Notes: generated by a model from the sequence alone, not told the origin. A DNA stretch of 64,000 nucleotides from an uncultured Gemmatimonadales bacterium (GCA_963850905.1 CAWKMU010000004.1:352001-416000), one strand, 5' to 3'. Shown: positions 1-64,000, numbered from the stretch's first letter. Translations and numbers: made by a program.

Positions 1-1209
1 GCTGGTGCCCTTCTTGGTGGTAATGATCACGACGCCCGCGGATGCCTTCGAGCCGTAAATCGCCGACGCCGATGCACCTTTGAGGATCTCGATGTTCTCG
101 ATGTCAGCGGGATTGAGATCGGCGATTCGGTTCACCGAGTTGTCCTGCGGACTGGGGGCGCCCGACGCGGACTGACCGGTCGACGTGAGCCCGCCTCCCG
201 ACAGGTTGATCGCGTTCTCTCCGGCGTTGACCGTTTGGTTGTCCACGATCACGCCGTCGACCACGTAAAGCGGTTCCGCATTGCCGTTGATCGACGTGAC
301 ACCGCGAATCTGCACCTGCAGGCCGCCTCCAGGCGCACCGCCATTGTTGGACTCGATGAGCGCGCCGGGGACCTTGCTTTCGAGCGAGTTCTCGAGCGTA
401 GGCGCAGGGACCTGATTGACGTCCTGGGTAGTCACGACCGCGACGGCGTTGGCCGCGTTCTGCGACGCAACAGTAGTCGTGACACCGGTCACGACCTCGG
501 CCTCGAGCCTCAGCACGTCTTTGTGCAGGACGATAGTGTAGTCGTTCTGGTCCGGCACGAGAGCCACGGTCAGGGCGAGGTAGCCAATGCGGCGGGCGGT
601 GATCGACCTCGCATCCGGTGGGCGCCGCAGCACGAAGGTGCCGCTGTCGGTGGTGGTCGTCCCAATGGTTGTCCCGTTCACGACCACCGACGCCGCCGGG
701 ACTGGTGTACGTGAGTCCGCGTCGATCACCCGCCCGGTGATCCGCGCGTCCTGACGATGCTTGTCCGCCCGCTCGGACCGACTATGCGGCGCGATGGCGA
801 CGAGCACCGCATCGCCGCCGAGCGAGACATAGGCCGTAAGGCCGGTGCCGTCGACAGCCATCGCCAACGCGTCGGCGACACTCAGGTTGGCAGCGTGAAG
901 GGAGACGAGCGCCTTCGACGTCAGTACGTCGGGTCCGAACTGGATCGCGACGTTCGCTGCGTCCCCAATGGCGCGTAGTGCGTCCTTGAGCGGCACGAGG
1001 CGCACGTCAACGTCAATGCGCTGCTTCAGAACCATGGCCCTGCTTGCAGCCGCACGCACCCACGTGTCCTGCCCCGTCCCGGCCACGATATTTGCTGCCA
1101 GGTTCGTGGCCGCCGGTAGGGCCGCCGAGTCCTGGGCAGCTGCGCGGCCACCGGCTAATGAGACGATCGCGAGAGTGAGTGCGGATCGTGTCACGACGTG
1201 AAGAGTCAT
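1..1209 (-). CDS. susC: SusC/RagA-family TonB-dependent receptor with N-terminal STN-like extension (5' part; runs off the window)
   Basis: Manual translation from ATG 1209: signal peptide, STN-like segment (RIDVDVRLVPLKDALRAIG), carboxypeptidase-regulatory-like domain (ITGRVIDADSRTPVPAASVVV), plug motifs PLYVVDGV and NPADIENIEILKGASASAIYGSKASAGVVIITTKKG. Confidence 0.92.
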   Translation of the reverse strand, partial: MTLHVVTRSALTLAIVSLAGGRAAAQDSAALPAATNLAANIVAGTGQDTWVRAAASRAMVLKQRIDVDVRLVPLKDALRAIGDAANVAIQFGPDVLTSKALVSLHAANLSVADALAMAVDGTGLTAYVSLGGDAVLVAIAPHSRSERADKHRQDARITGRVIDADSRTPVPAASVVVNGTTIGTTTTDSGTFVLRRPPDARSITARRIGYLALTVALVPDQNDYTIVLHKDVLRLEAEVVTGVTTTVASQNAANAVAVVTTQDVNQVPAPTLENSLESKVPGALIESNNGGAPGGGLQVQIRGVTSINGNAEPLYVVDGVIVDNQTVNAGENAINLSGGGLTSTGQSASGAPSPQDNSVNRIADLNPADIENIEILKGASASAIYGSKASAGVVIITTKKGTS

Positions 1210-1252
1210 GTGACGCTCCGTCTGTTGGAGACACCCGCCGCCCCGGCGTGGC

Positions 1253-2308
1253 TCATGACCGGGGGCCGGCGTAGAAGGTCGCAGTGCGGCCGTGTTGCTC
1301 GTACCGCGTGTGCGTCAGGAGTGCGAGGGCATCGAGCACCTGGTGTGTGCTCTCCGACCCGAAAGTGACCGTCAGTGGTTGGTAGCCGAGCGCAGAGTCG
1401 GCAAGCTGGATGTCGAGGTCGTACCAGCGACTGAGTGATGCCACGACGTCGCGGAATGGAGCGGCCTCGAACGCGAGGCGTCCCTCCGCCCAGCCGATTG
1501 CCACAGCGACGTTTGCTTGGTGGCGAACGATCGCGGACTGCCCCGTGGAATCGATGATCGCGACATCACGCGGGCGCAGGTCGGTGTGCGCGACCGAGAC
1601 CTCGCCCTCGGCCACCACGACTCGCGTTGTCGGGGCCCCAAAGTAAGCGGTGACAGCGAACTGCGTGCCAATGTCGCGTACGACCGCATGTCCAGCGTGC
1701 ACGGCAAAGGGGCGGGCCGGGTCGTGCTTGACGACAAAGTAGGCCTCGCCATCGAGGAAGATGTTCCGCGTAGAGTCGCCGTAGTCATCGGGGATCTGAA
1801 CGGTCGTAGCAGCGCCCAACACGACTTGCGTTCCGTCGTCGAGCTGAAGGTTGGCCCGCTGGCCTCGACGCGTTGAGAAGTTTCGCATCGCCAGGATCGG
1901 GGCTATCCGCGCACGGCCCCGCTGCGTCACGAATCGTCCGGCGAGCGCCAAGCTAGCCAGTAGGAGTGCCGCGGCGACGACTTGGGGTATCCCCAGCCAA
2001 GCAATCCGAATTGGCGAGTGATTCTGCTCGCGCGAGATGAGCGAGAGAACTCTCCGGCGCTCCCGAACGCGCGGAAGAGTCCGCGCCCACATGGCCTGCA
2101 CATCGAACTCGGAGGCGAGGTCGTCCCCGTCCCAGAGCTCGGCCAGCAAGGCGAGCAGGCGTTGCCGGGTGGGATCGCTTGCGACCCACAGTTCGAACGC
2201 CTCTACGTCCACCGGCGCGAGCTCGCCGGCGAGGTAGCGCTCGATGCGCTGCAGATCTTCGGCCCACACTCGAGAGCCCCGCTTCGATGACCCGCCACCG
2301 GCGTCCAT
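1253..2308 (-). CDS. fecR: FecR-family anti-sigma factor
   Basis: TM segment then FecR motifs TRRGQRANLQLDDGTQVVL, LDGEAYFVVKHDPARPF, DIGTQFAV and C-terminal WAEGRLAF..LSRWYD; lies between ECF sigma and TBDT. Confidence 0.93.
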   Translation of the reverse strand: MDAGGGSSKRGSRVWAEDLQRIERYLAGELAPVDVEAFELWVASDPTRQRLLALLAELWDGDDLASEFDVQAMWARTLPRVRERRRVLSLISREQNHSPIRIAWLGIPQVVAAALLLASLALAGRFVTQRGRARIAPILAMRNFSTRRGQRANLQLDDGTQVVLGAATTVQIPDDYGDSTRNIFLDGEAYFVVKHDPARPFAVHAGHAVVRDIGTQFAVTAYFGAPTTRVVVAEGEVSVAHTDLRPRDVAIIDSTGQSAIVRHQANVAVAIGWAEGRLAFEAAPFRDVVASLSRWYDLDIQLADSALGYQPLTVTFGSESTHQVLDALALLTHTRYEQHGRTATFYAGPRS

Positions 2309-2353
2309 ACGGAGAGATGGACGACGTGAACAGCGAAAACCCCACCCTCGACT

Positions 2354-2965
2354 TTAGGGAAGGAACTCGCTGAGGGACTTGGCTAGTCGCTTGAGCGCAC
2401 GCTGGCGGTGTCGCTCGACGGCTTTCACGGAGATCTGGAGCTGGTCCGCGATGTCTGCATAGGAGAGGTGGGATTCCCATCGCAAGGCAAACACCAGGCG
2501 GCACCGCTCAGGCAACTGCCGCACCGCTCGGCGAAGAGCAACCGCTAGATCCTGCTGCTCGACGTCCTCAAACGGCGATCGTGGCGGCTGGCCCATGCCG
2601 ACCCCGGTCTCGCGGTCTGCTGCCTGACCAGCCGCATGCGCTCGAGCCGCCGCTCGTGCTGCCTTCCTTGCATCGAAGGCCCGATTCCGGACGGCGACTC
2701 GGAGATAGGTTGGTAGGCTCTCCGGTTCGGGTAGTGTGGCCCGGCGCTCCCACAGCCGGAGAAGAACGTCTTGCACGACCTCCTCTGCCAGCGCGACTGA
2801 CTCGAGGTAGTGGTACGCCAGCCGGCACAGTGAACCCGCGTACGTGCGAAACAATGTTTCGAATGCTCGCTCGTCGCCGTCCCGCACCCGAGCGAGCAGC
2901 GCGGCGTCCGGCAATGCATCGGAGGCGTACGACTGCCTCGGGCGGAGCTTGCTCGCAGATTCCAT
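2354..2965 (-). CDS. ECF RNA polymerase sigma-70 factor (FecI-like)
   Basis: GDERAFETLF, AEEVVQDVLLRLWERR (region 2), LPERCRLVFALRW..LSYADIADQLQIS (region 4); start uncertain (2965 or 3055). Confidence 0.92.
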   Translation of the reverse strand: MESASKLRPRQSYASDALPDAALLARVRDGDERAFETLFRTYAGSLCRLAYHYLESVALAEEVVQDVLLRLWERRATLPEPESLPTYLRVAVRNRAFDARKAARAAARAHAAGQAADRETGVGMGQPPRSPFEDVEQQDLAVALRRAVRQLPERCRLVFALRWESHLSYADIADQLQISVKAVERHRQRALKRLAKSLSEFLP

Positions 2966-3397
2966 TGCCGCGGGTGAGAGCCCTCGTGCCACTCGTAGAC
3001 ACACCCCACTACGCGGACGCGCCAGACGCGCTCGACCGCGAGGGCCAATGTCCACCTAGCCAATGGTTACGCAAGAGCGCCATCACACATCTCGATCCGC
3101 GCGCGGCCAGATTGTCGACCGCAGCGTGGGTGTGGCGCCGCGGCTGGCGCCGCAGACTCTCAGCGGGATGGTCGGCGGGTCATGAGTCAGTGCGAGGCGT
3201 CAATGTCGACGCGAGCGGGCGCCGCCCCCGAGCGCGATTCCTCCTCCAATCACTCACCCCTATTCCCTCGCTGCGTCTCGACGAAGCCGACCGATCCTCA
3301 TCTGTACGGTCGCTTACACCTCGTGGCTGGGCGCTCTGATCGAAGCGGGATGCTGTCTTACTACTATAAGATGGCGATAGGATAGCGATGACGCGAT

Positions 3398-3754
3398 CTA
3401 CCGGTGGCGCGACGCACCGCGGGCGTGCTGGGCGACGAGCGTTTTTGGCGCGACCCGCGCCCACGCGGCCTCGAGGGCGATGCGAACACTCTTGCGTGAT
3501 GCATCCGCGAGCCGCACGGTCGTAGCGCCGCGGCGTCCCCACGCGCCCTTCACCGGCACGAACGCATCCGGCTCGGCCTCGACGAAATCCGCTTGCTGAT
3601 CGGGTCTCAGCATGACCACGCCCGAGTCGGCGTTCGGATGACCGAGCGTGGCGAAGACCTTCCCGCGCACGCGGAAATCCGGGTGGTTCATGTGGGCTCG
3701 CTCAGCAGCCTCGGGGAGCGCGAGTGCGAGGCGGCGGAATTCCTGAGCGGTCAT
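3398..3754 (-). CDS. MmcQ/YjbR-family DNA-binding protein
   Basis: FRRLALALPEA..HMNHPDFRVRGKVFATL..KGAWGRRGATTVRL is typical of the family. Confidence 0.85.
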   Translation of the reverse strand: MTAQEFRRLALALPEAAERAHMNHPDFRVRGKVFATLGHPNADSGVVMLRPDQQADFVEAEPDAFVPVKGAWGRRGATTVRLADASRKSVRIALEAAWARVAPKTLVAQHARGASRHR

Positions 3755-3866
3755 GAGAAAGCGGAGGGTCGTTCCTCTCAACATGGGTGTACAGCTACCG
3801 GACCGCAATTCCAGGCTTGAAATCCTTATCTTAGAGAGATACGACCGTCCTCATTCGCTGCCCGTC

Positions 3867-5123
3867 ATGACCGATCGCCTGTACTACCACGACTCCTTCG
3901 TCTACGCCTTCGACGCCGAAGTACGCGCTGTCGTCGCCGGCCCGCGTCCGGCGCTGATTCTCGACCGCACCGCATTCTATCCCACGAGCGGCGGTCAACC
4001 GTTCGACGCCGGGTGGATTGCCGTTGGGGACATCGCGAATCCGACGTGCGAGGTATGCGTTGTGGAAGTGGCCGAGTCCGACGACGGCGCGATCGTGCAC
4101 TATATCGAAGTGCCGGAACAATGCGAGTTGGCGGGCTCAATTGCGCCGGGAACTCGGGTGCACGCCCGGATCGATGCCGAGCGCCGTCGCGATCACATGC
4201 AACAGCATTCTGCGCAGCATGTGCTGTCGGCCGCATTCGACCGGCTGTTTGGGATGCGCACGGTGTCATTTCACATGGGCGCCGATTATTGCTCGATCGA
4301 TCTCGATACGCCGGCGCTAACCCCAGCCCAGATCGAGTCGGCTGAGCGGCTGGCGAACGAAGTGATTCTGGAAGATCGGCTCGTGACCGTCCGATTCGTC
4401 ACACCCGCGGAAGCAGCGGGCCTGGAACTGCGCAAGGATCCGGTGGCCGACCGCGCCGAACTGCGGATCATCGATGTCCAGGATTTCGATCGCAGCGCGT
4501 GCGGCGGCACACACGTCAGTCGCACCGGTCAGATCGGTTGTGTACTCCTGCGCAAGACGGAAAAGGTGCGGCACGGCTGGCGCGTGGAGTTTGTCGCCGG
4601 GCAACGCGCGGTGGCGGCCGCCCGCAGTGATTTCGGTACGCTGACTGCCACGGCCGCTCTCTTCTCCGCGGCTCCGTCCGATGTGGCGGAGCAGGCGCGC
4701 CGGGCGCTTGATGAGGTCCGGTCGTTGCGCAAGCAACGCGAGCAATTGTATGCGGAGCTTGCGGGCGCGCAGGCGGCGGCGATACTGGCCGACACGCCTG
4801 AGACGGCCGGACGCAGAGTGGTCGTGCGAACCTTCCCCGACCGAGACGTGAACGCGCTCAAGCTGTTGGCGCAGGCGCTCGTCCGTCTCTCCCCGAACGT
4901 GGTCGCCATTCTGGCGGGGACCTCGCCCCAGGTGGCGCTGGTTTTCGCACAGTCCCCTGGTGCGCCCTTCGACATGAAAGCGCTGATGCAGGCGACCGTG
5001 CAGAAGCTGGGGGGTCGCGGCGGCGGCACCAAGGACATCGCCCAAGGTGGAGCGCCGAGCGTCGAGGGACTCGACGCCGCGCTCGCGGAAGTCGCAGGCA
5101 CGCTTACCCACGCGTCGGCGTAA
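3867..5123 (+). CDS. alaX: Alanyl-tRNA editing protein (AlaX-L type, with DHHA1 domain)
   Basis: TDRLYYHDS, FYPTSGGQPFD, HMQQHSAQH (HxxxH), CGGTHV (CxxxH), C-terminal GGRGGG..AQGG. Confidence 0.92.
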   Translation: MTDRLYYHDSFVYAFDAEVRAVVAGPRPALILDRTAFYPTSGGQPFDAGWIAVGDIANPTCEVCVVEVAESDDGAIVHYIEVPEQCELAGSIAPGTRVHARIDAERRRDHMQQHSAQHVLSAAFDRLFGMRTVSFHMGADYCSIDLDTPALTPAQIESAERLANEVILEDRLVTVRFVTPAEAAGLELRKDPVADRAELRIIDVQDFDRSACGGTHVSRTGQIGCVLLRKTEKVRHGWRVEFVAGQRAVAAARSDFGTLTATAALFSAAPSDVAEQARRALDEVRSLRKQREQLYAELAGAQAAAILADTPETAGRRVVVRTFPDRDVNALKLLAQALVRLSPNVVAILAGTSPQVALVFAQSPGAPFDMKALMQATVQKLGGRGGGTKDIAQGGAPSVEGLDAALAEVAGTLTHASA

Positions 5124-5316
5124 GTCTTCGCTTGCTGGTGCGCGAAGCTGCCGGCTCAGACTCCAGGGGTCGGGGGTCGATCTGACGTCAACACAGATGC
5201 GATATCAGATGCGTGAGCGCAGGCGTGGACCTACGCGGTGGCGCGAGTGCTGCCTGCGAAAATACTTGGTGATTCGTTGTGAGCGGGGCAACTAATGTGA
5301 AGCTCCCGGAGGTTCC

Positions 5317-5988
5317 ATGGTACGAAGTGGTCGTGGCCGCACACGAAGGCCCAAGCCGCAGATCGCCGAACTGATGCTCACTCTCCAAGACACGGAGCCC
5401 CCGGTATGGCGCCGGATCGCTGTGCCATACGACATCCCGCTCGCCGTACTGCATCGAGTGTTGATCGTAGCGATGGGGTGGAAGGGCTACCACCTTCACG
5501 CCTTCGAGGTCGACGACGTGACGTACGGTGTACCGGACGATGAATTGCCGGACAGCACGATTTCCGAAGAAGGGGCGACTCTGCGCACCATAGCATCGGG
5601 CGAAGGGGCGATATTCACGTACCAGTACGATTTCGGCGACAATTGGCAGCACCTCGTGAGCCTGGAGCGGCTCGTCCCGTTCACGCGCGAGGCGTTAGTG
5701 CCGCACTGCTTGGATGGCGCGCGCGCCTGTCCTCCGGAAGATGTGGGCGGCGCCGGCGGATACGCCGAGATGCTGCAGGCCTTGGCAGGCGAACAGCGTT
5801 TCTTACCGCCGGACAGCGACGAGGAGGAGTCCGAGGACATGGGCGATCTCACTACGCCCGCCTCGTACCGACGGTGGCTGGGATTCGACTTCGACGCGGA
5901 TGAATTCCATCCCCATTGCATCAACATGGAGTTCAGTCGGCTGCTCGCGTTCGACGAGCAGTTTCAACTCCTGCTAGGGGATTTCTGA
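5317..5988 (+). CDS. Plasmid pRiA4b ORF-3 family protein
   Basis: PPVWRRIAVP, LHRVL..AMGWKGYHLHAF, YQYDFGDNWQH, GARACPPEDVGG. Confidence 0.9.
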   Translation: MVRSGRGRTRRPKPQIAELMLTLQDTEPPVWRRIAVPYDIPLAVLHRVLIVAMGWKGYHLHAFEVDDVTYGVPDDELPDSTISEEGATLRTIASGEGAIFTYQYDFGDNWQHLVSLERLVPFTREALVPHCLDGARACPPEDVGGAGGYAEMLQALAGEQRFLPPDSDEEESEDMGDLTTPASYRRWLGFDFDADEFHPHCINMEFSRLLAFDEQFQLLLGDF

Positions 5989-6084
5989 ACTAAATCGGCG
6001 TCCGCCTACACCCGACGCCCGTCGGGCACGCGCCGATCGCTGAACAGCGGCGGGCGGCCGTCGGCCGGTGACTGCTCGCCCCTT

Positions 6085-6528
6085 CTACTTCTTTTTGCGA
6101 GGCGGGCACGGGGTCTTGGGCGTCGGGACTTGCCCGTTCCAGCACGGCACCACGGCAGGTGTGACACCACCGGGGGCGGGTTGGAGCGTTTCGTTGATCG
6201 TGACCGACTGCAGCGGCAGCGGAGAGCTACCGCTTCCGTCTTTCGGGGCGGTGATCGGAGCGTGCTGACTCTTGCCTGACGCTTCGTTGTTCGCGTCCAC
6301 CGGGGTCTCAACACCCTGCTGAAACCCGCGCGTTTCCGTCCAGGATGCGGCGAGGCCGCCGTGGTAGGCGGTGCAGAGCGCGGCCGTGGCCGCGGCCACC
6401 CCGTCTGCGCAGGGCACCGGCTTCGTAGTGTCCTGGGCGTGCGCGATGGAGTTCGGCGTGAGGGTCGCGGCTGAGCCGATCGATAGTAGCGCGACGAGGC
6501 CGAGGCTTGAACGGGTGGGCACGCGCAT
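6085..6528 (-). CDS. Small secreted hypothetical protein with an Hcp-like motif
   Basis: Signal peptide ending AHA-Q, four Cys, internal FQQGVETPVDANNEASGKSQHAPITAPK..SSPL. Confidence 0.6.
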   Translation of the reverse strand: MRVPTRSSLGLVALLSIGSAATLTPNSIAHAQDTTKPVPCADGVAAATAALCTAYHGGLAASWTETRGFQQGVETPVDANNEASGKSQHAPITAPKDGSGSSPLPLQSVTINETLQPAPGGVTPAVVPCWNGQVPTPKTPCPPRKKK

Positions 6529-6646
6529 AACGGTTCCAGATCGAGGACGAGGGTGTCGTCCAACGAAGCTGGAGCGTGCGCCATGCGTCGTCCAATTCTT
6601 TGCTTCGAATGACGCGATCGGGCGCGCCTATCGAGCGCCGGCGATC

Positions 6647-8095
6647 CTATCTGGCGCCTGCTCCTCCAAGGGATGTCACTGGCTCCGAGTCGATCCGAGT
6701 CAACACCCGACGATAATACGCCGTCGTGCTCGCGTTTCGGCTGGCGCGCATGGCGCTCACGAGCTCTCGACGCATCGCTAGGCGCCTCCGATTGCGCGCA
6801 TCCAGTGCCTGTCGTCGCGCGAGCGCCGCCGCCTCGATCAGCCGCGCACGACGCTCCTGGTAGGCTGCCGCAGCAGCGATTGAGGTAGCTGGCGCGGGAG
6901 TCACCGTGATGTCGCTCTGGCCGCCGAAGCCCTGAATCGACGCGTCCACCTCCTGCGTGCCTGGATTCAGTGCCTGCACTTCCCCCATGGCCTCGACGAC
7001 GACCACACGACTGGAATCAGAGGAAACGACTGGGCCGGCATCCCATTCGACGAACATGTTCGGATATGCGTTCCCCGAGGAATCGATGCCGATCGCTTCC
7101 ATCTGCACGCTGTCGCCGACGGCCAGCGTGTCCACGGGTGGCACAACCTGAATGCGGGCGAAGGGATTACAGATCGGCGTGCTCGCGACGTAGCAGATCG
7201 TGAGAGTCGATTGAGCCTTGACCGCACCGGCCGTAGCGGTGATGACCGCGCGGCCGTTCGCATCGGGAGCGATCAGGATTGAGCCGCCCACGATGGTATC
7301 CGGACCTGCTCCCAGAAACCCGCTCACCGGAGGGTTCGTGCTGGTGAACACGACTGGAAAATTGTTCAGCACGCGACCGGTCGCCGTTTGGACGGTCGCA
7401 GTGACCTGGACGAGTACGTCCAGCGGGTTCGGGATCGCGACGACGGAATCGGGACTGATCTGTAGCGAGATGCTCGCGGGCGCGGTCGTGTCGATCACCA
7501 CCGTCGTGTTGCTCCCGGTCTTGCCACCCACCGAAGCGGTGATCGTCACGGTGCCAGCGCTCCCGCCCAGCACCTTGCCGGCGCTCGACACCGACGCGAT
7601 GCCGGTGTCCGAAGACGCCCAGGTGACCGGCATATTGAGCACACTCCCATTCATGCCCTTCACCGTGTCCGACAACTGCACCCCCAACCCGATGGCGACG
7701 GTATCGGCTGACGGTTCGACAATGACGGCGCTAACGGGGACGGGATTTATAGTGAGGGCGGCGAAGCCCGAGACTCCCTGCGCGCTCGCCGCGAGTCGAA
7801 CTTGGCCCGTATCGCGGGCCGTGGCGCGTCCATTCTGATCGATGCTGGCGATAGCCGTGTCACTGCTCGACCAGAGGAACGTGACGCCGGTGACGACTGC
7901 GCCTGCCTCGTCGTGGGCTATGGCGGAGAACGTCTGAGTGCCGTGGAGAGTTACCGCGGCTGAGTCGGGCGTGATGACGATGGCGTGAACCGGGCCGACG
8001 CCGGGGCCAACGGCCTGCTGCGAGGAGCTGCACGCCAGGTCGATCACCAGCAGCGCCACAGCGGCGCTACAGATCCACTGCGACCGGAGTTTCAC
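6647..8095 (-). CDS. Lipoprotein with several Ig-like (Big_2) domains
   Basis: Lipobox-like DLAC; repeated WSSSDTAIASIDQNGRATARDTG / WASSDTGIASVSSAGKV motifs; basic C-terminal tail. Confidence 0.85.
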   Translation of the reverse strand: MKLRSQWICSAAVALLVIDLACSSSQQAVGPGVGPVHAIVITPDSAAVTLHGTQTFSAIAHDEAGAVVTGVTFLWSSSDTAIASIDQNGRATARDTGQVRLAASAQGVSGFAALTINPVPVSAVIVEPSADTVAIGLGVQLSDTVKGMNGSVLNMPVTWASSDTGIASVSSAGKVLGGSAGTVTITASVGGKTGSNTTVVIDTTAPASISLQISPDSVVAIPNPLDVLVQVTATVQTATGRVLNNFPVVFTSTNPPVSGFLGAGPDTIVGGSILIAPDANGRAVITATAGAVKAQSTLTICYVASTPICNPFARIQVVPPVDTLAVGDSVQMEAIGIDSSGNAYPNMFVEWDAGPVVSSDSSRVVVVEAMGEVQALNPGTQEVDASIQGFGGQSDITVTPAPATSIAAAAAYQERRARLIEAAALARRQALDARNRRRLAMRRELVSAMRASRNASTTAYYRRVLTRIDSEPVTSLGGAGAR

Positions 8096-8705
8096 GTTTT
8101 GCCGAAAGGTGGCCGAGCAGCCGCCGGCCGAGGCCGAAGCGCGCTGCTCACAACTGCGCCCGCGGCAACGCGTACACCAGTTCGTTCACTCGTGAGCAGT
8201 ACGCCGCCTATCAGTCGCTGCTCGACACTTTCCTGGCGGAGCGAATCCAGCAGGAGCGAAACGGTCATCGAAGGCCCCCGAGGCATGTCCTAGGTACGTG
8301 GTCCGCCACTCGGCGCCGGCGCGGCGTACTCGACAGCTACTCGGAGCGACGGGGTCGCCTTGTCATTGCAACAAAACCGACCGCCAGGTGGGGAACAATT
8401 GTGCTTTCGGCTGAGGGCGGCGCGGTGACAGCGGGGCAATCAGCCCCGGCAGCATGCGGGCAAAAGGGTCCGGTTTGGCAGCACTACCGCTCACCGCCGA
8501 GGCTCGCTGCGAGCTGTGAAAACCGGCGGCGGCCAGTCTTGCAGCGGGCTCGACCGTATCACATATTGTGCGGGCTCATGCAGGAGCCAATGTGGCCGCG
8601 AGCCTTTGGATGCCCGTCGTCCGCGGCGGATCGCGCACTCGATCCGTGCGCAAGAGGAAATTCCTCCTTGCGCCCGCTCCCTTCTCCGACCGGAACGCGC
8701 TCCGG

Positions 8706-9924
8706 TCACGAATCGCGGCTGGGTATCGGCGATGGCCGCTCCCCGACCTCGAGCTGAGCAAGCAGGTCGAGGAGTCCAACCGCCTCCCACGACTGGTTGC
8801 GCCGGGAGGACGACAGAGGCGTCAGCACACCGGCGTCCGCGAGTTGGTTCAAGGCCTGATAGACCGATGGCTTCGATCGCCCCGTTGACGCAATAGCAAC
8901 GGAAGCAGTAATGACAGGGTGCCCTGGGAGGATGTCAACCACGGCCCATGCTGCGGCGTCCGTCCGCAGATTGCCCGCAGATCCCACAATCTGGCTTCTC
9001 CAATGCGCAGCAAGATCCTGGACCGCTCGGACGTAGTCTGAAGCCAAGTGCGCCGCAGTCGCCGCTGCGCTTGCAAAGTGTTCGATCCACTCGCTAACTC
9101 GCGCCCTCTCTGAAATCTGTCAGGCCCTTGATGTACCGGCTCTTCGCACCCGCAAGCACGATACTTATCGGTGGCATGTACGCGGATGCGATCTCACGTC
9201 GGCGAAGCACCACATGAATCAGGGCTCGTCCGGTGCGGCCGTTGCCGTCTTCAAAGGGATGGATCGTTTCGAACTGCGCGTGGACGAGTGCTGCCTGCAC
9301 TAACGGTGGAAGCAGATTGTCGTTGATCGCATCGCATAAGTCGGTCAACAGCGGCCCAACGTATTCGGGGGGCGGTGGGACAAAATTTGCCCCGCAAGGA
9401 TTGTAGTTGTTGCCCCCAATCCAATTCTGGCGACTTCGAATTTGGCCTGCGATCTGTCTGTGCGGCGCGGCTTCCATCAGCCGCCGATGAATAGAAGTGA
9501 CTTGCCCTAACCCGAATGGGACAGCAGTCACTGCCTCCTGAACGGCCAACTCCATGGCGGCGATGTTCGCTAACACTTCGGCCGCAGTCGGACTTACCCG
9601 GCCCCCGGCTTCCAAACGACCCTCCGCGCGCGCAAGCTCGCGCACCCCGACCTGCAATCCCTCGATCCTGGAGGAAGCAATAGACTCGGTACGTAGCAGC
9701 AAATGCCCCAACGGAGCGAGCGCCGGTCGTGCCTTGTGGTTGAGTGCTAGGATGGCCGCTTCAGCCTCGGACACAACGCCAGCGACTTGCACAGGTAGGC
9801 TGACAGCTAGCGCGGCTAAAGGATCGGGAACGAACGCCTCATAGGAGCAAGCACGCTTGTACTTTGCGGGTCCGTGGATGGTGGGCTCGGACGCCCACCT
9901 CAGCTTGATTCGACGTCCGGGCAT
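8706..9924 (-). CDS. Fic-family protein with C-terminal winged-HTH-like domain (apparent +1 frameshift near 9103)
   Basis: Canonical Fic motif HPFEDGNGRTGR; ESIASSRIEG; continuation frame 8706..9047 encodes HPVITA..STGRSKPSVYQALNQLADAGVL. Confidence 0.88.
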
Positions 9925-9994
9925 TTTGGCCCTCCAAGCAAGTTCTGCGACCACGCCAGCCAGACGCAAAGGGAAGCCTTATTAAGGAACTGAC

Positions 9995-10212
9995 TTAGTT
10001 AGACTTAATGGCGTAATCTAACTAAAGGCCATGACAGAGTTAGACTTAGTCCACATTCCTAACTAAGATAGCTGTAGAGTCCGGATTAGCGACCTTTACA
10101 GAGACGGCACGCCTAAAGATCACCCACGAGGGAGTCGGCCCCCCTTTACCTGACGGAGGTTTTTTAGTTAATGATCCGCCCTATCTCTAACTAAGGGTCA
10201 TTCTTAGTTAGG
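9995..10212. promoter_or_regulatory. Array of 9-13-9 inverted-repeat operator-like sites upstream of fic
   Basis: TTAGTTAGA-N13-TCTAACTAA 9995-10025; AGAGTTAGA-N13-CCTAACTAA 10036-10066; TTAGTTAAT-N13-TCTAACTAA 10164-10194; half site TTAGTTAGG 10204-10212. Confidence 0.75.
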
Positions 10213-10427
10213 GATCGACCAACACGCATCACGCTCGCCTCCTGATACAGCACGACCGTACAACCAAGTCGTGTTGCCGCGACCGGGATCCAAACCAAAA
10301 TCGGCCCAGCGCCCAAAGCCGCGATTTGCTGTGGCCGCAACGAACGGCCCGATTGCGCTTCTTCAGCTTCGCCTTACTACGGTAATCGTCGATGCCTGGG
10401 TCGATCCCAAGCCGAGGCGGAGACGCG

Positions 10428-10730
10428 CTACGCGGCTGCGGGCGAGACTTCCCGCGCTATACGCTTGGCGTTCCGGATCTCCGCGACGCGCAGGTCGTAC
10501 GCCGTCTGCAGGTTCATCCAGGAACGAGCGTCACCGCCGAAATAGCGCGCCAACCGCATGGCCGTGTCCACCGACACGCCCCGTCGCCCGCGCACAACGT
10601 CGTTGATACGCGGAGCCGGCACCCTCAACGCCTTGGCCAACGCGTTGGCGCTCATGCCGAGCGGCTTCAGGTAGTCCTCTCGAAGCACTTCGCCCGGATG
10701 GACCGGTCGCATTCCACTCGTGAACATCAT
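10428..10730 (-). CDS. higA: HigA antitoxin (Xre HTH)
   Basis: RPVHPGEVLREDYLKPLGMSANALAKAL..DTAMRLARYFG..WMNLQTAYDL. Confidence 0.95.
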   Translation of the reverse strand: MMFTSGMRPVHPGEVLREDYLKPLGMSANALAKALRVPAPRINDVVRGRRGVSVDTAMRLARYFGGDARSWMNLQTAYDLRVAEIRNAKRIAREVSPAAA

Positions 10731-10732
10731 CG

Positions 10733-11017
10733 CTACCCTCGGTGGTAATCCACCAATTCCACGTCCGTCGGACCTTCCCGCGTCCAGCGAAAACACAGTC
10801 GATATTGGTCGTTCACCCGAATGCTGAATTGCCCCCTCCGGTCCCCCTGCAAGGCCTCCAACCGGTTCCCGGGCGGAGACCGTAAGAACGCGAGCGTCTC
10901 GGCGGCTTCCAACTGTGCCAACTTGCGGGTCGCGACGCGAGCAATCGCTGAGAATCTCTTGGACTTGCCGGTTTCAAATAGGGCTTGCGTATCCGCGCAC
11001 CCGAAGCCCTTGATCAC
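10733..11017 (-). CDS. higB: HigB toxin (RelE/ParE superfamily)
   Basis: IKGF..TQALF..LRSPPGNRLEALQGDRRGQFSIRVNDQYRLCFRW..VELVDYH; toxin-first order. Confidence 0.95.
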   Translation of the reverse strand: MIKGFGCADTQALFETGKSKRFSAIARVATRKLAQLEAAETLAFLRSPPGNRLEALQGDRRGQFSIRVNDQYRLCFRWTREGPTDVELVDYHRG

Positions 11018-11052
11018 AATGTCATGGTATAACGTTTAACGTTCAACGTCAA
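11018..11052 (-). promoter_or_regulatory. Leaderless sigma70 promoter of higBA with AACGTT palindromic operator
   Basis: Minus strand TTGACG-N17-TACCAT-N6-GTG; the spacer holds three AACGT(T/C) units at 7-bp period. Confidence 0.7.
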
Positions 11053-11167
11053 GCAACTGACGGCGTCTCTATGGCCGCACCGAGATTCGCCGCCAGGCCC
11101 TCGCCCAGGCAATGAGTCACCACACCCGATGGGTTCGCTCGGGCGCGCCTCGACCGAGAAAGATGAA

Positions 11168-12260
11168 ATGACGCCGCGCTGTCGCTCGGAAGCCACCGTG
11201 CCTGCGAACGCTCCGACTCCCGACACGGCCGCCATGTCTCGCCCTCACACTCGGCCTTCGACATCTCACCGCGCTCCAGCGCCGCCGGCACCCGGCCGCG
11301 CGCTGTCCGGTCGCGATGCCGCAGTCATCGAGCGATATCTCCGAGTGCGCGCTACTCGCCTCTCTCCCGCATCGCTCCGGGAATACCGCAGCGATCTCAC
11401 GCAGTTCGCCCATGCCATTGGCCGCCGACGCTCGCTCCTCACCGCCTCCGCCGACGACGCCGCCACCTGGTTCGGCGCGCACACCCGCGACGACAACGAC
11501 CCGTCCGACCGGCGGCCCTGGTCCGTCCGCACAGCCCACCGCCGGCGCGACACCCTCCTAGGCTTCTATCGTTGGCTGCTCCGCGAACGCCTTGTCCGCA
11601 GCAACCCCGTCGAGTCCGTCGAGCTCCCCCGCTTCTACCGCCGAGCGCCGCAGCTCATCTCCCTGACAGACATAGAACGCATCTTCACCTACGCAGAAAC
11701 CCGGCTCGCGGCCGCCGACAAACCCGACACGGCACTCCTCACGCGCGATATCGCAGTCCTCCGGCTCATGGAGCGCCTCGCACTCCGTGTCTCCGAGGCC
11801 AACGGCATCCGACTCTCCCGGCTCTCCACCACCGACGGCGAGCTCCGTGCCTGGATTGCCAAGAAAGGGAAACAAGCCGGCTGCCTATCCGATCACCGGC
11901 ATCGTCGGCCAGGCCTTCGTGCGCTGGCTCAAAGTGCGCAGCGCCATGACGCCCGCCGTCGGACACGAGGATTTCGTCTTCCTCCACCCCACCTCGGGCC
12001 GACGGATCACTCGCAAACAGATCTCGGCCCGCCTCCGTGTCCTCGCCCGCGCCGCGGGCCTCGACGCAGTCGTCGTTCGGGCGCTCTCTCCTCACAAGCT
12101 TCGACACGCCCGGGCCCGCGCGATGCTCGCCTCCGGCTTCCACATCGCCGCCGTCCAGAGCGTCCTCGGTCACGCCTCGATCCGCACCACCCAGATCTAT
12201 GTCGAGGAGGCCGAGCTCACGCGCCTCGACACGCTCCGCGCTCTGAGCGCCCGGACCTAA
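11168..12260 (+). CDS. Tyrosine recombinase (XerC/D-like), copy 1; apparent +1 frameshift near 11865
   Basis: N-terminal SAM-like domain (IERYL..SLREYRSDL), ALRVSE (R), AKKGNK (K), PHKLRH (HxxR), LGH, TTQIY (Y) across two frames; start 11168 or 11234. Confidence 0.88.
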
Positions 12261-12296
12261 AGGGAAGACCGTCAGGAGTGCCGTGGAACCGGACCA

Positions 12297-12701
12297 CTAC
12301 ACGCCAGTGCTCCAATCCTCCAGCACCAGGCCGGGCACTCTCGTGAACTCCGCTTGGTTACAGGACACGAGCGTGTGCTGCTGGGCCATCGCGACACTCG
12401 CGATGATCAGGTCGCGTTCCCCGATCGGACGGGCCCGAAGCGCCCAGCGTAGCTCCGCGTGCCAGCGCGCCGCCTCGCTGTCGAACGGCAGTCGCTCGAT
12501 CGGCGCCGACAGGAAAGCCTCGATCCGGGCCAGGCCGGCCGGAGGATTGCTGCTGTTCCGCGCTCCGTAGCGGAGCTCGGCCTCGGTCATCGTCGTCACC
12601 GCTACCTCGTCAGGCGACCGAGCACGCACGCGAGACCAGACTGGCTCCCGCTCGCGCAACACACAGATGACCGTATCGGTATCCAGGATGTACCTGTCCA
12701 C
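12297..12701 (-). CDS. vapC: VapC PIN-domain toxin
   Basis: YILDTDTVI, MTEAELRYG, IGERDLIIASVA, LVSCNQAEFTRVPGLVLEDW. Confidence 0.93.
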   Translation of the reverse strand: MDRYILDTDTVICVLREREPVWSRVRARSPDEVAVTTMTEAELRYGARNSSNPPAGLARIEAFLSAPIERLPFDSEAARWHAELRWALRARPIGERDLIIASVAMAQQHTLVSCNQAEFTRVPGLVLEDWSTGV

Positions 12702-12702
12702 G

Positions 12703-13053
12703 TCAGCCTTTCGGGCGGCGCCGACGGGTCGCGGCGCGGCTACCGCGCTTTCGCCGCGTGCCCGCCCCCGCCGGATCGGGGCCCTCGCTTTCGAGTGCCG
12801 CGAGCCGCGCCTCGCGGTCGATCGACGGCGGCAGCGGCGGCGGGACGACCATGTCGTCCGGCATCGGCGCGAGATTCGTCAGACGCTCCCAATACCCGAC
12901 CGGCCATGCACGCCCCTCCAGCGGCTCGAGCAACACCCCCCGGCCAAGCCGACGAACACTCACCACCGTGCCCGGCAACCGAAATTCCTTCGGCAGCCGA
13001 ACTGCCTGGCTCCCCCCGTTCGTGAAGAGCGTCGCCGTCTTCCCGTCGGCCAT
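12703..13053 (-). CDS. vapB: VapB antitoxin (AbrB/SpoVT-type)
   Basis: ATLFTNGGSQAVRLPKEFR..VRRLGRGVLLEP; directly upstream of vapC. Confidence 0.92.
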   Translation of the reverse strand: MADGKTATLFTNGGSQAVRLPKEFRLPGTVVSVRRLGRGVLLEPLEGRAWPVGYWERLTNLAPMPDDMVVPPPLPPSIDREARLAALESEGPDPAGAGTRRKRGSRAATRRRRPKG

Positions 13054-13069
13054 GTGCCCCTCCGATCTA

Positions 13070-13088
13070 TGTATATATAGTATATACA
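13070..13088. promoter_or_regulatory. Palindromic operator of vapBC
   Basis: TGTATATA-TAG-TATATACA perfect 8-3-8 inverted repeat just upstream of vapB. Confidence 0.7.
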
Positions 13089-13123
13089 CTCGCGCCGCCG
13101 AAAGCAACGTTCCGCACGCGACC

Positions 13124-13561
13124 CTAGGCGCGTCGCGGACGCCGGGTTCGAGGCGCTGGGCCAAACGGATTGAGGACCGCGACCCCCGACGGGGCGAAGT
13201 GAGCCTCGTTGCGGGTCACGACAGTCAAGCCTCGCTCGATCGCGCTCGCCGCCAGTAGCATGTCGACGGGGAACTGCGGATGGTCGTCGACGAGTCGGCC
13301 CCAGCGCAGGGCGATTGCCGCGTCGATCGGCAGTACGCGCTCTCCGTAATCAGCCGTCAGGCGTTCGAGCCACGCCGCCAGTGCCTGCGCATGGGGCTGT
13401 CCCGTGCGTCCGCTTTTCGCTACGCCCTTCGCGATCTCGCCCAGCGTGATGACGCTCAGATACGTGGAGTCCGGAGGCACATTGCCGATCCAAGCCAGTA
13501 CGCGCTGGTCTGGGCGCGGGCGCCGGAGTTCCGACACGATATTGGTGTCGAGAAGGTACAC
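13124..13561 (-). CDS. vapC: VapC PIN-domain toxin (second)
   Basis: YLLDTNIVSELRR, LSVITLGEIAKG, VDMLLAASA..LTVVTRNEAHF..LNPF. Confidence 0.93.
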   Translation of the reverse strand: MYLLDTNIVSELRRPRPDQRVLAWIGNVPPDSTYLSVITLGEIAKGVAKSGRTGQPHAQALAAWLERLTADYGERVLPIDAAIALRWGRLVDDHPQFPVDMLLAASAIERGLTVVTRNEAHFAPSGVAVLNPFGPAPRTRRPRRA

Positions 13562-13575
13562 GGTGCGCGTCCAGA

Positions 13576-13845
13576 CTAGAGATCAATGTCGCGGAGCTGG
13601 AGCGGAATACGCTCTATGTCACTCTCTCCGGAGTCGACTCGCGGGATCGCCTGCAGAAAACTCTCGAACGGGACTCGCGGCGCATGGATCAGCCCAGCAA
13701 CCCGTGCGTAGTCCTCATACGAAAGAACGACGGCCGTCTCGACGCCCCGCCGCGTCACCACTTGCGGTCCCCGTTTCGCCGCGTCGACGACTTCACTCAG
13801 CTTGTTTTTGGCGTCCTGGAGAGACCACCGCTTGGTCGCGCCCAC
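13576..13845 (-). CDS. Phd/YefM-family antitoxin
   Basis: WSLQDAKNKLSEVVDAA..GPQVVTRRGVETAVVLSYEDY. Confidence 0.93.
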   Translation of the reverse strand: MGATKRWSLQDAKNKLSEVVDAAKRGPQVVTRRGVETAVVLSYEDYARVAGLIHAPRVPFESFLQAIPRVDSGESDIERIPLQLRDIDL

Positions 13846-13863
13846 TGGCTTCGCTCCTGTAGT

Positions 13864-13884
13864 AGCTAGCTGTCCAAGCTAGCT
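13864..13884. promoter_or_regulatory. Operator of the phd-vapC pair
   Basis: AGCTAGCT-GTCCA-AGCTAGCT: two 8-bp palindromes upstream of phd. Confidence 0.65.
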
Positions 13885-13960
13885 TGCAGGGCTCCATTCT
13901 GCAAGCCTTCGACCCGTCGTGCTGGTAACGCCCCAGGAGCAAGCCGCTGCCGCTCCCAAA

Positions 13961-15049
13961 ATGACGCTCCGCTGTCGCCGCGCCCTCACCGTGGTTCGTC
14001 GCCGACGTCGCCCCCGCGCGCACAACCCTGCCCCACCCTCAGCCTCCCCTACCTCGCCGTTCACGACGCCGCGCCCGAGCACCCGCCCGGCCACCGTCGG
14101 CGCGCGATACCGCGCTCATCGAACGCTACCTCCGCGTTCGCGGCACCCGCCTCGCTCGCACGACCGCCCACGAATACCGCGGCGACCTCAAGACACTTCG
14201 CGGACGTCTATGCGCCGGCGCTCACTGCTCTCCACGACACCCGACGACATCGCCGCCTGGTTTCACGCCCACACCCGCGACGACAGCGACCCGACCGACC
14301 CGCGCCGCTGGTCCGTCCGCACCGCACACCGACGCCGCGATACCCTCATGGGATTCTTTCGCTGGGCACTCCGCGAACGACTCGTCCGCCGCAATCCCGT
14401 CGAGTCGGTCGAGCTCCCCCGCTTCTACCGCCGACCACCACGGCTCGTCTCACTCGCCGAGATCGAACGCATCTTCACCTACGCCGAGGCCCGCCTCGCT
14501 GCCGTCGATACGCCAGACATGGCGCTCCTCACGCTCGATGTCGCCGTCCTCCGCCTCATGGAACGACTCGCCCTGCGCGTCTCCGAGGCCGCCGGGATCC
14601 GAATCTCCCGACTCTCCACCACCGACGGCGAGCTCCGCGCCTGGATCGCAAAAAAGGGAAACAAGCCGGCCGCGTACCCGATCACCGGCATCGTCGGTGA
14701 GGCGTTCGTGCGCTGGCTCAAAGCGCGCGCCACGCTGACGCCCGCGACGGGACACGAGGACTTCATCTTCCTCCATCCCGCCCTGGGCCGACGGATCACG
14801 CGCTACCAGATCTGGGCGCGACTCCGCGTCCTCGCCCGCGCGGCCGGCCTCGGCGAGCTCGTGGTCCAGTCGCTCTCACCCCACAAGCTCCGACACGCCC
14901 GGGCCCGCGCAATGCTCGCCGCTGGCTTTCACATCGCCGCCGTCCAAAGCGTCCTCGATCACGCGTCGATTCGCACGACCCAGGTCTACGTCGAGGACGC
15001 TGAGCTCACTCGGCTCGACACCCTGCGCGCCCTCAGCGCGCCCACATAA
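13961..15049 (+). CDS. Tyrosine recombinase (XerC/D-like), copy 2; N-terminal part out of frame around 14105-14210
   Basis: Close paralog of copy 1 (WSVRTAHRRRDTL, NPVESVELPRFYRR, ALRVSE, AKKGNKPAAYPITG, PHKLRH, LDH, TTQVY); the homologous RDTALIERYLRVR segment is in another frame. Confidence 0.88.
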   Translation: MTLRCRRALTVVRRRRRPRAHNPAPPSASPTSPFTTPRPSTRPATVGARYRAHRTLPPRSRHPPRSHDRPRIPRRPQDTSRTSMRRRSLLSTTPDDIAAWFHAHTRDDSDPTDPRRWSVRTAHRRRDTLMGFFRWALRERLVRRNPVESVELPRFYRRPPRLVSLAEIERIFTYAEARLAAVDTPDMALLTLDVAVLRLMERLALRVSEAAGIRISRLSTTDGELRAWIAKKGNKPAAYPITGIVGEAFVRWLKARATLTPATGHEDFIFLHPALGRRITRYQIWARLRVLARAAGLGELVVQSLSPHKLRHARARAMLAAGFHIAAVQSVLDHASIRTTQVYVEDAELTRLDTLRALSAPT

Positions 15050-15162
15050 GCCCCGATCCCCTCGCCACGTGGCCCGCTTGAGATCCCACGTCGCCCGACG
15101 CTGACGTGGGCGAGACCCGATCCGAAGAGCGATGCAGACGTCACACCCTAATGCGCGCAAAG

Positions 15163-15197
15163 TTGCCAAACCCAAGCGGCTTGGGTATATTCCTCCG
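15163..15197 (+). promoter_or_regulatory. Leaderless promoter with palindromic operator
   Basis: TTGCCA-N17-TATATT-N6-GTG; ACCCAAGC-G-GCTTGGGT palindrome at 15170-15186. Confidence 0.72.
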
Positions 15198-15452
15198 GTG
15201 ACCGGCCTCCGCATTGGAGAGGTGCAATTTCGGGTCTACCCGCAGGACCACCCGCCGCGTCACGTCCACGGGTTGATCGGTTCCGGCTACGTCATCGTCG
15301 ACCTGAAACTCGATGGAATGGTCGCGTTGGCTGACCGATCGGACGCAGTTCGAAAGGCCACGCGATCTGAAGTTCGGAAGGTACTCGAGGCCGCGGCCGC
15401 CGGGTTCGATCGGCTGGTCGCAGCGTGGGAGAGGATGCATGATGGCGAATGA
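15198..15452 (+). CDS. DUF4160-family protein (predicted TA component)
   Basis: FRVYPQDHPPRHVH and C-terminal LVAAWERMH. Confidence 0.82.
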   Translation: MTGLRIGEVQFRVYPQDHPPRHVHGLIGSGYVIVDLKLDGMVALADRSDAVRKATRSEVRKVLEAAAAGFDRLVAAWERMHDGE

Positions 15453-16005
15453 AGGTCACCCGATCACGACAACGGATGCAGAGATCACCGCGGCAATTGC
15501 GCGCGGCGAGCACACCCCGGCACCGTACGCTCAGAAGGTCTGGTACGACGCGAAAAGGGATGCCATCGTCGCGCGTATCGTGAGCCCCGGAGTCGTTGGA
15601 CCTCTGGACGTACCGTTCACACGACAGCGGATGCAGGGACTCCAAAGGGCGACGCCCGACGAGCTGTCGCATATGGAGCTCGAAGGTGATGGGACCGGCA
15701 TAGTGTGGCCGGCGTTGGATGTCGCGCACTACATCCCCGGTCTGCTCGCCGGTGTCTTCGGAACCGCTCGCTGGATGGCCGCGCTCAATGGGCGCCGCGG
15801 GGGCCAGAATAGGTCCTTGGCAAAAGCCATGGCGGCTCGAGCAAACGGCGCGAAGGGTGGTCGCCCGCCGGCCCGACAACGGACGACCGCCGCACGTCGC
15901 GTTGGGACTCGCAGCTACAAAAAGCCCATCAAGAAATCCCCTGTGGGCAAGCGTCGCCAGCGGACGAGAACCGAGCAGCCGCGGAAGCCAGAGGCTTCCT
16001 CATAG
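15439..16005 (+). CDS. DUF2442-family protein (predicted TA partner)
   Basis: QGLQRATPDELSHMELEGDGTGIVWPALDVAHYIPGLLAGVFGT..AKAMAARANGAKGGRP; overlaps the DUF4160 stop. Confidence 0.85.
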   Translation: MMANEGHPITTTDAEITAAIARGEHTPAPYAQKVWYDAKRDAIVARIVSPGVVGPLDVPFTRQRMQGLQRATPDELSHMELEGDGTGIVWPALDVAHYIPGLLAGVFGTARWMAALNGRRGGQNRSLAKAMAARANGAKGGRPPARQRTTAARRVGTRSYKKPIKKSPVGKRRQRTRTEQPRKPEASS

Positions 16006-16169
16006 CGCTGTGGTCGATTTGCGCAATCTCGACACGCTGAAGAGAGCGACTGGAAAGCCGCTCTCGGCCTCTCAAAGCCACTAGGCATTCTCGTCGATCC
16101 ACGATGCGAGTCGATGGGTCGCAAGCGCGAGCGGATTGGCCTCGGTACGAGATGAGGTGACCCGCTTGG

Positions 16170-18876
16170 TTACAGGGTCTCCAACCCCGGGACCGCCCTC
16201 ACCTCGAACGTCGCGCTGCTCTTCTCTTTGCCGTACGTCACGGTCGCGATGTAGGTCCCGGGATGGACGTACTTCGCACCCTCGCCGCCTTCGTACGACG
16301 CCAGGACGTCCTTGCTGCGCTTGAGGTCCCACACGACCCGATTGAGACCGGCGATCGAGAGACCGACTAGATGCGCGATAGGGCGGCCCTCTTTGGTGGT
16401 GATCGCGATCTTCACACTGTCGCCCGTTGCCTGACTCAAGTAGTAGGTCAGGATCGCGCCGTTCGGCGGGTTCTCCCCTCTGAACTGTCCGCTCCCCGTC
16501 CATTCGTCGTAACTGGGCAGCGGCTCGGATTCGACCGCCGTGTCGGGGACGAAGAGATGGACGGGCTCTTTCATCACTTGTCGCGTGAGCTGGGTGATGG
16601 GTCGGATCCGATCCACGATGTACAGACCCCGTCCCTGGGTCGCGATCACCAGGGAGTGTGTGGTCGGCTCGACCACGATGTCGGCGACCGCCACGGTCGG
16701 CAAATCCCCGAACGCAGACCACGACTTCCCCCGATCGAGCGACAGCCACAAACCATGTTCCGTCCCCGCGTACAGCACGTCGGCGTTGTCAGGATCCTCC
16801 CGCACGAGTCGCACGGGCTCGTCGGCCGGCACGTTCGCGGCAATGCTCTGCCAGGTCGCACCCCCGTCCGCAGTCCGATACGCCAGCGGGGCATAATTGC
16901 CATCGTGCTGTCCATCCCACGCGACGTAGGCCACGTTTGCGTCGGTATGGCTCGCCTCAACGCGGCTCACGAGATGGCCGCGCGCAGGCTGGGGAATCGT
17001 CGCCGTGAGGTCGGACCAGTGCCCGCCGTCATCCACGGTGCGCCACAGCTTCCCGTCGTCGGTTCCAGCCCACAACTCCCCCGCCTTCACAGGCGATTCG
17101 GCAATCGTGTACACGACACCGTAGCTCTCCGCACCGCTGCCGACGGCCTGCATTCTCGCGAGATCTTTGGTCGACAGGTCCGGCGAAATCACCTGCCAGT
17201 GCTCCGCTCGATCGGTCAACTTGAAGATGACGTTGCCGCCGAGATACATCGTGCCCGGCACGTGCGCGCTCATGATGAGCGGCGCAAGCCAGTGGTAGCG
17301 GAACGCCGGCTCTCCCTCGTTGGGCTCCGGTCTCAAATTCCTGAGCTGGCCGCTCCGGAGATCGAGGCGCACCAGGTCCGCACGCTGTGACTCGAAGTAG
17401 ACAATCGCGGAGTCCCTGGGATCGAACGCGCAGTACGAGCCGTCACCGCCGCTCAGCGTCTGCCAATCCCCATCGCGGATCTCTTCCTTGCTCCGCGTGG
17501 CGCTCGGCCCCACCCAGTTCGTGTTGTCCTGCAACCCGCCGCAAATCCGAAACGGCGTCGATCGGTCGACGTTGATCCGATAGAACTCCCCGACCGCGAA
17601 CTTCGCCAGATGGTCCCACGCAACGCCGCGATTGAAGGACTGGTACAGGCCTCCGTCATTGCCGATCAGCACGTGTTCGTGATCGACAGGATCGATGGCG
17701 AGCGCGTGGTTGTCGGGATGGAGGTGCTTGCCGAGGTCCTCACGCCACGTCGTCCCGCCATCGTCGGAGACGAGCAGCACGAAGCTCAGGAGATAGACAC
17801 GCGAGCGAGTCGGCCGGATCGACCCGGACCTGACTGAAATAAAAGGGTCGCGGATCGAGCTTCGATACACGCGTCCAGTGCTCGCCACCGTCGCCCGTGC
17901 GAAAGACCCCGCCTTCCTTGCTCAGCGACTCGTCGAGGCCGACCGTCCCACCCGAGTCGCTCTGCACGACAGCGAACAGGATGCGAGGCTGGCTCGCGTC
18001 GAGCGACAGCCCGATCCGGCCGGTTTGCGTCGGCAACCCGTTCGTGAGCTTGTGCCACGTGACGCCGCCGTCAGTGGTCTTGAAGATGCCTCCCAGATCC
18101 TTGCCGTCCGTCGCCGGCGCCCCGTACGTGAATGACCACGGTCGGCGCCGGCGCGCATAGAGCGTCGCGTACACGACGTTCGGGTTCGAGGGGTCGATCA
18201 CGACGTCACCGGCACCGACCCGATCATCGTAGGGCGCGGGAGCGGCCAGCACTTTCTTCCACGTCGCGCCGGCGTCGGTCGTCTTGTACAGCCCACGCTC
18301 AGCACTCGACATCCAGAGATCGCCGATGACCGCGACGTACGCCGTCTTGGGGTCAGTCGGGTGCACCGCAATCCGGGCAATCGCCTTGCTGTCTTTGAGT
18401 CCGACGTTGACCCAGGTGGTGCCCGTGTCTGTCGAGCGATAGACGCCATCGCCCCACGTCCCCGAGTTCCGATCGTTGGCCTCACCGGTGCCGACCCAGA
18501 TCACCGTCGGGTCGGATGCCGCCACAGCAACGTCGCCAATGCTGGCGACGTTCTCGTGCGCAAAGATCGGCTTGAATGTGATGCCGTTGTCGGAGGTCTT
18601 CATGATGCCGCCCATCCCAAACCCCACATAAAACCGACTGGGTCGTTTAGGGTCGAACGCAATGCTGGAGACACGTCCTCCCATGACCGCGGGACCAATG
18701 CTCCGCGCTTCTATACCATGAGGCAGGACCAGCGTCGTCGTGTCACTGCGCCGAGCGCGCGACCCCTGGGACTGGTCGGGCCGGCCGCGACTGGTGTCGC
18801 GCTGACCACCGGCCGCGGCAACGGCGATGGCCGACACGAGCATCGCCGCGCACGAGAGAGGAAATCGTCTGAGCAT
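16170..18876 (-). CDS. Secreted BNR/Asp-box (VPS10-like) beta-propeller protein; apparent frameshift near 17805
   Basis: RSIGPAVMGGRVS, repeated S/T-x-D-G-G-x-T-W boxes, GGLQDN, GGDG, ISPDLS, VIATQGRG. Confidence 0.88.
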
Positions 18877-19094
18877 TGGGGGCTTGTCGAGAGGGCCGCT
18901 GAGCCGTGCTAGCTCACGAGGGCGAAAAGAATAGCTCGTCCGCCGAAGCCTCGGCAAGCAAAGGAGCGACACCTTGCTCGCACTCTGGTCCCTGACCCCA
19001 CCGTTCCTTACGTCAGGCTTTGCACCATGGCCCACACCATGCAGCGACAGGCATGGCTCGGTCGAAAAAGAGACCATCCACACGGAGGCGAACG

Positions 19095-19472
19095 ATGCTT
19101 GCAGACAGGAAGGCCCTGGCAACGGTCCCGGTCAAGAGCCTGGCGAAGGCGCGACCCTTCTACGAGCGGACACTTGGCCTCCAGCCGATCGGGACGAGCG
19201 AGCCAGGCGTGCAGAATTATCGAGCCGGTGACTCCACGATCGTCGTCTACGAATCCGCATTCGCCGGGACCAATCAGGCGACCGCCGTCACCTGGCCGTT
19301 GGGCGACGATCTGGAGCCGGTCGTGCGTGACCTCAAGGCCAAAGGCGTCGCCTTCGAACACTATGACCTGCCGGGCATCACGCTCCAAGGCGACGTCCAC
19401 GTCGCGGGCCGCACACGAGTCGCGTGGTTCAAGGATCCGGACGGGAACATCATCAATATCGGGAACTACTGA
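19095..19472 (+). CDS. VOC/glyoxalase-family protein
   Basis: ARPFYERTLGL, AGTNQATA, AWFKDPDGNII; RBS GGAGG upstream. Confidence 0.9.
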   Translation: MLADRKALATVPVKSLAKARPFYERTLGLQPIGTSEPGVQNYRAGDSTIVVYESAFAGTNQATAVTWPLGDDLEPVVRDLKAKGVAFEHYDLPGITLQGDVHVAGRTRVAWFKDPDGNIINIGNY

Positions 19473-19529
19473 CCACACACTTCGCCACCCTCGACAGTCG
19501 GTCGGCGGGCGCGGGCGAGGTGTGACCTC

Positions 19530-20018
19530 TCAGACCGGTCTCCGACTGCCGCGCTGCAGCGCCAGCAGGGCCTCCAGCTCGATCAAATGCTCCAGGTCTC
19601 TCCCTCGGCCAGCCGCCCGCTTCGTGGCGATCAACGCCGGCAAAGTCAGAACGCGGAACTCGGTCTCCCCGACGGTAACGAGTTCCGAGTGCGCGAGGGC
19701 CTCGACGTAGGTTCCAAGTCCGGGCACTCGATCAATGAGATCGATGTCGCCGACATCCGTCGTCAGCGTCATCACGGGCGCGCTGCGCAGCGCCCGGATA
19801 TCGAGCACGAACGGGAGGCCGAGCTCCACCCCCCGCAGATACGCGTGCCAGTCCGTCAGGACACCGACGAGTCGCTCCATGCTGTCGGCAGCGGTATCGT
19901 AGCAGAGGTCGATGTCGTTCGTGAAGCGCGCCGACCCGTGAACCGTGGCCGCTACTCCGCCGATGACCACGAAGCGCACACCGGCTGCGATCAGTGCCGC
20001 CACGATCTGCTCGAACAC
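19530..20018 (-). CDS. Nucleotidyltransferase (AbiEii/MenT-like, predicted toxin)
   Basis: VVIGGVAATVHGSARFTNDIDL (GG..DxD) and LIATKRAAGRGRD. Confidence 0.8.
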   Translation of the reverse strand: MFEQIVAALIAAGVRFVVIGGVAATVHGSARFTNDIDLCYDTAADSMERLVGVLTDWHAYLRGVELGLPFVLDIRALRSAPVMTLTTDVGDIDLIDRVPGLGTYVEALAHSELVTVGETEFRVLTLPALIATKRAAGRGRDLEHLIELEALLALQRGSRRPV

Positions 20019-20026
20019 GGGCGGCG

Positions 20027-20560
20027 CTATCCGGTTCTGCGGCGGCGGCCGGCCAACGTCGGAGTCGCGGCCGCGCGCCGCACCCGACGGCGGAACTCGA
20101 CCATCGCGTCCAGCTGGCGGAGCCGCTCTGCCGGCGTACGTCGCAGGTTCGCGCCCAACAGCGTCAAGTCGAGCCCGTAGTCCCCCGCCCGACCGAGCGG
20201 ATCGTGCCGCTTCTCGGCTCGGCGGCCGCGGCGGCGAGGTGCGTACATCACCCGCAACCGGGCCAGTCCGGCGGCGACGGTGGCCAGCACGCGATACACG
20301 TCCACCGACGCGGTGACCAGGCCGTCACCATCGCCAACGGACACCGGCTGCGCGGAGCCGTCGTAGCGGCGCAGAACGTCGGCGGCCAACACATACGCAC
20401 CGGGAAACGGCACTCCAAGGCCTTGGATCAATGCCCGCGCGACAGCAACCCGCTCCGCCGCGCGGATCGTATACGGAATACGCCGGCCAAGGGCAGCCGC
20501 GGCGTTCTGCAGCCACTTCGGGTCGACGTCCAGCAGGTAGGCGAACTCCCCGAGCGTCAT
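20027..20560 (-). CDS. Putative HTH antitoxin/regulator paired with the nucleotidyltransferase
   Basis: N-terminal HTH-like TLGEFAYLLDVDPKWLQN; C-terminal GLDLTLLGANLRRTPAERLRQL; own promoter. Confidence 0.65.
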   Translation of the reverse strand: MTLGEFAYLLDVDPKWLQNAAAALGRRIPYTIRAAERVAVARALIQGLGVPFPGAYVLAADVLRRYDGSAQPVSVGDGDGLVTASVDVYRVLATVAAGLARLRVMYAPRRRGRRAEKRHDPLGRAGDYGLDLTLLGANLRRTPAERLRQLDAMVEFRRRVRRAAATPTLAGRRRRTG

Positions 20561-20595
20561 GGGATAATTATACCTGGGACACAGACGTATTTCAA
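20561..20595 (-). promoter_or_regulatory. Leaderless sigma70 promoter
   Basis: Minus strand TTGAAA-N17-TATAAT-N6-ATG(20560). Confidence 0.78.
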
Positions 20596-20711
20596 TCAGA
20601 CGCCCGTGCTGCCGGCCAATGGCGCGGCTCCTGATGGTCTCACCCAGCCGCGACAAACTGACGCCCGGGCCCTGAACCGGGCGGCGCGAAGGCCGCCCGA
20701 GGGGCGTCTCC

Positions 20712-21281
20712 CTACACTCTGGCGGTCGGCGCCGCGACACCCCCGCCGCCAGCGGCCATCGCGGCCCTCCGGGCCATCTGGGCGCGTGTGAGATGCGGCA
20801 CCAGCCCCACCATCCGCTCGATGAGCATCAGCTGCCCCCGGTGATGCATCTCGTGTTCCTTGACCGACAGGATCATCTCGAACCGACTCTTGGAGCCACC
20901 ATTGTCGCCACCAAAGCTGACCCGCTCAGCGAGCACGCTCTCCGTCACGCCGTCCAGCCAGGTCGCCCACTTCTCCCCGGAGCTGCGCAGCATGGCCAGC
21001 GTCTGCTCCTTGCTCCGCGCGGCCTTTTCCTCGACAGCCAAGCGCTGCATGAGACCGACAAAGTCGAACCCCTCCATTGACGATCGGTGTTCCACCGCAT
21101 GCACCTGGTGGTGGAAGCTGTACGCCAGCGCGATGTGCGCGAGTAACTCGCCGACCGTCCGCGTCTCAGGCGCAGGTCGAAAGGCGTATCGGTCTTCCGG
21201 CAGCTCCTCGGCGATCGTAATGGTGTTCCCGCGGACGACGCGGAAGCTCTCAGCCAGCTCTTTGGCCCCGTAGTAATTCAC
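20712..21281 (-). CDS. DinB-family protein
   Basis: FRPAPETRTVGELLAHIA; HEMHHRGQL. Confidence 0.9.
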   Translation of the reverse strand: MNYYGAKELAESFRVVRGNTITIAEELPEDRYAFRPAPETRTVGELLAHIALAYSFHHQVHAVEHRSSMEGFDFVGLMQRLAVEEKAARSKEQTLAMLRSSGEKWATWLDGVTESVLAERVSFGGDNGGSKSRFEMILSVKEHEMHHRGQLMLIERMVGLVPHLTRAQMARRAAMAAGGGGVAAPTARV

Positions 21282-21418
21282 GCAAGTCTCTCTGGTTGTG
21301 GGTCGGCGAACGGATACCCCGCTCTAGACAACTTAGCAACCGCGGCAGGAATCAGGCGCTCGGCACGCGGCCCCTGCCAGTCCCGTCGTTCAGTGTCCAG
21401 CGTCCAGTCGTCCAGCGT

Positions 21419-21967
21419 CTAGCGTCTAGCGTCTAGCCAACGTCTTTTCACTTCTGTCACAAACTGCGCGCCCCCTATCGTCAGATAGAGTTGCCGCTCC
21501 ATCACTGACAGGCTGAACGCCACTCGGCGCGCGAGATGGGGTGCGAGCCCCGCCAGGAACTCGCGGTCGATCGCGTACAGCTCGATCGACTCGGCGCGGT
21601 GGATCCGTGATCCCTCGAGCTGCCGCACGAGCTGCGCCGGCTCCTTGTGCGTGTACACCACGACGCGGGGGGCCGCACGTGTCGCGCGATGCAGCCGCTC
21701 CGCGTTCGGCGCTCCGATCTCGATCCACACCTTTACCGCACCCGTCAGGTCGCGGACCGTCAGCGCGGGGTCGTCAGGCTCCGCCAGTCCACGGGAGAAC
21801 TCGATCCCCTCCGCATGCTCGAGACAGTACGCGAGCACGCGCGTGAGCAGATACTCCTCGGTCTCCGATGGGTGCCGTGCCGCCCGAATGGCCAACGTCG
21901 TGTACACGCCACGGTCGACGTCGGCCAGCTCGACGTCGAAGGTGTACATGGTGGCAGTAAGGGCCAT
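21419..21967 (-). CDS. yaeQ: YaeQ-family protein
   Basis: MALTATMY..DVDRGVY..ARHPSET..RVLAYCL..DDPAL..DLTG..WIEIG. Confidence 0.93.
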   Translation of the reverse strand: MALTATMYTFDVELADVDRGVYTTLAIRAARHPSETEEYLLTRVLAYCLEHAEGIEFSRGLAEPDDPALTVRDLTGAVKVWIEIGAPNAERLHRATRAAPRVVVYTHKEPAQLVRQLEGSRIHRAESIELYAIDREFLAGLAPHLARRVAFSLSVMERQLYLTIGGAQFVTEVKRRWLDARR

Positions 21968-22062
21968 GTGATCGGGTTCTGGGTGCGGAATGCGGCTACA
22001 ACAATACTACGGTGATGATGCCGACGCTCCGGGGCCGCGCTGCCCGCTCCTGGCGATGCTCA

Positions 22063-22107
22063 ACAGTGTAACTTGCCAGTTTACCTGTTTTGTTGTATCA
22101 TGCGTTT
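22063..22107 (+). promoter_or_regulatory. Leaderless promoter with imperfect inverted repeat (likely MarR operator)
   Basis: TTGCCA-N17-TATCAT-N6-ATG; ACAGTGTAAC..GTTTACCTGT flanks the -35. Confidence 0.65.
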
Positions 22108-22566
22108 ATGCCCCGACAAAGCCTGGAAAGCGCGGTCGCTGACCTTGCACACGCCATCGGCCTCCTCGTACGCCGCATGCGCGCGGCCGCCGTCTCACAC
22201 GGGCTCTCATTGACTGAGAGCGCCGTCCTGGGGCGCCTGGCTCGAGAAGGACCGGCCACGACGGCCGAGCTCGCGCGCGCGGAAGGCGTCAGGCCGCAGT
22301 CCATGGGTGCCACCGTCGCGGCACTCGAAGACAGAGGCTTGCTCGAGCGGCACCCGCATCCGACCGACGGCCGGCAGGTCAATCTCGACCTGACCGCCAA
22401 AGGCGCCGCTCTCCGCAAGGGCGTCGGCGACGCCAAGCGCACATGGCTCACCCAGGTCGTCGCCCAACTGGACGAGGACGACCGGGACACGCTGTTTGCT
22501 GCCGGCCAGATCATTGAGCGCCTGCTCCAAGACCGACCCACGGTCGGGCACGAGCGCGCCACGTGA
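22108..22566 (+). CDS. MarR-family regulator
   Basis: GPATTAELARAEGVRPQSMG..LEDRGLLERHPHPTDGRQ. Confidence 0.92.
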   Translation: MPRQSLESAVADLAHAIGLLVRRMRAAAVSHGLSLTESAVLGRLAREGPATTAELARAEGVRPQSMGATVAALEDRGLLERHPHPTDGRQVNLDLTAKGAALRKGVGDAKRTWLTQVVAQLDEDDRDTLFAAGQIIERLLQDRPTVGHERAT

Positions 22567-23876
22567 CGCAACCACCACCCGCTGCGGACGGACGCGAGGC
22601 CGCCCTCGCCGGGTTCATGTCGCACGCGTGGCGAGCGCTGCGGCACCGAAACTTCAAGCTCTTCTTCGCGGGCCAGAGCATCTCGCTCATCGGCACGTGG
22701 ATGACGCGATTGGCCACGGGCTGGCTCGTCTATCGGCTCACCCATTCGGCGCTGCTGCTCGGCATCGTGAGCTTCTCGGGACAGATCGCAGCCTTTGCGC
22801 TCGGACCATTCGCAGGTGCCTGGGTCGAGCGCTTGAATCGCCGCAAGCTGCTGGTGTGGACGCAAGCGCTTGCTGCCGTGCAGTCGCTCGCCATGGCGGC
22901 ACTCACGCTCCCGCGTGTCATCACGATCGCCGAGATCATCGCGCTCAGCGCCTTTCAAGGCCTGATCAACGCGTTCGACATGCCGGCGCGCCAGTCATTC
23001 CTCATTCAGATGGTCGAGGATCGGGCCGACCTCGGCAACGCCATTGCGATCAACTCGTCGATGGTCAACGGTGCGCGGCTCATCGGCCCCGCGATCGCCG
23101 GTGTGGTCATCGCCGCGGTCGGCGAAGGGTGGTGCTTCCTGCTCGACGGGATCAGTTACTTCGCCGTCATCGCATCCCTGCTCCTCATGCGCCTCGAGCC
23201 GTCGCAGGTCCAACGCGCGACAACCAGCATCCTCGAGCAGATACGCGAGGGATGGGACTACGTGAGGACGTTCCGGCCGATTCGCATGATCCTGACCTTG
23301 TTTGCGGTGCTCAGCCTGATGGGCTGGCCATACTCGGTGCTGTTGCCGGTCTTCGCCGCGCAGGTGCTCCACGGTGGTCCGAATACGCTTGGCTGGCTCT
23401 CAGGAGCCTCCGGGCTCGGCGCATTTGTATCGGCAGTCTCCCTCGCGCTCCGCAAGTCGGTCGTCGGCCTCACGCGCATGCTGCAGATCGCGGCGGCCAT
23501 CCTCGGGACTGCGCTGATGCTGTTCGGCCTGTCGCATACGCTGTGGCTTTCAGTCGTGCTCATGGTCTTCGCCGGGTTCGGCTTGATCCAGGGTGCGTCC
23601 GTGAGCAACACGATCATCCAGACGCTGGTCCCCGAAGACAAACGCGCTCGCGTGATGGGCTACTACACGATGGCCTTTGTCGGCAGCGCGCCCTTCGGCA
23701 GCTTGCTGGCCGGCGCGCTGGCCCACCGGATCGGAGCGCCCCACACGGTCATGATCACCGGCGCGGTCTGCATCGCGGCCTCACTCTGGTTCACGCTCGA
23801 GCTCCCGAAGGTGCGAGCGGTCATGCGGCCGATCTACCTGGAGATGGGCCTCCTGCCCGCGCGCGACATCGCCTGA
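22563..23876 (+). CDS. MFS transporter
   Basis: RALRHRNFKLFFAGQSISLIGTWM, NAFDMPARQSF, ~12 hydrophobic segments. Confidence 0.93.
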   Translation: MTQPPPAADGREAALAGFMSHAWRALRHRNFKLFFAGQSISLIGTWMTRLATGWLVYRLTHSALLLGIVSFSGQIAAFALGPFAGAWVERLNRRKLLVWTQALAAVQSLAMAALTLPRVITIAEIIALSAFQGLINAFDMPARQSFLIQMVEDRADLGNAIAINSSMVNGARLIGPAIAGVVIAAVGEGWCFLLDGISYFAVIASLLLMRLEPSQVQRATTSILEQIREGWDYVRTFRPIRMILTLFAVLSLMGWPYSVLLPVFAAQVLHGGPNTLGWLSGASGLGAFVSAVSLALRKSVVGLTRMLQIAAAILGTALMLFGLSHTLWLSVVLMVFAGFGLIQGASVSNTIIQTLVPEDKRARVMGYYTMAFVGSAPFGSLLAGALAHRIGAPHTVMITGAVCIAASLWFTLELPKVRAVMRPIYLEMGLLPARDIA

Positions 23877-23918
23877 CCGCCAACGTCCAACGTCTAACAT
23901 CCAACCACCTAGCCCTCC

Positions 23919-24512
23919 ATGCCGCTCACACAACTCGACCCCACCACTGCCCTCGTCGTGATCGACCTGCAAAAGGGCATCGTCAGCTTCCCGACCGTAC
24001 ACCCCACGGCCGACATCATCGCCCGATCGGCCAGGCTGGCGCGCGGGTTCCGCGAGCGGGGTCTGCCCGTCGTGCTCGTGAATGTCACGGCCATGGCGCC
24101 GGGCCGCACCGACGCCGAACGGCCAAAGTTTGCCCGGCCGGCCGACTGGGCCGAGCTCGTGCCGGAATTGGCGCAGGATCCCAGCGACCATCTCGTCACC
24201 AAGCAACGCTGGGGCGCATTCCTCGGCACAAACTTGGACGAGTATCTGCGCCAGCGCGGAGTGACGCAAATCGTCTTGACGGGCGTCGCAACCAGTATCG
24301 GCGTGGAATCGACGGCGCGAAGCGCCTACGATCTGGGCTATAACGTCGCGCTCGTCGTCGACGCCATGACGGACCGGGACGCAGAAGCGCACCGTAACAG
24401 TGTCGAAAAGATCTTTCCACGACTGGGTGAGACGACCACGACCAATGACGTGCTCAAGCTATTGCGGGAAACTCCGGGATCGGCTGGACCGGCGCAATCA
24501 CGAACCCGCTGA
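23919..24512 (+). CDS. Isochorismatase-family cysteine-hydrolase-like protein
   Basis: ALVVIDLQKG, VTKQRWGAF, GVATSIGVESTARSAYDLGY. Confidence 0.92.
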   Translation: MPLTQLDPTTALVVIDLQKGIVSFPTVHPTADIIARSARLARGFRERGLPVVLVNVTAMAPGRTDAERPKFARPADWAELVPELAQDPSDHLVTKQRWGAFLGTNLDEYLRQRGVTQIVLTGVATSIGVESTARSAYDLGYNVALVVDAMTDRDAEAHRNSVEKIFPRLGETTTTNDVLKLLRETPGSAGPAQSRTR

Positions 24513-24576
24513 CACGGATCGCTTCCTGACACCGTGGCTCTTGACGGGCGTATATTAACATCATATACATACGAAC

Positions 24577-24900
24577 GTGGCTGACGCCCTAGCCGAGTTG
24601 GAAGCGTGTGTCGGGTTCCAGTGGGATGACCGGAATTCGCACAAGAACTGGGAGCGGCATCGCGTGAGCCGCGCAGAGTGCGAAGCGGTTTTCTTCAACG
24701 ACCCATTCGTCGCAGCACCTGATGTGATCCATTCTGAGAAGGAGTCCCGATATTACGTTCTCGGACAGACGGCCCGAGGCCGGCGATTGTTCGTCGCATG
24801 TACAATCCGGGAGCGGCTCATCCGCGTCGTTTCTGCACGGCCGATGAGCCGCCGCGAAAGGAGAAGCTATGACCAAGCCGCGCCAGAAACCGAAAACTGA
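24577..24900 (+). CDS. brnT: BrnT-family toxin
   Basis: GFQWDDRNSHKNWERHRVS..ECEAVF..HSEKESRY..IRVVSARPM; upstream TTGACG and GTATAT-N7-ATATAC palindrome. Confidence 0.92.
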   Translation: MADALAELEACVGFQWDDRNSHKNWERHRVSRAECEAVFFNDPFVAAPDVIHSEKESRYYVLGQTARGRRLFVACTIRERLIRVVSARPMSRRERRSYDQAAPETEN

Positions 24901-25189
24901 GCGCTCTCCGCGGAAGCCGATCCCAGCGTTCGCGACTGAGGATGAGGAGCGCGCCTTCTGGGACTCAGCCGACTCCGTAGACTACATCGACTGGGTAAAG
25001 GCCCGGCGCGTCCAGCTTTCAGAACTCAAACCGTCGACGGCCACCATCTCCCTGCGGCTGCCCGAGGGAATGCTGGACGAACTCAAGATCCTCGCGAACG
25101 AGCGCGACGTTCCGTACCAATCACTGCTCAAGGTGTTTTTGGCCGAGCGCATTCGACAGGAACGAGTGCGCCGGCGGCGCTCCGCCTGA
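24869..25189 (+). CDS. brnA: BrnA/CopG-like antitoxin
   Basis: IPAFATEDEERAFWDSADSVDY..KPSTATISLRLP..ANERDVPYQSLLK. Confidence 0.9.
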   Translation: MTKPRQKPKTERSPRKPIPAFATEDEERAFWDSADSVDYIDWVKARRVQLSELKPSTATISLRLPEGMLDELKILANERDVPYQSLLKVFLAERIRQERVRRRRSA

Positions 25190-25547
25190 GCGACTCTGTC
25201 CCGCGGCGGGCAGTCTGAGCGCTTTTTGTTCGCTCGTATGACGCTCCGCTGTCGCCCAAAGTTTAGGTGGTCCACCCCTGCCGCCGACCCTGATCGCGCC
25301 ACGCGGTCGACCGTGCAAAGCGCGATGGATTCCGCCAGATCGATCTGAAACTATCTGCCCGTCCCCCTCGATAATGAAAGGGGAACTGAGCTCGGCCGCT
25401 GGAGTACACTGGGTGATCGACACCGACACCACACCCCACCGCAGGTGTCACCGGACGATGCGGATGAGTGGTCGACCCGACCGTCTCCACGATCGGCGAG
25501 TGACCCTCGGGCGTCTCCGGTTCACTGACTGACGAGAGAGATAGTGC

Positions 25548-26249
25548 GTGAGTAGATCTGCTACGGGCCGCTCGGACCAAGCCGCCACCACCGGCGCGGA
25601 ACACGCTGGACTCGGGTGGGATTATTCGCTGGGCGAGGAGATCGCTAACAGCATCACGCACGGCGCCGGTCTCGCCGCCAGCATCGCTGGTGCAGCCATC
25701 CTGCTGTTCGTCGTCGCCCAGCATCACGACCCGCTCTGGTTCGCCGCCGATGCCGCCTACGCGGCGTCCCTCATCATCCTGTACACGGCCTCGACCCTGT
25801 ATCACGCGATTCCCAACCGGCGGGCCAAGCACGTCTTTCGCATCATGGACCACGCCGCGATCTACATCCTGATCGCCGGTACCTATACACCGTTCGCACT
25901 CCTCAACCTGCGCGGCACGTGGGGTTGGGCGCTGTGCGCCGGCGCCTGGGGCTTGGCAGTCGTCGGCGTCGTCTTCACGACGCTCATCCGTCACCGACTA
26001 TCGCGTGCCACCACGCTGCTGTATGTCGCAATGGGATGGATGGGGGTAATGGTTGCCAAGCCCGCCTTCGATCACCTGAGCGCCTGGGCCATCATCTGGC
26101 TCGTCGCCGGTGGCCTCCTGTACACAGCGGGCACGTTGTTCTACGCCTGGGAACGACTGAGGTACGGACACGCCGTGTGGCACGTGTTCGTCCTCGGCGG
26201 CAGCGTCTGCCACTACATGGCCGTCCTGCGCTACGCGGTTCCCAGCTAA
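25548..26249 (+). CDS. Hemolysin III / PAQR-family membrane protein
   Basis: EEIANSITHG, STLYH, DHAAIYILIAGTYTP, HAVWHVFVLGGSVCHY. Confidence 0.93.
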   Translation: MSRSATGRSDQAATTGAEHAGLGWDYSLGEEIANSITHGAGLAASIAGAAILLFVVAQHHDPLWFAADAAYAASLIILYTASTLYHAIPNRRAKHVFRIMDHAAIYILIAGTYTPFALLNLRGTWGWALCAGAWGLAVVGVVFTTLIRHRLSRATTLLYVAMGWMGVMVAKPAFDHLSAWAIIWLVAGGLLYTAGTLFYAWERLRYGHAVWHVFVLGGSVCHYMAVLRYAVPS

Positions 26250-26692
26250 CGGACCAACGGACTCTCCCACACGCGGAACAGCAGCGACTTGAGCTGCGCG
26301 AAATCCCTGGGCCCAAGCGCCGAGCGCCACTCCCCCTCGATCTCGCGCAAGATCTCGTGCGCCTTGGCCCACGCCGCGTGCCCCCGCTTCGTGAAGCGGA
26401 CGATACGCGCGCGCCCCTCGTCCGGTGCGGCCGATCGCGTGATATAGCCGAGCCGCTCGAGGCTCCCCAGCAGTTGGTTCATGGCTTGCTTGCTCACCCC
26501 CGCACGCTCGGCCAGCACTCCCGGCCGCACGCCGTCCGGACCCGGAAACTGCAGCGCCGCCATGTGCGGCAGCTTAAGATCCCCGAAGCCCGCAGCGTTC
26601 AACCCGACAATGATCCGGCAATGAATCGCCTGCGCCGGCACCCGCAGCAACGCCCCGATCAGCATCTCCCGGCTCTTGACCACCGCACGCAC
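26246..26692 (-). CDS. MarR-family regulator
   Basis: LAERAGVSKQAMNQLLGSLERLGYI..DEGRARIVRFTKRG. Confidence 0.88.
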   Translation of the reverse strand: MRAVVKSREMLIGALLRVPAQAIHCRIIVGLNAAGFGDLKLPHMAALQFPGPDGVRPGVLAERAGVSKQAMNQLLGSLERLGYITRSAAPDEGRARIVRFTKRGHAAWAKAHEILREIEGEWRSALGPRDFAQLKSLLFRVWESPLVR

Positions 26693-26716
26693 CCTGGCTC
26701 CCTTGACTTTTGGCTG

Positions 26717-26757
26717 GTAAACTGAGTTTACTAGTGATCATCGTAAACGGAATTTAC
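26717..26757. promoter_or_regulatory. Two palindromic operators between marR and the cupin gene
   Basis: GTAAAC-TGA-GTTTAC (26717-26731) and GTAAAC-GGA-ATTTAC (26743-26757). Confidence 0.7.
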
Positions 26758-26774
26758 CATTACGGAGCACCAGA

Positions 26775-27257
26775 TTGCCAGCACTGACCACTGACCTCCG
26801 CATCGATCCCGCCAACGAGACGATCCACCTCGGGCCCCTCACGATCCGATTCGTCGTCACGGGCCTACACTCGAACGGCAGCATCGCCGCCTTCGAGCTC
26901 ACGGTCCCCGGCGGACGCGGATTGGCCGCGCCGGCCCACAGTCACGACCACTTCGACGAAACGATCTACTGCACCGCCGGCGTCCTCACCTGGACCGTCG
27001 ACGGCCAACGCATCGACTTGGGCCGCGGCCAGACGCTCTGCATCCCGCGCGGCGCCGTCCACCGCTTCGAGAACCACGGCACTGAGGACGCCACCGCGTT
27101 CGCGGTCTTCACGCCCGCCGCCATCGGACCCGAGTTCTTCCGTGAGTCCGCTGCAGTCATCAACGCCGCCGCCGGCGGCCCACCTGACCGAGCGAAGCTC
27201 GCTGAGATCATGCTCCGCTACGGCCTCACTCCGGCCCCACTGCCGCCGCCGGCTTAA
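26775..27257 (+). CDS. Cupin-domain protein
   Basis: AHSHDHFDET..G; IPRGAVHRFEN. Confidence 0.9.
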   Translation: MPALTTDLRIDPANETIHLGPLTIRFVVTGLHSNGSIAAFELTVPGGRGLAAPAHSHDHFDETIYCTAGVLTWTVDGQRIDLGRGQTLCIPRGAVHRFENHGTEDATAFAVFTPAAIGPEFFRESAAVINAAAGGPPDRAKLAEIMLRYGLTPAPLPPPA

Positions 27258-27291
27258 CGCCTCGGCGACTCAACTCAAGGGATTTTCCCCG

Positions 27292-28174
27292 ATGCCGCCC
27301 AACACCTCTGCACGCCAAGCTACCCGCGCCTCGATCCACACACTCGCGGGATGCCTCGCCGCCTTCGCACTGGCGGCGTGCAGTTCGAAACCCGCCGACC
27401 ACGCGACCACTAACTCCGCCGCCACCGCCGAAGTCAGCCCCACCGTCACCGTGACCGCTACAGACTACGCATTCGATGCACCGGCACAGATTCCTGCCGG
27501 CATGACGACGATGACCATGGTCAACCGTGGCCGCGAGATGCATCAGGTCCAGCTCATCCGGTTGGCCGATGGCAAGACGGTCAACGATCTGCTCGCCACG
27601 TTCAACCAGCCGGGCCCGCCACCAGCATGGGCCGTTTCTTTCGGCGGTCCCAACGCCGCGGTACCGGGCGGCTCGAGTCAGGCCACGTTCCTGCTCGCCC
27701 CAGGCAACTATGTCATGATCTGCGCCATTCCAAGCCCCGACCACGTGTCGCACCTCGCCAAGGGGATGATGCGACCCTTGACCGTCACCGCGGTCCAGAA
27801 CGTAGCGAAGACGGCGCCGCAATCCGACATCACGGTCACGATGACGGAGTATGCCTTCAATCTGTCGGCACCAGTCACTGCCGGCACACATACCCTACGC
27901 ATCGACAACCAGGGTAGACAGGACCACGAAGCCGTGCTGGTCCGCTTCGCACCCGGCAAAAGTCGTGAAAGACCTCGTCGCGTGGGTCGACAACCAGGTC
28001 GGACCGCCGCCAGCCTACCCACTAGGTGGCCTCACCGACCTGTCCAACGGCGCCGAAGGCTTCTTCACCGTCAATTTCACCCCGGGCAACTACGCCCTCG
28101 TCTGCTTCATCCCCGATGCGAAAGACGGCAAGCCACACGCCGCCTACGGCATGACCAAGGAATTCACGATCTGA
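27292..28174 (+). CDS. Lipoprotein with two cupredoxin-like domains; apparent frameshift near 27960
   Basis: Lipobox LAAC; two repeats each ending PGNY..C-x-IP..D..H...GM. Confidence 0.8.
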
Positions 28175-28289
28175 GGCCGACCGCGCACCGCCGAAGTCGC
28201 GCGCGTACCCCCATCTTGCCGCGCCTTCGGCGCCGGGAGCGAGGACGCGCAAGTCACCTCGGTACCCCAGACCCCAGACCCCGCTCGTC

Positions 28290-29957
28290 ATGCCCGACGC
28301 ATCGCGGAACCTGACGGACTACGAGTCGGCCCGTCGACACTTCCACCTCGACGTCCCGCAGCGCTTCAACGCCGCGCGTGATGTCGTCGACGCATGGGCA
28401 CAGAAAGAGCCGAATCGCCTGGCACTCGTCACCGTCGGACCCTCCGGCGGCGAAACGGGCCGCTACACCTTCGCCGATCTCGCCCGCCGCTCCAACCGCG
28501 CTGCCAACGTGCTCCACGCACACGGCGTCAAGAAAGGCGACCGCCTCTTCGTGATGCTCCCGCGGATCGTGCAGTGGTACGACGTCATGCTTGGCGCCGC
28601 CAAGTTGGGCGCGATCCCCATGCCCGGCACGACGCTCCTCACCGAGCGCGACATCGAGTACCGCACGACCCGCGCGGAAGCGAGCGTGATCGTGACGGAC
28701 GCGGACGCCGTCTCGAGGGTCGACGCGGTGCGCGACCGCTGCGAATCACTGCGCGCTCGCATCGTAGTGGGAGGCACGTGCGACGGTTGGGTCGCGTTCG
28801 ACGACGCGCTGACCCGCGCATCCGATGCGGCACCCGACCTCGCGCCGACGCGCGCGGATGACCCTTTGCTCATCTACTTCACGTCGGGCACGGAAGCGTA
28901 CCCCAAGATGGTACAGCACACCCATGCCTCCTATGGCATCGGGCACGAGATCACCGCGCGCTTCTGGCAGGACCTGGGACCATCGGACCTCCACTGCACC
29001 CTCTCCGACACGGGGTGGGCCAAGGCCGCCTGGGGGATGCTCTTCGGCCAGTGGCGCATGGGCGCCGCACTCTTCCTCTGGGACGCACGCGGGAAACCTG
29101 ACTACGAGCTCCTGATGCGGCTCATCACCGAGCACCGCGTCACCTCGTTCTGCGCGCCGCCGACTGTGTATCGCAGCCTCGTGTGCATGGACCTCGCGCC
29201 CTACGACTGGTCGGGCCTCCGCCACTGCACCGCTGCCGGCGAGCCGCTCAACCCCGAAGTCATCAAGATCTGGCGCGAGGAAACGGGTCGCACGGTGTAC
29301 GACGGCTACGGTCAGACGGAAACGGTCAACGTCGTCGCGAACTATCGCTGCCTGCCAGTCAAGCCGGGATCGATGGGCAAGCCGACTCCTGGGTTCGACG
29401 TGCACGTCGTCGATGCGGATGGCCACGTGCTCGCGCCGGGCGAGGAAGGTCATCTCGCGATCCGCGTGCGGCCGGACCGACCAATCGGTCTCTTCAAGGA
29501 ATACTGGCGCGACCCCGAGGCGACCGCGAAAGCCATCCGCGGCGATTGGTATTTCACAGGTGACCGCGCGATGACCGACGACGAGGGCTACTTCTGGTTC
29601 GTCGGGCGCGGGGACGACATCATCATCTCCGCCGCCTACCGCATCGGCCCCTTCGAGGTCGAGTCGGCACTCATCGAGCACCCCGCGGTCGCCGAAGCCG
29701 CCGTCGTCGGCAAGCCGCACGCCGAGCGCGGCCAGATCGTCAAGGCGTTCGTCGTGTTGGCACCAGGATACACTGCGTCCGCCGAGCTCGCCCTCGAGCT
29801 CCAGGATCACACCAAGCGCGTCACGGCGCCCTACAAGTATCCGCGCGAGATCGAATTCGTGGCGACGCTGCCCAAAACGGTCTCCGGCAAGATCCGCCGC
29901 GTCGAGCTGCGCCAGCGCGAACAGGTCGCCGTATCGACCCCAACGCCCGGCGGGTAA
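28290..29957 (+). CDS. Acyl-CoA synthetase (medium-chain/ACSM-like)
   Basis: YFTSGTEAYPK, AGEPLNPE, GYGQTET, TGD, YKYPR, LPKTVSGKIRR. Confidence 0.93.
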   Translation: MPDASRNLTDYESARRHFHLDVPQRFNAARDVVDAWAQKEPNRLALVTVGPSGGETGRYTFADLARRSNRAANVLHAHGVKKGDRLFVMLPRIVQWYDVMLGAAKLGAIPMPGTTLLTERDIEYRTTRAEASVIVTDADAVSRVDAVRDRCESLRARIVVGGTCDGWVAFDDALTRASDAAPDLAPTRADDPLLIYFTSGTEAYPKMVQHTHASYGIGHEITARFWQDLGPSDLHCTLSDTGWAKAAWGMLFGQWRMGAALFLWDARGKPDYELLMRLITEHRVTSFCAPPTVYRSLVCMDLAPYDWSGLRHCTAAGEPLNPEVIKIWREETGRTVYDGYGQTETVNVVANYRCLPVKPGSMGKPTPGFDVHVVDADGHVLAPGEEGHLAIRVRPDRPIGLFKEYWRDPEATAKAIRGDWYFTGDRAMTDDEGYFWFVGRGDDIIISAAYRIGPFEVESALIEHPAVAEAAVVGKPHAERGQIVKAFVVLAPGYTASAELALELQDHTKRVTAPYKYPREIEFVATLPKTVSGKIRRVELRQREQVAVSTPTPGG

Positions 29958-30053
29958 CGAGCCGTCGTTGCCGTTCCCTGATCCCTGACCCCTGGGGTTG
30001 CAATTTCGGTGTTTGTTCGGCTATTATACCGGCCCCAGTCTACTGAGGAGACC

Positions 30054-30557
30054 ATGCCGATTAGCGATTTCCTGCTGCAGGAGTTCGACGCCGAAATGGC
30101 CAGCACGCGCAAGACGTTGGAGCGAGTCCCTGCCGACAAGGGCGCGTTCGCGCCTCACAGCAAGTCGATGAAGATGCAGAACCTCGCGCCGCACGTCGCC
30201 CAGCTCCCGCAGTTTGGACTCACCGTGCTCACGACACCGGAGCTCGACTTCGCGACCAGCAACTTCACGCGCCTGCCCTTCGAGTCGCCCGCACAGTTGG
30301 TGCGCGCGCTCGACGAAGGTGCAGCCAAAACCCGCGCTGCCCTCAAGGCGACACCCGACTCGGCGTGGAGCGAGCCATGGAAACTGAGCTGGGGAGGAAA
30401 ACCGATCTTCAATGACACCCGCTTCATGGCCTATCGGCAGATGTTCTTGAACCACATCGTGCACCACCGCGCACAACTGGGCGTCTACCTGCGCCTCAAC
30501 GATCTGCCCGTCCCGGCGACCTACGGCCCTTCAGCCGACGACACACTGGGATTCTGA
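30054..30557 (+). CDS. DinB-family protein
   Basis: EFDAEMASTRKTLERVP..NHIVHHRAQLGVYLRL..PATYGPSAD; RBS GAGGAG. Confidence 0.9.
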   Translation: MPISDFLLQEFDAEMASTRKTLERVPADKGAFAPHSKSMKMQNLAPHVAQLPQFGLTVLTTPELDFATSNFTRLPFESPAQLVRALDEGAAKTRAALKATPDSAWSEPWKLSWGGKPIFNDTRFMAYRQMFLNHIVHHRAQLGVYLRLNDLPVPATYGPSADDTLGF

Positions 30558-30586
30558 CGCCGAGGAAAAGAACTGGCCATTGACCA

Positions 30587-30617
30587 ATAGGGGCGACGCA
30601 TAGCGTCGCCCCTTTTT
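30587..30617 (+). repeat. REP-like palindrome followed by a T-tract (possible terminator)
   Basis: ATAG-GGGCGACGC-ATA-GCGTCGCCCC-TTTTT after the dinB gene. Confidence 0.7.
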
Positions 30618-30685
30618 GCGCCGTCCATACGCAGTCCGATCCTCTCCTTTCTCCTCTCCCCTCTCCACGTGGCGCGCAGCGCCCG

Positions 30686-33451
30686 TCAGTCCCCCTGCGC
30701 CAACCGCTCGAACCGCGCATTCCCCCTGAGCGGCGCCCACGTCGGGTCGATCCTGAGCCACGCAGGCGTCAGGAAGTACGGCACCGTCAGCAGGGGCTCG
30801 AGATGGTCGAGCGCGCGATCCGGCTCGCCCACCATCATGTACACCCGGGCCAGCACGTGCTGCGCGTACGGCGCCAGTTCCGCGTTTCTCGACATCGGCA
30901 TTTGCACCGCGCCCCGTTCGCCCTCGCGAATGGCGTCATCCTTGTGGCCCGCGTACGCGAGCGCAAGCGCATACAGCATCCGGCGCTCGAAGTCGTCCGG
31001 TGACGAGTTGATCTGCTGCTGGTACACCTGCTGCGCGGTGTCACCGTAGGCGCGCGCCAGCGCGGCGTCCCCCCGCAACCCGTAGACCTCCGCGCGCCGA
31101 ATGGCCCACCGGGCACGATCGTCGTCGTAGGCGGTGGGCGTGAGCGACAGGAGCTTCTGCTGCTGCGCGTCGGTCAAGACCCAGAAGAGATCACCCGTCG
31201 TCGCGAAATAGACGATGAGGCGAGTCGTATCCACCGACGCTTGCGCGGCCCGGAGCACCGCCCGCGCAGCTGGCAGGTCGCCCTGCGCGAGATGCAGCAA
31301 CGTCACACGTGAGATCATCCCAAGGTTGTTGGGAGCGAGCTGTAGCCCCTGTCGCGCGACGATCGTCGCTTCCGAGAACCGGTGCATCCGGATGAGCGTA
31401 CTGGCGAGCTGTCGGTTGGCGATCGGTGACACCGGGTCGAGCTTCGCCGCACGCTGCGCGTGCGCGAGCGCGTCCTCCCAGTGTCCCAGCCGCCGCTCGT
31501 CGACGGAGACGGCACCGATCAGTTGCGCGTTGTCGGGGTACCGTTTGAGCAACGCGGCGTTGATCCCGTACGCCTTCACCACGTCGTGTTGGACCAGCGA
31601 CACGTAGTCGCTGAGCGCGACCTGACTCTCGAGGCGGTTGGGATCCAGGGCCTGTGCGTGCACCAGCGCGCAATGCGCCGCTTCGGCGTTCGCCGGATTG
31701 GGCGTGCTGTTCGCGTAGAGCAGCGAGTACGCACGCTCCAGCCGCGTCCACGCGAGCACGAAGTTCGAATCGAGTGTCACCGCCGTCGTATAGAATCCGA
31801 TCCCGCGCCACAAGGCGGGAGGGTCGGTAGAATTGAGGTGCTGGGTCGCCTCGTCGCCCTGCAAGAACGCGTCGTACGCGTTCACGTTGTTCGTCGGCCG
31901 CTTGCGCAGCGCCTGCCGCTCGCCGGGCCCGAGCGCGATGTCGAGAACGGAGGCCACTTGTGTCGCGATGTCGGCCTGCACCGCAATCACGTTCGACGGA
32001 TCGATGTCGAATTCCTGACGCCAGTACACGGTCGGCGCATGCCCGCGCGGCGCTTGAATGAGCTCTGCTTCGACCCGCGCGATGGCGTTGCCCTTGGCCT
32101 GCGGCAGCCAGCGCACCTCACCGGTCAGTAGGTACGGGACACTCAGCTCCCGCGCGATCTGATCCGGTGGCTTCGTGGTGTGCGCGTACGTCAGCGAGCT
32201 CCCCCGCGCGATCACCTGCAGGCCGGGCATCTGCGCCAACGCGCCGCGAATCTCGTCCGTCACGCCGTCGGTGAAATACCGGACCGACGAATCTCCGACG
32301 CTCTCGAACGGCAGCACGGCCAGCATGACCGCCCGATGCTCGGCCCCGTATCGCTCGACCGCTGCATATGTCCCGATCCCAACGATCGCCAGAACGGCGA
32401 TGGCAATGGCGGCAGGTCGTCGTGCCCACCACGCCCGACGTCCTCGCGGCGCCTCGACGCCCCCGCCCTCAGACTGCGAAAGGCGGGGCTCGGCCGCCGC
32501 CTCGCGACTTGTCCGGATCGTCGCCGGTGTGGCATCGTGCGCCGGAAGCACGGACGGGGCAGCGCCAGGCTCCCCGACGGCGCCCAGCGCAGCGGCAAAC
32601 TCGCCCGCGGTCTTGTAGCGATCGGCCGGCGAGCGGGCGAGCGCAATTTCCACCGCCGTTTCCATAGACGCCGGAATCCGGTCCCGTACCGCCCGGAGCG
32701 GCAACGGCCGCTCCACCAGCCGACGTGCAACCAGAGCCTGCGGAGTCGCCCCGGTAAACGGGGGCTCGCCCGCCAACATCTCATACAGCACACACGCCAA
32801 GGCGTACACATCCGTCCGCCCATCGACCTCGCCCGCACCCGCCGTCTGCTCGGGACTCATGTACTCCAACGTCCCCAGACTCACGCCCGCATCGGTCAGC
32901 CGCGCGCCAGTCCCCGGTCCCCCCGCTTCGAGCGCTGCACTCCAGCGGTCGCGGGCCACTCCAAAATCCGCCAGCAGCGCCTCGCCGTCGGCCGAGAGCA
33001 GGATGTTCTCCGGCTTGACGTCCCGGTGCACCACACCGTGGCGATGCGCATAGTCGAGCGCACTCGCCACTTCGCGTGTGATCCGCAGGGCGTCGCCGAG
33101 CGACAACTGATGCTCTCGCGAGAGGCGCTCGCGCAGGCTCTCGCCCTCGACATAGGGCATCGTGTACCAGAACGGGCCGGCGCCACCGGCGCCCTCGCCC
33201 GAGTCGAGCAGCGCAAGGATGTGCGGGTGCTGCAGCTGGGCCGCGATCGCAATTTCGCGACGGAAACGAGCCTGACCCACAGCGCGGGCGAGCTCGGGAT
33301 GCAGCACCTTCAGCGCCACCAAGCGGCCGTGTCGGGTATCCTCGGCCAGATAGACCGTGGCCATCCCCCCGCGACCGAGTTCCCTATCGATCTGGTAGCG
33401 GTCACCTACCGCCGACTGGAGCTCGACCGCGGCGTCAAGGGACACAGCCAC
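30686..33451 (-). CDS. Hanks-type Ser/Thr protein kinase with TM, TolB-like and TPR domains
   Basis: LGRGGMATVY, VALKVL, HRDVKPENILL, DFG, GTLEYMSPEQ; LAVLPFE; PTNNVNAYDAFLQG; TPRs. Confidence 0.95.
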   Translation of the reverse strand: MAVSLDAAVELQSAVGDRYQIDRELGRGGMATVYLAEDTRHGRLVALKVLHPELARAVGQARFRREIAIAAQLQHPHILALLDSGEGAGGAGPFWYTMPYVEGESLRERLSREHQLSLGDALRITREVASALDYAHRHGVVHRDVKPENILLSADGEALLADFGVARDRWSAALEAGGPGTGARLTDAGVSLGTLEYMSPEQTAGAGEVDGRTDVYALACVLYEMLAGEPPFTGATPQALVARRLVERPLPLRAVRDRIPASMETAVEIALARSPADRYKTAGEFAAALGAVGEPGAAPSVLPAHDATPATIRTSREAAAEPRLSQSEGGGVEAPRGRRAWWARRPAAIAIAVLAIVGIGTYAAVERYGAEHRAVMLAVLPFESVGDSSVRYFTDGVTDEIRGALAQMPGLQVIARGSSLTYAHTTKPPDQIARELSVPYLLTGEVRWLPQAKGNAIARVEAELIQAPRGHAPTVYWRQEFDIDPSNVIAVQADIATQVASVLDIALGPGERQALRKRPTNNVNAYDAFLQGDEATQHLNSTDPPALWRGIGFYTTAVTLDSNFVLAWTRLERAYSLLYANSTPNPANAEAAHCALVHAQALDPNRLESQVALSDYVSLVQHDVVKAYGINAALLKRYPDNAQLIGAVSVDERRLGHWEDALAHAQRAAKLDPVSPIANRQLASTLIRMHRFSEATIVARQGLQLAPNNLGMISRVTLLHLAQGDLPAARAVLRAAQASVDTTRLIVYFATTGDLFWVLTDAQQQKLLSLTPTAYDDDRARWAIRRAEVYGLRGDAALARAYGDTAQQVYQQQINSSPDDFERRMLYALALAYAGHKDDAIREGERGAVQMPMSRNAELAPYAQHVLARVYMMVGEPDRALDHLEPLLTVPYFLTPAWLRIDPTWAPLRGNARFERLAQGD

Positions 33452-33638
33452 AAGCTAGAACCCGGCCGCGGAGACGCAAGGAAACAAAAGAGATACGGGC
33501 GTCCGGTCTCACGCGGACCCTGGCTTGACTGCGGTTTTCCCCATCCACATTGCCGTCGCAAGCCGTAGCTTATGGCCCGTCTACTACCTCGACAGCGTGC
33601 GCCGGTGTCGGCGCTTTTCAGCCTTTTGGCGGGACATA

Positions 33639-34091
33639 ATGAAAATTTGGACCCATTTTGCAGCCACTACCCTGGGCGTCCAGGCCATGGGCCTCGCGGG
33701 CCCGGACCTCGCCTTGGCCTACACCTTCGGCATGGCCGTCGACGTCGATCATGTGATCAAGCTGCCGTTTTACCTCAAAGCCGTCGGCCTGAAAGACAAG
33801 CGTGGCTACTACTGGCGGTCGTCGCTGCAGGAGCCCGTCGCCCTGCTCTGGATCCTGCCGCTCTGCTATTTCCTCGGGACGTGGATCCCCGTGATCTTCT
33901 TCCTGATTCACGTGGCCATGGACTACAGCGTCCGCTTCGAGAAGATGCCCTTCTTCCCGTACTCGAACTGGGTCACCCGCGGCTGGCTCACCGGCATCCC
34001 GGACTGGGCGAAAGAGGTCCCCCTGCTCATCGTCCTCGTCCTGCTCAACGTCGCAGTCTTCTCCGTCGCCCGCGGCTGGCTCCATGTTTGA
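33639..34091 (+). CDS. YdjM-like membrane metal-dependent hydrolase (putative)
   Basis: TH, DVDH, RSSLQEP, IHVAMD and PFFPY motifs in a hydrophobic protein. Confidence 0.6.
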   Translation: MKIWTHFAATTLGVQAMGLAGPDLALAYTFGMAVDVDHVIKLPFYLKAVGLKDKRGYYWRSSLQEPVALLWILPLCYFLGTWIPVIFFLIHVAMDYSVRFEKMPFFPYSNWVTRGWLTGIPDWAKEVPLLIVLVLLNVAVFSVARGWLHV

Positions 34092-34689
34092 GCGCGTGCC
34101 GGCGATCGGCCGGCTCTCCGACACGTTCGTCAGAGCGCCGATGCGCTTTCTGCACCTCAAGCTCGGCCTCTCACCCGCGCAGGTCTCCTGGGCGGCGTTC
34201 GGCGCAAGCCTCGTCGCCGCAGTCGTGATCGGCACGGGGCGATTGGGCTGGGGCCTGGGATTCATGGCCCTGGGTCAGATCCTCGACGGGATGGACGGCG
34301 GGATTGCACGCGAGTTCAACCTCGTGTCGGACTACGGGAAGAAGCTCGACGAAGCGCTCGATCGCGCGTCCGAGACGGTAATCTTCCTCGGATTCGCCGT
34401 CGCGGGGATCGTGCCGGTCGGGCTCGTGGTCCTCGCACTCATTGCGATCGGGCTCCTCACGACCGTGTCGCACCGCGCGAAGTTCGATCCCGGGATGAAG
34501 CGCTTCGCGCTGTACTTCGGCGTCTTCTTCTCGTACTCGCTCATCTTCAAGGTCATCTTCGCGGTCAATCTGGCCGGCTACGTGATCGATCTCCTGATCA
34601 TCGACTGCCAATTCCAGCGCGAGATGGACACACTCGGCGGCGATCTCGACACCGTTGCCTCCCGAGCTGCCGCGCTCGAGAACAAGTAG
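34084..34689 (+). CDS. CDP-alcohol phosphatidyltransferase-family protein
   Basis: Signature DGMDGGIAR..S..G..LD...DR. Confidence 0.88.
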   Translation: MFERVPAIGRLSDTFVRAPMRFLHLKLGLSPAQVSWAAFGASLVAAVVIGTGRLGWGLGFMALGQILDGMDGGIAREFNLVSDYGKKLDEALDRASETVIFLGFAVAGIVPVGLVVLALIAIGLLTTVSHRAKFDPGMKRFALYFGVFFSYSLIFKVIFAVNLAGYVIDLLIIDCQFQREMDTLGGDLDTVASRAAALENK

Positions 34690-34707
34690 CGCCGCGACTC
34701 CCGAGCC

Positions 34708-35595
34708 GTGACCAATCTCGGACAACGCGTCGCCGTCGGCGTCGTGGCGATCCCGCTCATCCTGCTGCTGTGCGTCGTGGGCGGTGTCTACTTCTTCCTC
34801 TTCGCCGCCGCCGCATCGGCCGTCGCACTGCGCGAGTTCTACGCGCTTGCCGAAACGAAAGGCGCGCGCCCGCTCGTGCTCCTCGGGCTCATCGCCGGCT
34901 TCGCCGTCAACTTGTGCTTCTTCCTGCCTGTCGCGACCCGGCCCCCACTGCTGGTGATCGTGCTCCTCGTCAGCGTCATCGCCTTCAGCCTGCGCGAGCT
35001 GTTCCACAACCAGGGGTCGCCCATCGCCAATCTGTCCACGACGATCCTGGGGGTGCTGTACATCTCGCTGTTCTTCGGCACCCTGATCGGCATCCGCGAG
35101 CTGTTCACGCCGGCATCCATCCCGCCGACCCACATCTTCCCCTCCGGCTTCGTTGAGGCGCACCCGCGCGAGGAGATCTACCGCTGGGGCGGATACATGA
35201 CGATCGCCGTCTTCGCGATCATCTGGATTTGCGACTCGGCCGCCTTTCACGTCGGAGTCGCGTGGGGCAAGCACAAGCTCTTTCCACGCGTGAGCCCGCA
35301 GAAGAGCTGGGAGGGCGCGATCGCTGGATGCGCCTTCGGCATCGGCGCAGGGATCGCGGCGAAATACATCGGGCTGCCGTTCCTGCCCCTCACGGGCGCG
35401 ATCCTCATCGGCGCGATCGTGGGCACCATCGGACAGCTCGGTGACTTGACCGAATCGCTGCTCAAGCGCGACGCCGGGGTCAAGGACTCCTCCAAACTCA
35501 TCCCCGGCCACGGCGGCGCGTTCGATCGCTTCGACAGCGTGCTGATGGTCTCGCCCTGCGTCTATCTCTACCTCTGCTGGCTCTTCCGCACGTGA
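34708..35595 (+). CDS. cdsA: Phosphatidate cytidylyltransferase
   Basis: WICDSAAF..GKHKLFPRVSPQKSWEG, GDLTESLLKRDAGVKDSSKLIPGHGGAFDRFDS. Confidence 0.93.
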   Translation: MTNLGQRVAVGVVAIPLILLLCVVGGVYFFLFAAAASAVALREFYALAETKGARPLVLLGLIAGFAVNLCFFLPVATRPPLLVIVLLVSVIAFSLRELFHNQGSPIANLSTTILGVLYISLFFGTLIGIRELFTPASIPPTHIFPSGFVEAHPREEIYRWGGYMTIAVFAIIWICDSAAFHVGVAWGKHKLFPRVSPQKSWEGAIAGCAFGIGAGIAAKYIGLPFLPLTGAILIGAIVGTIGQLGDLTESLLKRDAGVKDSSKLIPGHGGAFDRFDSVLMVSPCVYLYLCWLFRT

Positions 35596-35669
35596 TGCGA
35601 TAAGCGGCTGACCAACGGGGCGTCCGCGCCGTCTCGCCGCCCGGCGGTAATGCGATGAACGCCTGAACA

Positions 35670-35850
35670 ATGGGATGCCCGCGCGGTATCGCCCCCGGCG
35701 GGTAGGGGCGACGCAATGCGTCGCCCTCCGTCACCGCCCGCGCCATCTGCTCGTAGACCGAACACAACATGGCGGGATACCCGCACGGTATCGCCTCCGG
35801 CGGGTAGGGGCGACGCATGCGTCGCCCTCCTTCACCGCCCGCACGATCGG
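35670..35850 (+). repeat. Direct tandem of two ~100-bp units, each with a GTAG-REP palindrome
   Basis: GGTATCGCC..CGGCGGGTAGGGGCGACGCA(A)TGCGTCGCCCTCC..CACCGCCCGC; GTAG at 35702 and 35804. Confidence 0.85.
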
Positions 35851-35949
35851 GTCGCGTTGGGATTGTATTCCGAACCACCCGATTGCGTCGCCCTTGCCCC
35901 CGTCCATCCGCCTACATAACTTCGACATTGTCGTACAAATCGAGACGAC

Positions 35950-36267
35950 ATGCTTGGAGAATTCGAACAGGTCGTGATGCTGGCGTTGATGCGCGTGGGG
36001 GAGGATGCGTATGGCATCCCCGTCCGCGATGAGATCCTGGCCCGCACAGGCCGCGAGCCATCGCTCGGCGCGATCTACAAGACTCTCGCGCGCCTCGAAG
36101 ACAAGCGCCTGGTCACCGCACACGTCGGCGAACCGACCGCCCGCCGCGGCGGCAGAAGGACGCGCTGCTACACCGTCACAGTTGCCGGTCAACGCGCCCT
36201 CCAGACCACACTCCGCTCGGTCCAGCGCATGGCCGCCGGACTCGACCTGGGAGTCGAGCGCCCATGA
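35950..36267 (+). CDS. PadR-family regulator
   Basis: LGEFEQVVMLAL..AYGIPV..SLGAIYKTLARLEDK..RRGGRR; upstream palindrome TTCGACATTGTCGTA at 35921-35935. Confidence 0.9.
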   Translation: MLGEFEQVVMLALMRVGEDAYGIPVRDEILARTGREPSLGAIYKTLARLEDKRLVTAHVGEPTARRGGRRTRCYTVTVAGQRALQTTLRSVQRMAAGLDLGVERP

Positions 36268-36721
36268 TGGCCAATGCGCCACGACCGCCGCGCGTCGCAC
36301 TCTGGTTGCTCCAGCGACTCCCGCAGCCGTGGCGCGAGCATGTGACGGGCGACTTGGTCGAGGACTTCCAGCGCCGCCGCGCGGCGGGATCCAAACTGAG
36401 CGCATGGGCCTGGTTTTGGCGCGAGACCGTGGCGAGCGTGACGTCCTTGCGAGAGACTGGACCGGCGCCGCTGCGAGCATTCTGGGGATGATCATCGGCC
36501 AGGGCGTTCGTCTCGCGGTGATCGGCAGCGCGCTGGGCTGCGTCGGTGCGTTCATCATGACCCGCTTCCTGCGCGCACTATTGTATCAGATTACGCCGAT
36601 GGATCCCGCCACCATCGTGAGCGTCAGCGCCGTGCTGGGAATGGTCGCACTGTGCGCATGCCTCATTCCCGCCGTCAAAGCTGTCCGCATCGATCCGATT
36701 TCAGCCCTACGAGACAGCTAG
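36264..36721 (+). pseudogene. ADOP-type ABC permease remnant (N- and C-termini only)
   Basis: N-terminal PPRVALWLL..GDLVEDF..WFWRE joined out of frame to C-terminal GQGVRLAVIG..LLYQITPMDP..IPAVKAVRIDPISALR. Confidence 0.8.
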
Positions 36722-36765
36722 GTCTTTCGCCCCAGACCCCAAACCCCAGACCCCGCCGTTAGGTC

Positions 36766-38073
36766 TTACTGCTTGTAATCCAGCAGCGCCTGATACACCA
36801 GCATGGGCAGCTCGGCGGCGATCGTGCTCCGGTTCGGCAGCAGTTGCGTCATGTACACGATCACGAGCCGCTGGCGTGGGTCGACCTCGTAGGTGGTCCC
36901 GTAGGCGCCGCTCCAACCGAAGGTCCCCACTGACTCGACACGCCCGTCCGCACCGGGTCGGAGTATGACGGAGAAGCCTAGGCCAAATCCGACACCGCTG
37001 TGCGAGTAGAGGGTATCCGTCTGGTTTGTCGTCATGAGCGCGACGGTCGCCGGCGAGAGGATGCGGACGCCATCGAGCACGCCGCCATTGCGCATCATCT
37101 CGAGGAACCGGGCATAGTCGGCAGCCGTCGACGTTAGACCCGCCCCGCCGGAATAGCTCATGCGCGGGCCGTCGACGTAGCTCCCTTGTCCGCGTGGGCC
37201 GTCCGCGGCCCGCACCACGCTGTCCCCGTCGCTCGTCCCGTACACCGTGGCCAATCGTTCGTGATCGGCGGGCAGCACGAAGAAGTGCGTGTCGCGCATC
37301 TTCAGGGGACCAGTGATGCGCTGATCGATGAAATCGGCGAGCGACATCCCGGAGGCGCGCTCCACGACGCAGCCCAGGATGTCGGTGTTGTAGCCATACA
37401 CGAACCGCGCGCCCGGCTGCGCAGCGAAGGGGAGGCTCGCGAGTCGCTCCATGGTCTCGCAGATCGGCTCGTCCTTGTCCCCCGTGTACCAGCCGTAGCC
37501 GGCCGCCGGCCCCAGTCCCTTCGCCCGATAAAACTGGGCGAGCCCGCTGTCGGTGCCGTAGGAGATGCCCGCGGTGTGCGTGAGCAGGTCGTGGATCGTA
37601 ATCGGCCGCTGCGCCACGACGACCGCGTACCCCGAGGAGGCGTGCTGCAACACAGTCGTGCGCGCGAACTCGGGGATGAACCGCGACACCGGGTCCGTGA
37701 GCGCAATGCGCCCCTCTTCGACCAAGGACATCACGGCGACACTGGTGATCGCCTTGGTTTGAGACGCAATGCGGAAGATGGCATTGGTACGCATCTGCCG
37801 GCCTTCCTCGCGATCCGCCCATCCGAAGGCCCGCTCGTACGCGGTCTGACCATCGCGAAGCACCAGGATGACCGCGCCCTCGATTTCGCGCCGGTCGAGC
37901 GCGCGGGCGAACGCGCTGTCGATTCGTGACAACCGCTCGCTCGAAAACCCGGGAGCGGCGACCGACGCGCCCTCGCTCGGCGGCATCTGTTTGTGCCTGT
38001 GCTGCGCCGCGCAAATGACTGGCGCGCCGAGGAGAAGAACGGCTCCCATGGTGACGCCGGCGTGTCGCCACAT
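36766..38073 (-). CDS. Serine hydrolase (beta-lactamase class C-like)
   Basis: IFRIASQTK (SxxK), LLTHTAG, FVYGYNTD, FGWSGAYGT; signal peptide. Confidence 0.92.
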   Translation of the reverse strand: MWRHAGVTMGAVLLLGAPVICAAQHRHKQMPPSEGASVAAPGFSSERLSRIDSAFARALDRREIEGAVILVLRDGQTAYERAFGWADREEGRQMRTNAIFRIASQTKAITSVAVMSLVEEGRIALTDPVSRFIPEFARTTVLQHASSGYAVVVAQRPITIHDLLTHTAGISYGTDSGLAQFYRAKGLGPAAGYGWYTGDKDEPICETMERLASLPFAAQPGARFVYGYNTDILGCVVERASGMSLADFIDQRITGPLKMRDTHFFVLPADHERLATVYGTSDGDSVVRAADGPRGQGSYVDGPRMSYSGGAGLTSTAADYARFLEMMRNGGVLDGVRILSPATVALMTTNQTDTLYSHSGVGFGLGFSVILRPGADGRVESVGTFGWSGAYGTTYEVDPRQRLVIVYMTQLLPNRSTIAAELPMLVYQALLDYKQ

Positions 38074-38287
38074 ACACCCTCCGCCTGGCTGACTGGAGGA
38101 CCACGCTGCTGGCAGTCTACCGCCACCCGCGAGCAAGCTACCTGATCAGGACGCACTCGCCAGACCGGACATGATCCCATTGTTTTTCTTTACGCACAAG
38201 GTGTTGCCCACCGGCGACTGACCGCGCATCGTCATGCGGTTCATCGTTCGCCTCCGACATAGTGATACCGACGCCGGCAGCACCCCT

Positions 38288-39225
38288 ATGACTCCACGAC
38301 GCATCGTCTCCTTCCTGCCAGCATCGACCGAAACGGTGTGTGCACTCGGGCTCGTGGATCAGCTCGTCGGTATCACCCACGAGTGCGACTTCCCGTCGGA
38401 GGTCAGGAATAAGCCCGTCGTCGTCCGCAGCGCGATCGCGACCGACCGTATGACCCCGCGCGAGGTCGACGTGGCAGTGGGCGAGCGGCTTCGGCGCGGC
38501 CAGAGCCTGTATTGGGTCGACGAGGAGCTCCTGCGGAAACTCGAGCCCGATCTCATTCTGACGCAGACCCTGTGTGAGGTCTGTGCGCCGTCGGGGAACG
38601 AAGTGTCGCAGGTTCTCGAGACGCTGCCGACGCAACCGGAGGTCCTCTGGTTCACCCCCAGGTCCCTGACGGACATCGACGACGGCATCCGCACGATCGG
38701 TGGCGCGACGGACACGCGAGATTCAGCCAAGACATTGATCGGATCGGGGCGCGCGCGGCTCGAGCGGGTGTCCGCCGCGCTGTCGCAGACACGACACCGC
38801 CGGCAGGTCTTCTGCATGGAGTGGCTGGATCCGGTGTACTGCAGCGGTCACTGGATCCCCGAGGAATGGTGGAGCTCGCAGGCGGGACCGACATCCTGGC
38901 GCGACGCAACTCGGATTCGATTCGAGTGTCGTGGAACGCGGTACGCGAATCGGCTCCCGAGGTCCTCATCCTGATGCCCTGCGGGTTCGACATCGAACGC
39001 ACGGTCGCGCAGGCGGCAGACTTGGTGAAGCAGCCAGGCTGGTTCGAGATCCCCGCCGTTCGGTCGGGACAGGTCTACGTGGTCGATGCCAACGCCTACT
39101 TCGCCCGCCCCGGCCCGCGAGTGGTCACGGGAGTGGAACTGCTCGCCCACCTGTTCCACCCCGACCTGGTCCCCTGGGACGGGCCGCCCGACGCGTTTCA
39201 GCAACTCGACCTGACCCTCTCGTAA
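38288..39225 (+). CDS. BtuF-like cobalamin/iron-complex binding protein; apparent frameshift near 38862
   Basis: RIVSFLPASTE..VGITHECDFP, LEPDLILTQTLCEVCA, EWLDP..GHWIPE, MPCGFD, VDANAYFARPGPR. Confidence 0.85.
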
Positions 39226-39226
39226 T

Positions 39227-39360
39227 GTCCGCACCTTTGCCCGTGTCCCGGCCGGTAGGGGCGACGCCATGCGTCGCCCTCGTGCACCGTCCGCACCTTT
39301 GCCCGTGTCCCGGCGGGTAGGGGCGACGCAATGCGTCGCCCTCGTGCACCGTCCGCACCG
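39227..39360 (+). repeat. 62-bp tandem repeat carrying GTAG-REP palindromes
   Basis: GTCCGCACCTTTGCCCGTGTCCCGGC(C/G)GGTAGGGGCGACGC(C/A)ATGCGTCGCCCTCGTGCACC twice plus a partial third. Confidence 0.88.
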
Positions 39361-39393
39361 TGAGATCCGCCGAGCCACCGGGCGCGAAGCGCC

Positions 39394-40764
39394 CTAGCCC
39401 GCCGCGCGCTCCTGGACCTGCTGCTCCCCACCCTCCGCAACGACCGCGGCCAATGCATCGACGACGCGCGCGTCCAGTTTGCCGCTGGCGACGTCGCGCC
39501 TGAGCACCGTCAACGCGGCTGCGGGTGGAAACGCCGCCCGGTAGGACCAATGTGCGGTGAGCGCATCGTACATGTCCGCGACCGTCAGGATCCGGGCGGC
39601 CAGATCGAGCCGCGCACTGCCCTGCCGCCATGGGTACCCCGAGCCGTCGAGCTTCTCGTGGTGGAGCGCCGCCATGAGCGAAAACTCGGAGAACGCAGCC
39701 ACCCGGGAGAGGATCTCGAACGTGTATACCGGATGCCGCTCGAGCGTGCGCCGTTCGTCGCTGGTGAGTGGCCCTGGCTTATCGAGGATGCGATTCGACA
39801 CCCCCAGTTTGCCGATGTCGTGCAGCCAGCCGGCTCGCGCGATGCGCCGCTGCGCGCCTGCCAGGAACCCCAGCTGCCGGGCAATCCGGATGGCGTAGGA
39901 GGACACGCCAGCAGAATGCTCGTATGTGTACGGCGACTTCGCATCGATGATCTCGGCGAAGGCGTTCGCGATCCCGTCCAGAGCCGGTTCGTCCACGTAT
40001 CGCAACCGGTCCCGCGGCTCCAGGGCGACGACGGTCGCGTTGATCCCAGGGTCGTGGAGCGCGCCCCACCATCCGGCATCCCCGCGCCAGGTAGTGGCGA
40101 TTCGGACGAGCGCTGGGTCGAACCACGTGCCGCTCCGGGCGCGTGCCGCCGCCAGCGCCGCACCGCTCCCCCGCAGCGTGCGAAACCCGTCGAGTGTCTG
40201 CGCGAGCAACACGATCCGCGCGAGCAGAGGGATTTCCTCCCCGCGCAGCCCGTCAGGATGCCCGCGCCCCGCCCAGTGTTCGTCCAGCGACCGGATCGCC
40301 CCGACCGTCGCCGTGGGAAACCCGAGGCGCTCGGCGATCTCCGCCCCTCGCTCGCATCGGAGGCGAATGAGGTCGCGTGTCATGTCCGGCGTGCGCGCGA
40401 TCGTGAGGAACTGTTTCACGCGAGTCGCCAGCGGCAGACCGCGCCCGACCTGTCGCGCCGTGGCAAACGCCAGTCGCACGCGCTTGTGCCAATCCTGGAG
40501 CTTGAGGCCTGGCTTGACCACGCGGTCGTCGGACGCGAAGAGGGCTGCCATCCGCGCGGCGTTGCTCGAGCACCCCGCGTCCTTGAGCAAGAGCGCGTAG
40601 TAGAGCGCGGACCGGTCGTCCGCGCTCAACCCGGCTTCCTCGCCCAATCGCATGCCGATGACACACGACCGCAGCGTGTGTCCCGGCGCCTGTCCCTCCG
40701 TCAGATCGAGCGCGTACGACAGCGCCGAGAGCACTTCGGAGGTACTGACGTGAAGTTGCCGCAC
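39394..40764 (-). CDS. HD-GYP phosphodiesterase with two HD-type domains
   Basis: ALDLTEGQAPGHTLRS, LLKDAGCSSNA, DEHWAGRGHP; DAKSPYTYEHS, LHDIGK, HHEKLDGSGYP. Confidence 0.92.
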   Translation of the reverse strand: MRQLHVSTSEVLSALSYALDLTEGQAPGHTLRSCVIGMRLGEEAGLSADDRSALYYALLLKDAGCSSNAARMAALFASDDRVVKPGLKLQDWHKRVRLAFATARQVGRGLPLATRVKQFLTIARTPDMTRDLIRLRCERGAEIAERLGFPTATVGAIRSLDEHWAGRGHPDGLRGEEIPLLARIVLLAQTLDGFRTLRGSGAALAAARARSGTWFDPALVRIATTWRGDAGWWGALHDPGINATVVALEPRDRLRYVDEPALDGIANAFAEIIDAKSPYTYEHSAGVSSYAIRIARQLGFLAGAQRRIARAGWLHDIGKLGVSNRILDKPGPLTSDERRTLERHPVYTFEILSRVAAFSEFSLMAALHHEKLDGSGYPWRQGSARLDLAARILTVADMYDALTAHWSYRAAFPPAAALTVLRRDVASGKLDARVVDALAAVVAEGGEQQVQERAAG

Positions 40765-40808
40765 GTCCGATAGACGACTCGGCGCGAGGGGTTGGTCACA
40801 GACGGATA

Positions 40809-40939
40809 AAGCGGGTCTGGGGTATGGGGTTTCGGGCTTGGGGAACAAACGCCAAGGGCCAGCCACGGCGCGCCGCAGCTGACCCTTTGGCTTTGTTGCC
40901 CTTACCCCAAACCCCAAACCCTAAACCCCAGACCCGCTT
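40809..40939. repeat. ~130-bp imperfect palindrome with heptamer-repeat arms
   Basis: AAGCGGGTCTGGGGT..AACAAACGCCAAGGGCCAGC / GCTGACCCTTTGGCTTTGTT..ACCCCAGACCCGCTT. Confidence 0.8.
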
Positions 40940-40951
40940 CTCAGCCGTTCC

Positions 40952-42526
40952 TTACGGGCACTGTAAACTCCAACTGCCTCCGCGCGAGGAGATCTCGGAC
41001 GGCGGCAACGTTGCAATGGTATTGTGAAAGTCAGTGGCCTTGACGGCCGCATCGACAACCGCATCTGGGCCCGAGTGCGCGGCCCACGTGGTGTCCGCCG
41101 TCAACTGGAGGCCATACATGCGAATGGCAATGACGCGGTCAGCACTGCCCTCCAAGACCGTCGAGATCCGTTGTTCTTTGAGCAGGCTGTCACGAACTGC
41201 CGTGTAGGTGGAGGCAATCGTGAGCGGGGCGCCGAACCCGCCGGCCTGTTGATGGACCGTGTTGATCAACGAGATCGCGTTCGCGAAGTTGCCAAGCCCG
41301 AGCTGGATTTGCGCTCGCACCAGCGCGAGCTCCTCGGCGCGCACGATCGGAACCGGACTGTTGACCGTCGCGTACGGCAGGTACAGGTGCGGGTTCGCGA
41401 CGCCAGCGTAGGTCCCGACTTGGACCACCTGCTGGTCGACGACGAACTTGTTCTTCCACCGGAGGTCGTTCAGCGTGTCGACATCATTCGTGAAGTCGAA
41501 CGTCGTGACGAACTCGAAATAGTTCCCGTTGATCGGGTTTACTTGGTCGCCCGAGGCGCCACTGAACGTGTGGTAGACCCCATTGGCGTCGAGCGCGAAA
41601 TTGCCGACCGCCGGCGGTTTGATCGCCGCGAGGCTATAGAGAGCGGATGCAGTGAGCGCACTGTCCGCCCGCAGCAACGCGGCCGTGTTGGGCGAGCCCG
41701 GTGAGCTGGGCGTCGGCGCGGCGCCCGTGCCGCGTGCAATGGCGTACGCCAGCTCCAGACCTGCCTTTCCGGCAAGCGCACGGTTGAATGCGGCGAACGA
41801 TCCCGGCGCTGTGCTCGGAGACGCGGTCTGCGAGACCGACCCAAATCCCGCCGGTAGGTTGATCGGCAAGGCGACCGACCCCGCCGTGTTGAGCTGACTG
41901 AACCCCGAGTCGAGCAAGGCAACAATGTACGCCCACACGTCCTTGTTGCAGTACGGCGGGTCTGTCGGATTCTGGTCGATCGCGTACAGCGGGACCCCAA
42001 GCGTGTCGCGAGTCTCGGCCAGATACATGAAGTTGAGCGCCTTCATCGTCTGCACGACGCCAGTGATGGCCGCAGCCTGGGCCGGGGTGTACGTCGAGAC
42101 GTGCGACAGGCTCGCGATGATCAGGTTCGACTGCTTGGCGTTCTCATACTCATCGTTCCATACGCCACAGCAAATGAGGGTGGTGTTGGCGTTCGCCCCC
42201 GGGACGAGCCCGGCGACGTCGGTGAGCGTGTTCGGGCTCGCACCGAGGAAAAAAAACAGGTCGCGCGCGAACCCGGTCGTGAACCAGAGGTAATCGGCCT
42301 GATCGCTGCGGGTCGCGCCAAACAATCCCATCACGGCGTTCTGCACGCCGGTCGCCGACGACGGGATGCTGGTTGGCGAGTCGAAGTACGGGACGGCGGT
42401 GTCGTTGCATCCCAACGCAACGGCGAGCACGGAGGAACCAATGAGCGCGCGCGTCCACGTTCGACGGGTGCGAAGGGCACTGCCGCACGCCGCGATTGCA
42501 GTCCTGAAGAAGAATGTATCGCTCAT
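40952..42526 (-). CDS. susD: RagB/SusD-family outer-membrane lipoprotein
   Basis: Lipobox ALGC; PIVRAEELALVRAQ..AISLINTV; LLKEQRIS..EG; directly after susC. Confidence 0.85.
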   Translation of the reverse strand: MSDTFFFRTAIAACGSALRTRRTWTRALIGSSVLAVALGCNDTAVPYFDSPTSIPSSATGVQNAVMGLFGATRSDQADYLWFTTGFARDLFFFLGASPNTLTDVAGLVPGANANTTLICCGVWNDEYENAKQSNLIIASLSHVSTYTPAQAAAITGVVQTMKALNFMYLAETRDTLGVPLYAIDQNPTDPPYCNKDVWAYIVALLDSGFSQLNTAGSVALPINLPAGFGSVSQTASPSTAPGSFAAFNRALAGKAGLELAYAIARGTGAAPTPSSPGSPNTAALLRADSALTASALYSLAAIKPPAVGNFALDANGVYHTFSGASGDQVNPINGNYFEFVTTFDFTNDVDTLNDLRWKNKFVVDQQVVQVGTYAGVANPHLYLPYATVNSPVPIVRAEELALVRAQIQLGLGNFANAISLINTVHQQAGGFGAPLTIASTYTAVRDSLLKEQRISTVLEGSADRVIAIRMYGLQLTADTTWAAHSGPDAVVDAAVKATDFHNTIATLPPSEISSRGGSWSLQCP

Positions 42527-42527
42527 G

Positions 42528-45509
42528 TCAGAGGCCCAGGTCGAGAGACAGGAAGTAGCTACGGGATGGCGGATACGGTGTGATCTGATCTCCGCGGATG
42601 ACGTTTTGGCTGCCGACCGAGCTGCCCTCGGGGTCGAGTCCATCATAGCCCTTCCCCCACCACATGAGCAGGTTGCGACCGATCAGCGACAGCCGGGCGC
42701 TCGAGACGAACGACCCAGGAATGCGGTTGACCATCTTCGCCGGTAGCGTGTACGCCAGCGAGACCGTGCGCAGCTTGAGAAACGACGCCGACTGCTCGCG
42801 CGGCGTGAGTCCCGCCTCCGTCTCTCGGATGAACGACGCCGAGCGCGCCGAGTCACCCCAGAGCCATGGGCCGAATGCGAAGTACGCGTCCTCGTTATTT
42901 CGCACGAATGCGCCCCTATTCCACTCCAACAGGCCTGACACACGCACGGGGCCATAGCTCACACCGTTGTTCCAGGTCACGTCGAAGCCGGGCTGCGCAT
43001 CGCCGACTTGTAACGGGTAACCGTTTGGCTCCGTGATCGCGTTGTTCACGAGCTCCGACACCGACCGGCCTGGATCGATCCATCCGTTTCGACCGCCCGA
43101 GGGTGCGAACGGCGCGAGCGGAATCGAGTTCACGACGCTGTAGTTGCGGTAGAACGTCAGACCGGTGTTCCAGCTGAAGCTGTTGCGCATCTGAACCGGC
43201 GTCGCGTTGAGTCCGATCTCCGCCCCCTGATTCGTGAACTCGCCGCCGTTGATCCACTCGGCGATGTAGCCGCGCGACGGATTCACCCCCGCCTGCAGCA
43301 GTACGTTGTTGATGCGCTTCTGGTAGACCGTGAACGTGAGTTGGGCGCGCGAATGCAGGAACGTCGCATCGAAACCCAGCTCAGTCTCGGTCTCGGACTC
43401 GGGCTTGACGTTCGGATCCCCCAGCAGCGTATCGGGTCCAACGGCAGGAGCGGAGCCGACGACGACCGCTGGGAACGGGCTGTAGCGCACGCCGTAGTTC
43501 GGCTGCGTCCCCGACTGGCCGTACGCCGCCCGGATCTTGAGCTCGTCGAGGAAGTCGACGAACTGCGGGATGCGGTAGGCCCCGGCAAAGTGTGGATAGT
43601 AGTAGAACTGGTTGATGTCACCGTCGTTGGTCGTGCGTTCGCCCGTGACACCGGCAGTGAGGGACAGCCGCTGCGACAGCGTGAGGACCTGTTCCTGGGC
43701 GTAGAGTGACTGGTCGCGCTGCGCCGTGCGGTTGTAGATGTTGGTCTGGACTGTGCCGATCGAGGGGTTGTTCACGCCGGCGATGACGTTCTGCGACACC
43801 GTGAACGGGTTGAGCAGATCCCGCCGCTCGCGGACGAACCCGACCGACGTCGTCGCGTCCAGCCATGAGAGACCCGTGTAGTGGTGAATCAGGTTGACCG
43901 AGTAGTTGATGTACTGGTCGTGCGTCGTTTGCGTCGTCGCGACCCCGGGGAGCGGCAGGCTCTGTTCGACCTGGAGCTGGGACGGTGCGTACAGCTCGTC
44001 CAATACGTTCGCGAGGTCGACGCCGCCAATCAGCGAGACCTGGAGCGATTGGTGCTCGGTGCTGTACGGGGTCCAGCTCAAGTTCCCCCCGCCGATGAAC
44101 CGCTGCACGTTTTCGGGCGTGCTGATATCCGCCGCGTCGGCGTACGGGTTCGCCGGTCCGAACGGGTTGAGGACCCAGCTGCCGTCAGCGTTCTGCCGGT
44201 TCATGTTGACGAACTGCGGAGTGTACGAGATGACATCGACCGGGCTGATACCATTGTTGTCGTTGCCCGAGATGCCGCGCCGGTCCACGCTGTTCGAGTA
44301 GAAGAGATTGGCCGAGACCGAGAGGTTGGGCCGGAACTGTTCGGTGAGGTTCGACCGAATCGACTGCTTGTTGTATCCGCTGTTGAGCAGAGGCCCATCG
44401 TCGTACTTCGAGAGCCCCGACAGGAAGTACTGCGTCGCACCAGAGGTCCCGCTCACGCTCAGATCGGTCTCGTAAGAGGCCTGGCCGTTGCCAAAGATCG
44501 ACGATTGATAGTCCTGCGGTCCGCCGTACACGCTGGCAATGTGTGCGTTGTCGGCGGCAATCTCCGCCGGCGTGCTGGCGAGCGTGAAGTCGTTGACGTA
44601 CCACGCCTGTGCGCTCGCGAGGGTTGGGAACTGTCGGACGTTCAGGAAGTGCGCGTCGGAGAAGTGCCCGACGTCCTGGGTGAACGCCCATCGGGGCTTG
44701 CCTGTAGTCCCCTTCTTCGTCGTGATGATCACGACACCGGACGACGCCTTGGAGCCGTAGATGGCCGACGCCGAGGCACCCTTGAGCACTTCGATGCTCT
44801 GGATGTCCTCCGGATTGAGATCCGCGATGCGGTTCACACCGAGGTCCTGATCGCTCGGTGCGACACCGCCCGCAGCCGCCGTGATGGCGTTGTTGCCGCC
44901 GTTCTGCGTGTCATTGTCGATGATCACCCCATCCAGCACGTAGAGCGGCGAGGCATTCGCATTGATCGAGGTGATGCCCCGGATCTGCACCTGCATGCCG
45001 CCGCCCGGCGCCCCACCGTTGTTCTGCTGGATGGAGGCGCCCGGGATCACCCCTTGTAGCGCGTTCTCGACCGTCGGGGCCGGGACCTCGTTCACCTGTT
45101 CCGCGCTGACCACGGCGACGGCATTGGCGGAGGCCTTCGCCGATACCGTGGTCGCGACGCCCGTCACCACTTCCGCCTCGAGGTGCAGGACGTCTCGGCG
45201 AAGCGTCACAACGTAGTCAGCCTGCCCCGGTGCGAGGGCGACCGTCTGTGCGAGGTAGCCGATCCGGCGGACTGTCAGCGTCGTCGCGTCGGCGGGTCGC
45301 CGCAGCGTGAACGTGCCGCTGTCGGTTGTGCTCGTGCCGATCGTCGTGCCGACAATGAGTACGACCGCTGCCGGCACGGGCGCTCGCGTCTCGTCGAGGA
45401 CACGCCCCGTGATCCGCCCTTCCTGCGCCCAACCCCGGGCGGAAACCGCCGAGAGTAGCGCAGCAACTGCGACACATCGGGTGAAGCGTTCTGATAGCGT
45501 ACGGCGCAT
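42528..45509 (-). CDS. susC: SusC/RagA-family TonB-dependent receptor
   Basis: Signal peptide, plug NPEDIQSIEVLKGASASAIYGSKASSGVVIITTKKG, VKPESETETELG, C-terminal PYPPSRSYFLSLDLGL. Confidence 0.95.
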   Translation of the reverse strand: MRRTLSERFTRCVAVAALLSAVSARGWAQEGRITGRVLDETRAPVPAAVVLIVGTTIGTSTTDSGTFTLRRPADATTLTVRRIGYLAQTVALAPGQADYVVTLRRDVLHLEAEVVTGVATTVSAKASANAVAVVSAEQVNEVPAPTVENALQGVIPGASIQQNNGGAPGGGMQVQIRGITSINANASPLYVLDGVIIDNDTQNGGNNAITAAAGGVAPSDQDLGVNRIADLNPEDIQSIEVLKGASASAIYGSKASSGVVIITTKKGTTGKPRWAFTQDVGHFSDAHFLNVRQFPTLASAQAWYVNDFTLASTPAEIAADNAHIASVYGGPQDYQSSIFGNGQASYETDLSVSGTSGATQYFLSGLSKYDDGPLLNSGYNKQSIRSNLTEQFRPNLSVSANLFYSNSVDRRGISGNDNNGISPVDVISYTPQFVNMNRQNADGSWVLNPFGPANPYADAADISTPENVQRFIGGGNLSWTPYSTEHQSLQVSLIGGVDLANVLDELYAPSQLQVEQSLPLPGVATTQTTHDQYINYSVNLIHHYTGLSWLDATTSVGFVRERRDLLNPFTVSQNVIAGVNNPSIGTVQTNIYNRTAQRDQSLYAQEQVLTLSQRLSLTAGVTGERTTNDGDINQFYYYPHFAGAYRIPQFVDFLDELKIRAAYGQSGTQPNYGVRYSPFPAVVVGSAPAVGPDTLLGDPNVKPESETETELGFDATFLHSRAQLTFTVYQKRINNVLLQAGVNPSRGYIAEWINGGEFTNQGAEIGLNATPVQMRNSFSWNTGLTFYRNYSVVNSIPLAPFAPSGGRNGWIDPGRSVSELVNNAITEPNGYPLQVGDAQPGFDVTWNNGVSYGPVRVSGLLEWNRGAFVRNNEDAYFAFGPWLWGDSARSASFIRETEAGLTPREQSASFLKLRTVSLAYTLPAKMVNRIPGSFVSSARLSLIGRNLLMWWGKGYDGLDPEGSSVGSQNVIRGDQITPYPPSRSYFLSLDLGL

Positions 45510-46034
45510 TTGCAGCCTCCAAAGGTTGCAAGAAAGGATGTGGAGACAGCGCGAAAGAGGTGGACGCGTGGCTTCCCGTCGTCCCGGACGGGGCGCGGCG
45601 GATCGCGGGGACGGCGGTGCGATCGCCCTGGGCAAGACACAGCACGACTGGGAGAGGGTCTCGAACGCAGCATCATCAGCCGGCTTGGCCCACTCGCAAG
45701 GTGTTCGCTCGTCGCCCGAGAATGGACGGCGATGCGCAAGGTTGGACCAATGTGGTCGTTCCAGTGGTTGCCGCAAGAGCCATATGCAACCGGCCACGCG
45801 ACGCCCACCTATCCGACCAACGGTCGCACCTCGAGACCCGCGGGACCTAGGCGTGCGCCTCGCGGGCAATCGGCGCTGGCACCGCATTCTTCAGGCCATG
45901 TCCTTCGTCCGCTCTTCTTTATCTCCCTCCTCGCACATGACGCAGCGGTCGCCCTTCCAAATTGCGGCCGTTGGAGGCAATGTGGGTGGGTCCGAAACGC
46001 CAAATGAAACGCGCACACCGTTCGGGGAGGCGCC

Positions 46035-47480
46035 GTGCAGAGACGTATGGGTGGGCTGTGCGCAGTTGCGGCAAGCGCCGTCGCCATCATGGTCGGCGGA
46101 GCGCAGGTACCGGGGCAAACATCTGCGACGGCAGGACCGACCGACCAATCGCTGCCCACGAAGACCGGCGGCAGCGAGAACGTGCACCTGGTTGGACATG
46201 TGACGCTCGGCGGCCCGTTTCGAACGGCCGACGCGGATCTCGAACAGGAGCTCGCGCGCCCGTACGCCTACGTCGCCCAGCGGCGCGACCGGCCCGGCTT
46301 CTCCATCCTCGACCTCAAGGATCTGAACAACATCAAGGTCCTCTACCAATGGAAGATCGAGAACGCCGGGTTGCACGTCGGCGCTGGAGGATTGCGTACA
46401 AAGTACTTCAAACTGAACGGCCGGTATTACGTGGCCGCCTGCTTCCAGTTCCGCCAGGGCACGCCAGACGGTGATCTCGGCGCCATCATCTTCGACGTCA
46501 CCGGCCTGCCCGACACGAGCAAAGTGAAGGTCGTGGCTCGCATCCGCACGCCTGACGCGCCCGGCGGATTTCACAATCTGTTTGCGTACAAACACTCCGA
46601 CGGTCGCGTACTGCTGTTCACGACAACGACGGCGAACTACGCCAACATCTACGACATGCAGAAGCTGTTGGCGGGCGACAAGGATCAGGGACTTATCGGC
46701 AAGGTGCCGGTGCCCCCAGGGAACGCGCGGGCCGAGGTGCTACCAGGATTTCGCGACGTGCCGATCATGATGGTCGGGTACCACGACTTCTACGTCGCGT
46801 ACGACCCGGCACGGCAGCAGGACAAGTTCTACGGAGCGGGCGGTGGCGGCTACTACGTGTACGACATCACGAAGCCGGAGGACCCCAAGCTCATCACTTC
46901 GGTTCTCGGCATGGCGGGCGTCACCTGGGGCCACACGTTCACGCCGACGCCTGACGGGAATTTTGCGGTGACGGAGACGGAGTACCAGTGGGCGCCGCTC
47001 CGCATCTTCGATTTGCGCCCGGGCCTCGAGGGCAAGGTGGCCGCGATCACGCAGCCACTCTCCGTCTATCAAACGGATTGGAATGACCTGCTGCACAATC
47101 ACGAGGTGCGCTGGCCGTATGTCTTCGTCTCGGGATACGAGGACGGTCTGCAGATCTTCGACATGCAGGATCCCGCACACCTCAAGAACAAGGGCTGGTA
47201 TTACACCTGCGAGTGCACCCACGCGACGGGCAACGGGGGCAACCCCGACTACAGTGGCACGAGCGTCTACAACGGGGCCTTCGGCGTCATGGTGCGCAAT
47301 ACCAATGGCTTGATCATGATCACCGACTCCAACACGGGCGCCTGGTTCTTCAAGCTCGATGGCTTCACCGGCTGGAACGGGGAAGACTGGGGCATGCCGA
47401 ACATCTCGAGCGCACAGGACTGGGATCACGGCCCGCCAGGCGCTCGACCGCCCACCGGGAAAACGGCAGCGTCGTTGTGA
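46035..47480 (+). CDS. Secreted LVIVD-repeat (beta-propeller) protein
   Basis: Signal peptide; repeats SILDLKD, IIFDVTG, YVYDITKP, QIFDMQDP; His motifs FHN, YHD, GHT, HNHEV. Confidence 0.8.
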   Translation: MQRRMGGLCAVAASAVAIMVGGAQVPGQTSATAGPTDQSLPTKTGGSENVHLVGHVTLGGPFRTADADLEQELARPYAYVAQRRDRPGFSILDLKDLNNIKVLYQWKIENAGLHVGAGGLRTKYFKLNGRYYVAACFQFRQGTPDGDLGAIIFDVTGLPDTSKVKVVARIRTPDAPGGFHNLFAYKHSDGRVLLFTTTTANYANIYDMQKLLAGDKDQGLIGKVPVPPGNARAEVLPGFRDVPIMMVGYHDFYVAYDPARQQDKFYGAGGGGYYVYDITKPEDPKLITSVLGMAGVTWGHTFTPTPDGNFAVTETEYQWAPLRIFDLRPGLEGKVAAITQPLSVYQTDWNDLLHNHEVRWPYVFVSGYEDGLQIFDMQDPAHLKNKGWYYTCECTHATGNGGNPDYSGTSVYNGAFGVMVRNTNGLIMITDSNTGAWFFKLDGFTGWNGEDWGMPNISSAQDWDHGPPGARPPTGKTAASL

Positions 47481-47541
47481 GGAGCTAGGCGCTGGAAATC
47501 GGGTGACGGTGAGAAAGGCCGGATGACGGTTGACAGGTGAC

Positions 47542-47770
47542 GGCCGATCGCAGCGCACCGCGACCGGCCCTGGACCGGTAGGGGCGACGCATTGCGTCGC
47601 CCGCCGTTGCCGTCGTATTTGGCGGTTGTTGCTACCCGCTACCCGCTACCCGAAACCCGTCACCCGCCACCCGCCACGCTACCCGCTACCCGCTACCCGC
47701 TACCCGCTACCCGCTACCCGGGGGTCCACCGTCCAGCGTCTAGCGTCTAACGTCCAGCGTCTAGCGTCTA
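47542..47770 (+). repeat. Composite intergenic element: hairpin + GTAG-REP + heptamer arrays (CTACCCG, TCYAGCG)
   Basis: GGCCGATCGCAGCGCACCGCGACCGGCC, REP at 47578, ~12 CTACCCG-like units, then TCCAGCG/TCTAGCG units. Confidence 0.85.
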
Positions 47771-49232
47771 TTTGAGTTCCACAAACACCACCCCGTACCC
47801 CGACAGACTGACCGTCATGTTCGCCGTCGGAGTGGCGGACGTCGGGGTCGGGCCGGTCGTGGGATCGGTGCCGGCGTCGATCGTGATGAGCTGCGCAGTG
47901 TGGAAGCTGCCCAATGCAGAGAGGTCGAGCGAGACGACCACGGGCGCGCCGTGGCCGTTGTTGTCGCGCAGCGAGGCGACCGCGTGGTCGTCGACCATCA
48001 CCACGGCACTGCTGTCGTCGTTGCGGACGGCCAGGACCTCGACGTCCGCCGTGTCGCTGTTGGTGACGCGGAGGATGTTCGCGCCCGGCGACGACGGGAA
48101 GACACGCTCCAACCAGTAGTCGACCCAATACGACAGCTGCAGCGCGCCGGTGGTGCGATTGAATTCGCCGAACTGGGTGTCGCCGAAAAACGACCACTGG
48201 TAGAGCGCTTGCGCCCCGGCCTGCCCGACCTGCGCGAAGACGTACGGCCGCCACCCGGCAAAGAAGGCGCTCGACCCGCGCGGGTCGGTCACGAACGCGT
48301 TGCCGTTGCACGCACTGATGCCGTTGCCGAGGTTGAAGTCGGCGTTGACGTTGTTCTCGGTGATCCAGATCGGCGCCGACGCAGTCAAGGGATTGTTTTG
48401 GGCTGCAGCCTTGGCGCCCTGGACGCTCTGGGCGAAGACCGGGACCAGCGTCATGATCGCCGCGTCCGTCGAGGCCTGATTGCACACGGAATAGAGATGG
48501 ATCGCGACAACGTCGACGCGGGCCGTGATCGCGGACAATGCCTCGGGCAGATAATTCTGAATTGTATACTGGTCTCCAGTGACCTCTGCGGCGACGAACC
48601 GAAGCGATGGATCGACCGCCTGCATAGCCGTGACCGTCGCGTTGTAGAGCGTCGCGTCCTGGAAGTTGGTCAGGTTGTTGATGTTGGGTTCGTTGAAGAT
48701 GCCCCACCAGGTAATGGGATGTGAGCCCGGCGACGCGTGGTGGCCGTCGGAGGCGGAGAAGCCGCCGGTATTGTAGTACCGGACCATTTGCGCGGCGTAC
48801 GTGGCGAATTGCTGAAACGTGGTGTCAATCAGAATGGCCGTTCGCGTCGTACATGAATGACGGAGCCTGAGCGAGCTGCATCTCGGGACTGTGGTCGCCG
48901 ACCGTGAGCACGGGCTGCGTAGCGACATCCAGGTCCGTGAAGTCCCAGGTCGATGGACTCGTTTGCGGATTGCCATCGGTCCCCGATTGAATGCGGATGT
49001 GCTGGGGCTTGAGCGCGCCAAGGGGGCCCACCGCACCCGGATAGGCTTGGAAATCGTTCACATCGTAGGACCCGGGCTGAAAGCTCGTCGACATCGCCAG
49101 TGCCAGGCGCCCAGTCACCGCCGTCCCGACGTGCACCGAGATCTGGTGTGTGGGCGCCGGCCCCGCGCTGTCCCGGCAGCCGATGGCGACGAGCGCCAGG
49201 GCCAAGGCGGACGCTAGCTGTCGCGTGTCCAT
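47768..49232 (-). CDS. Clan GH-A glycoside hydrolase lipoprotein (GH39-like); apparent frameshift near 48834
   Basis: Lipobox AIGC; WGIFNEPN (acid/base) and IWITENN (nucleophile). Confidence 0.75.
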
Positions 49233-49402
49233 TCGTCGTGCCTCCCAGCGAGTCACCTGACCCTCGCGCAAAGAATCTACAGCCCTGTCGGTGACGCGCG
49301 GACGAGTGCACAATTTGTTCGGGCGCGGTCACGTTGCAATGGTGACCGGCGGGGTGTGGCCACGCCCCTTCGTCGTCCCATCCTCAACCTCGGGTTGCAG
49401 CC

Positions 49403-50860
49403 ATGCGTGCTTCGTTCCTTGCTCGGGCGGTTGTCGGCGGGCTGGTCATGGCGCTCACGGTCGAGCACGTCGCGTCGGCACAGGAGAACGGCCGGCCGCT
49501 CGTCATCCTTCACGCGACGGTGATCGACCCCGCCACCTCCTCCGCACAACCCGATCGCGCCGTCGTGGTCCGTGGTCACCGCATTACCGAGGTCGGCCCC
49601 GCCGCGAGCGTCCGCGCGCCGGAGCACGCTCGCGTGGTCAATGCCACCGGGCAGTTTCTCATCCCAGGCCTCTGGGACATGCACGTGCACTCCGTCTTCG
49701 GCGACTGGTTCCCGGGTGGTCGCGACGTCATTCTGCCGCTCTTCATCGCCAACGGCGTGACCGGTGTCCGCGATATGGGCGGCGAACTGTCGGTGCTCCT
49801 TGGCTGGCGCGCGGCCATCTCGGCCGGCACGCTGGTCGGCCCTCGCATGGTCGTCGCGGGCCCTATGCTCGACGGATACCTCCCGGACGGCAAGAGCATG
49901 CGCTTCCCCAGCTCCGTGCCTGTCACATCGCCGGCCGACGCTGTGGCAGCCGTGCGCTCGCTGGCCTCGCAGCACGTGGATTTCATCAAGGTCCAGTCGG
50001 AGGTGCCGCACGACGCGTATCTCGCCGCCGCGGCCGAAGCGCATCGGCTGGGACTGCCGATCGTCGGGCACGTGCCCACTCGCGTCCGCGTGAGCGAGGT
50101 GATCAATGCTGGCCAGAAGAGCATCGAGCATCTCATGGGTCTCTTCGAAGGATGCTCGACGCAGGAGGATCGCTTCATCGCTGGCACCGGCAACATGCAG
50201 CTCCTGCTCGCGAGCTACGATCCCGTTCGGTGTGACGCGTTGCTGAAGCGGTTGGCGCGGGCGCAGGTCTGGCAGTGCCCGACGCTTGCCTGGCAGCGAG
50301 GGGAGACCTTGCTCGACTTGCTGGATCAGAACAACCAGCCCTTGGCCCGCTATGTCCCGATGTCGTGGCGCACGGGCTCCTGGCAAAAGTTCACCGATCA
50401 GATCATGGGCGACATCCGGAAGGATCCGTTGAGCCGACGGCAGGAATACTGGCACCGGAACCTGACCATGACCGGCGCGCTCCACCGCGCCGGCGTACCG
50501 ATCCTGGCGGGTACTGACGCCGCGCCCGGCGTGTTCGTCGTGCCGGGCTTTAGCCTCCACGACGAGCTCACGGAGATGGTGGCCGCCGGCCTCACGCCGA
50601 TGGAGGCGCTGCAAACCGCGACCAGCAATCCCGCGCGCTTCTGGAACCGAACCGATATCGGACGCGTCGCTCCCGGTACGCTCGCCGATCTCGTGCTGCT
50701 CGCCAAGGATCCGACGGTCGACATCCACAACACGACGACGATCCGCGCCGTCGTCGCCGACGGCCGACTCTACGATCGCGCTGCGCTCGATGGTCTCCTG
50801 CACGGCGTCGAGAGCGCCGCCAAGACCGCAGGTGCTACTGCGACCAAAGCAGGGACCTAG
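49403..50860 (+). CDS. Secreted amidohydrolase
   Basis: LIPGLWDMHVH, DFIKV, GHVP, SIEH, LAGTD, ATSNPA, ADLVLL. Confidence 0.92.
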   Translation: MRASFLARAVVGGLVMALTVEHVASAQENGRPLVILHATVIDPATSSAQPDRAVVVRGHRITEVGPAASVRAPEHARVVNATGQFLIPGLWDMHVHSVFGDWFPGGRDVILPLFIANGVTGVRDMGGELSVLLGWRAAISAGTLVGPRMVVAGPMLDGYLPDGKSMRFPSSVPVTSPADAVAAVRSLASQHVDFIKVQSEVPHDAYLAAAAEAHRLGLPIVGHVPTRVRVSEVINAGQKSIEHLMGLFEGCSTQEDRFIAGTGNMQLLLASYDPVRCDALLKRLARAQVWQCPTLAWQRGETLLDLLDQNNQPLARYVPMSWRTGSWQKFTDQIMGDIRKDPLSRRQEYWHRNLTMTGALHRAGVPILAGTDAAPGVFVVPGFSLHDELTEMVAAGLTPMEALQTATSNPARFWNRTDIGRVAPGTLADLVLLAKDPTVDIHNTTTIRAVVADGRLYDRAALDGLLHGVESAAKTAGATATKAGT

Positions 50861-51390
50861 TCCAGGCGCTCTCCCCGCAAGATCGCATACAACAACTGGT
50901 CCACCACCGCCCCATCCTTGATCGCGCTTTCCCGCATCCGCCCCTCGAGCTGATAGCCGGCCTTCTCCAGTATCCGGGCGGACGCCGGATTCCACGCGAA
51001 GGGAACGGCGTACAGACGGCGGAGCTCGCGGTGGCGCTCGAACACATACCGCGTGAAGGCAGCGATCGCCGCCGACATGATCCCGCGCCCCCAGTACTCG
51101 GCGCCGAGCCAGTAGCCGACCTCGGCTGCGATTCGTTCGACGTCGTCGTGTAACGTGTACCCAATGCCCCCGACGGCCGCGCCCCCGGCATCGATGGCGA
51201 AGAACGTCTCGGGCTCACGCTCACGCGCCGCCGCAATGAATGCCCGTGCGTCCGCCAGTGAGTAGGGATGCGGAAAGCGGTCTCGCATGTTTCGCCAGAC
51301 CGTTCGGTCGTTCGCATGCTTCGCAACCGACGCCGCATCATCCTCACGCCACGAACGAATACGAGCAATGCCGAGATCGATGTTCACCAT
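50857..51390 (-). CDS. GNAT acetyltransferase (RimJ/RimL-like)
   Basis: FPHPYS, AEVGYWLG..WGRGIMS, NPASARILEKAGY. Confidence 0.92.
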   Translation of the reverse strand: MVNIDLGIARIRSWREDDAASVAKHANDRTVWRNMRDRFPHPYSLADARAFIAAAREREPETFFAIDAGGAAVGGIGYTLHDDVERIAAEVGYWLGAEYWGRGIMSAAIAAFTRYVFERHRELRRLYAVPFAWNPASARILEKAGYQLEGRMRESAIKDGAVVDQLLYAILRGERLD

Positions 51391-51729
51391 GAATCGAAAT
51401 CCGGTGTGGGTACCGCGAACGGGACAAGTTACGCGCTTGACCGGCCGCTGGCCTGCTCCTCGGCAATCGGGGTTTCGCCAGCTGCACGAGGGGCGACGCA
51501 TTGCCTCGCTCTCGCGCATCGTCGGCACAACCCCGATCGTCGCGTAGGGGCGACACTCTGCCCCGCTCTGGTCGCTGTGCACGGTGATTCGTGTTTCACT
51601 TTGTTCCCAGACCCCAAACCCCAGACCTCGCCGTTAATCCCTCTCGCATCGTCCGCACAAGCCTGATCGTCAAGGGGGACCTAGGACCACTGGGTGCACG
51701 GGGCCGCTAGGGGTTTTGCTCCAGCGTGT

Positions 51730-52098
51730 ATGAGTGAGCCCTACGTCATTCAGGCGGCGGTCAACCTCGCGCGCCTCACCCGATGCTTTGATGCCGTCCG
51801 CTCAATGGACCGTCGTCGCGACCTGCTAGGTGGTGGGATGCGACGGCGCCGTCAGGAGTCGCGTGCCGCCGGCTACCAGCGGGCGATCCGCGACGCGCTC
51901 CGCGGACTCGGCGCGTCGCTCAGGTCGCGAGGCGTGGAACCGTTGGATGTGACTTCCGCGCTGCGCGACATCGTTGAGCTGGTCGTGCGCCTCGCAGCGC
52001 TCGGGAACCCGGCGCACTACCCCCATATGACGCGGCGCGCCGTCCAATGGGGAATCGAAGGCTACAACGGTGAATTTGCGACCCCGGTGAACCGGTAG
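51730..52098 (+). CDS. Hypothetical protein
   Basis: Plausible helical ORF filling an otherwise empty interval; no family recognised. Confidence 0.45.
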   Translation: MSEPYVIQAAVNLARLTRCFDAVRSMDRRRDLLGGGMRRRRQESRAAGYQRAIRDALRGLGASLRSRGVEPLDVTSALRDIVELVVRLAALGNPAHYPHMTRRAVQWGIEGYNGEFATPVNR

Positions 52099-52214
52099 GC
52101 CGTCCGCGCCCATACGGTTGTCCCGGGCAGGGTCGGGACGACACATTGCGTCGTGCCATCCGCACCTGTGCCCGTGTCCCGCCTGGTAGGGGCGACGCAA
52201 TATGTCGCCCTGCG

Positions 52215-52733
52215 ATGATTCGCCAATTCCTCCGCGCGCTCCTCACGGCACACCTCGCGGCCCTCGGCGCGTGCGCACGGAATGAGTCATCTGCGGCCGC
52301 GTACACGCCGCGCATTCGAGAGATCACGGTGACGACCGTGCCGCTCCTCGTACAGGAGCAGCAGAAGGTCTTTCCCTTTCTCAAACCGGCTTTCGCCCAG
52401 GGCGGCGTGCTCAATGGGAAGGAGGTTTACGCGTTTTCGCCCAGTACCGTGGTGGTAGTCCAGGGGGACACCATTCACTTCACGTTCATCAATCCCGAGG
52501 ACGACGTGCACTCGTTTGTCCTCCCCGACTTTGCGGTCTCCCTCCCCGCGGCGCAGACCACCCGCGCGACATATGTCGCCGCGCGCGCTGGTATCTTCCC
52601 ATTTGTATGCGCGATTCCCAGTCACCTGCCGATGATGTCCGGCCAGCTCATCGTGCTCACACCAGCAGCGGTCGCGGGGGCTGCAGCGATCACGTCGCCC
52701 AGCGGCGTGGCGGCTGGCGCGGGGACGCAATGA
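52215..52733 (+). CDS. Cupredoxin-domain lipoprotein
   Basis: LGAC; FSPSTVVVVQGDTI, DVHSF, FVCAIPSHLPMMSGQLIV. Confidence 0.85.
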   Translation: MIRQFLRALLTAHLAALGACARNESSAAAYTPRIREITVTTVPLLVQEQQKVFPFLKPAFAQGGVLNGKEVYAFSPSTVVVVQGDTIHFTFINPEDDVHSFVLPDFAVSLPAAQTTRATYVAARAGIFPFVCAIPSHLPMMSGQLIVLTPAAVAGAAAITSPSGVAAGAGTQ

Positions 52734-52888
52734 ACAGTACGGCCGCACCGGCGACACCGCTGGATGGATGCGCCATGGGTGCCTGCGCGGACCTGCGGAT
52801 CGGCGGGTAGGGGCGACGCATGCGTCGCCCATCAATGCCGCACCCTCCACGTGGCGTGTTGCGAAGGGTTCCTCTCATCCCATAGGAG

Positions 52889-53434
52889 ATGCGCATGGTC
52901 CGGCCCAGCGCGTGGCGCGAGCGAACGTGGGTGTTCGGAACGCTGCCGGTCGGCGCGTTTCCCGCCGTCCTGGAGCGGCTGCGCGGTACGGCGGCGCGTG
53001 CAGCCGAGCTGATCGCCGGTGCGAGCGACGCACAGCTGCGCGCCAGACCAGAGGCAGGCTGGTCGGCAAAGCAACACATCGGACATCTCGATGACTTGCA
53101 CGAGCTTGATGCGCGCCGGCTCGAAGAGTTCATCGCGGGGATCGATGTGCTGACCGCCGCCGACATGACCAATCGTCGCACGCACGAGGCTCGCCACGAT
53201 GACCTGCCTGCAGACGCGATCCTCGCGCGCTTTCGCGCGAACCGGGCAGCACTGGTCGACCGAATGGATCAGCTCACGGACGCGCAAGTCGCAGCCACCG
53301 CAATGCACCCGCGCTTGCGACAACCGATGCGGCTCATCGACTGGGCGTACTTTGTAGCCGAACACGACGATCACCACCTGGCGGCCGCACGGCGGGCGCT
53401 GGGCGCAGCGCCCGCTACCACGGCGTGGGGCTGA
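52889..53434 (+). CDS. DinB/YfiT-like protein
   Basis: WSAKQHIGHL; HPRL..FVAEHDDHHL. Confidence 0.88.
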   Translation: MRMVRPSAWRERTWVFGTLPVGAFPAVLERLRGTAARAAELIAGASDAQLRARPEAGWSAKQHIGHLDDLHELDARRLEEFIAGIDVLTAADMTNRRTHEARHDDLPADAILARFRANRAALVDRMDQLTDAQVAATAMHPRLRQPMRLIDWAYFVAEHDDHHLAAARRALGAAPATTAWG

Positions 53435-54677
53435 ACTTCTCCTGCATGAGAGATTTGAGCTGGTCGTGTGGCAACGCCTGCACAATGTGTCCGCCGCGTC
53501 CTGTCATCGTCTCCGCCCCGATCATGGCGTTCACGATCGCCTCTTCCGTCGCCTGGATCGTCGCGAGAAAGAGTGGATCCATGGCGTCGTTGTGGAGCAT
53601 CTCGATGTGTGCCACTTGAGAGGTGACCTCACGCGACGCGCCTGCGGCGGGCCGGATGCCGATGTCGTCGGCCAGCGGATTCGCAGTCGAGAAGGAGATG
53701 AAGATGTCGCCCGACCCGTCGCCCGATGTCCCGCCGACGCGACCGAGACCAAGGGTGGCGCGCTTGCAGAGGCGGTCCAGCTGCCGCGACGTGAGCGGCG
53801 CGTTGGTGGCGACCACAATGATGATCGACCCGACATCGCGGTCCGGGTCTGTGGGGAAGCCCTCACCCGTTGGACCGGATGCGACGGTCACGAGCGATCC
53901 CACCGGCACGCCCGCGATCCGTAGCTGGCTGCGCGAGCCGGTGTTGCATTGCACCAGGACTCCGACGATATAGCCACCCTGCGCAGTGCTGAGTACACGG
54001 GACGCGGTGCCCGTGCCTCCTTTGAATCCAAAGCACCGCATCCCCGTGCCGCCGCCGACGTTCCCTTCCGCCACGGGCCCCGAGGCAGCGACATCGAGGG
54101 CGTGAAATGTGTCCTCGGGGTGCACGTGGAACCCGTTGACGTCGTTCAACCCTCCGTCGTAGGTCTCGGCCACGACCGGCAGTGACCACGGGTACTCCGC
54201 CACGCCAGCGGGCTCCTGCTCGGCCTGGTGCTTCACCTCCCACGCGATGACGGCGTCGCGCACCACACCGACACTGTGGGTGTTGGTGATCATCACCGGC
54301 CCTTCCAGAAACCCGCCCTCCTGCACCCACTCGCTCCCCGTCATCTCGCCGTTGCCGTTCTGCGAGAAGAATCCCGCGAACACCGGGTCCTTGGAGTGCT
54401 TGCCGCGCGGCAAGATTGCGGTCACGCCGGTTCGTACCGGCCCCTGGCCAACCACGAACGGTGCATGAGGATCACCAGAGATGAGCGTCGTGAATCCGAC
54501 CTCGACCCCGGGCACGTCGGTGATCGCGTTGTCGGTCCCAGGCGTCCCCTCGAACGGCACCCCCAGGTCGCGCGCTCGGACCTTGGCGTTGTCCTTTCCG
54601 CCGGGAGACTGGGCGTTGGCCGGCGCACCCACGAACGCACCCATGACCGCGATCGCGAGCACGAGGAGGGGGATCAT
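53415..54677 (-). CDS. dmpA: P1-family peptidase (DmpA-like aminopeptidase)
   Basis: RARDLG, NAITDVPGVEVG, NGNGEMTG, EGNVGGGTGM, G|SIIIVVATNAP autocleavage site, GSGD. Confidence 0.9.
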   Translation of the reverse strand: MIPLLVLAIAVMGAFVGAPANAQSPGGKDNAKVRARDLGVPFEGTPGTDNAITDVPGVEVGFTTLISGDPHAPFVVGQGPVRTGVTAILPRGKHSKDPVFAGFFSQNGNGEMTGSEWVQEGGFLEGPVMITNTHSVGVVRDAVIAWEVKHQAEQEPAGVAEYPWSLPVVAETYDGGLNDVNGFHVHPEDTFHALDVAASGPVAEGNVGGGTGMRCFGFKGGTGTASRVLSTAQGGYIVGVLVQCNTGSRSQLRIAGVPVGSLVTVASGPTGEGFPTDPDRDVGSIIIVVATNAPLTSRQLDRLCKRATLGLGRVGGTSGDGSGDIFISFSTANPLADDIGIRPAAGASREVTSQVAHIEMLHNDAMDPLFLATIQATEEAIVNAMIGAETMTGRGGHIVQALPHDQLKSLMQEKFSPTPW

Positions 54678-54687
54678 CGCTGCTCCG

Positions 54688-55218
54688 TTATCGTTTGGCG
54701 TAGATGTGCGTCGTCCCGTCCGTGGTGAATGCGAGGACGTCGTAGTGCTCCGATCCCATCCCTTCCATCCCCGGAGCACCCATCGGCATCCCCGGGACCG
54801 CGAGCCCTGCGATCTTCGGGTGTTCGGTCAGCAGCTGCACCACGAGCGCCGGTGGGACATGGCCCTCGACGACATAGCCGCCGATGATCGCCGTATGGCA
54901 TGCCTCGAGCGCTCCCGTAATGCCGTGCGCCTTGTTGAACGCGTCGCGTTCCGCGGCCGACGGGACATCGTGCACTTCGATGCCAAAACCGGCCGCGCGC
55001 ATCTGATCCACCCACGCACGGCAGCACCCACAGTTCGGATCCTTGTAGACCACCGCGACCGGCAACGCCCTTCGACCCGGCGTGCTCGCAGTCTGGGTCG
55101 GCGCGCGCCACCCGGCGCTCACCACTCCGATGCCGGCGGCCGCAGCGATGACAGCGGCGCTCACCACGAGCGTACGCCCGCGTTTAAGCGCCGCCACGAC
55201 GGTACCCGTCATAGCCAT
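54688..55218 (-). CDS. DUF411 metal-binding protein
   Basis: YKDPNCGCC..W, CHTA..GYVVEGHVP, GLAVPGMPMGAPGME. Confidence 0.92.
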   Translation of the reverse strand: MAMTGTVVAALKRGRTLVVSAAVIAAAAGIGVVSAGWRAPTQTASTPGRRALPVAVVYKDPNCGCCRAWVDQMRAAGFGIEVHDVPSAAERDAFNKAHGITGALEACHTAIIGGYVVEGHVPPALVVQLLTEHPKIAGLAVPGMPMGAPGMEGMGSEHYDVLAFTTDGTTHIYAKR

Positions 55219-55381
55219 CCTCACCTCAATGCTGTGCCCAAAGCGGTCCGGGTAGGTCCGGCCCGCCTGACGCATCCAAGATAGCGATGGCTGTGGTCTA
55301 CTTTCTACTTTCTGCGTCTCTACTTTCTAGGGCGCGTCAGCGCCCTCGTCGTCTACTTTCTGCTTTCTGCGTCGCTCCGTT

Positions 55382-56602
55382 CTAGGGCGTGTCGGCGCCC
55401 TCTCCTGGTGCGCCGTGTTCGAAGCGGTAGGAGAGGAACTGCTGCGTCTCGACGTCGCGGACATCGCCACCAGAGTGGACCCACTGATCGGACTCGACCC
55501 GATCGAAGACCTGGACGTTGGGCGCGATTTCACGGAACGTCGTGGTGACGGTCAGCTGGAGGATCTGTGGGACGGCGAGATCTCCGTGCGTGAGGTGGAA
55601 CACCGCTCGCCGGATGAAGCCACCGACCGCATCCAGGTAGATCGAGCCGTCGAAATCGGGCTGTGAGAGTTTGCTCTGTGGACGGAAGTCGACGCGGATC
55701 GTGGTGTCGCCCGCGACGACCTCGGCGCCGCCATAGTCGTAGCAGTGCGTGGCCATGAAGGCCGAGTCGCCGAGGTCTTGGACGGAGGGAATGTAGACCT
55801 CCTCACCGAAGCCACCGGGCCTGGCAAAGAACGTGAAAAGGTGGCCTGGCACGTACGTCCGCCACCGACGACTGTCGACTGCGATCGTGTCGACGTCGCG
55901 CACGCGGTGCTGCTCGCCACTCACCTCGACGCGCTTTCGTTCCACCTCGTAGCGGAAGGGATAGACCCGTCGGAGCAGGCGGAAACGATCCACGTTCATC
56001 ATGAGCGCGCGAAAGACGTTCACGAGATCGGGGCTCGCCGTGGAATCGGGCAAGCCGGTACGCACGCATGCATCCGCCCTCGTCCCGGCCACCACGACGC
56101 GCGGTAACACGTGCGGTACTTGCACGAGCCCCAGGCGCAGGGTCGTAACCCCGGACTCGATGGCGATCAAAGTGTCGATCGGGGCATACCCTATTTCTCG
56201 AGCGCGAACCACGTAGATGCCAGGCACGAGGCCGGAGATCCGAAACGCGCCGGTGCTGTCGGCAAATCGCTCGCTCAGGTCTACCGCGCCTCCGACACTC
56301 CGCGGCTCAGCGATCACGACGGAGGCGTACGGCAAACCGTGCTGATCGGAGGAGTTCGCCACCGTTCCGCTGATCGTTGCGGTCGGTTCTTTGGCCAGCG
56401 TCGCGAGCACAGCCGCTGGTGCATCGATTTGGGCCGATACGCCTGGCGCCGCCCCGCACATACCGACCGCGAGTGCCCATCGGCACACGACCCAGCCCGC
56501 ATTGCGGCGCGTGTGAACAGGTTGGCTAGACGCGCGTCGCGTTGTCACAAACGATCGCTCAGGGCATAGTCTGGACCCGGCGCGCGAAAGCGCGGCGAGC
56601 AA
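55382..56602 (-). CDS. Secreted protein with carboxypeptidase-regulatory-like domain
   Basis: ISGTV..LPYASV..ADSTGAFRISGLVPGIYVVRAREIGYAP; start uncertain. Confidence 0.75.
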   Translation of the reverse strand: MLAALSRAGSRLCPERSFVTTRRASSQPVHTRRNAGWVVCRWALAVGMCGAAPGVSAQIDAPAAVLATLAKEPTATISGTVANSSDQHGLPYASVVIAEPRSVGGAVDLSERFADSTGAFRISGLVPGIYVVRAREIGYAPIDTLIAIESGVTTLRLGLVQVPHVLPRVVVAGTRADACVRTGLPDSTASPDLVNVFRALMMNVDRFRLLRRVYPFRYEVERKRVEVSGEQHRVRDVDTIAVDSRRWRTYVPGHLFTFFARPGGFGEEVYIPSVQDLGDSAFMATHCYDYGGAEVVAGDTTIRVDFRPQSKLSQPDFDGSIYLDAVGGFIRRAVFHLTHGDLAVPQILQLTVTTTFREIAPNVQVFDRVESDQWVHSGGDVRDVETQQFLSYRFEHGAPGEGADTP

Positions 56603-56771
56603 CGCCCTTCAGCCGATTTAGACCTTGGTCGACGACAGACTTGGCTCTGGCTGTATTAGAGAGTCTCGCGACAGGCCTGCCGTGTTGTTGCTGTTACCCG
56701 AGACCCCAAACGCCGGACCCCGCCGTGAACGCGCCTGCCCCGCTACTGCGAGCTGGTCGCGTGCTCCGGGG

Positions 56772-58247
56772 CTAGTGCGCGCGCCAGATATCGAGCACGC
56801 CGCTCGTCGCGTGGTCGTTGGCGCTGCCTTCCGGTAGCGCGATCCTGCCATCGGCGATGATGGGGCTGTTCCAGTGTCCGCTGCCGCACGGGAGTGTCGC
56901 GATGACCGTTCCGGTAGCCGGCTGATAGACGCGGAGACCAGCGCCGGTTGGGTCATAGATGAAGACGAGACCACCGGCGATGACAGGACTCGTGCCGGCG
57001 TTGGCGTTGCTCCACGCGTTGGTGAGGTGACCGTTGCTCACCGTCCACGCCGACGTGCCAGTGTTGTCTGCGGCAAATAATTCCGTGCCGCCCGAAGCGT
57101 GATACACCGCGAAAGCGGCGAACAATTCATCGTTGGCTGGTGAGGCCACGGCCTGAGCCTCACCGCCCATATGAGGAGTGGTGCCGGCCATTGCGGTGAC
57201 GCTGACCACCCGGAGCTCGCCGTCCTTGCCGCCCTGCACCACGTAACCTCCGCCCAGCAACGCGGGCGACGTAGAGCCGAGATCGAGATCGTCGTGATCC
57301 AGGGTGAGGGAATTGGTGGGCGTGTAGTTGCCAATGAGTTTCGCCGTGGAGTCGAATTGGAGCACCGCATCGCCCCAGTTGGTGTTGCCATCCCAGTAGC
57401 CGTTGCCGGTAGCAACGAAGATGGTGCCGGTCGTCGAGTCGACGATCGCGCCCGCCCGCCCCCAGATGGCTGCGCCGCTCTGCGCGCACTGAGTCGCCAT
57501 GACGATCGTGGTCTCGCCCGAACAAAGCGCGTGCCAGACGTGGAGCACCTGCCCGCTCGCAGCATCGAGAATGACGAGATGGCCCTGGTATGGCGGCGCG
57601 TCGCCGACATACCCGCCAGTGACCGCAAGGATGTGGCCCGCGAAGTAGTTCAAGGACGACGCGATCTTCTCGCTCTGCGCCGACACGATGACTCCCGACG
57701 TCCACTCGGCCTGGCCACTCGAGATGGCGAGCTTCTGGATGTTGCCGTCCGGCGACGCTGTATAGATGTACAGACGGTTGGGGTCGGCGACCGGAGTCGC
57801 CGTGGTGACCTGCGCGGATCCCACCCACGACGCGTACGCCGCAGGCGTATACGTCCACAGGATCGCGCCTGTGTTGGCATTGATCGCGATGGTCTTCCCG
57901 TAGGTCGTCGTCACGAAGAACGCATCGTGCGAGGCCCCGTTGATCCGCACGTCACTCAAGTAGATCGCCGACGCGTCCACGGTGCCATCGAGCGTCACTT
58001 GCTGAAGCGTCATCGACCCGACGTTGTTCGCCGTGACCCCCGTCGGCGCGGTGGATACGCCGGACCGGCCGACGTCGTAGGCGAAGCGGGTCCAGTCGTG
58101 GCCGGGGGCCACGGTATCCACGGTGTCGGGCGGTCCGACAGGTGGACCGCTCGACGCATCGGTTGATGGCGAACGCCCACACACCGCGAGCGTCACCGCA
58201 ACGACCAGCGTTGCCGCAACGCCTCCTACTCGCGCAATGGACGCCAC
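56772..58247 (-). CDS. PQQ-binding-like beta-propeller lipoprotein
   Basis: RBS AAGGAG before GTG 58247; LAVC; WTRF, AINANTGAILW, FVATGNG, DLDLGSTSP, GGKDG. Confidence 0.8.
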   Translation of the reverse strand: MASIARVGGVAATLVVAVTLAVCGRSPSTDASSGPPVGPPDTVDTVAPGHDWTRFAYDVGRSGVSTAPTGVTANNVGSMTLQQVTLDGTVDASAIYLSDVRINGASHDAFFVTTTYGKTIAINANTGAILWTYTPAAYASWVGSAQVTTATPVADPNRLYIYTASPDGNIQKLAISSGQAEWTSGVIVSAQSEKIASSLNYFAGHILAVTGGYVGDAPPYQGHLVILDAASGQVLHVWHALCSGETTIVMATQCAQSGAAIWGRAGAIVDSTTGTIFVATGNGYWDGNTNWGDAVLQFDSTAKLIGNYTPTNSLTLDHDDLDLGSTSPALLGGGYVVQGGKDGELRVVSVTAMAGTTPHMGGEAQAVASPANDELFAAFAVYHASGGTELFAADNTGTSAWTVSNGHLTNAWSNANAGTSPVIAGGLVFIYDPTGAGLRVYQPATGTVIATLPCGSGHWNSPIIADGRIALPEGSANDHATSGVLDIWRAH

Positions 58248-58463
58248 CCCGCTCTCCTTGGCAGCACACTGGGATCGACCCGCCAGCATGTTCACGTTAA
58301 CCCGCCCCTCTCGCCCGGGCAATGCCCCCAAAGTGGTACGACGTGGTATCGCCTGCGCAACGTGCCTTGACGAAAGTGCCCCCGCCCGTCTAGGTTCCCG
58401 CGCGAACCAATCCCGAGTCTTTTCCTCCCCTTTGCCGCCAACCCTCAAACCAGCCGATCGACA

Positions 58464-60950
58464 GTGCCGCGATCTGAGCGCATACCGGCCACGCGTGGCC
58501 GCTGCCTTCTCGACAGTGGAGCTCGCCGGACCAGAGCACGCTTTCGCCGACAAACGGCCAGGCCATCACGGTTCGCCCGGTGCGCCGTCTGCCCGCTGGT
58601 GGCGCTGTGCAGCGCTTTCGCGGCAACCAGACTCGCCGCCCAGCAGGCGGAAGGGACCGATAGCGCCCTGGTGAGCGGGGTGGTCCGCACGGCGAGCGGC
58701 GGGCCGGCGCGCGGACTGTCGGTCGAGTTGGTCGGGACGTCGTACGCCACGACGACAACCGACAGCGGTGCGTTTCGCCTCACGCGCGTGAAGCCTGGGA
58801 CCTATGTGCTCGTCGCCCATGGAGCTGGCTGGGCTACGGCTCGGTCTCGGGTTACGGCGACGGCAGGCCGGGAGACTCGACTCACCCTCGTGGTCGCTGC
58901 TGCCACCCCGGGCGCTGCGATCGCGCTACCCGCCGTGACCGTCGCTGGTCAGACCACCGGCCGGACCGGCGCGGGCCCCACCGTCTCCGCGGCCGGCTCC
59001 AACGATTACGGGATGAGCGCGCAGGCAATCCAGAATCTGCCGGAGGGAGACGCAACGACCGTCACCGATGTGCTCGCGCAGATGCCGGGCGTCGCGATCG
59101 ACCAGAATCAACAGATCCACCTGCGCAACACCGAGGGCCCACAATTCCAATACCGCATTGACGGGGCCCTCGTGCCACTCGACATCAACACGAACCCGCC
59201 GTTCGTCTCGATGCTCAATCCGATGTTCGTATCGCGGCTGGACCTGCTCGACGGCGTGTTGCCGTCGCAGTTCAGCTACGCGACCGGCGGGGTGGTCGAC
59301 ATTGCCGCCAAGAATGGCTGCGACGCGCCGGGCGGGAGCATGTCCGCACTCTTCGGCCAACGCCGCACGTTCGAACCGAGTGCGCAGTACGCGGGCTGCG
59401 CCGGACGGGTGAGTTACTACGTCTCGGGTCTGTACGGTCAGGGGGAAAACGCGTTCAGCTCCGCGACCCCAGGCCCCAATCCGATCCACGATCAGACCAA
59501 CCAGGGGCAGACGTTTGGGTACGTCTCGGTCCCGCTCAACGCCGCCACAAAACTGAGCGCCATCCTCTCGACTGAGGCGAGCAACAACCAATTGCCCAAC
59601 GTCGGAGGGCTGTCTCCGCAGTTCGCCCTGGCAGGAGGCGGCGACCCGAGCTCAGCATCGATCGACTCGTACCTCAACTTCCGAGATTACCTCGGCATGC
59701 TCACACTGCGCGGTAGCGCTACGAGCCAGCTCGGGTACCAGGTCACCTATGCCTTCCACTCCATCGCGCAGCGCTTCGTGCCCGACCAGACGGGGGAGCT
59801 GATCTACCAGGGAGTCGCATCAACAGCCTCGCACAACGATGTCGACAACACGCTGCAGGGCGATCTGACCTACACCACTGGACGACACGTGGTCACAGGT
59901 GGTGTGTACGCAGGCGAATATCATGTGGCCGCGGACGACCGGTCGCTCGTGTTTCCCGTCGACAGCAATGGTGACCAGGCGAGCTCGAGCCCGCTCACTG
60001 TCGTCAACAACGCGCAAGCGACGAATCTGCTGCTCGGCGTCTACGTAAACGATCTCTGGCATCTCACCGAGAGGCTCACGCTCAACCTCGGCCTCCGTTT
60101 CGACGATATCACCGGCTTCACGAACAGCAGTCAGTTGAATCCGAGGGCAAACCTAGTGTATGCGCTGACCCCGCACACCACGGTGCACGCCGGGGTCGCT
60201 CGCTACCTGCAGGTCCCGAGCTTTCAGGGCATCTCGCCAACAGCGACGGCCGCGTTTGCTGGGACGACCGCGGAAGGGCCACCGGGAATCTCGACGCCAC
60301 TCACCGAAGACGATCTCGAATGGGATGTCGGGATCGTGGCGAGCCTGGGCTCGAGGATAACGGTGTCGCAGGACGACTACTACGAGCTCACGCACCGATA
60401 CCTGGACACCGGTCAGTTCGGCGTGGTCCCCATCTTCGCCCCGTTCAACTACGACCAGGGGACGATCTGGGGCAGCGAGCTCGCGGTGGCGTACAGGGAC
60501 GACAAACTCTCGGCCTACACCAACGTCACCATCGGCAACAACCTGCAGAAGGGCGTCATCACCGGCCAGTTCAATTTCCCGGCCGACGAGCTGGCCTATA
60601 TCGATCACCACTACATCGTGCTCGATCACCAGCCGTTGTACGGCGCCGCCGCCGGTGCCAGCTACACCTGGCAACAGTTCGCGTTCAGCCTGGACGGCGT
60701 GTACAGCAGCGGACTGCGGGGCGGGTTCGCCGACCTCGATCGCCTCCCCACTGTCGTCCAGATCAACGCGAGCGCTCAGCGCAGCTTCCGCGTTCCCGGA
60801 CTCGGCAGCGTGACGAACCGGCTCACAGTCCTCAACCTGCTCGACCGCGTGAATATGATCCGCCCATCCGAGGGCATCGGCATCTTCCAATCCGCATACG
60901 GTCCGCGGTTCACGCTGCTCGATGCGGTGACGGTCCCGCTGGGACGCTGA
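58464..60950 (+). CDS. TonB-dependent receptor with N-terminal carboxypeptidase-regulatory-like domain
   Basis: Plug LAQMPGV..QYRIDG..GGVVDI; barrel NLGLRFD; C-terminal NLLDR..YGPRFT; start uncertain. Confidence 0.9.
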   Translation: MPRSERIPATRGRCLLDSGARRTRARFRRQTARPSRFARCAVCPLVALCSAFAATRLAAQQAEGTDSALVSGVVRTASGGPARGLSVELVGTSYATTTTDSGAFRLTRVKPGTYVLVAHGAGWATARSRVTATAGRETRLTLVVAAATPGAAIALPAVTVAGQTTGRTGAGPTVSAAGSNDYGMSAQAIQNLPEGDATTVTDVLAQMPGVAIDQNQQIHLRNTEGPQFQYRIDGALVPLDINTNPPFVSMLNPMFVSRLDLLDGVLPSQFSYATGGVVDIAAKNGCDAPGGSMSALFGQRRTFEPSAQYAGCAGRVSYYVSGLYGQGENAFSSATPGPNPIHDQTNQGQTFGYVSVPLNAATKLSAILSTEASNNQLPNVGGLSPQFALAGGGDPSSASIDSYLNFRDYLGMLTLRGSATSQLGYQVTYAFHSIAQRFVPDQTGELIYQGVASTASHNDVDNTLQGDLTYTTGRHVVTGGVYAGEYHVAADDRSLVFPVDSNGDQASSSPLTVVNNAQATNLLLGVYVNDLWHLTERLTLNLGLRFDDITGFTNSSQLNPRANLVYALTPHTTVHAGVARYLQVPSFQGISPTATAAFAGTTAEGPPGISTPLTEDDLEWDVGIVASLGSRITVSQDDYYELTHRYLDTGQFGVVPIFAPFNYDQGTIWGSELAVAYRDDKLSAYTNVTIGNNLQKGVITGQFNFPADELAYIDHHYIVLDHQPLYGAAAGASYTWQQFAFSLDGVYSSGLRGGFADLDRLPTVVQINASAQRSFRVPGLGSVTNRLTVLNLLDRVNMIRPSEGIGIFQSAYGPRFTLLDAVTVPLGR

Positions 60951-60974
60951 CTTTGAAGGGCAACCGGTCAGGTC

Positions 60975-61117
60975 GGTCGGGAGTCGGGGATCAGGGAATA
61001 AATCGAACGGCCGGTCACGGTGCGCTGTGGCCGGCCTCGGACCGGTAGGGGCGACGCATTGCGTCGCCCGTTGTTGTCGTTGCGGTTGTCGTTCCCTGAC
61101 TCCTGACCCCTGACCCC
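60975..61117 (+). repeat. Composite intergenic element: G-rich heptamers, hairpin, GTAG-REP, C-rich heptamers
   Basis: GGTCGGGAGTCGGGGATCAGGGAA .. REP at 61045 .. TTCCCTGACTCCTGACCCCTGACC; core homologous to 47542-47630. Confidence 0.8.
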
Positions 61118-61129
61118 GCCGTTGTCCGT

Positions 61130-62095
61130 CTAAGGTATCAACACCGTTTTGCCCAGCGCCGTCGACTCGATCACCCGTCGCTGCGCCTCTGCTGCCGATG
61201 CCAACGGAAGCTCCACGCCGACCACAGGCCGAAGGACGCCGCTCTCGAGCCCCGCGCGAATGTACGCGAAGAGCTCAGCGGCCTGCGGTGGGGTCACATG
61301 CCACAGCATCACCCCCAACACCGCCGCTTCGCGCGCCATGAGATCGCGGGGGGTAATCTGGACATCCCCGCGGCTGCCGATGATGACCACTCGACCCCTG
61401 TACGCAAGCAGTTTCAGGTCATGCCCCAAATTGACGTTGGCGAGCATCTCGAGAATGATGTCGGCACCGTTGCCGTTGGTCGCGTCCAGGACCCGCTGCT
61501 GATATCCCGGGGTGCGATGGTTTACGACAATGTCCGCACCCTCGCGCTGTACGAGGTCGAGGCCCTGCGCACTCCCGGCAGTCCCGATGACCCGCATCCC
61601 GAGAGCGCGTGCCACTTGCACCGCCGCAACGCCGACCCCTCCACTCGCGCCGTGGACCAGTAGGGTCTCGGACGGCCGCGCGTGCGCGATCTGGAACAAG
61701 GCGCGGCACGCCGTCGCATACGGCACGTAGATGCCGGCGCCTTGCGAGAAGGTCACCTTGTCAGGAAGGTGATGGACCTGCTCGCGAGAGGCGAGTGCCA
61801 GTTGCGCGTATGCGCCGGTCGCGGTACCGGAGGTGTACACGCGTGCCCCGACCTCGAGAGCATCGACGCCCGGCCCGAGGGCCTCGACGACGCCCGCGGC
61901 GTCAGAGCCGGGTGTGTACGGCAAGCTGGGATTCTTCGCCCCGTAGTTCCCGGCGCGCATGTACGTGTCATAGGGGTTCACCCCAGCGGCCTTCACACGA
62001 ACGAGCACCTGCCCGGCGCCAGGAGTTGGATCCGGCACGTCCTCGAGTTTGAGGACTTCCGGGCCGCCGTACTGATGGACGCGAATCGCTTTCAT
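61130..62095 (-). CDS. NADPH:quinone reductase (zeta-crystallin/MDR family)
   Basis: GGPEVL, AAGVNPYD, PYTPGSDAAG, LVHGASGGVG, GKTVL. Confidence 0.93.
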   Translation of the reverse strand: MKAIRVHQYGGPEVLKLEDVPDPTPGAGQVLVRVKAAGVNPYDTYMRAGNYGAKNPSLPYTPGSDAAGVVEALGPGVDALEVGARVYTSGTATGAYAQLALASREQVHHLPDKVTFSQGAGIYVPYATACRALFQIAHARPSETLLVHGASGGVGVAAVQVARALGMRVIGTAGSAQGLDLVQREGADIVVNHRTPGYQQRVLDATNGNGADIILEMLANVNLGHDLKLLAYRGRVVIIGSRGDVQITPRDLMAREAAVLGVMLWHVTPPQAAELFAYIRAGLESGVLRPVVGVELPLASAAEAQRRVIESTALGKTVLIP

Positions 62096-62178
62096 GACAT
62101 GCCCCTGTTTATGGTCGCGCGAGCGCTTGTCTACTTTCCACTTTCTGATTTGCTACTCTCTCGGGCGCGAAGCGCCCG

Positions 62179-63811
62179 CTAGTGCACCACCCAACCGGTG
62201 AACGGCGCGACGTACGCCTGCAGGGCCACCAGACCTCCGACCAGCGCAGCAAGGATGAGGCTGTGGATGAACACGAACCGCAAGAATGGCCCACTCGTGG
62301 CCGTACCACCGAGTCGTCGTGCTCGCGACGACGATGCTCTGCATGTCGATCATTTTCCCCATCACGCCGCCGGAGCTGTTTGCCGCGGCCATGAGAATGG
62401 GACTCAGCGCCAGGCGCTGCGCCGTGATGCGCTGGAGACTTCCAAAGAGGACGTTGGAGGAGGTGTCGGAGCCCGTGAGCGCGGTGCCCAACCAGCCGAG
62501 GAATGTGCCAAAGAAGGGATACCAGGCACCGGTGCGCGCGAAGGCGAGACCGAGGATCGCGTCCAGTCCGGCGTACCGCGTGAGGTAGCCGATCGCCAGC
62601 ATCGCCGCGATGGTGAGCAGCGACAGCTTGACGGAACGAAACGCATCTCGGTACACCTGCCACGCGTCTCGGGGGCGATACCCCATGACCGCAGCCGCGA
62701 TGAGCGCAGCGATGAGAATGCCCGTGCCAGTCGCCGACAACCAGTTGAACGTGAACAGCGCGGGCTCGGGCGTGACCACAGGCACGACCGGCGGCACGCG
62801 TAGCACCAGACGATCGAGTCCTGGGACGGGGAGCACGACCTTGGCCACCGCATCCAGCACGCCCTTGATTTGCGGGAGCCCCCAGAGGAACACGACGACG
62901 CTCAAGATCAGCCACGGGATCCACGCACGCCGGATCTCGCCTGGTTCGAGAGCGTCCGCGGGCGCTGGGTCGTGCGGGGTTCCACGCGGGCGCCAGACCC
63001 GGAGCAGCGCCGCGACGGCGATCATCGACGCGACCGATGCGCCGATGTCCACGAGCCACGGGCCGTGAAGGTCGGCGATGAGCCATTGCGGCACGGCAAA
63101 CGCGACGCCCGCGACCAGCAGTGCTGGCCACACCTCGAGGGTGCCTTTGAGGCCGGCAAACGCGAACATCAGCCAAAAGGGGATTACGAGCGCGAACACC
63201 GATAGCTGCCGTCCGACCATACTGCTGAGTGACAGAAGCGGCAGCCCCGTGACGCCGGCCAGCGCGATGAGTGGTGTGCCGAGTGCGCCAAACGCCACCG
63301 GAGCCGTGTTGGCAATGAGCGACAGTCCGGACGCCTCGAGCGGGGCGAATCCGAGACCGACCAGCAGGGCCGCAGTGATCGCGACCGGCGAGCCAAATCC
63401 CGCCGCGCCTTCGAAGAACGATCCGAAGCAGAACGCGACCAGCAGCAACTGCAACCGACGGTCGCTCGTGAGGCGCGAGAGGCTCTTCCGCAGAACGTCG
63501 AAGAGCCCGCGGTTCATCGTGAGCTGGTACAGGAAGATGACGTTGAGAATGATCCACCCGATGGGGAACAGCCCGTAGGCCGCACCCAGCAGCGCCGCGC
63601 GCGTCGCCAACGACGCGGGCATGCCGAGTGGTCCGACCGCCACGACGAACGCAGCCGCGAGTCCAAGCAGCGCGGCGTGGTGGGCCCGCAATCGCAGCGC
63701 CGCGATCGTGCCGAGCAGGATGACGATCGGCACCGCGGCCACCAGCGTCGACCAGACCGCGCTGTGCAGGGGGTCGTACGTTTGCGGCCACGGCGACACG
63801 GTCGATACCAT
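62179..63811 (-). CDS. lldP: L-lactate/glycolate permease; apparent frameshift near 62283
   Basis: WPQTYDPL, DRRLQLLLVAFCFGSFFEGAAGFG, NTAPVAFGALGTP, LTGSDTSSNVLFG; the true C-terminus LRFVFIHSL..WVVH* is in an adjacent frame. Confidence 0.9.
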
Positions 63812-63901
63812 ATCAATGAAGGGGTGCGCGCGAGCCTGCTTTGGGGGACCTGGCGGGCTATACCTGCGTCCGCCCCGCCCCCAAGTCAATCCCGGGCGCC
63901 C

Positions 63902-63952
63902 TTGACAAACGGCGCGCAATGTTGAAATATCAACACTGCTGATTTCTCAGCA
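63902..63952. promoter_or_regulatory. TTGACA followed by two tandem palindromic operators
   Basis: TTGACA 63902-63907; TGTTGA-AATA-TCAACA 63920-63935; TGCTGA-TTTC-TCAGCA 63937-63952. Confidence 0.7.
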
Positions 63953-64000
63953 CTGGTTTTCCCCTTTCCTTGGCTCCCCGATGATGGCCCGAACCGCGAC

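Follow-up and report, generated by a model that had tools for sequence, protein, structure and literature searches.

A chromosomal islet of toxin-antitoxin modules with two XerC/D-like recombinase genes in an uncultured Gemmatimonadales bacterium

Gene content of the islet

The locus lies in the genome of an uncultured Gemmatimonadales bacterium from soil (assembly of 4.49 Mb in 6 contigs, with a completeness estimate of 82%) and was analysed within a stretch of 64,000 nucleotides, called the window below, whose coordinates are used throughout. It consists of one SoFic-like defence gene, four apparently self-regulated two-gene operons of the toxin-antitoxin (TA) type and two tyrosine recombinase genes, in the order fic(-), higBA(-), recombinase 1(+), vapBC(-), phd-vapC(-), recombinase 2(+) and DUF4160/DUF2442(+). 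The ORF calls and the profile matches to Pfam, NCBIfam and PADLOC in Table 1 agreed with the gene order and families that an earlier note had read from the DNA.

Table 1. Features of the islet, in window coordinates
Feature	Position	Strand	Evidence or remark
SoFic-like Fic/DOC gene (fic)	8706-9969	-	Pfam Fic 1.8e-20, and Fic_N
ORF-free AT-rich spacer, fic to higA	9970-10430		unique in the genome
Terminator-like hairpin of higBA	10302-10321		within the fic-higA spacer
higA antitoxin, Xre-type HTH	10428-10730	-	NCBIfam HigA 1.6e-31 (108 bits), above cut-off; Pfam HTH_3
higB toxin, RelE-like	10733-11017	-	Pfam HigB-like_toxin 1.2e-16 (61 bits)
higBA promoter-like site	11024-11052	-	AACGTT repeats at 11031-11050
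Recombinase 1, XerC/D-like tyrosine recombinase	11168-12260	+	Pfam SAM-like N domain and Phage_integrase, in two frame pieces
vapC (PIN) toxin of vapBC	12297-12701	-	Pfam PIN 7.6e-10
vapB antitoxin, AbrB/MazE type	12703-13053	-	Pfam MazE_antitoxin 2.6e-07; NCBIfam VapB matches
vapBC operator palindrome (predicted)	13070-13088		directly upstream of vapB
Second vapC (PIN) toxin, partner of phd	13124-13561	-	Pfam PIN 2.3e-15
phd/YefM-type antitoxin	13576-13845	-	Pfam PhdYeFM 9.8e-14; NCBIfam phd_fam above cut-off
Perfect 12-bp palindrome upstream of phd	13875-13886		putative phd-vapC operator
Recombinase 2 with conserved 5' leader	13958-15049	+	Pfam Phage_integrase 2.1e-25
Sigma-70-like promoter TTGCCA-17-TATATT	15163-15191	+	palindrome CCCAAGCGGCTTGGG in its spacer, 15171-15185
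DUF4160-like gene, putative TA component	15198-15452	+	Pfam E 0.0017, 19 bits, cut-off 23
DUF2442 gene, putative TA partner	15439-16005	+	Pfam 26.8 bits, above cut-off

The fic gene was split in the assembly into pieces at 9094-9969 and 8706-9047. The longer piece matched the PADLOC model of SoFic (PDLC03963), a single-gene defence, with an E-value of 3.5e-54, covering only model positions 5-245 of 361. The GC content of the stretch from fic to higBA was 0.58-0.59, compared to about 0.65 in the surroundings. Moreover, five CTAACTAAG/CTTAGTTAG half-sites, set as inverted pairs, were found in the spacer at 9993-10214, where 1.47 were expected (five were reached in 2 of 100 shuffles); the motif was absent at the recombinases of two sister species, G004 and G001.

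Three of the operons pair a toxin with an antitoxin of type II in the known manner (HigB with HigA, PIN with MazE/AbrB and PIN with Phd), all above the Pfam cut-offs, and the NCBIfam VapC matches of the vapC at 12297-12701 fell below the equivalog cut-offs. The DUF4160 and DUF2442 genes overlap by 14 nt, and their promoter with its palindrome was conserved in G004; they are classed only as a probable TA pair, because DUF2442 exceeded its cut-off and DUF4160 did not. The earlier note had given every TA operon an operator palindrome of its own. Such palindromes were seen at vapBC, phd-vapC and DUF4160, while higBA had instead the AACGTT repeats beside its promoter-like site.

In profile searches of the whole assembly, both PIN matches (2/2) and the single Phd, HigB and DUF2442 matches (1/1 each) fell inside 5.6 kb of the islet. 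In G001, both PIN matches lay within 6 kb of its recombinase. The clustering of TA genes in the islet is far beyond chance. Elsewhere in the window, an AbiEii-like NTase (19530-20018) and a CopG-type antitoxin (24869-25189) were TA-like genes distant from either recombinase, and three further, weaker tyrosine-recombinase loci were present elsewhere in the genome.

Reading frames, family and descent of the recombinases

As assembled, neither recombinase gene was a single open frame according to the alignment and the frame calls, with an extra base at 11867 in recombinase 1 and at 14191 and 14204 in recombinase 2. These positions were compared with the assembled contigs of four public soil short-read runs, of which the informative ones (X1, X3 and X4) came from two studies. 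Base 11867 was left out in one contig of X1, and bases 14191 and 14204 in one contig each of X3 and X4. Base 9102 in fic was also left out in an X1 contig, and its omission would join both fic pieces. Since the short-read contigs left out exactly the offending single bases, the breaks are most likely errors of the long-read assembly, and both recombinases and fic are probably intact.

Single-base indel errors of this kind, together with a completeness estimate of only 82% for 6 contigs, could also suggest that mis-assembled strain variants produced the second copy of the recombinase or the interleaved gene order; the earlier note had named an assembly artefact of the duplication as a refuting result. 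We give this explanation a practically negligible probability. Between the two copies, about 16-20% of the DNA positions differ and the flanks are unlike, and an X1 contig that covers 11915-12127 has 7 differences in 213 nt and resembles recombinase 1 much more closely than recombinase 2. Furthermore, G001 independently has the same vapBC module near its recombinase. The duplication is real, as recombinase-1-specific short-read contigs exist.

Once read through, both recombinases retained R, K, HxxR, H and Y in the family alignment, so the full catalytic set claimed earlier was present, though not within one open frame of the assembly. The residues R185, K211, H287, R290, H313 and Y322 (G004 numbering) were invariant in all eight full-length members, and we take their individual roles to be those of the XerD pattern. 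The intact G004 orthologue contained the C-terminal catalytic domain PF00589 (8.9e-27) and the N-terminal, SAM-like core-binding domain PF02899 (4.8e-05). Both domains were also recovered from the frame pieces of recombinases 1 and 2, and the best solved relative was E. coli XerD (1a0p, E 6.3e-18). The matches to the dimer-resolving chromosomal XerD and XerC reached 125 and 123.5 bits, compared to NCBIfam equivalog cut-offs of 329.6 and 335.15, and both assignments were rejected. The integron-integrase models were rejected as well, with 34 bits against 265 for TIGR02249 and 28 against 435 for NF011946, and only the last ~50 residues matched. The recombinase family is tiny, and the two genes belong to a rare, lineage-restricted XerC/D-like clade of Gemmatimonadales.

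The DNA identity of the two genes was 80-84% over two 300-nt repeat blocks, with a mean column identity of 84%. In the tree, recombinase 2 grouped with the copies of G004, G001 and P0001, the last from a set of roughly 15 further close homologues (P0001-P0019), with support 92/88, and recombinase 1 fell outside this group, within a clade of six rows (100/98). The term close paralogs in the earlier note is loose: according to the tree, recombinase 1 is an older paralogue or xenologue and not a recent duplicate, so that either two acquisitions or an old duplication took place. Orthologues of recombinase 2 occupied the same chromosomal place in the two sister species (91% identity in G004), and presence at one place in three genomes argues that it has not moved recently.

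Both recombinase genes are in direct orientation, and upstream of each a different two-gene module is transcribed divergently, as had been described before. Tyrosine-type DNA invertases of NCBIfam were matched weakly (E-values from 1e-7 to 1.7e-6; scores near 30 bits, with cut-offs near 221). Such matches would be compatible with a switch, in which the two recombinases act on each other's region and invert, delete or phase-vary the TA block or resolve element dimers. We consider such a function very improbable, as the two genes point in one direction and are not inverted, and neither an inverted-repeat pair around the block nor alternative joints in the contigs of the four runs were found.

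Module mosaic and search for recombination sites

The recombinase and the islet were patchily distributed: of nine other genomes in the genus, two had them, and five close copies were read in context. The window and G001 have the vapBC module in common (91% identical), but the module adjoining the recombinase differs, being phd-vapC in the window and orf321 in G001. The orf321/322 module is common to G004 and G001 (88%), and DUF4160/DUF2442 with the adjacent sortilin-like gene is common to the window and G004 (DUF4160 at 90%). The modules thus form a mosaic between the three genomes with sharp borders. In four copies, the sequence upstream of window positions 13955-13960 was unrelated and that downstream was conserved. 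The leader of recombinase 2 begins at this border, at AAATGACGC, and its likely start codon is a CTG at ~14028. The ~60 nt before AAATGACGC were unlike between G004 and G001 despite their common upstream module. In G002, where the recombinase is absent, the sortilin-like gene was followed on its 3' side by ogt and an aminotransferase gene. The 26-29 kb from the Big_2 gene to the recombinase in G004 and G001 held mostly metabolic and transport genes, not genes of mobile elements. An integrase-type gene with variable presence and content in close relatives, as in integrative elements, was found in these comparisons within the genus.

Comparison of repeats and junctions revealed no repeated seam, direct repeat or att-like site at the module borders or island edges. 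Neither direct-repeat ends nor a tRNA or gene-3'-end target was found, and the window contained no tRNA or tmRNA gene. The one exact direct repeat worth mentioning was a 15-mer at 12350, inside the vapC coding sequence, and at 16162, across the stop of the sortilin-like gene; it was matched at 14/15 in the vapC of G001 and 12/15 in G004, and was judged to be a chance repeat. No transposase, phage or conjugation domain was detected by Pfam in the ORFs of 1-9100 and 19000-31000. An inverted-repeat scan and an all-against-all comparison found no inverted repeat shared by the junctions that could be of the attC type. For the stretches and junctions covered, these two results and the integrase scores above agree with the earlier statements that mobile-element genes, an integron-integrase insertion and attC sites are lacking. 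An E. coli-type dif-core pattern, from which the dif of the host phylum may differ, had 4 matches in the window compared to 3.09 expected, with none in 8.7-16.2 kb, and the inverted-repeat scan found no dif-like site at the borders. Joints of excision or of empty sites, which the earlier note had proposed to look for in reads, were not found in the assembled contigs of the four runs, contigs being a form of data from which rare forms are dropped; alternative joints were not found there either.

The neighbours of more distant homologues, which the earlier note had proposed to tabulate, were also read. No TA domains were found near those at 51, 37.5 and 36% identity, which had ordinary neighbours in the three contexts (the contig of the first covers the downstream side only). 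In G489, an unpublished genome, a homologue with 44% identity adjoined an AbrB/MazE and Fic/Doc pair and a TraG/VirD4-type coupling protein, and a second recombinase copy in that genome lay beside IS fragments. The context of the 44% homologue is the layout of a classical integrative element.

The ordinary neighbours of the distant homologues fit a passive hotspot, in which the recombinase gene would be a chromosomal resident of a plastic region, possibly domesticated or inactive, and would not move the modules. TA and defence operons would enter by transformation or transduction and persist because they are addictive. Their fixation would be due to illegitimate recombination or to homologous recombination, for which conserved flanks, among them the two recombinase genes themselves (84% alike), could serve. 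Each module border falls at a gene end or promoter and no site is left behind, and the sharp border upstream of recombinase 2 is just the start of the conserved leader, as the unlike ~60 nt in G004 and G001 show. The synteny of recombinase 2 in three genomes and the TA-like genes lying distant from both recombinases agree with this explanation too. On the other side, the two neighbouring recombinase genes differ in descent and adjoin different modules, both are conserved with all catalytic residues, and the homologue in G489 has an element-like context. We regard the passive hotspot as possible but doubtful.

Known systems and a possible origin of the islet

The islet was compared with known systems. 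Tandem SGI1 integration (PMC2297512) and the tycheposons (bioRxiv 10.1101/2020.12.28.424599) are taken here as examples of genomic islands accreted in tandem and integrative elements, with tyrosine integrases as drivers. Like these, the islet has several integrase-type genes that point the same way and enclose small cargo, is patchy in relatives, and varies in cargo at one spot. Unlike in them, neither a tRNA or gene-3'-end target nor a repeated att seam was found, no excision was seen, and the units are very small (1.5-4 kb). The mosAT module of SXT (PMC2654960), an example of a TA module stabilising an integrative element, resembles the islet in that TA operons adjoin an integrase; in G489, too, the homologue has a TA pair and a T4 coupling protein as neighbours. 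The islet differs in carrying little besides TA and defence genes, and genes for transfer were not found in the window.

TA cassettes are described for sedentary chromosomal integrons (PMC13108822), which share with the islet a tyrosine recombinase and, divergent from it, small modules in a row, of which many are TA. The islet, unlike these, lacks the IntI signature and attC, has a second recombinase inside the row, and consists of modules with their own predicted promoters or operators, unlike promoterless integron cassettes. The dif (pdif) modules described on Acinetobacter plasmids (PMC13141974, PMC6449649) are likewise small and shuffled, are often TA pairs, and are moved by Xer-type tyrosine recombination. 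They are flanked by XerC and XerD binding sites, recognised as 28-bp XerC-spacer-XerD sites, and use the host Xer proteins, whereas the islet is chromosomal, encodes its recombinases in cis and showed no dif-like site in the searches.

The earlier note had suggested a candidate new TA-cassette system or a non-integron cassette array. In this form the locus would be a recombinase-anchored, site-poor, integron-like platform, at which two-gene, promoter-bearing modules of TA or defence genes are inserted or swapped at a cryptic site in the leader upstream of the recombinase. The layout resembles intI with its array, with modules upstream and transcribed away from the recombinase, the conservation of the four copies breaks at one point, the same vapBC module occurs in two different arrays, and all genome matches to the four TA families are at the locus. 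A capture platform, if true, would explain why all VapC, Phd, HigB and DUF2442 genes detected in the genome are located there and why sister species have different modules at exactly the same point. We nevertheless consider it unsupported and improbable. The integron-integrase models scored far below their cut-offs, no repeated border site was detected by the inverted-repeat scan, the junction comparison or the dif-core pattern, no joints were found in the contigs of the four runs, the family is tiny and its more distant members lack such arrays. In addition, the gaps of 0-36 nt between some modules are too short to hold an attC-like element.

We favour, with middling confidence, the reading that small islets, each bearing an integrase, accreted in tandem at a variable hotspot and that the TA modules are their addictive cargo. 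This is close to the recombinase-plus-TA units stacked in tandem that the earlier note had offered as its other interpretation. The layout, the module mosaic, the separate descent of the recombinases, the patchy distribution, the concentration of TA genes, the lower GC from fic to higBA and the context in G489 speak for it. Against it stand the fixed place of recombinase 2 in three genomes, the mostly ordinary genes before the recombinase in G004 and G001, the lack of TA domains near the three distant homologues, the lack of a tRNA or tmRNA target in the window, and the fact that no recombination site, junction or circle for module movement was seen in the window searches or the contigs of the four runs. 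The resident unit would comprise vapBC, phd-vapC, recombinase 2 and DUF4160/DUF2442, beside the sortilin-like gene as in the sister species, and a second unit would have arrived next to it with higBA, recombinase 1 and possibly also the fic region of lower GC. The recombinases may be present or former integrases of minimal elements, and we infer that they moved the modules. The locus looks like an ordinary mobile-island hotspot rather than a new cassette machine, where TA operons would be cargo that resists loss and therefore piles up.

Gene content of the islet

The ORF listing and family scans bore out the gene order that the earlier note had read across the islet, a patch of about 6 kb in which toxin-antitoxin (TA) operons alternate with two XerC/D-like recombinase genes. 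The reading that every TA operon has a separate control region also held, as palindromes or promoter-like sites were found at each of the four operons. Transposase, phage and conjugation genes, described as absent, were not found by Pfam in the ORFs scanned in 1-9100 and 19000-31000, a scan that took in ORFs of at least 60 aa with a GC3 of at least 0.68. There were no tRNA genes in the 64-kb window, and a search of 8-18 kb against Rfam (E ≤ 1) returned two matches, both at chance level.

Genes and control sites of the islet (window coordinates)
Feature	Position	Strand
fic, matching the PADLOC SoFic defence model at 3.5e-54	8706-9969	minus
higA/higB	10428-11017	minus
higBA promoter-like site with adjoining AACGTT repeats	11024-11052	
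Recombinase 1	11168-12260	plus
vapC/vapB	12297-13053	minus
vapBC palindrome, 19 nt	13070-13088	
vapC/phd	13124-13845	minus
phd-vapC perfect palindrome, 12 nt	13875-13886	
Recombinase 2	about 14028-15049	plus
DUF4160 promoter TTGCCA-17-TATATT, palindrome within the spacer	15163-15191	
DUF4160/DUF2442	15198-16005	plus

The TA families of the source genome (G000) were concentrated here: both PIN matches and the only PhdYeFM, HigB and DUF2442 matches lie inside the islet, counts that refer to an incomplete assembly and a first-look filter that may overlook divergent genes. In G001, a sister species, neither of the two PIN matches is more than 6 kb from the recombinase, and the sole HigB match falls between the Big_2 gene and the recombinase. 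In G004, another sister species, one of seven PIN matches and two of three DUF2442 matches are near the locus, the others being elsewhere in the genome. By simple inference, four independent modules would land by chance in the same 5.6 kb of a 4.49-Mb genome with a probability on the order of 1e-9.

Two more TA-like genes stand on the right-hand side of the islet, one for an AbiEii/DUF2204-like nucleotidyltransferase (19530-20018) and one for a CopG-type antitoxin (24869-25189), so that the TA-rich zone spans about 16 kb. Immediately left of the Big_2 gene, 5317-5988 encodes a member of the PRiA4_ORF3 family (Pfam 3.4e-52), which takes its name from a plasmid ORF.

Integrity and descent of the recombinases

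Recombinases 1 and 2 can be aligned from AAATGACGC (11167 and 13960) through their stop codons, with 80-84% identity across the repeat blocks. Compared with each other and with homologues, recombinase 1 carries one surplus base (11867) and recombinase 2 carries two (14191 and 14204), which sever its N-terminal domain. The stretch 9000-17000 was compared with Logan contigs from four public soil runs of two studies, and six insertion/deletion sites were found. The base at 11867 was absent from a contig of run X1 (one contig, depth 2), and those at 14191 and 14204 from the contigs of X3 and X4 (one contig each, with otherwise one difference). The fic gene is split over two frames in the window, and X1 contig sequence lacks 9102, the omission of which would fuse the two pieces. 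The remaining two sites, 10210 and 10384, lie within the spacer next to fic and belong to an X1 strain variant. The sortilin/BNR-like gene at 16170-19122 is also broken, into 16170-17888 and 17740-19122, and is a single 933-aa ORF in G004. Because the short-read contigs omit the surplus bases and the sortilin-like gene is unbroken in G004, the frame breaks are probably long-read indel errors in the assembly and the recombinases probably intact in nature; contig support for this is thin and comes in one case from a variant strain. The two split genes and the low completeness of the G000 assembly (4.49 Mb, 6 contigs, estimated at 82%) point to widespread single-base indel errors.

A conserved leader of about 70 nt beginning at AAATGACGC precedes both recombinases (11167-11240 and 13958-14030) and was also found at the G004 and G001 loci. 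Its ATG was rejected as the start codon, being in frame in recombinase 1 only. In recombinase 2, G004 and G001, a TGA in this ATG motif ends the frame, with CTG or TTG as the sole candidate starts. The element may be a regulatory leader or mark an unusual start.

The G004 orthologue, intact at 341 aa, has both the SAM-like and the catalytic domain, and its best match among solved structures is E. coli XerD. It scored 125 bits for XerD and 123.5 bits for XerC, where the cut-offs are about 330, and 34 bits for the integron integrase, where the cut-off is 265. The recombinase family is small. Among the 80 listed matches from a collection of 5.8 billion proteins, 19 reached at least 41% identity, and the named relatives came from Gemmatimonadales MAGs. 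Of 401 genomes sampled from the phylum, two had a match at E ≤ 1e-35; of 401 sampled from the family, at least four had one at E ≤ 1e-30, a lower bound in view of the stricter first look applied. The recombinase was present in two of nine other genomes of the genus, and G000 has just the two copies, besides three weak generic matches. A scan of genome contigs gave only G004, G001 and one 30% match; among metagenome contigs it gave loci at 51% and 36%, together with 78 at 26-38% best-segment identity. In a 17-row tree, for which recombinase 1 and the G001 copy each had their frame pieces joined with X, recombinase 2 clustered with G004, G001 and the close protein homologue P0001 (92/88), while recombinase 1 fell outside this group, within a six-row clade (100/98).

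The locus in related genomes

G004 has one intact recombinase with the right flank of the window, DUF4160/DUF2442 and then the sortilin-like gene (90-94% identity). Its left side holds a different operon, whose products are a DUF6036-like nucleotidyltransferase and a protein of 322 aa from an unnamed family, followed by peptidases, hydrolases and a TonB receptor. The single recombinase of G001 is frame-broken. On its left are orf321, 88% identical to the G004 counterpart, a nucleotidyltransferase gene reduced by deletion to about 50 nt, and then the vapBC module of the window (91% identity); its right side carries a REP-like repeat together with the yaeQ-methyltransferase gene, which is located at 21.4 kb in the window. 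In the window, recombinase 2 has the Big_2 gene 5.5 kb to its left. The distance between Big_2 and the recombinase is 29 kb in G004 and 26.6 kb in G001, with mainly ordinary genes in these two intervals and, in G001, a higBA pair. G002, another relative, lacks the recombinase, and its sortilin-like gene adjoins ogt and an aminotransferase. No empty site was identifiable in relatives, synteny being lost at the genus level: the flanks of G002 are split between contigs, and the contig of G003 stops just beyond the sortilin-like gene. The comparison of the sister genomes thus shows a variable spot whose modules form a mosaic, with recombinase 2 as a stable landmark. The best reading, which we hold with moderate confidence, is that integrase-bearing units accreted in tandem at this spot to form a small islet of TA and defence genes.

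The two-gene operon (10799-12372 of the G004 locus, 8129-9094 of the G001 locus) lies behind a palindrome with 12-nt arms that contains TATAAT. It encodes the DUF6036-like nucleotidyltransferase and the protein of about 320 aa, whose unnamed family spans several phyla; an ESM Atlas search with the G004 protein gave unnamed clusters only. Together they may be a TA or defence pair yet to be characterised. The REP-like repeat (about 80-95 nt, GAACGTC-type units) directly follows the G001 recombinase stop (10363-10460 of its locus) and has dozens of copies across G001, G004 and G000; another short repeat, at about 6186-6257 of the G001 locus, is similarly recurrent.

The main rival explanation makes the recombinases bystanders in a plasticity zone that collects addictive operons; we consider it the less probable account. 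The surroundings of more distant recombinase homologues were mixed. Two copies (44-47% identity), both cut by contig ends or TGA, are present in G489, an unpublished genome from the same family; one adjoins an AbrB/MazE and Fic/Doc pair and a TraG/VirD4-type coupling protein, and the other is beside IS21 and IS3 fragments. No TA domain was found near the three other distant homologues. The 51% locus, visible on the downstream side alone, has two uncharacterised ORFs and then SusD/TonB/FecR; the 36% locus has LacI and sugar transport genes; and the homologue on the Gemmatirosa megaplasmid (37.5%) has TPR, AraC, transporter and peptidase genes.

Recombination sites and the origin of the islet

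No site common to the junctions was found by searches for direct and inverted repeats over 8-18 kb, an inverted-arm scan, junction comparison or the dif-core pattern, which had no match within the islet. All-against-all short BLAST of 14 junctions from three genomes gave only orthologous stretches and module-specific palindromes, and a shared seam motif was rejected. A 15-nt exact direct repeat (12350/16162) was rejected as an att pair because both copies are coding and are nearly present in relatives without the other partner. On the left, the recombinase modules share a border (13955-13960) that marks the beginning of the conserved leader. The preceding 60 nt or so are dissimilar between G004 and G001 despite their common upstream module, so this sharp border need not be a crossover point.

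The scan for 11-nt arms with 5-9-nt spacers found 14 pairs against 6.95 expected. Upstream of the SoFic-like gene is a 460-bp AT-rich, ORF-free spacer (9970-10430), unique in the genome. Five CTAACTAAG/CTTAGTTAG half-sites occur there as inverted pairs (9993-10214), the best having 13-nt arms and a 7-nt spacer (10184-10214), and the CTTAGTTAG set was the sole family of related inverted repeats in the scans. As recombinase core sites they are unsupported, lying solely upstream of fic and being absent at the recombinase loci of G004 and G001; a role as operators for the fic promoter is possible.

The earlier note had proposed looking for excision circles or empty sites in reads. The contigs of the four runs held no such joints, and uncovered parts, e.g., 11403-11669, are uninformative. 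One X4 contig linking 16839 to 14771 via 35 unrelated letters was taken as a chimera or another organism.

A cassette platform anchored by the recombinases would be interesting, and we rate it as improbable. The arrangement first noted is real and non-random; all its parts are of known kinds, and no finding demands a new mechanism.

If the islet is merely accreted, it is a tidy case of addictive TA operons and a defence gene gathering around integrase genes at one chromosomal hotspot in a little-studied soil phylum; it also illustrates how long-read indel errors give intact recombinases a dead appearance. If the recombinases do capture modules without classical sites, they would represent an independent second answer to the integron problem and would give a handle on how TA genes gather in genomes that are otherwise nearly TA-free.
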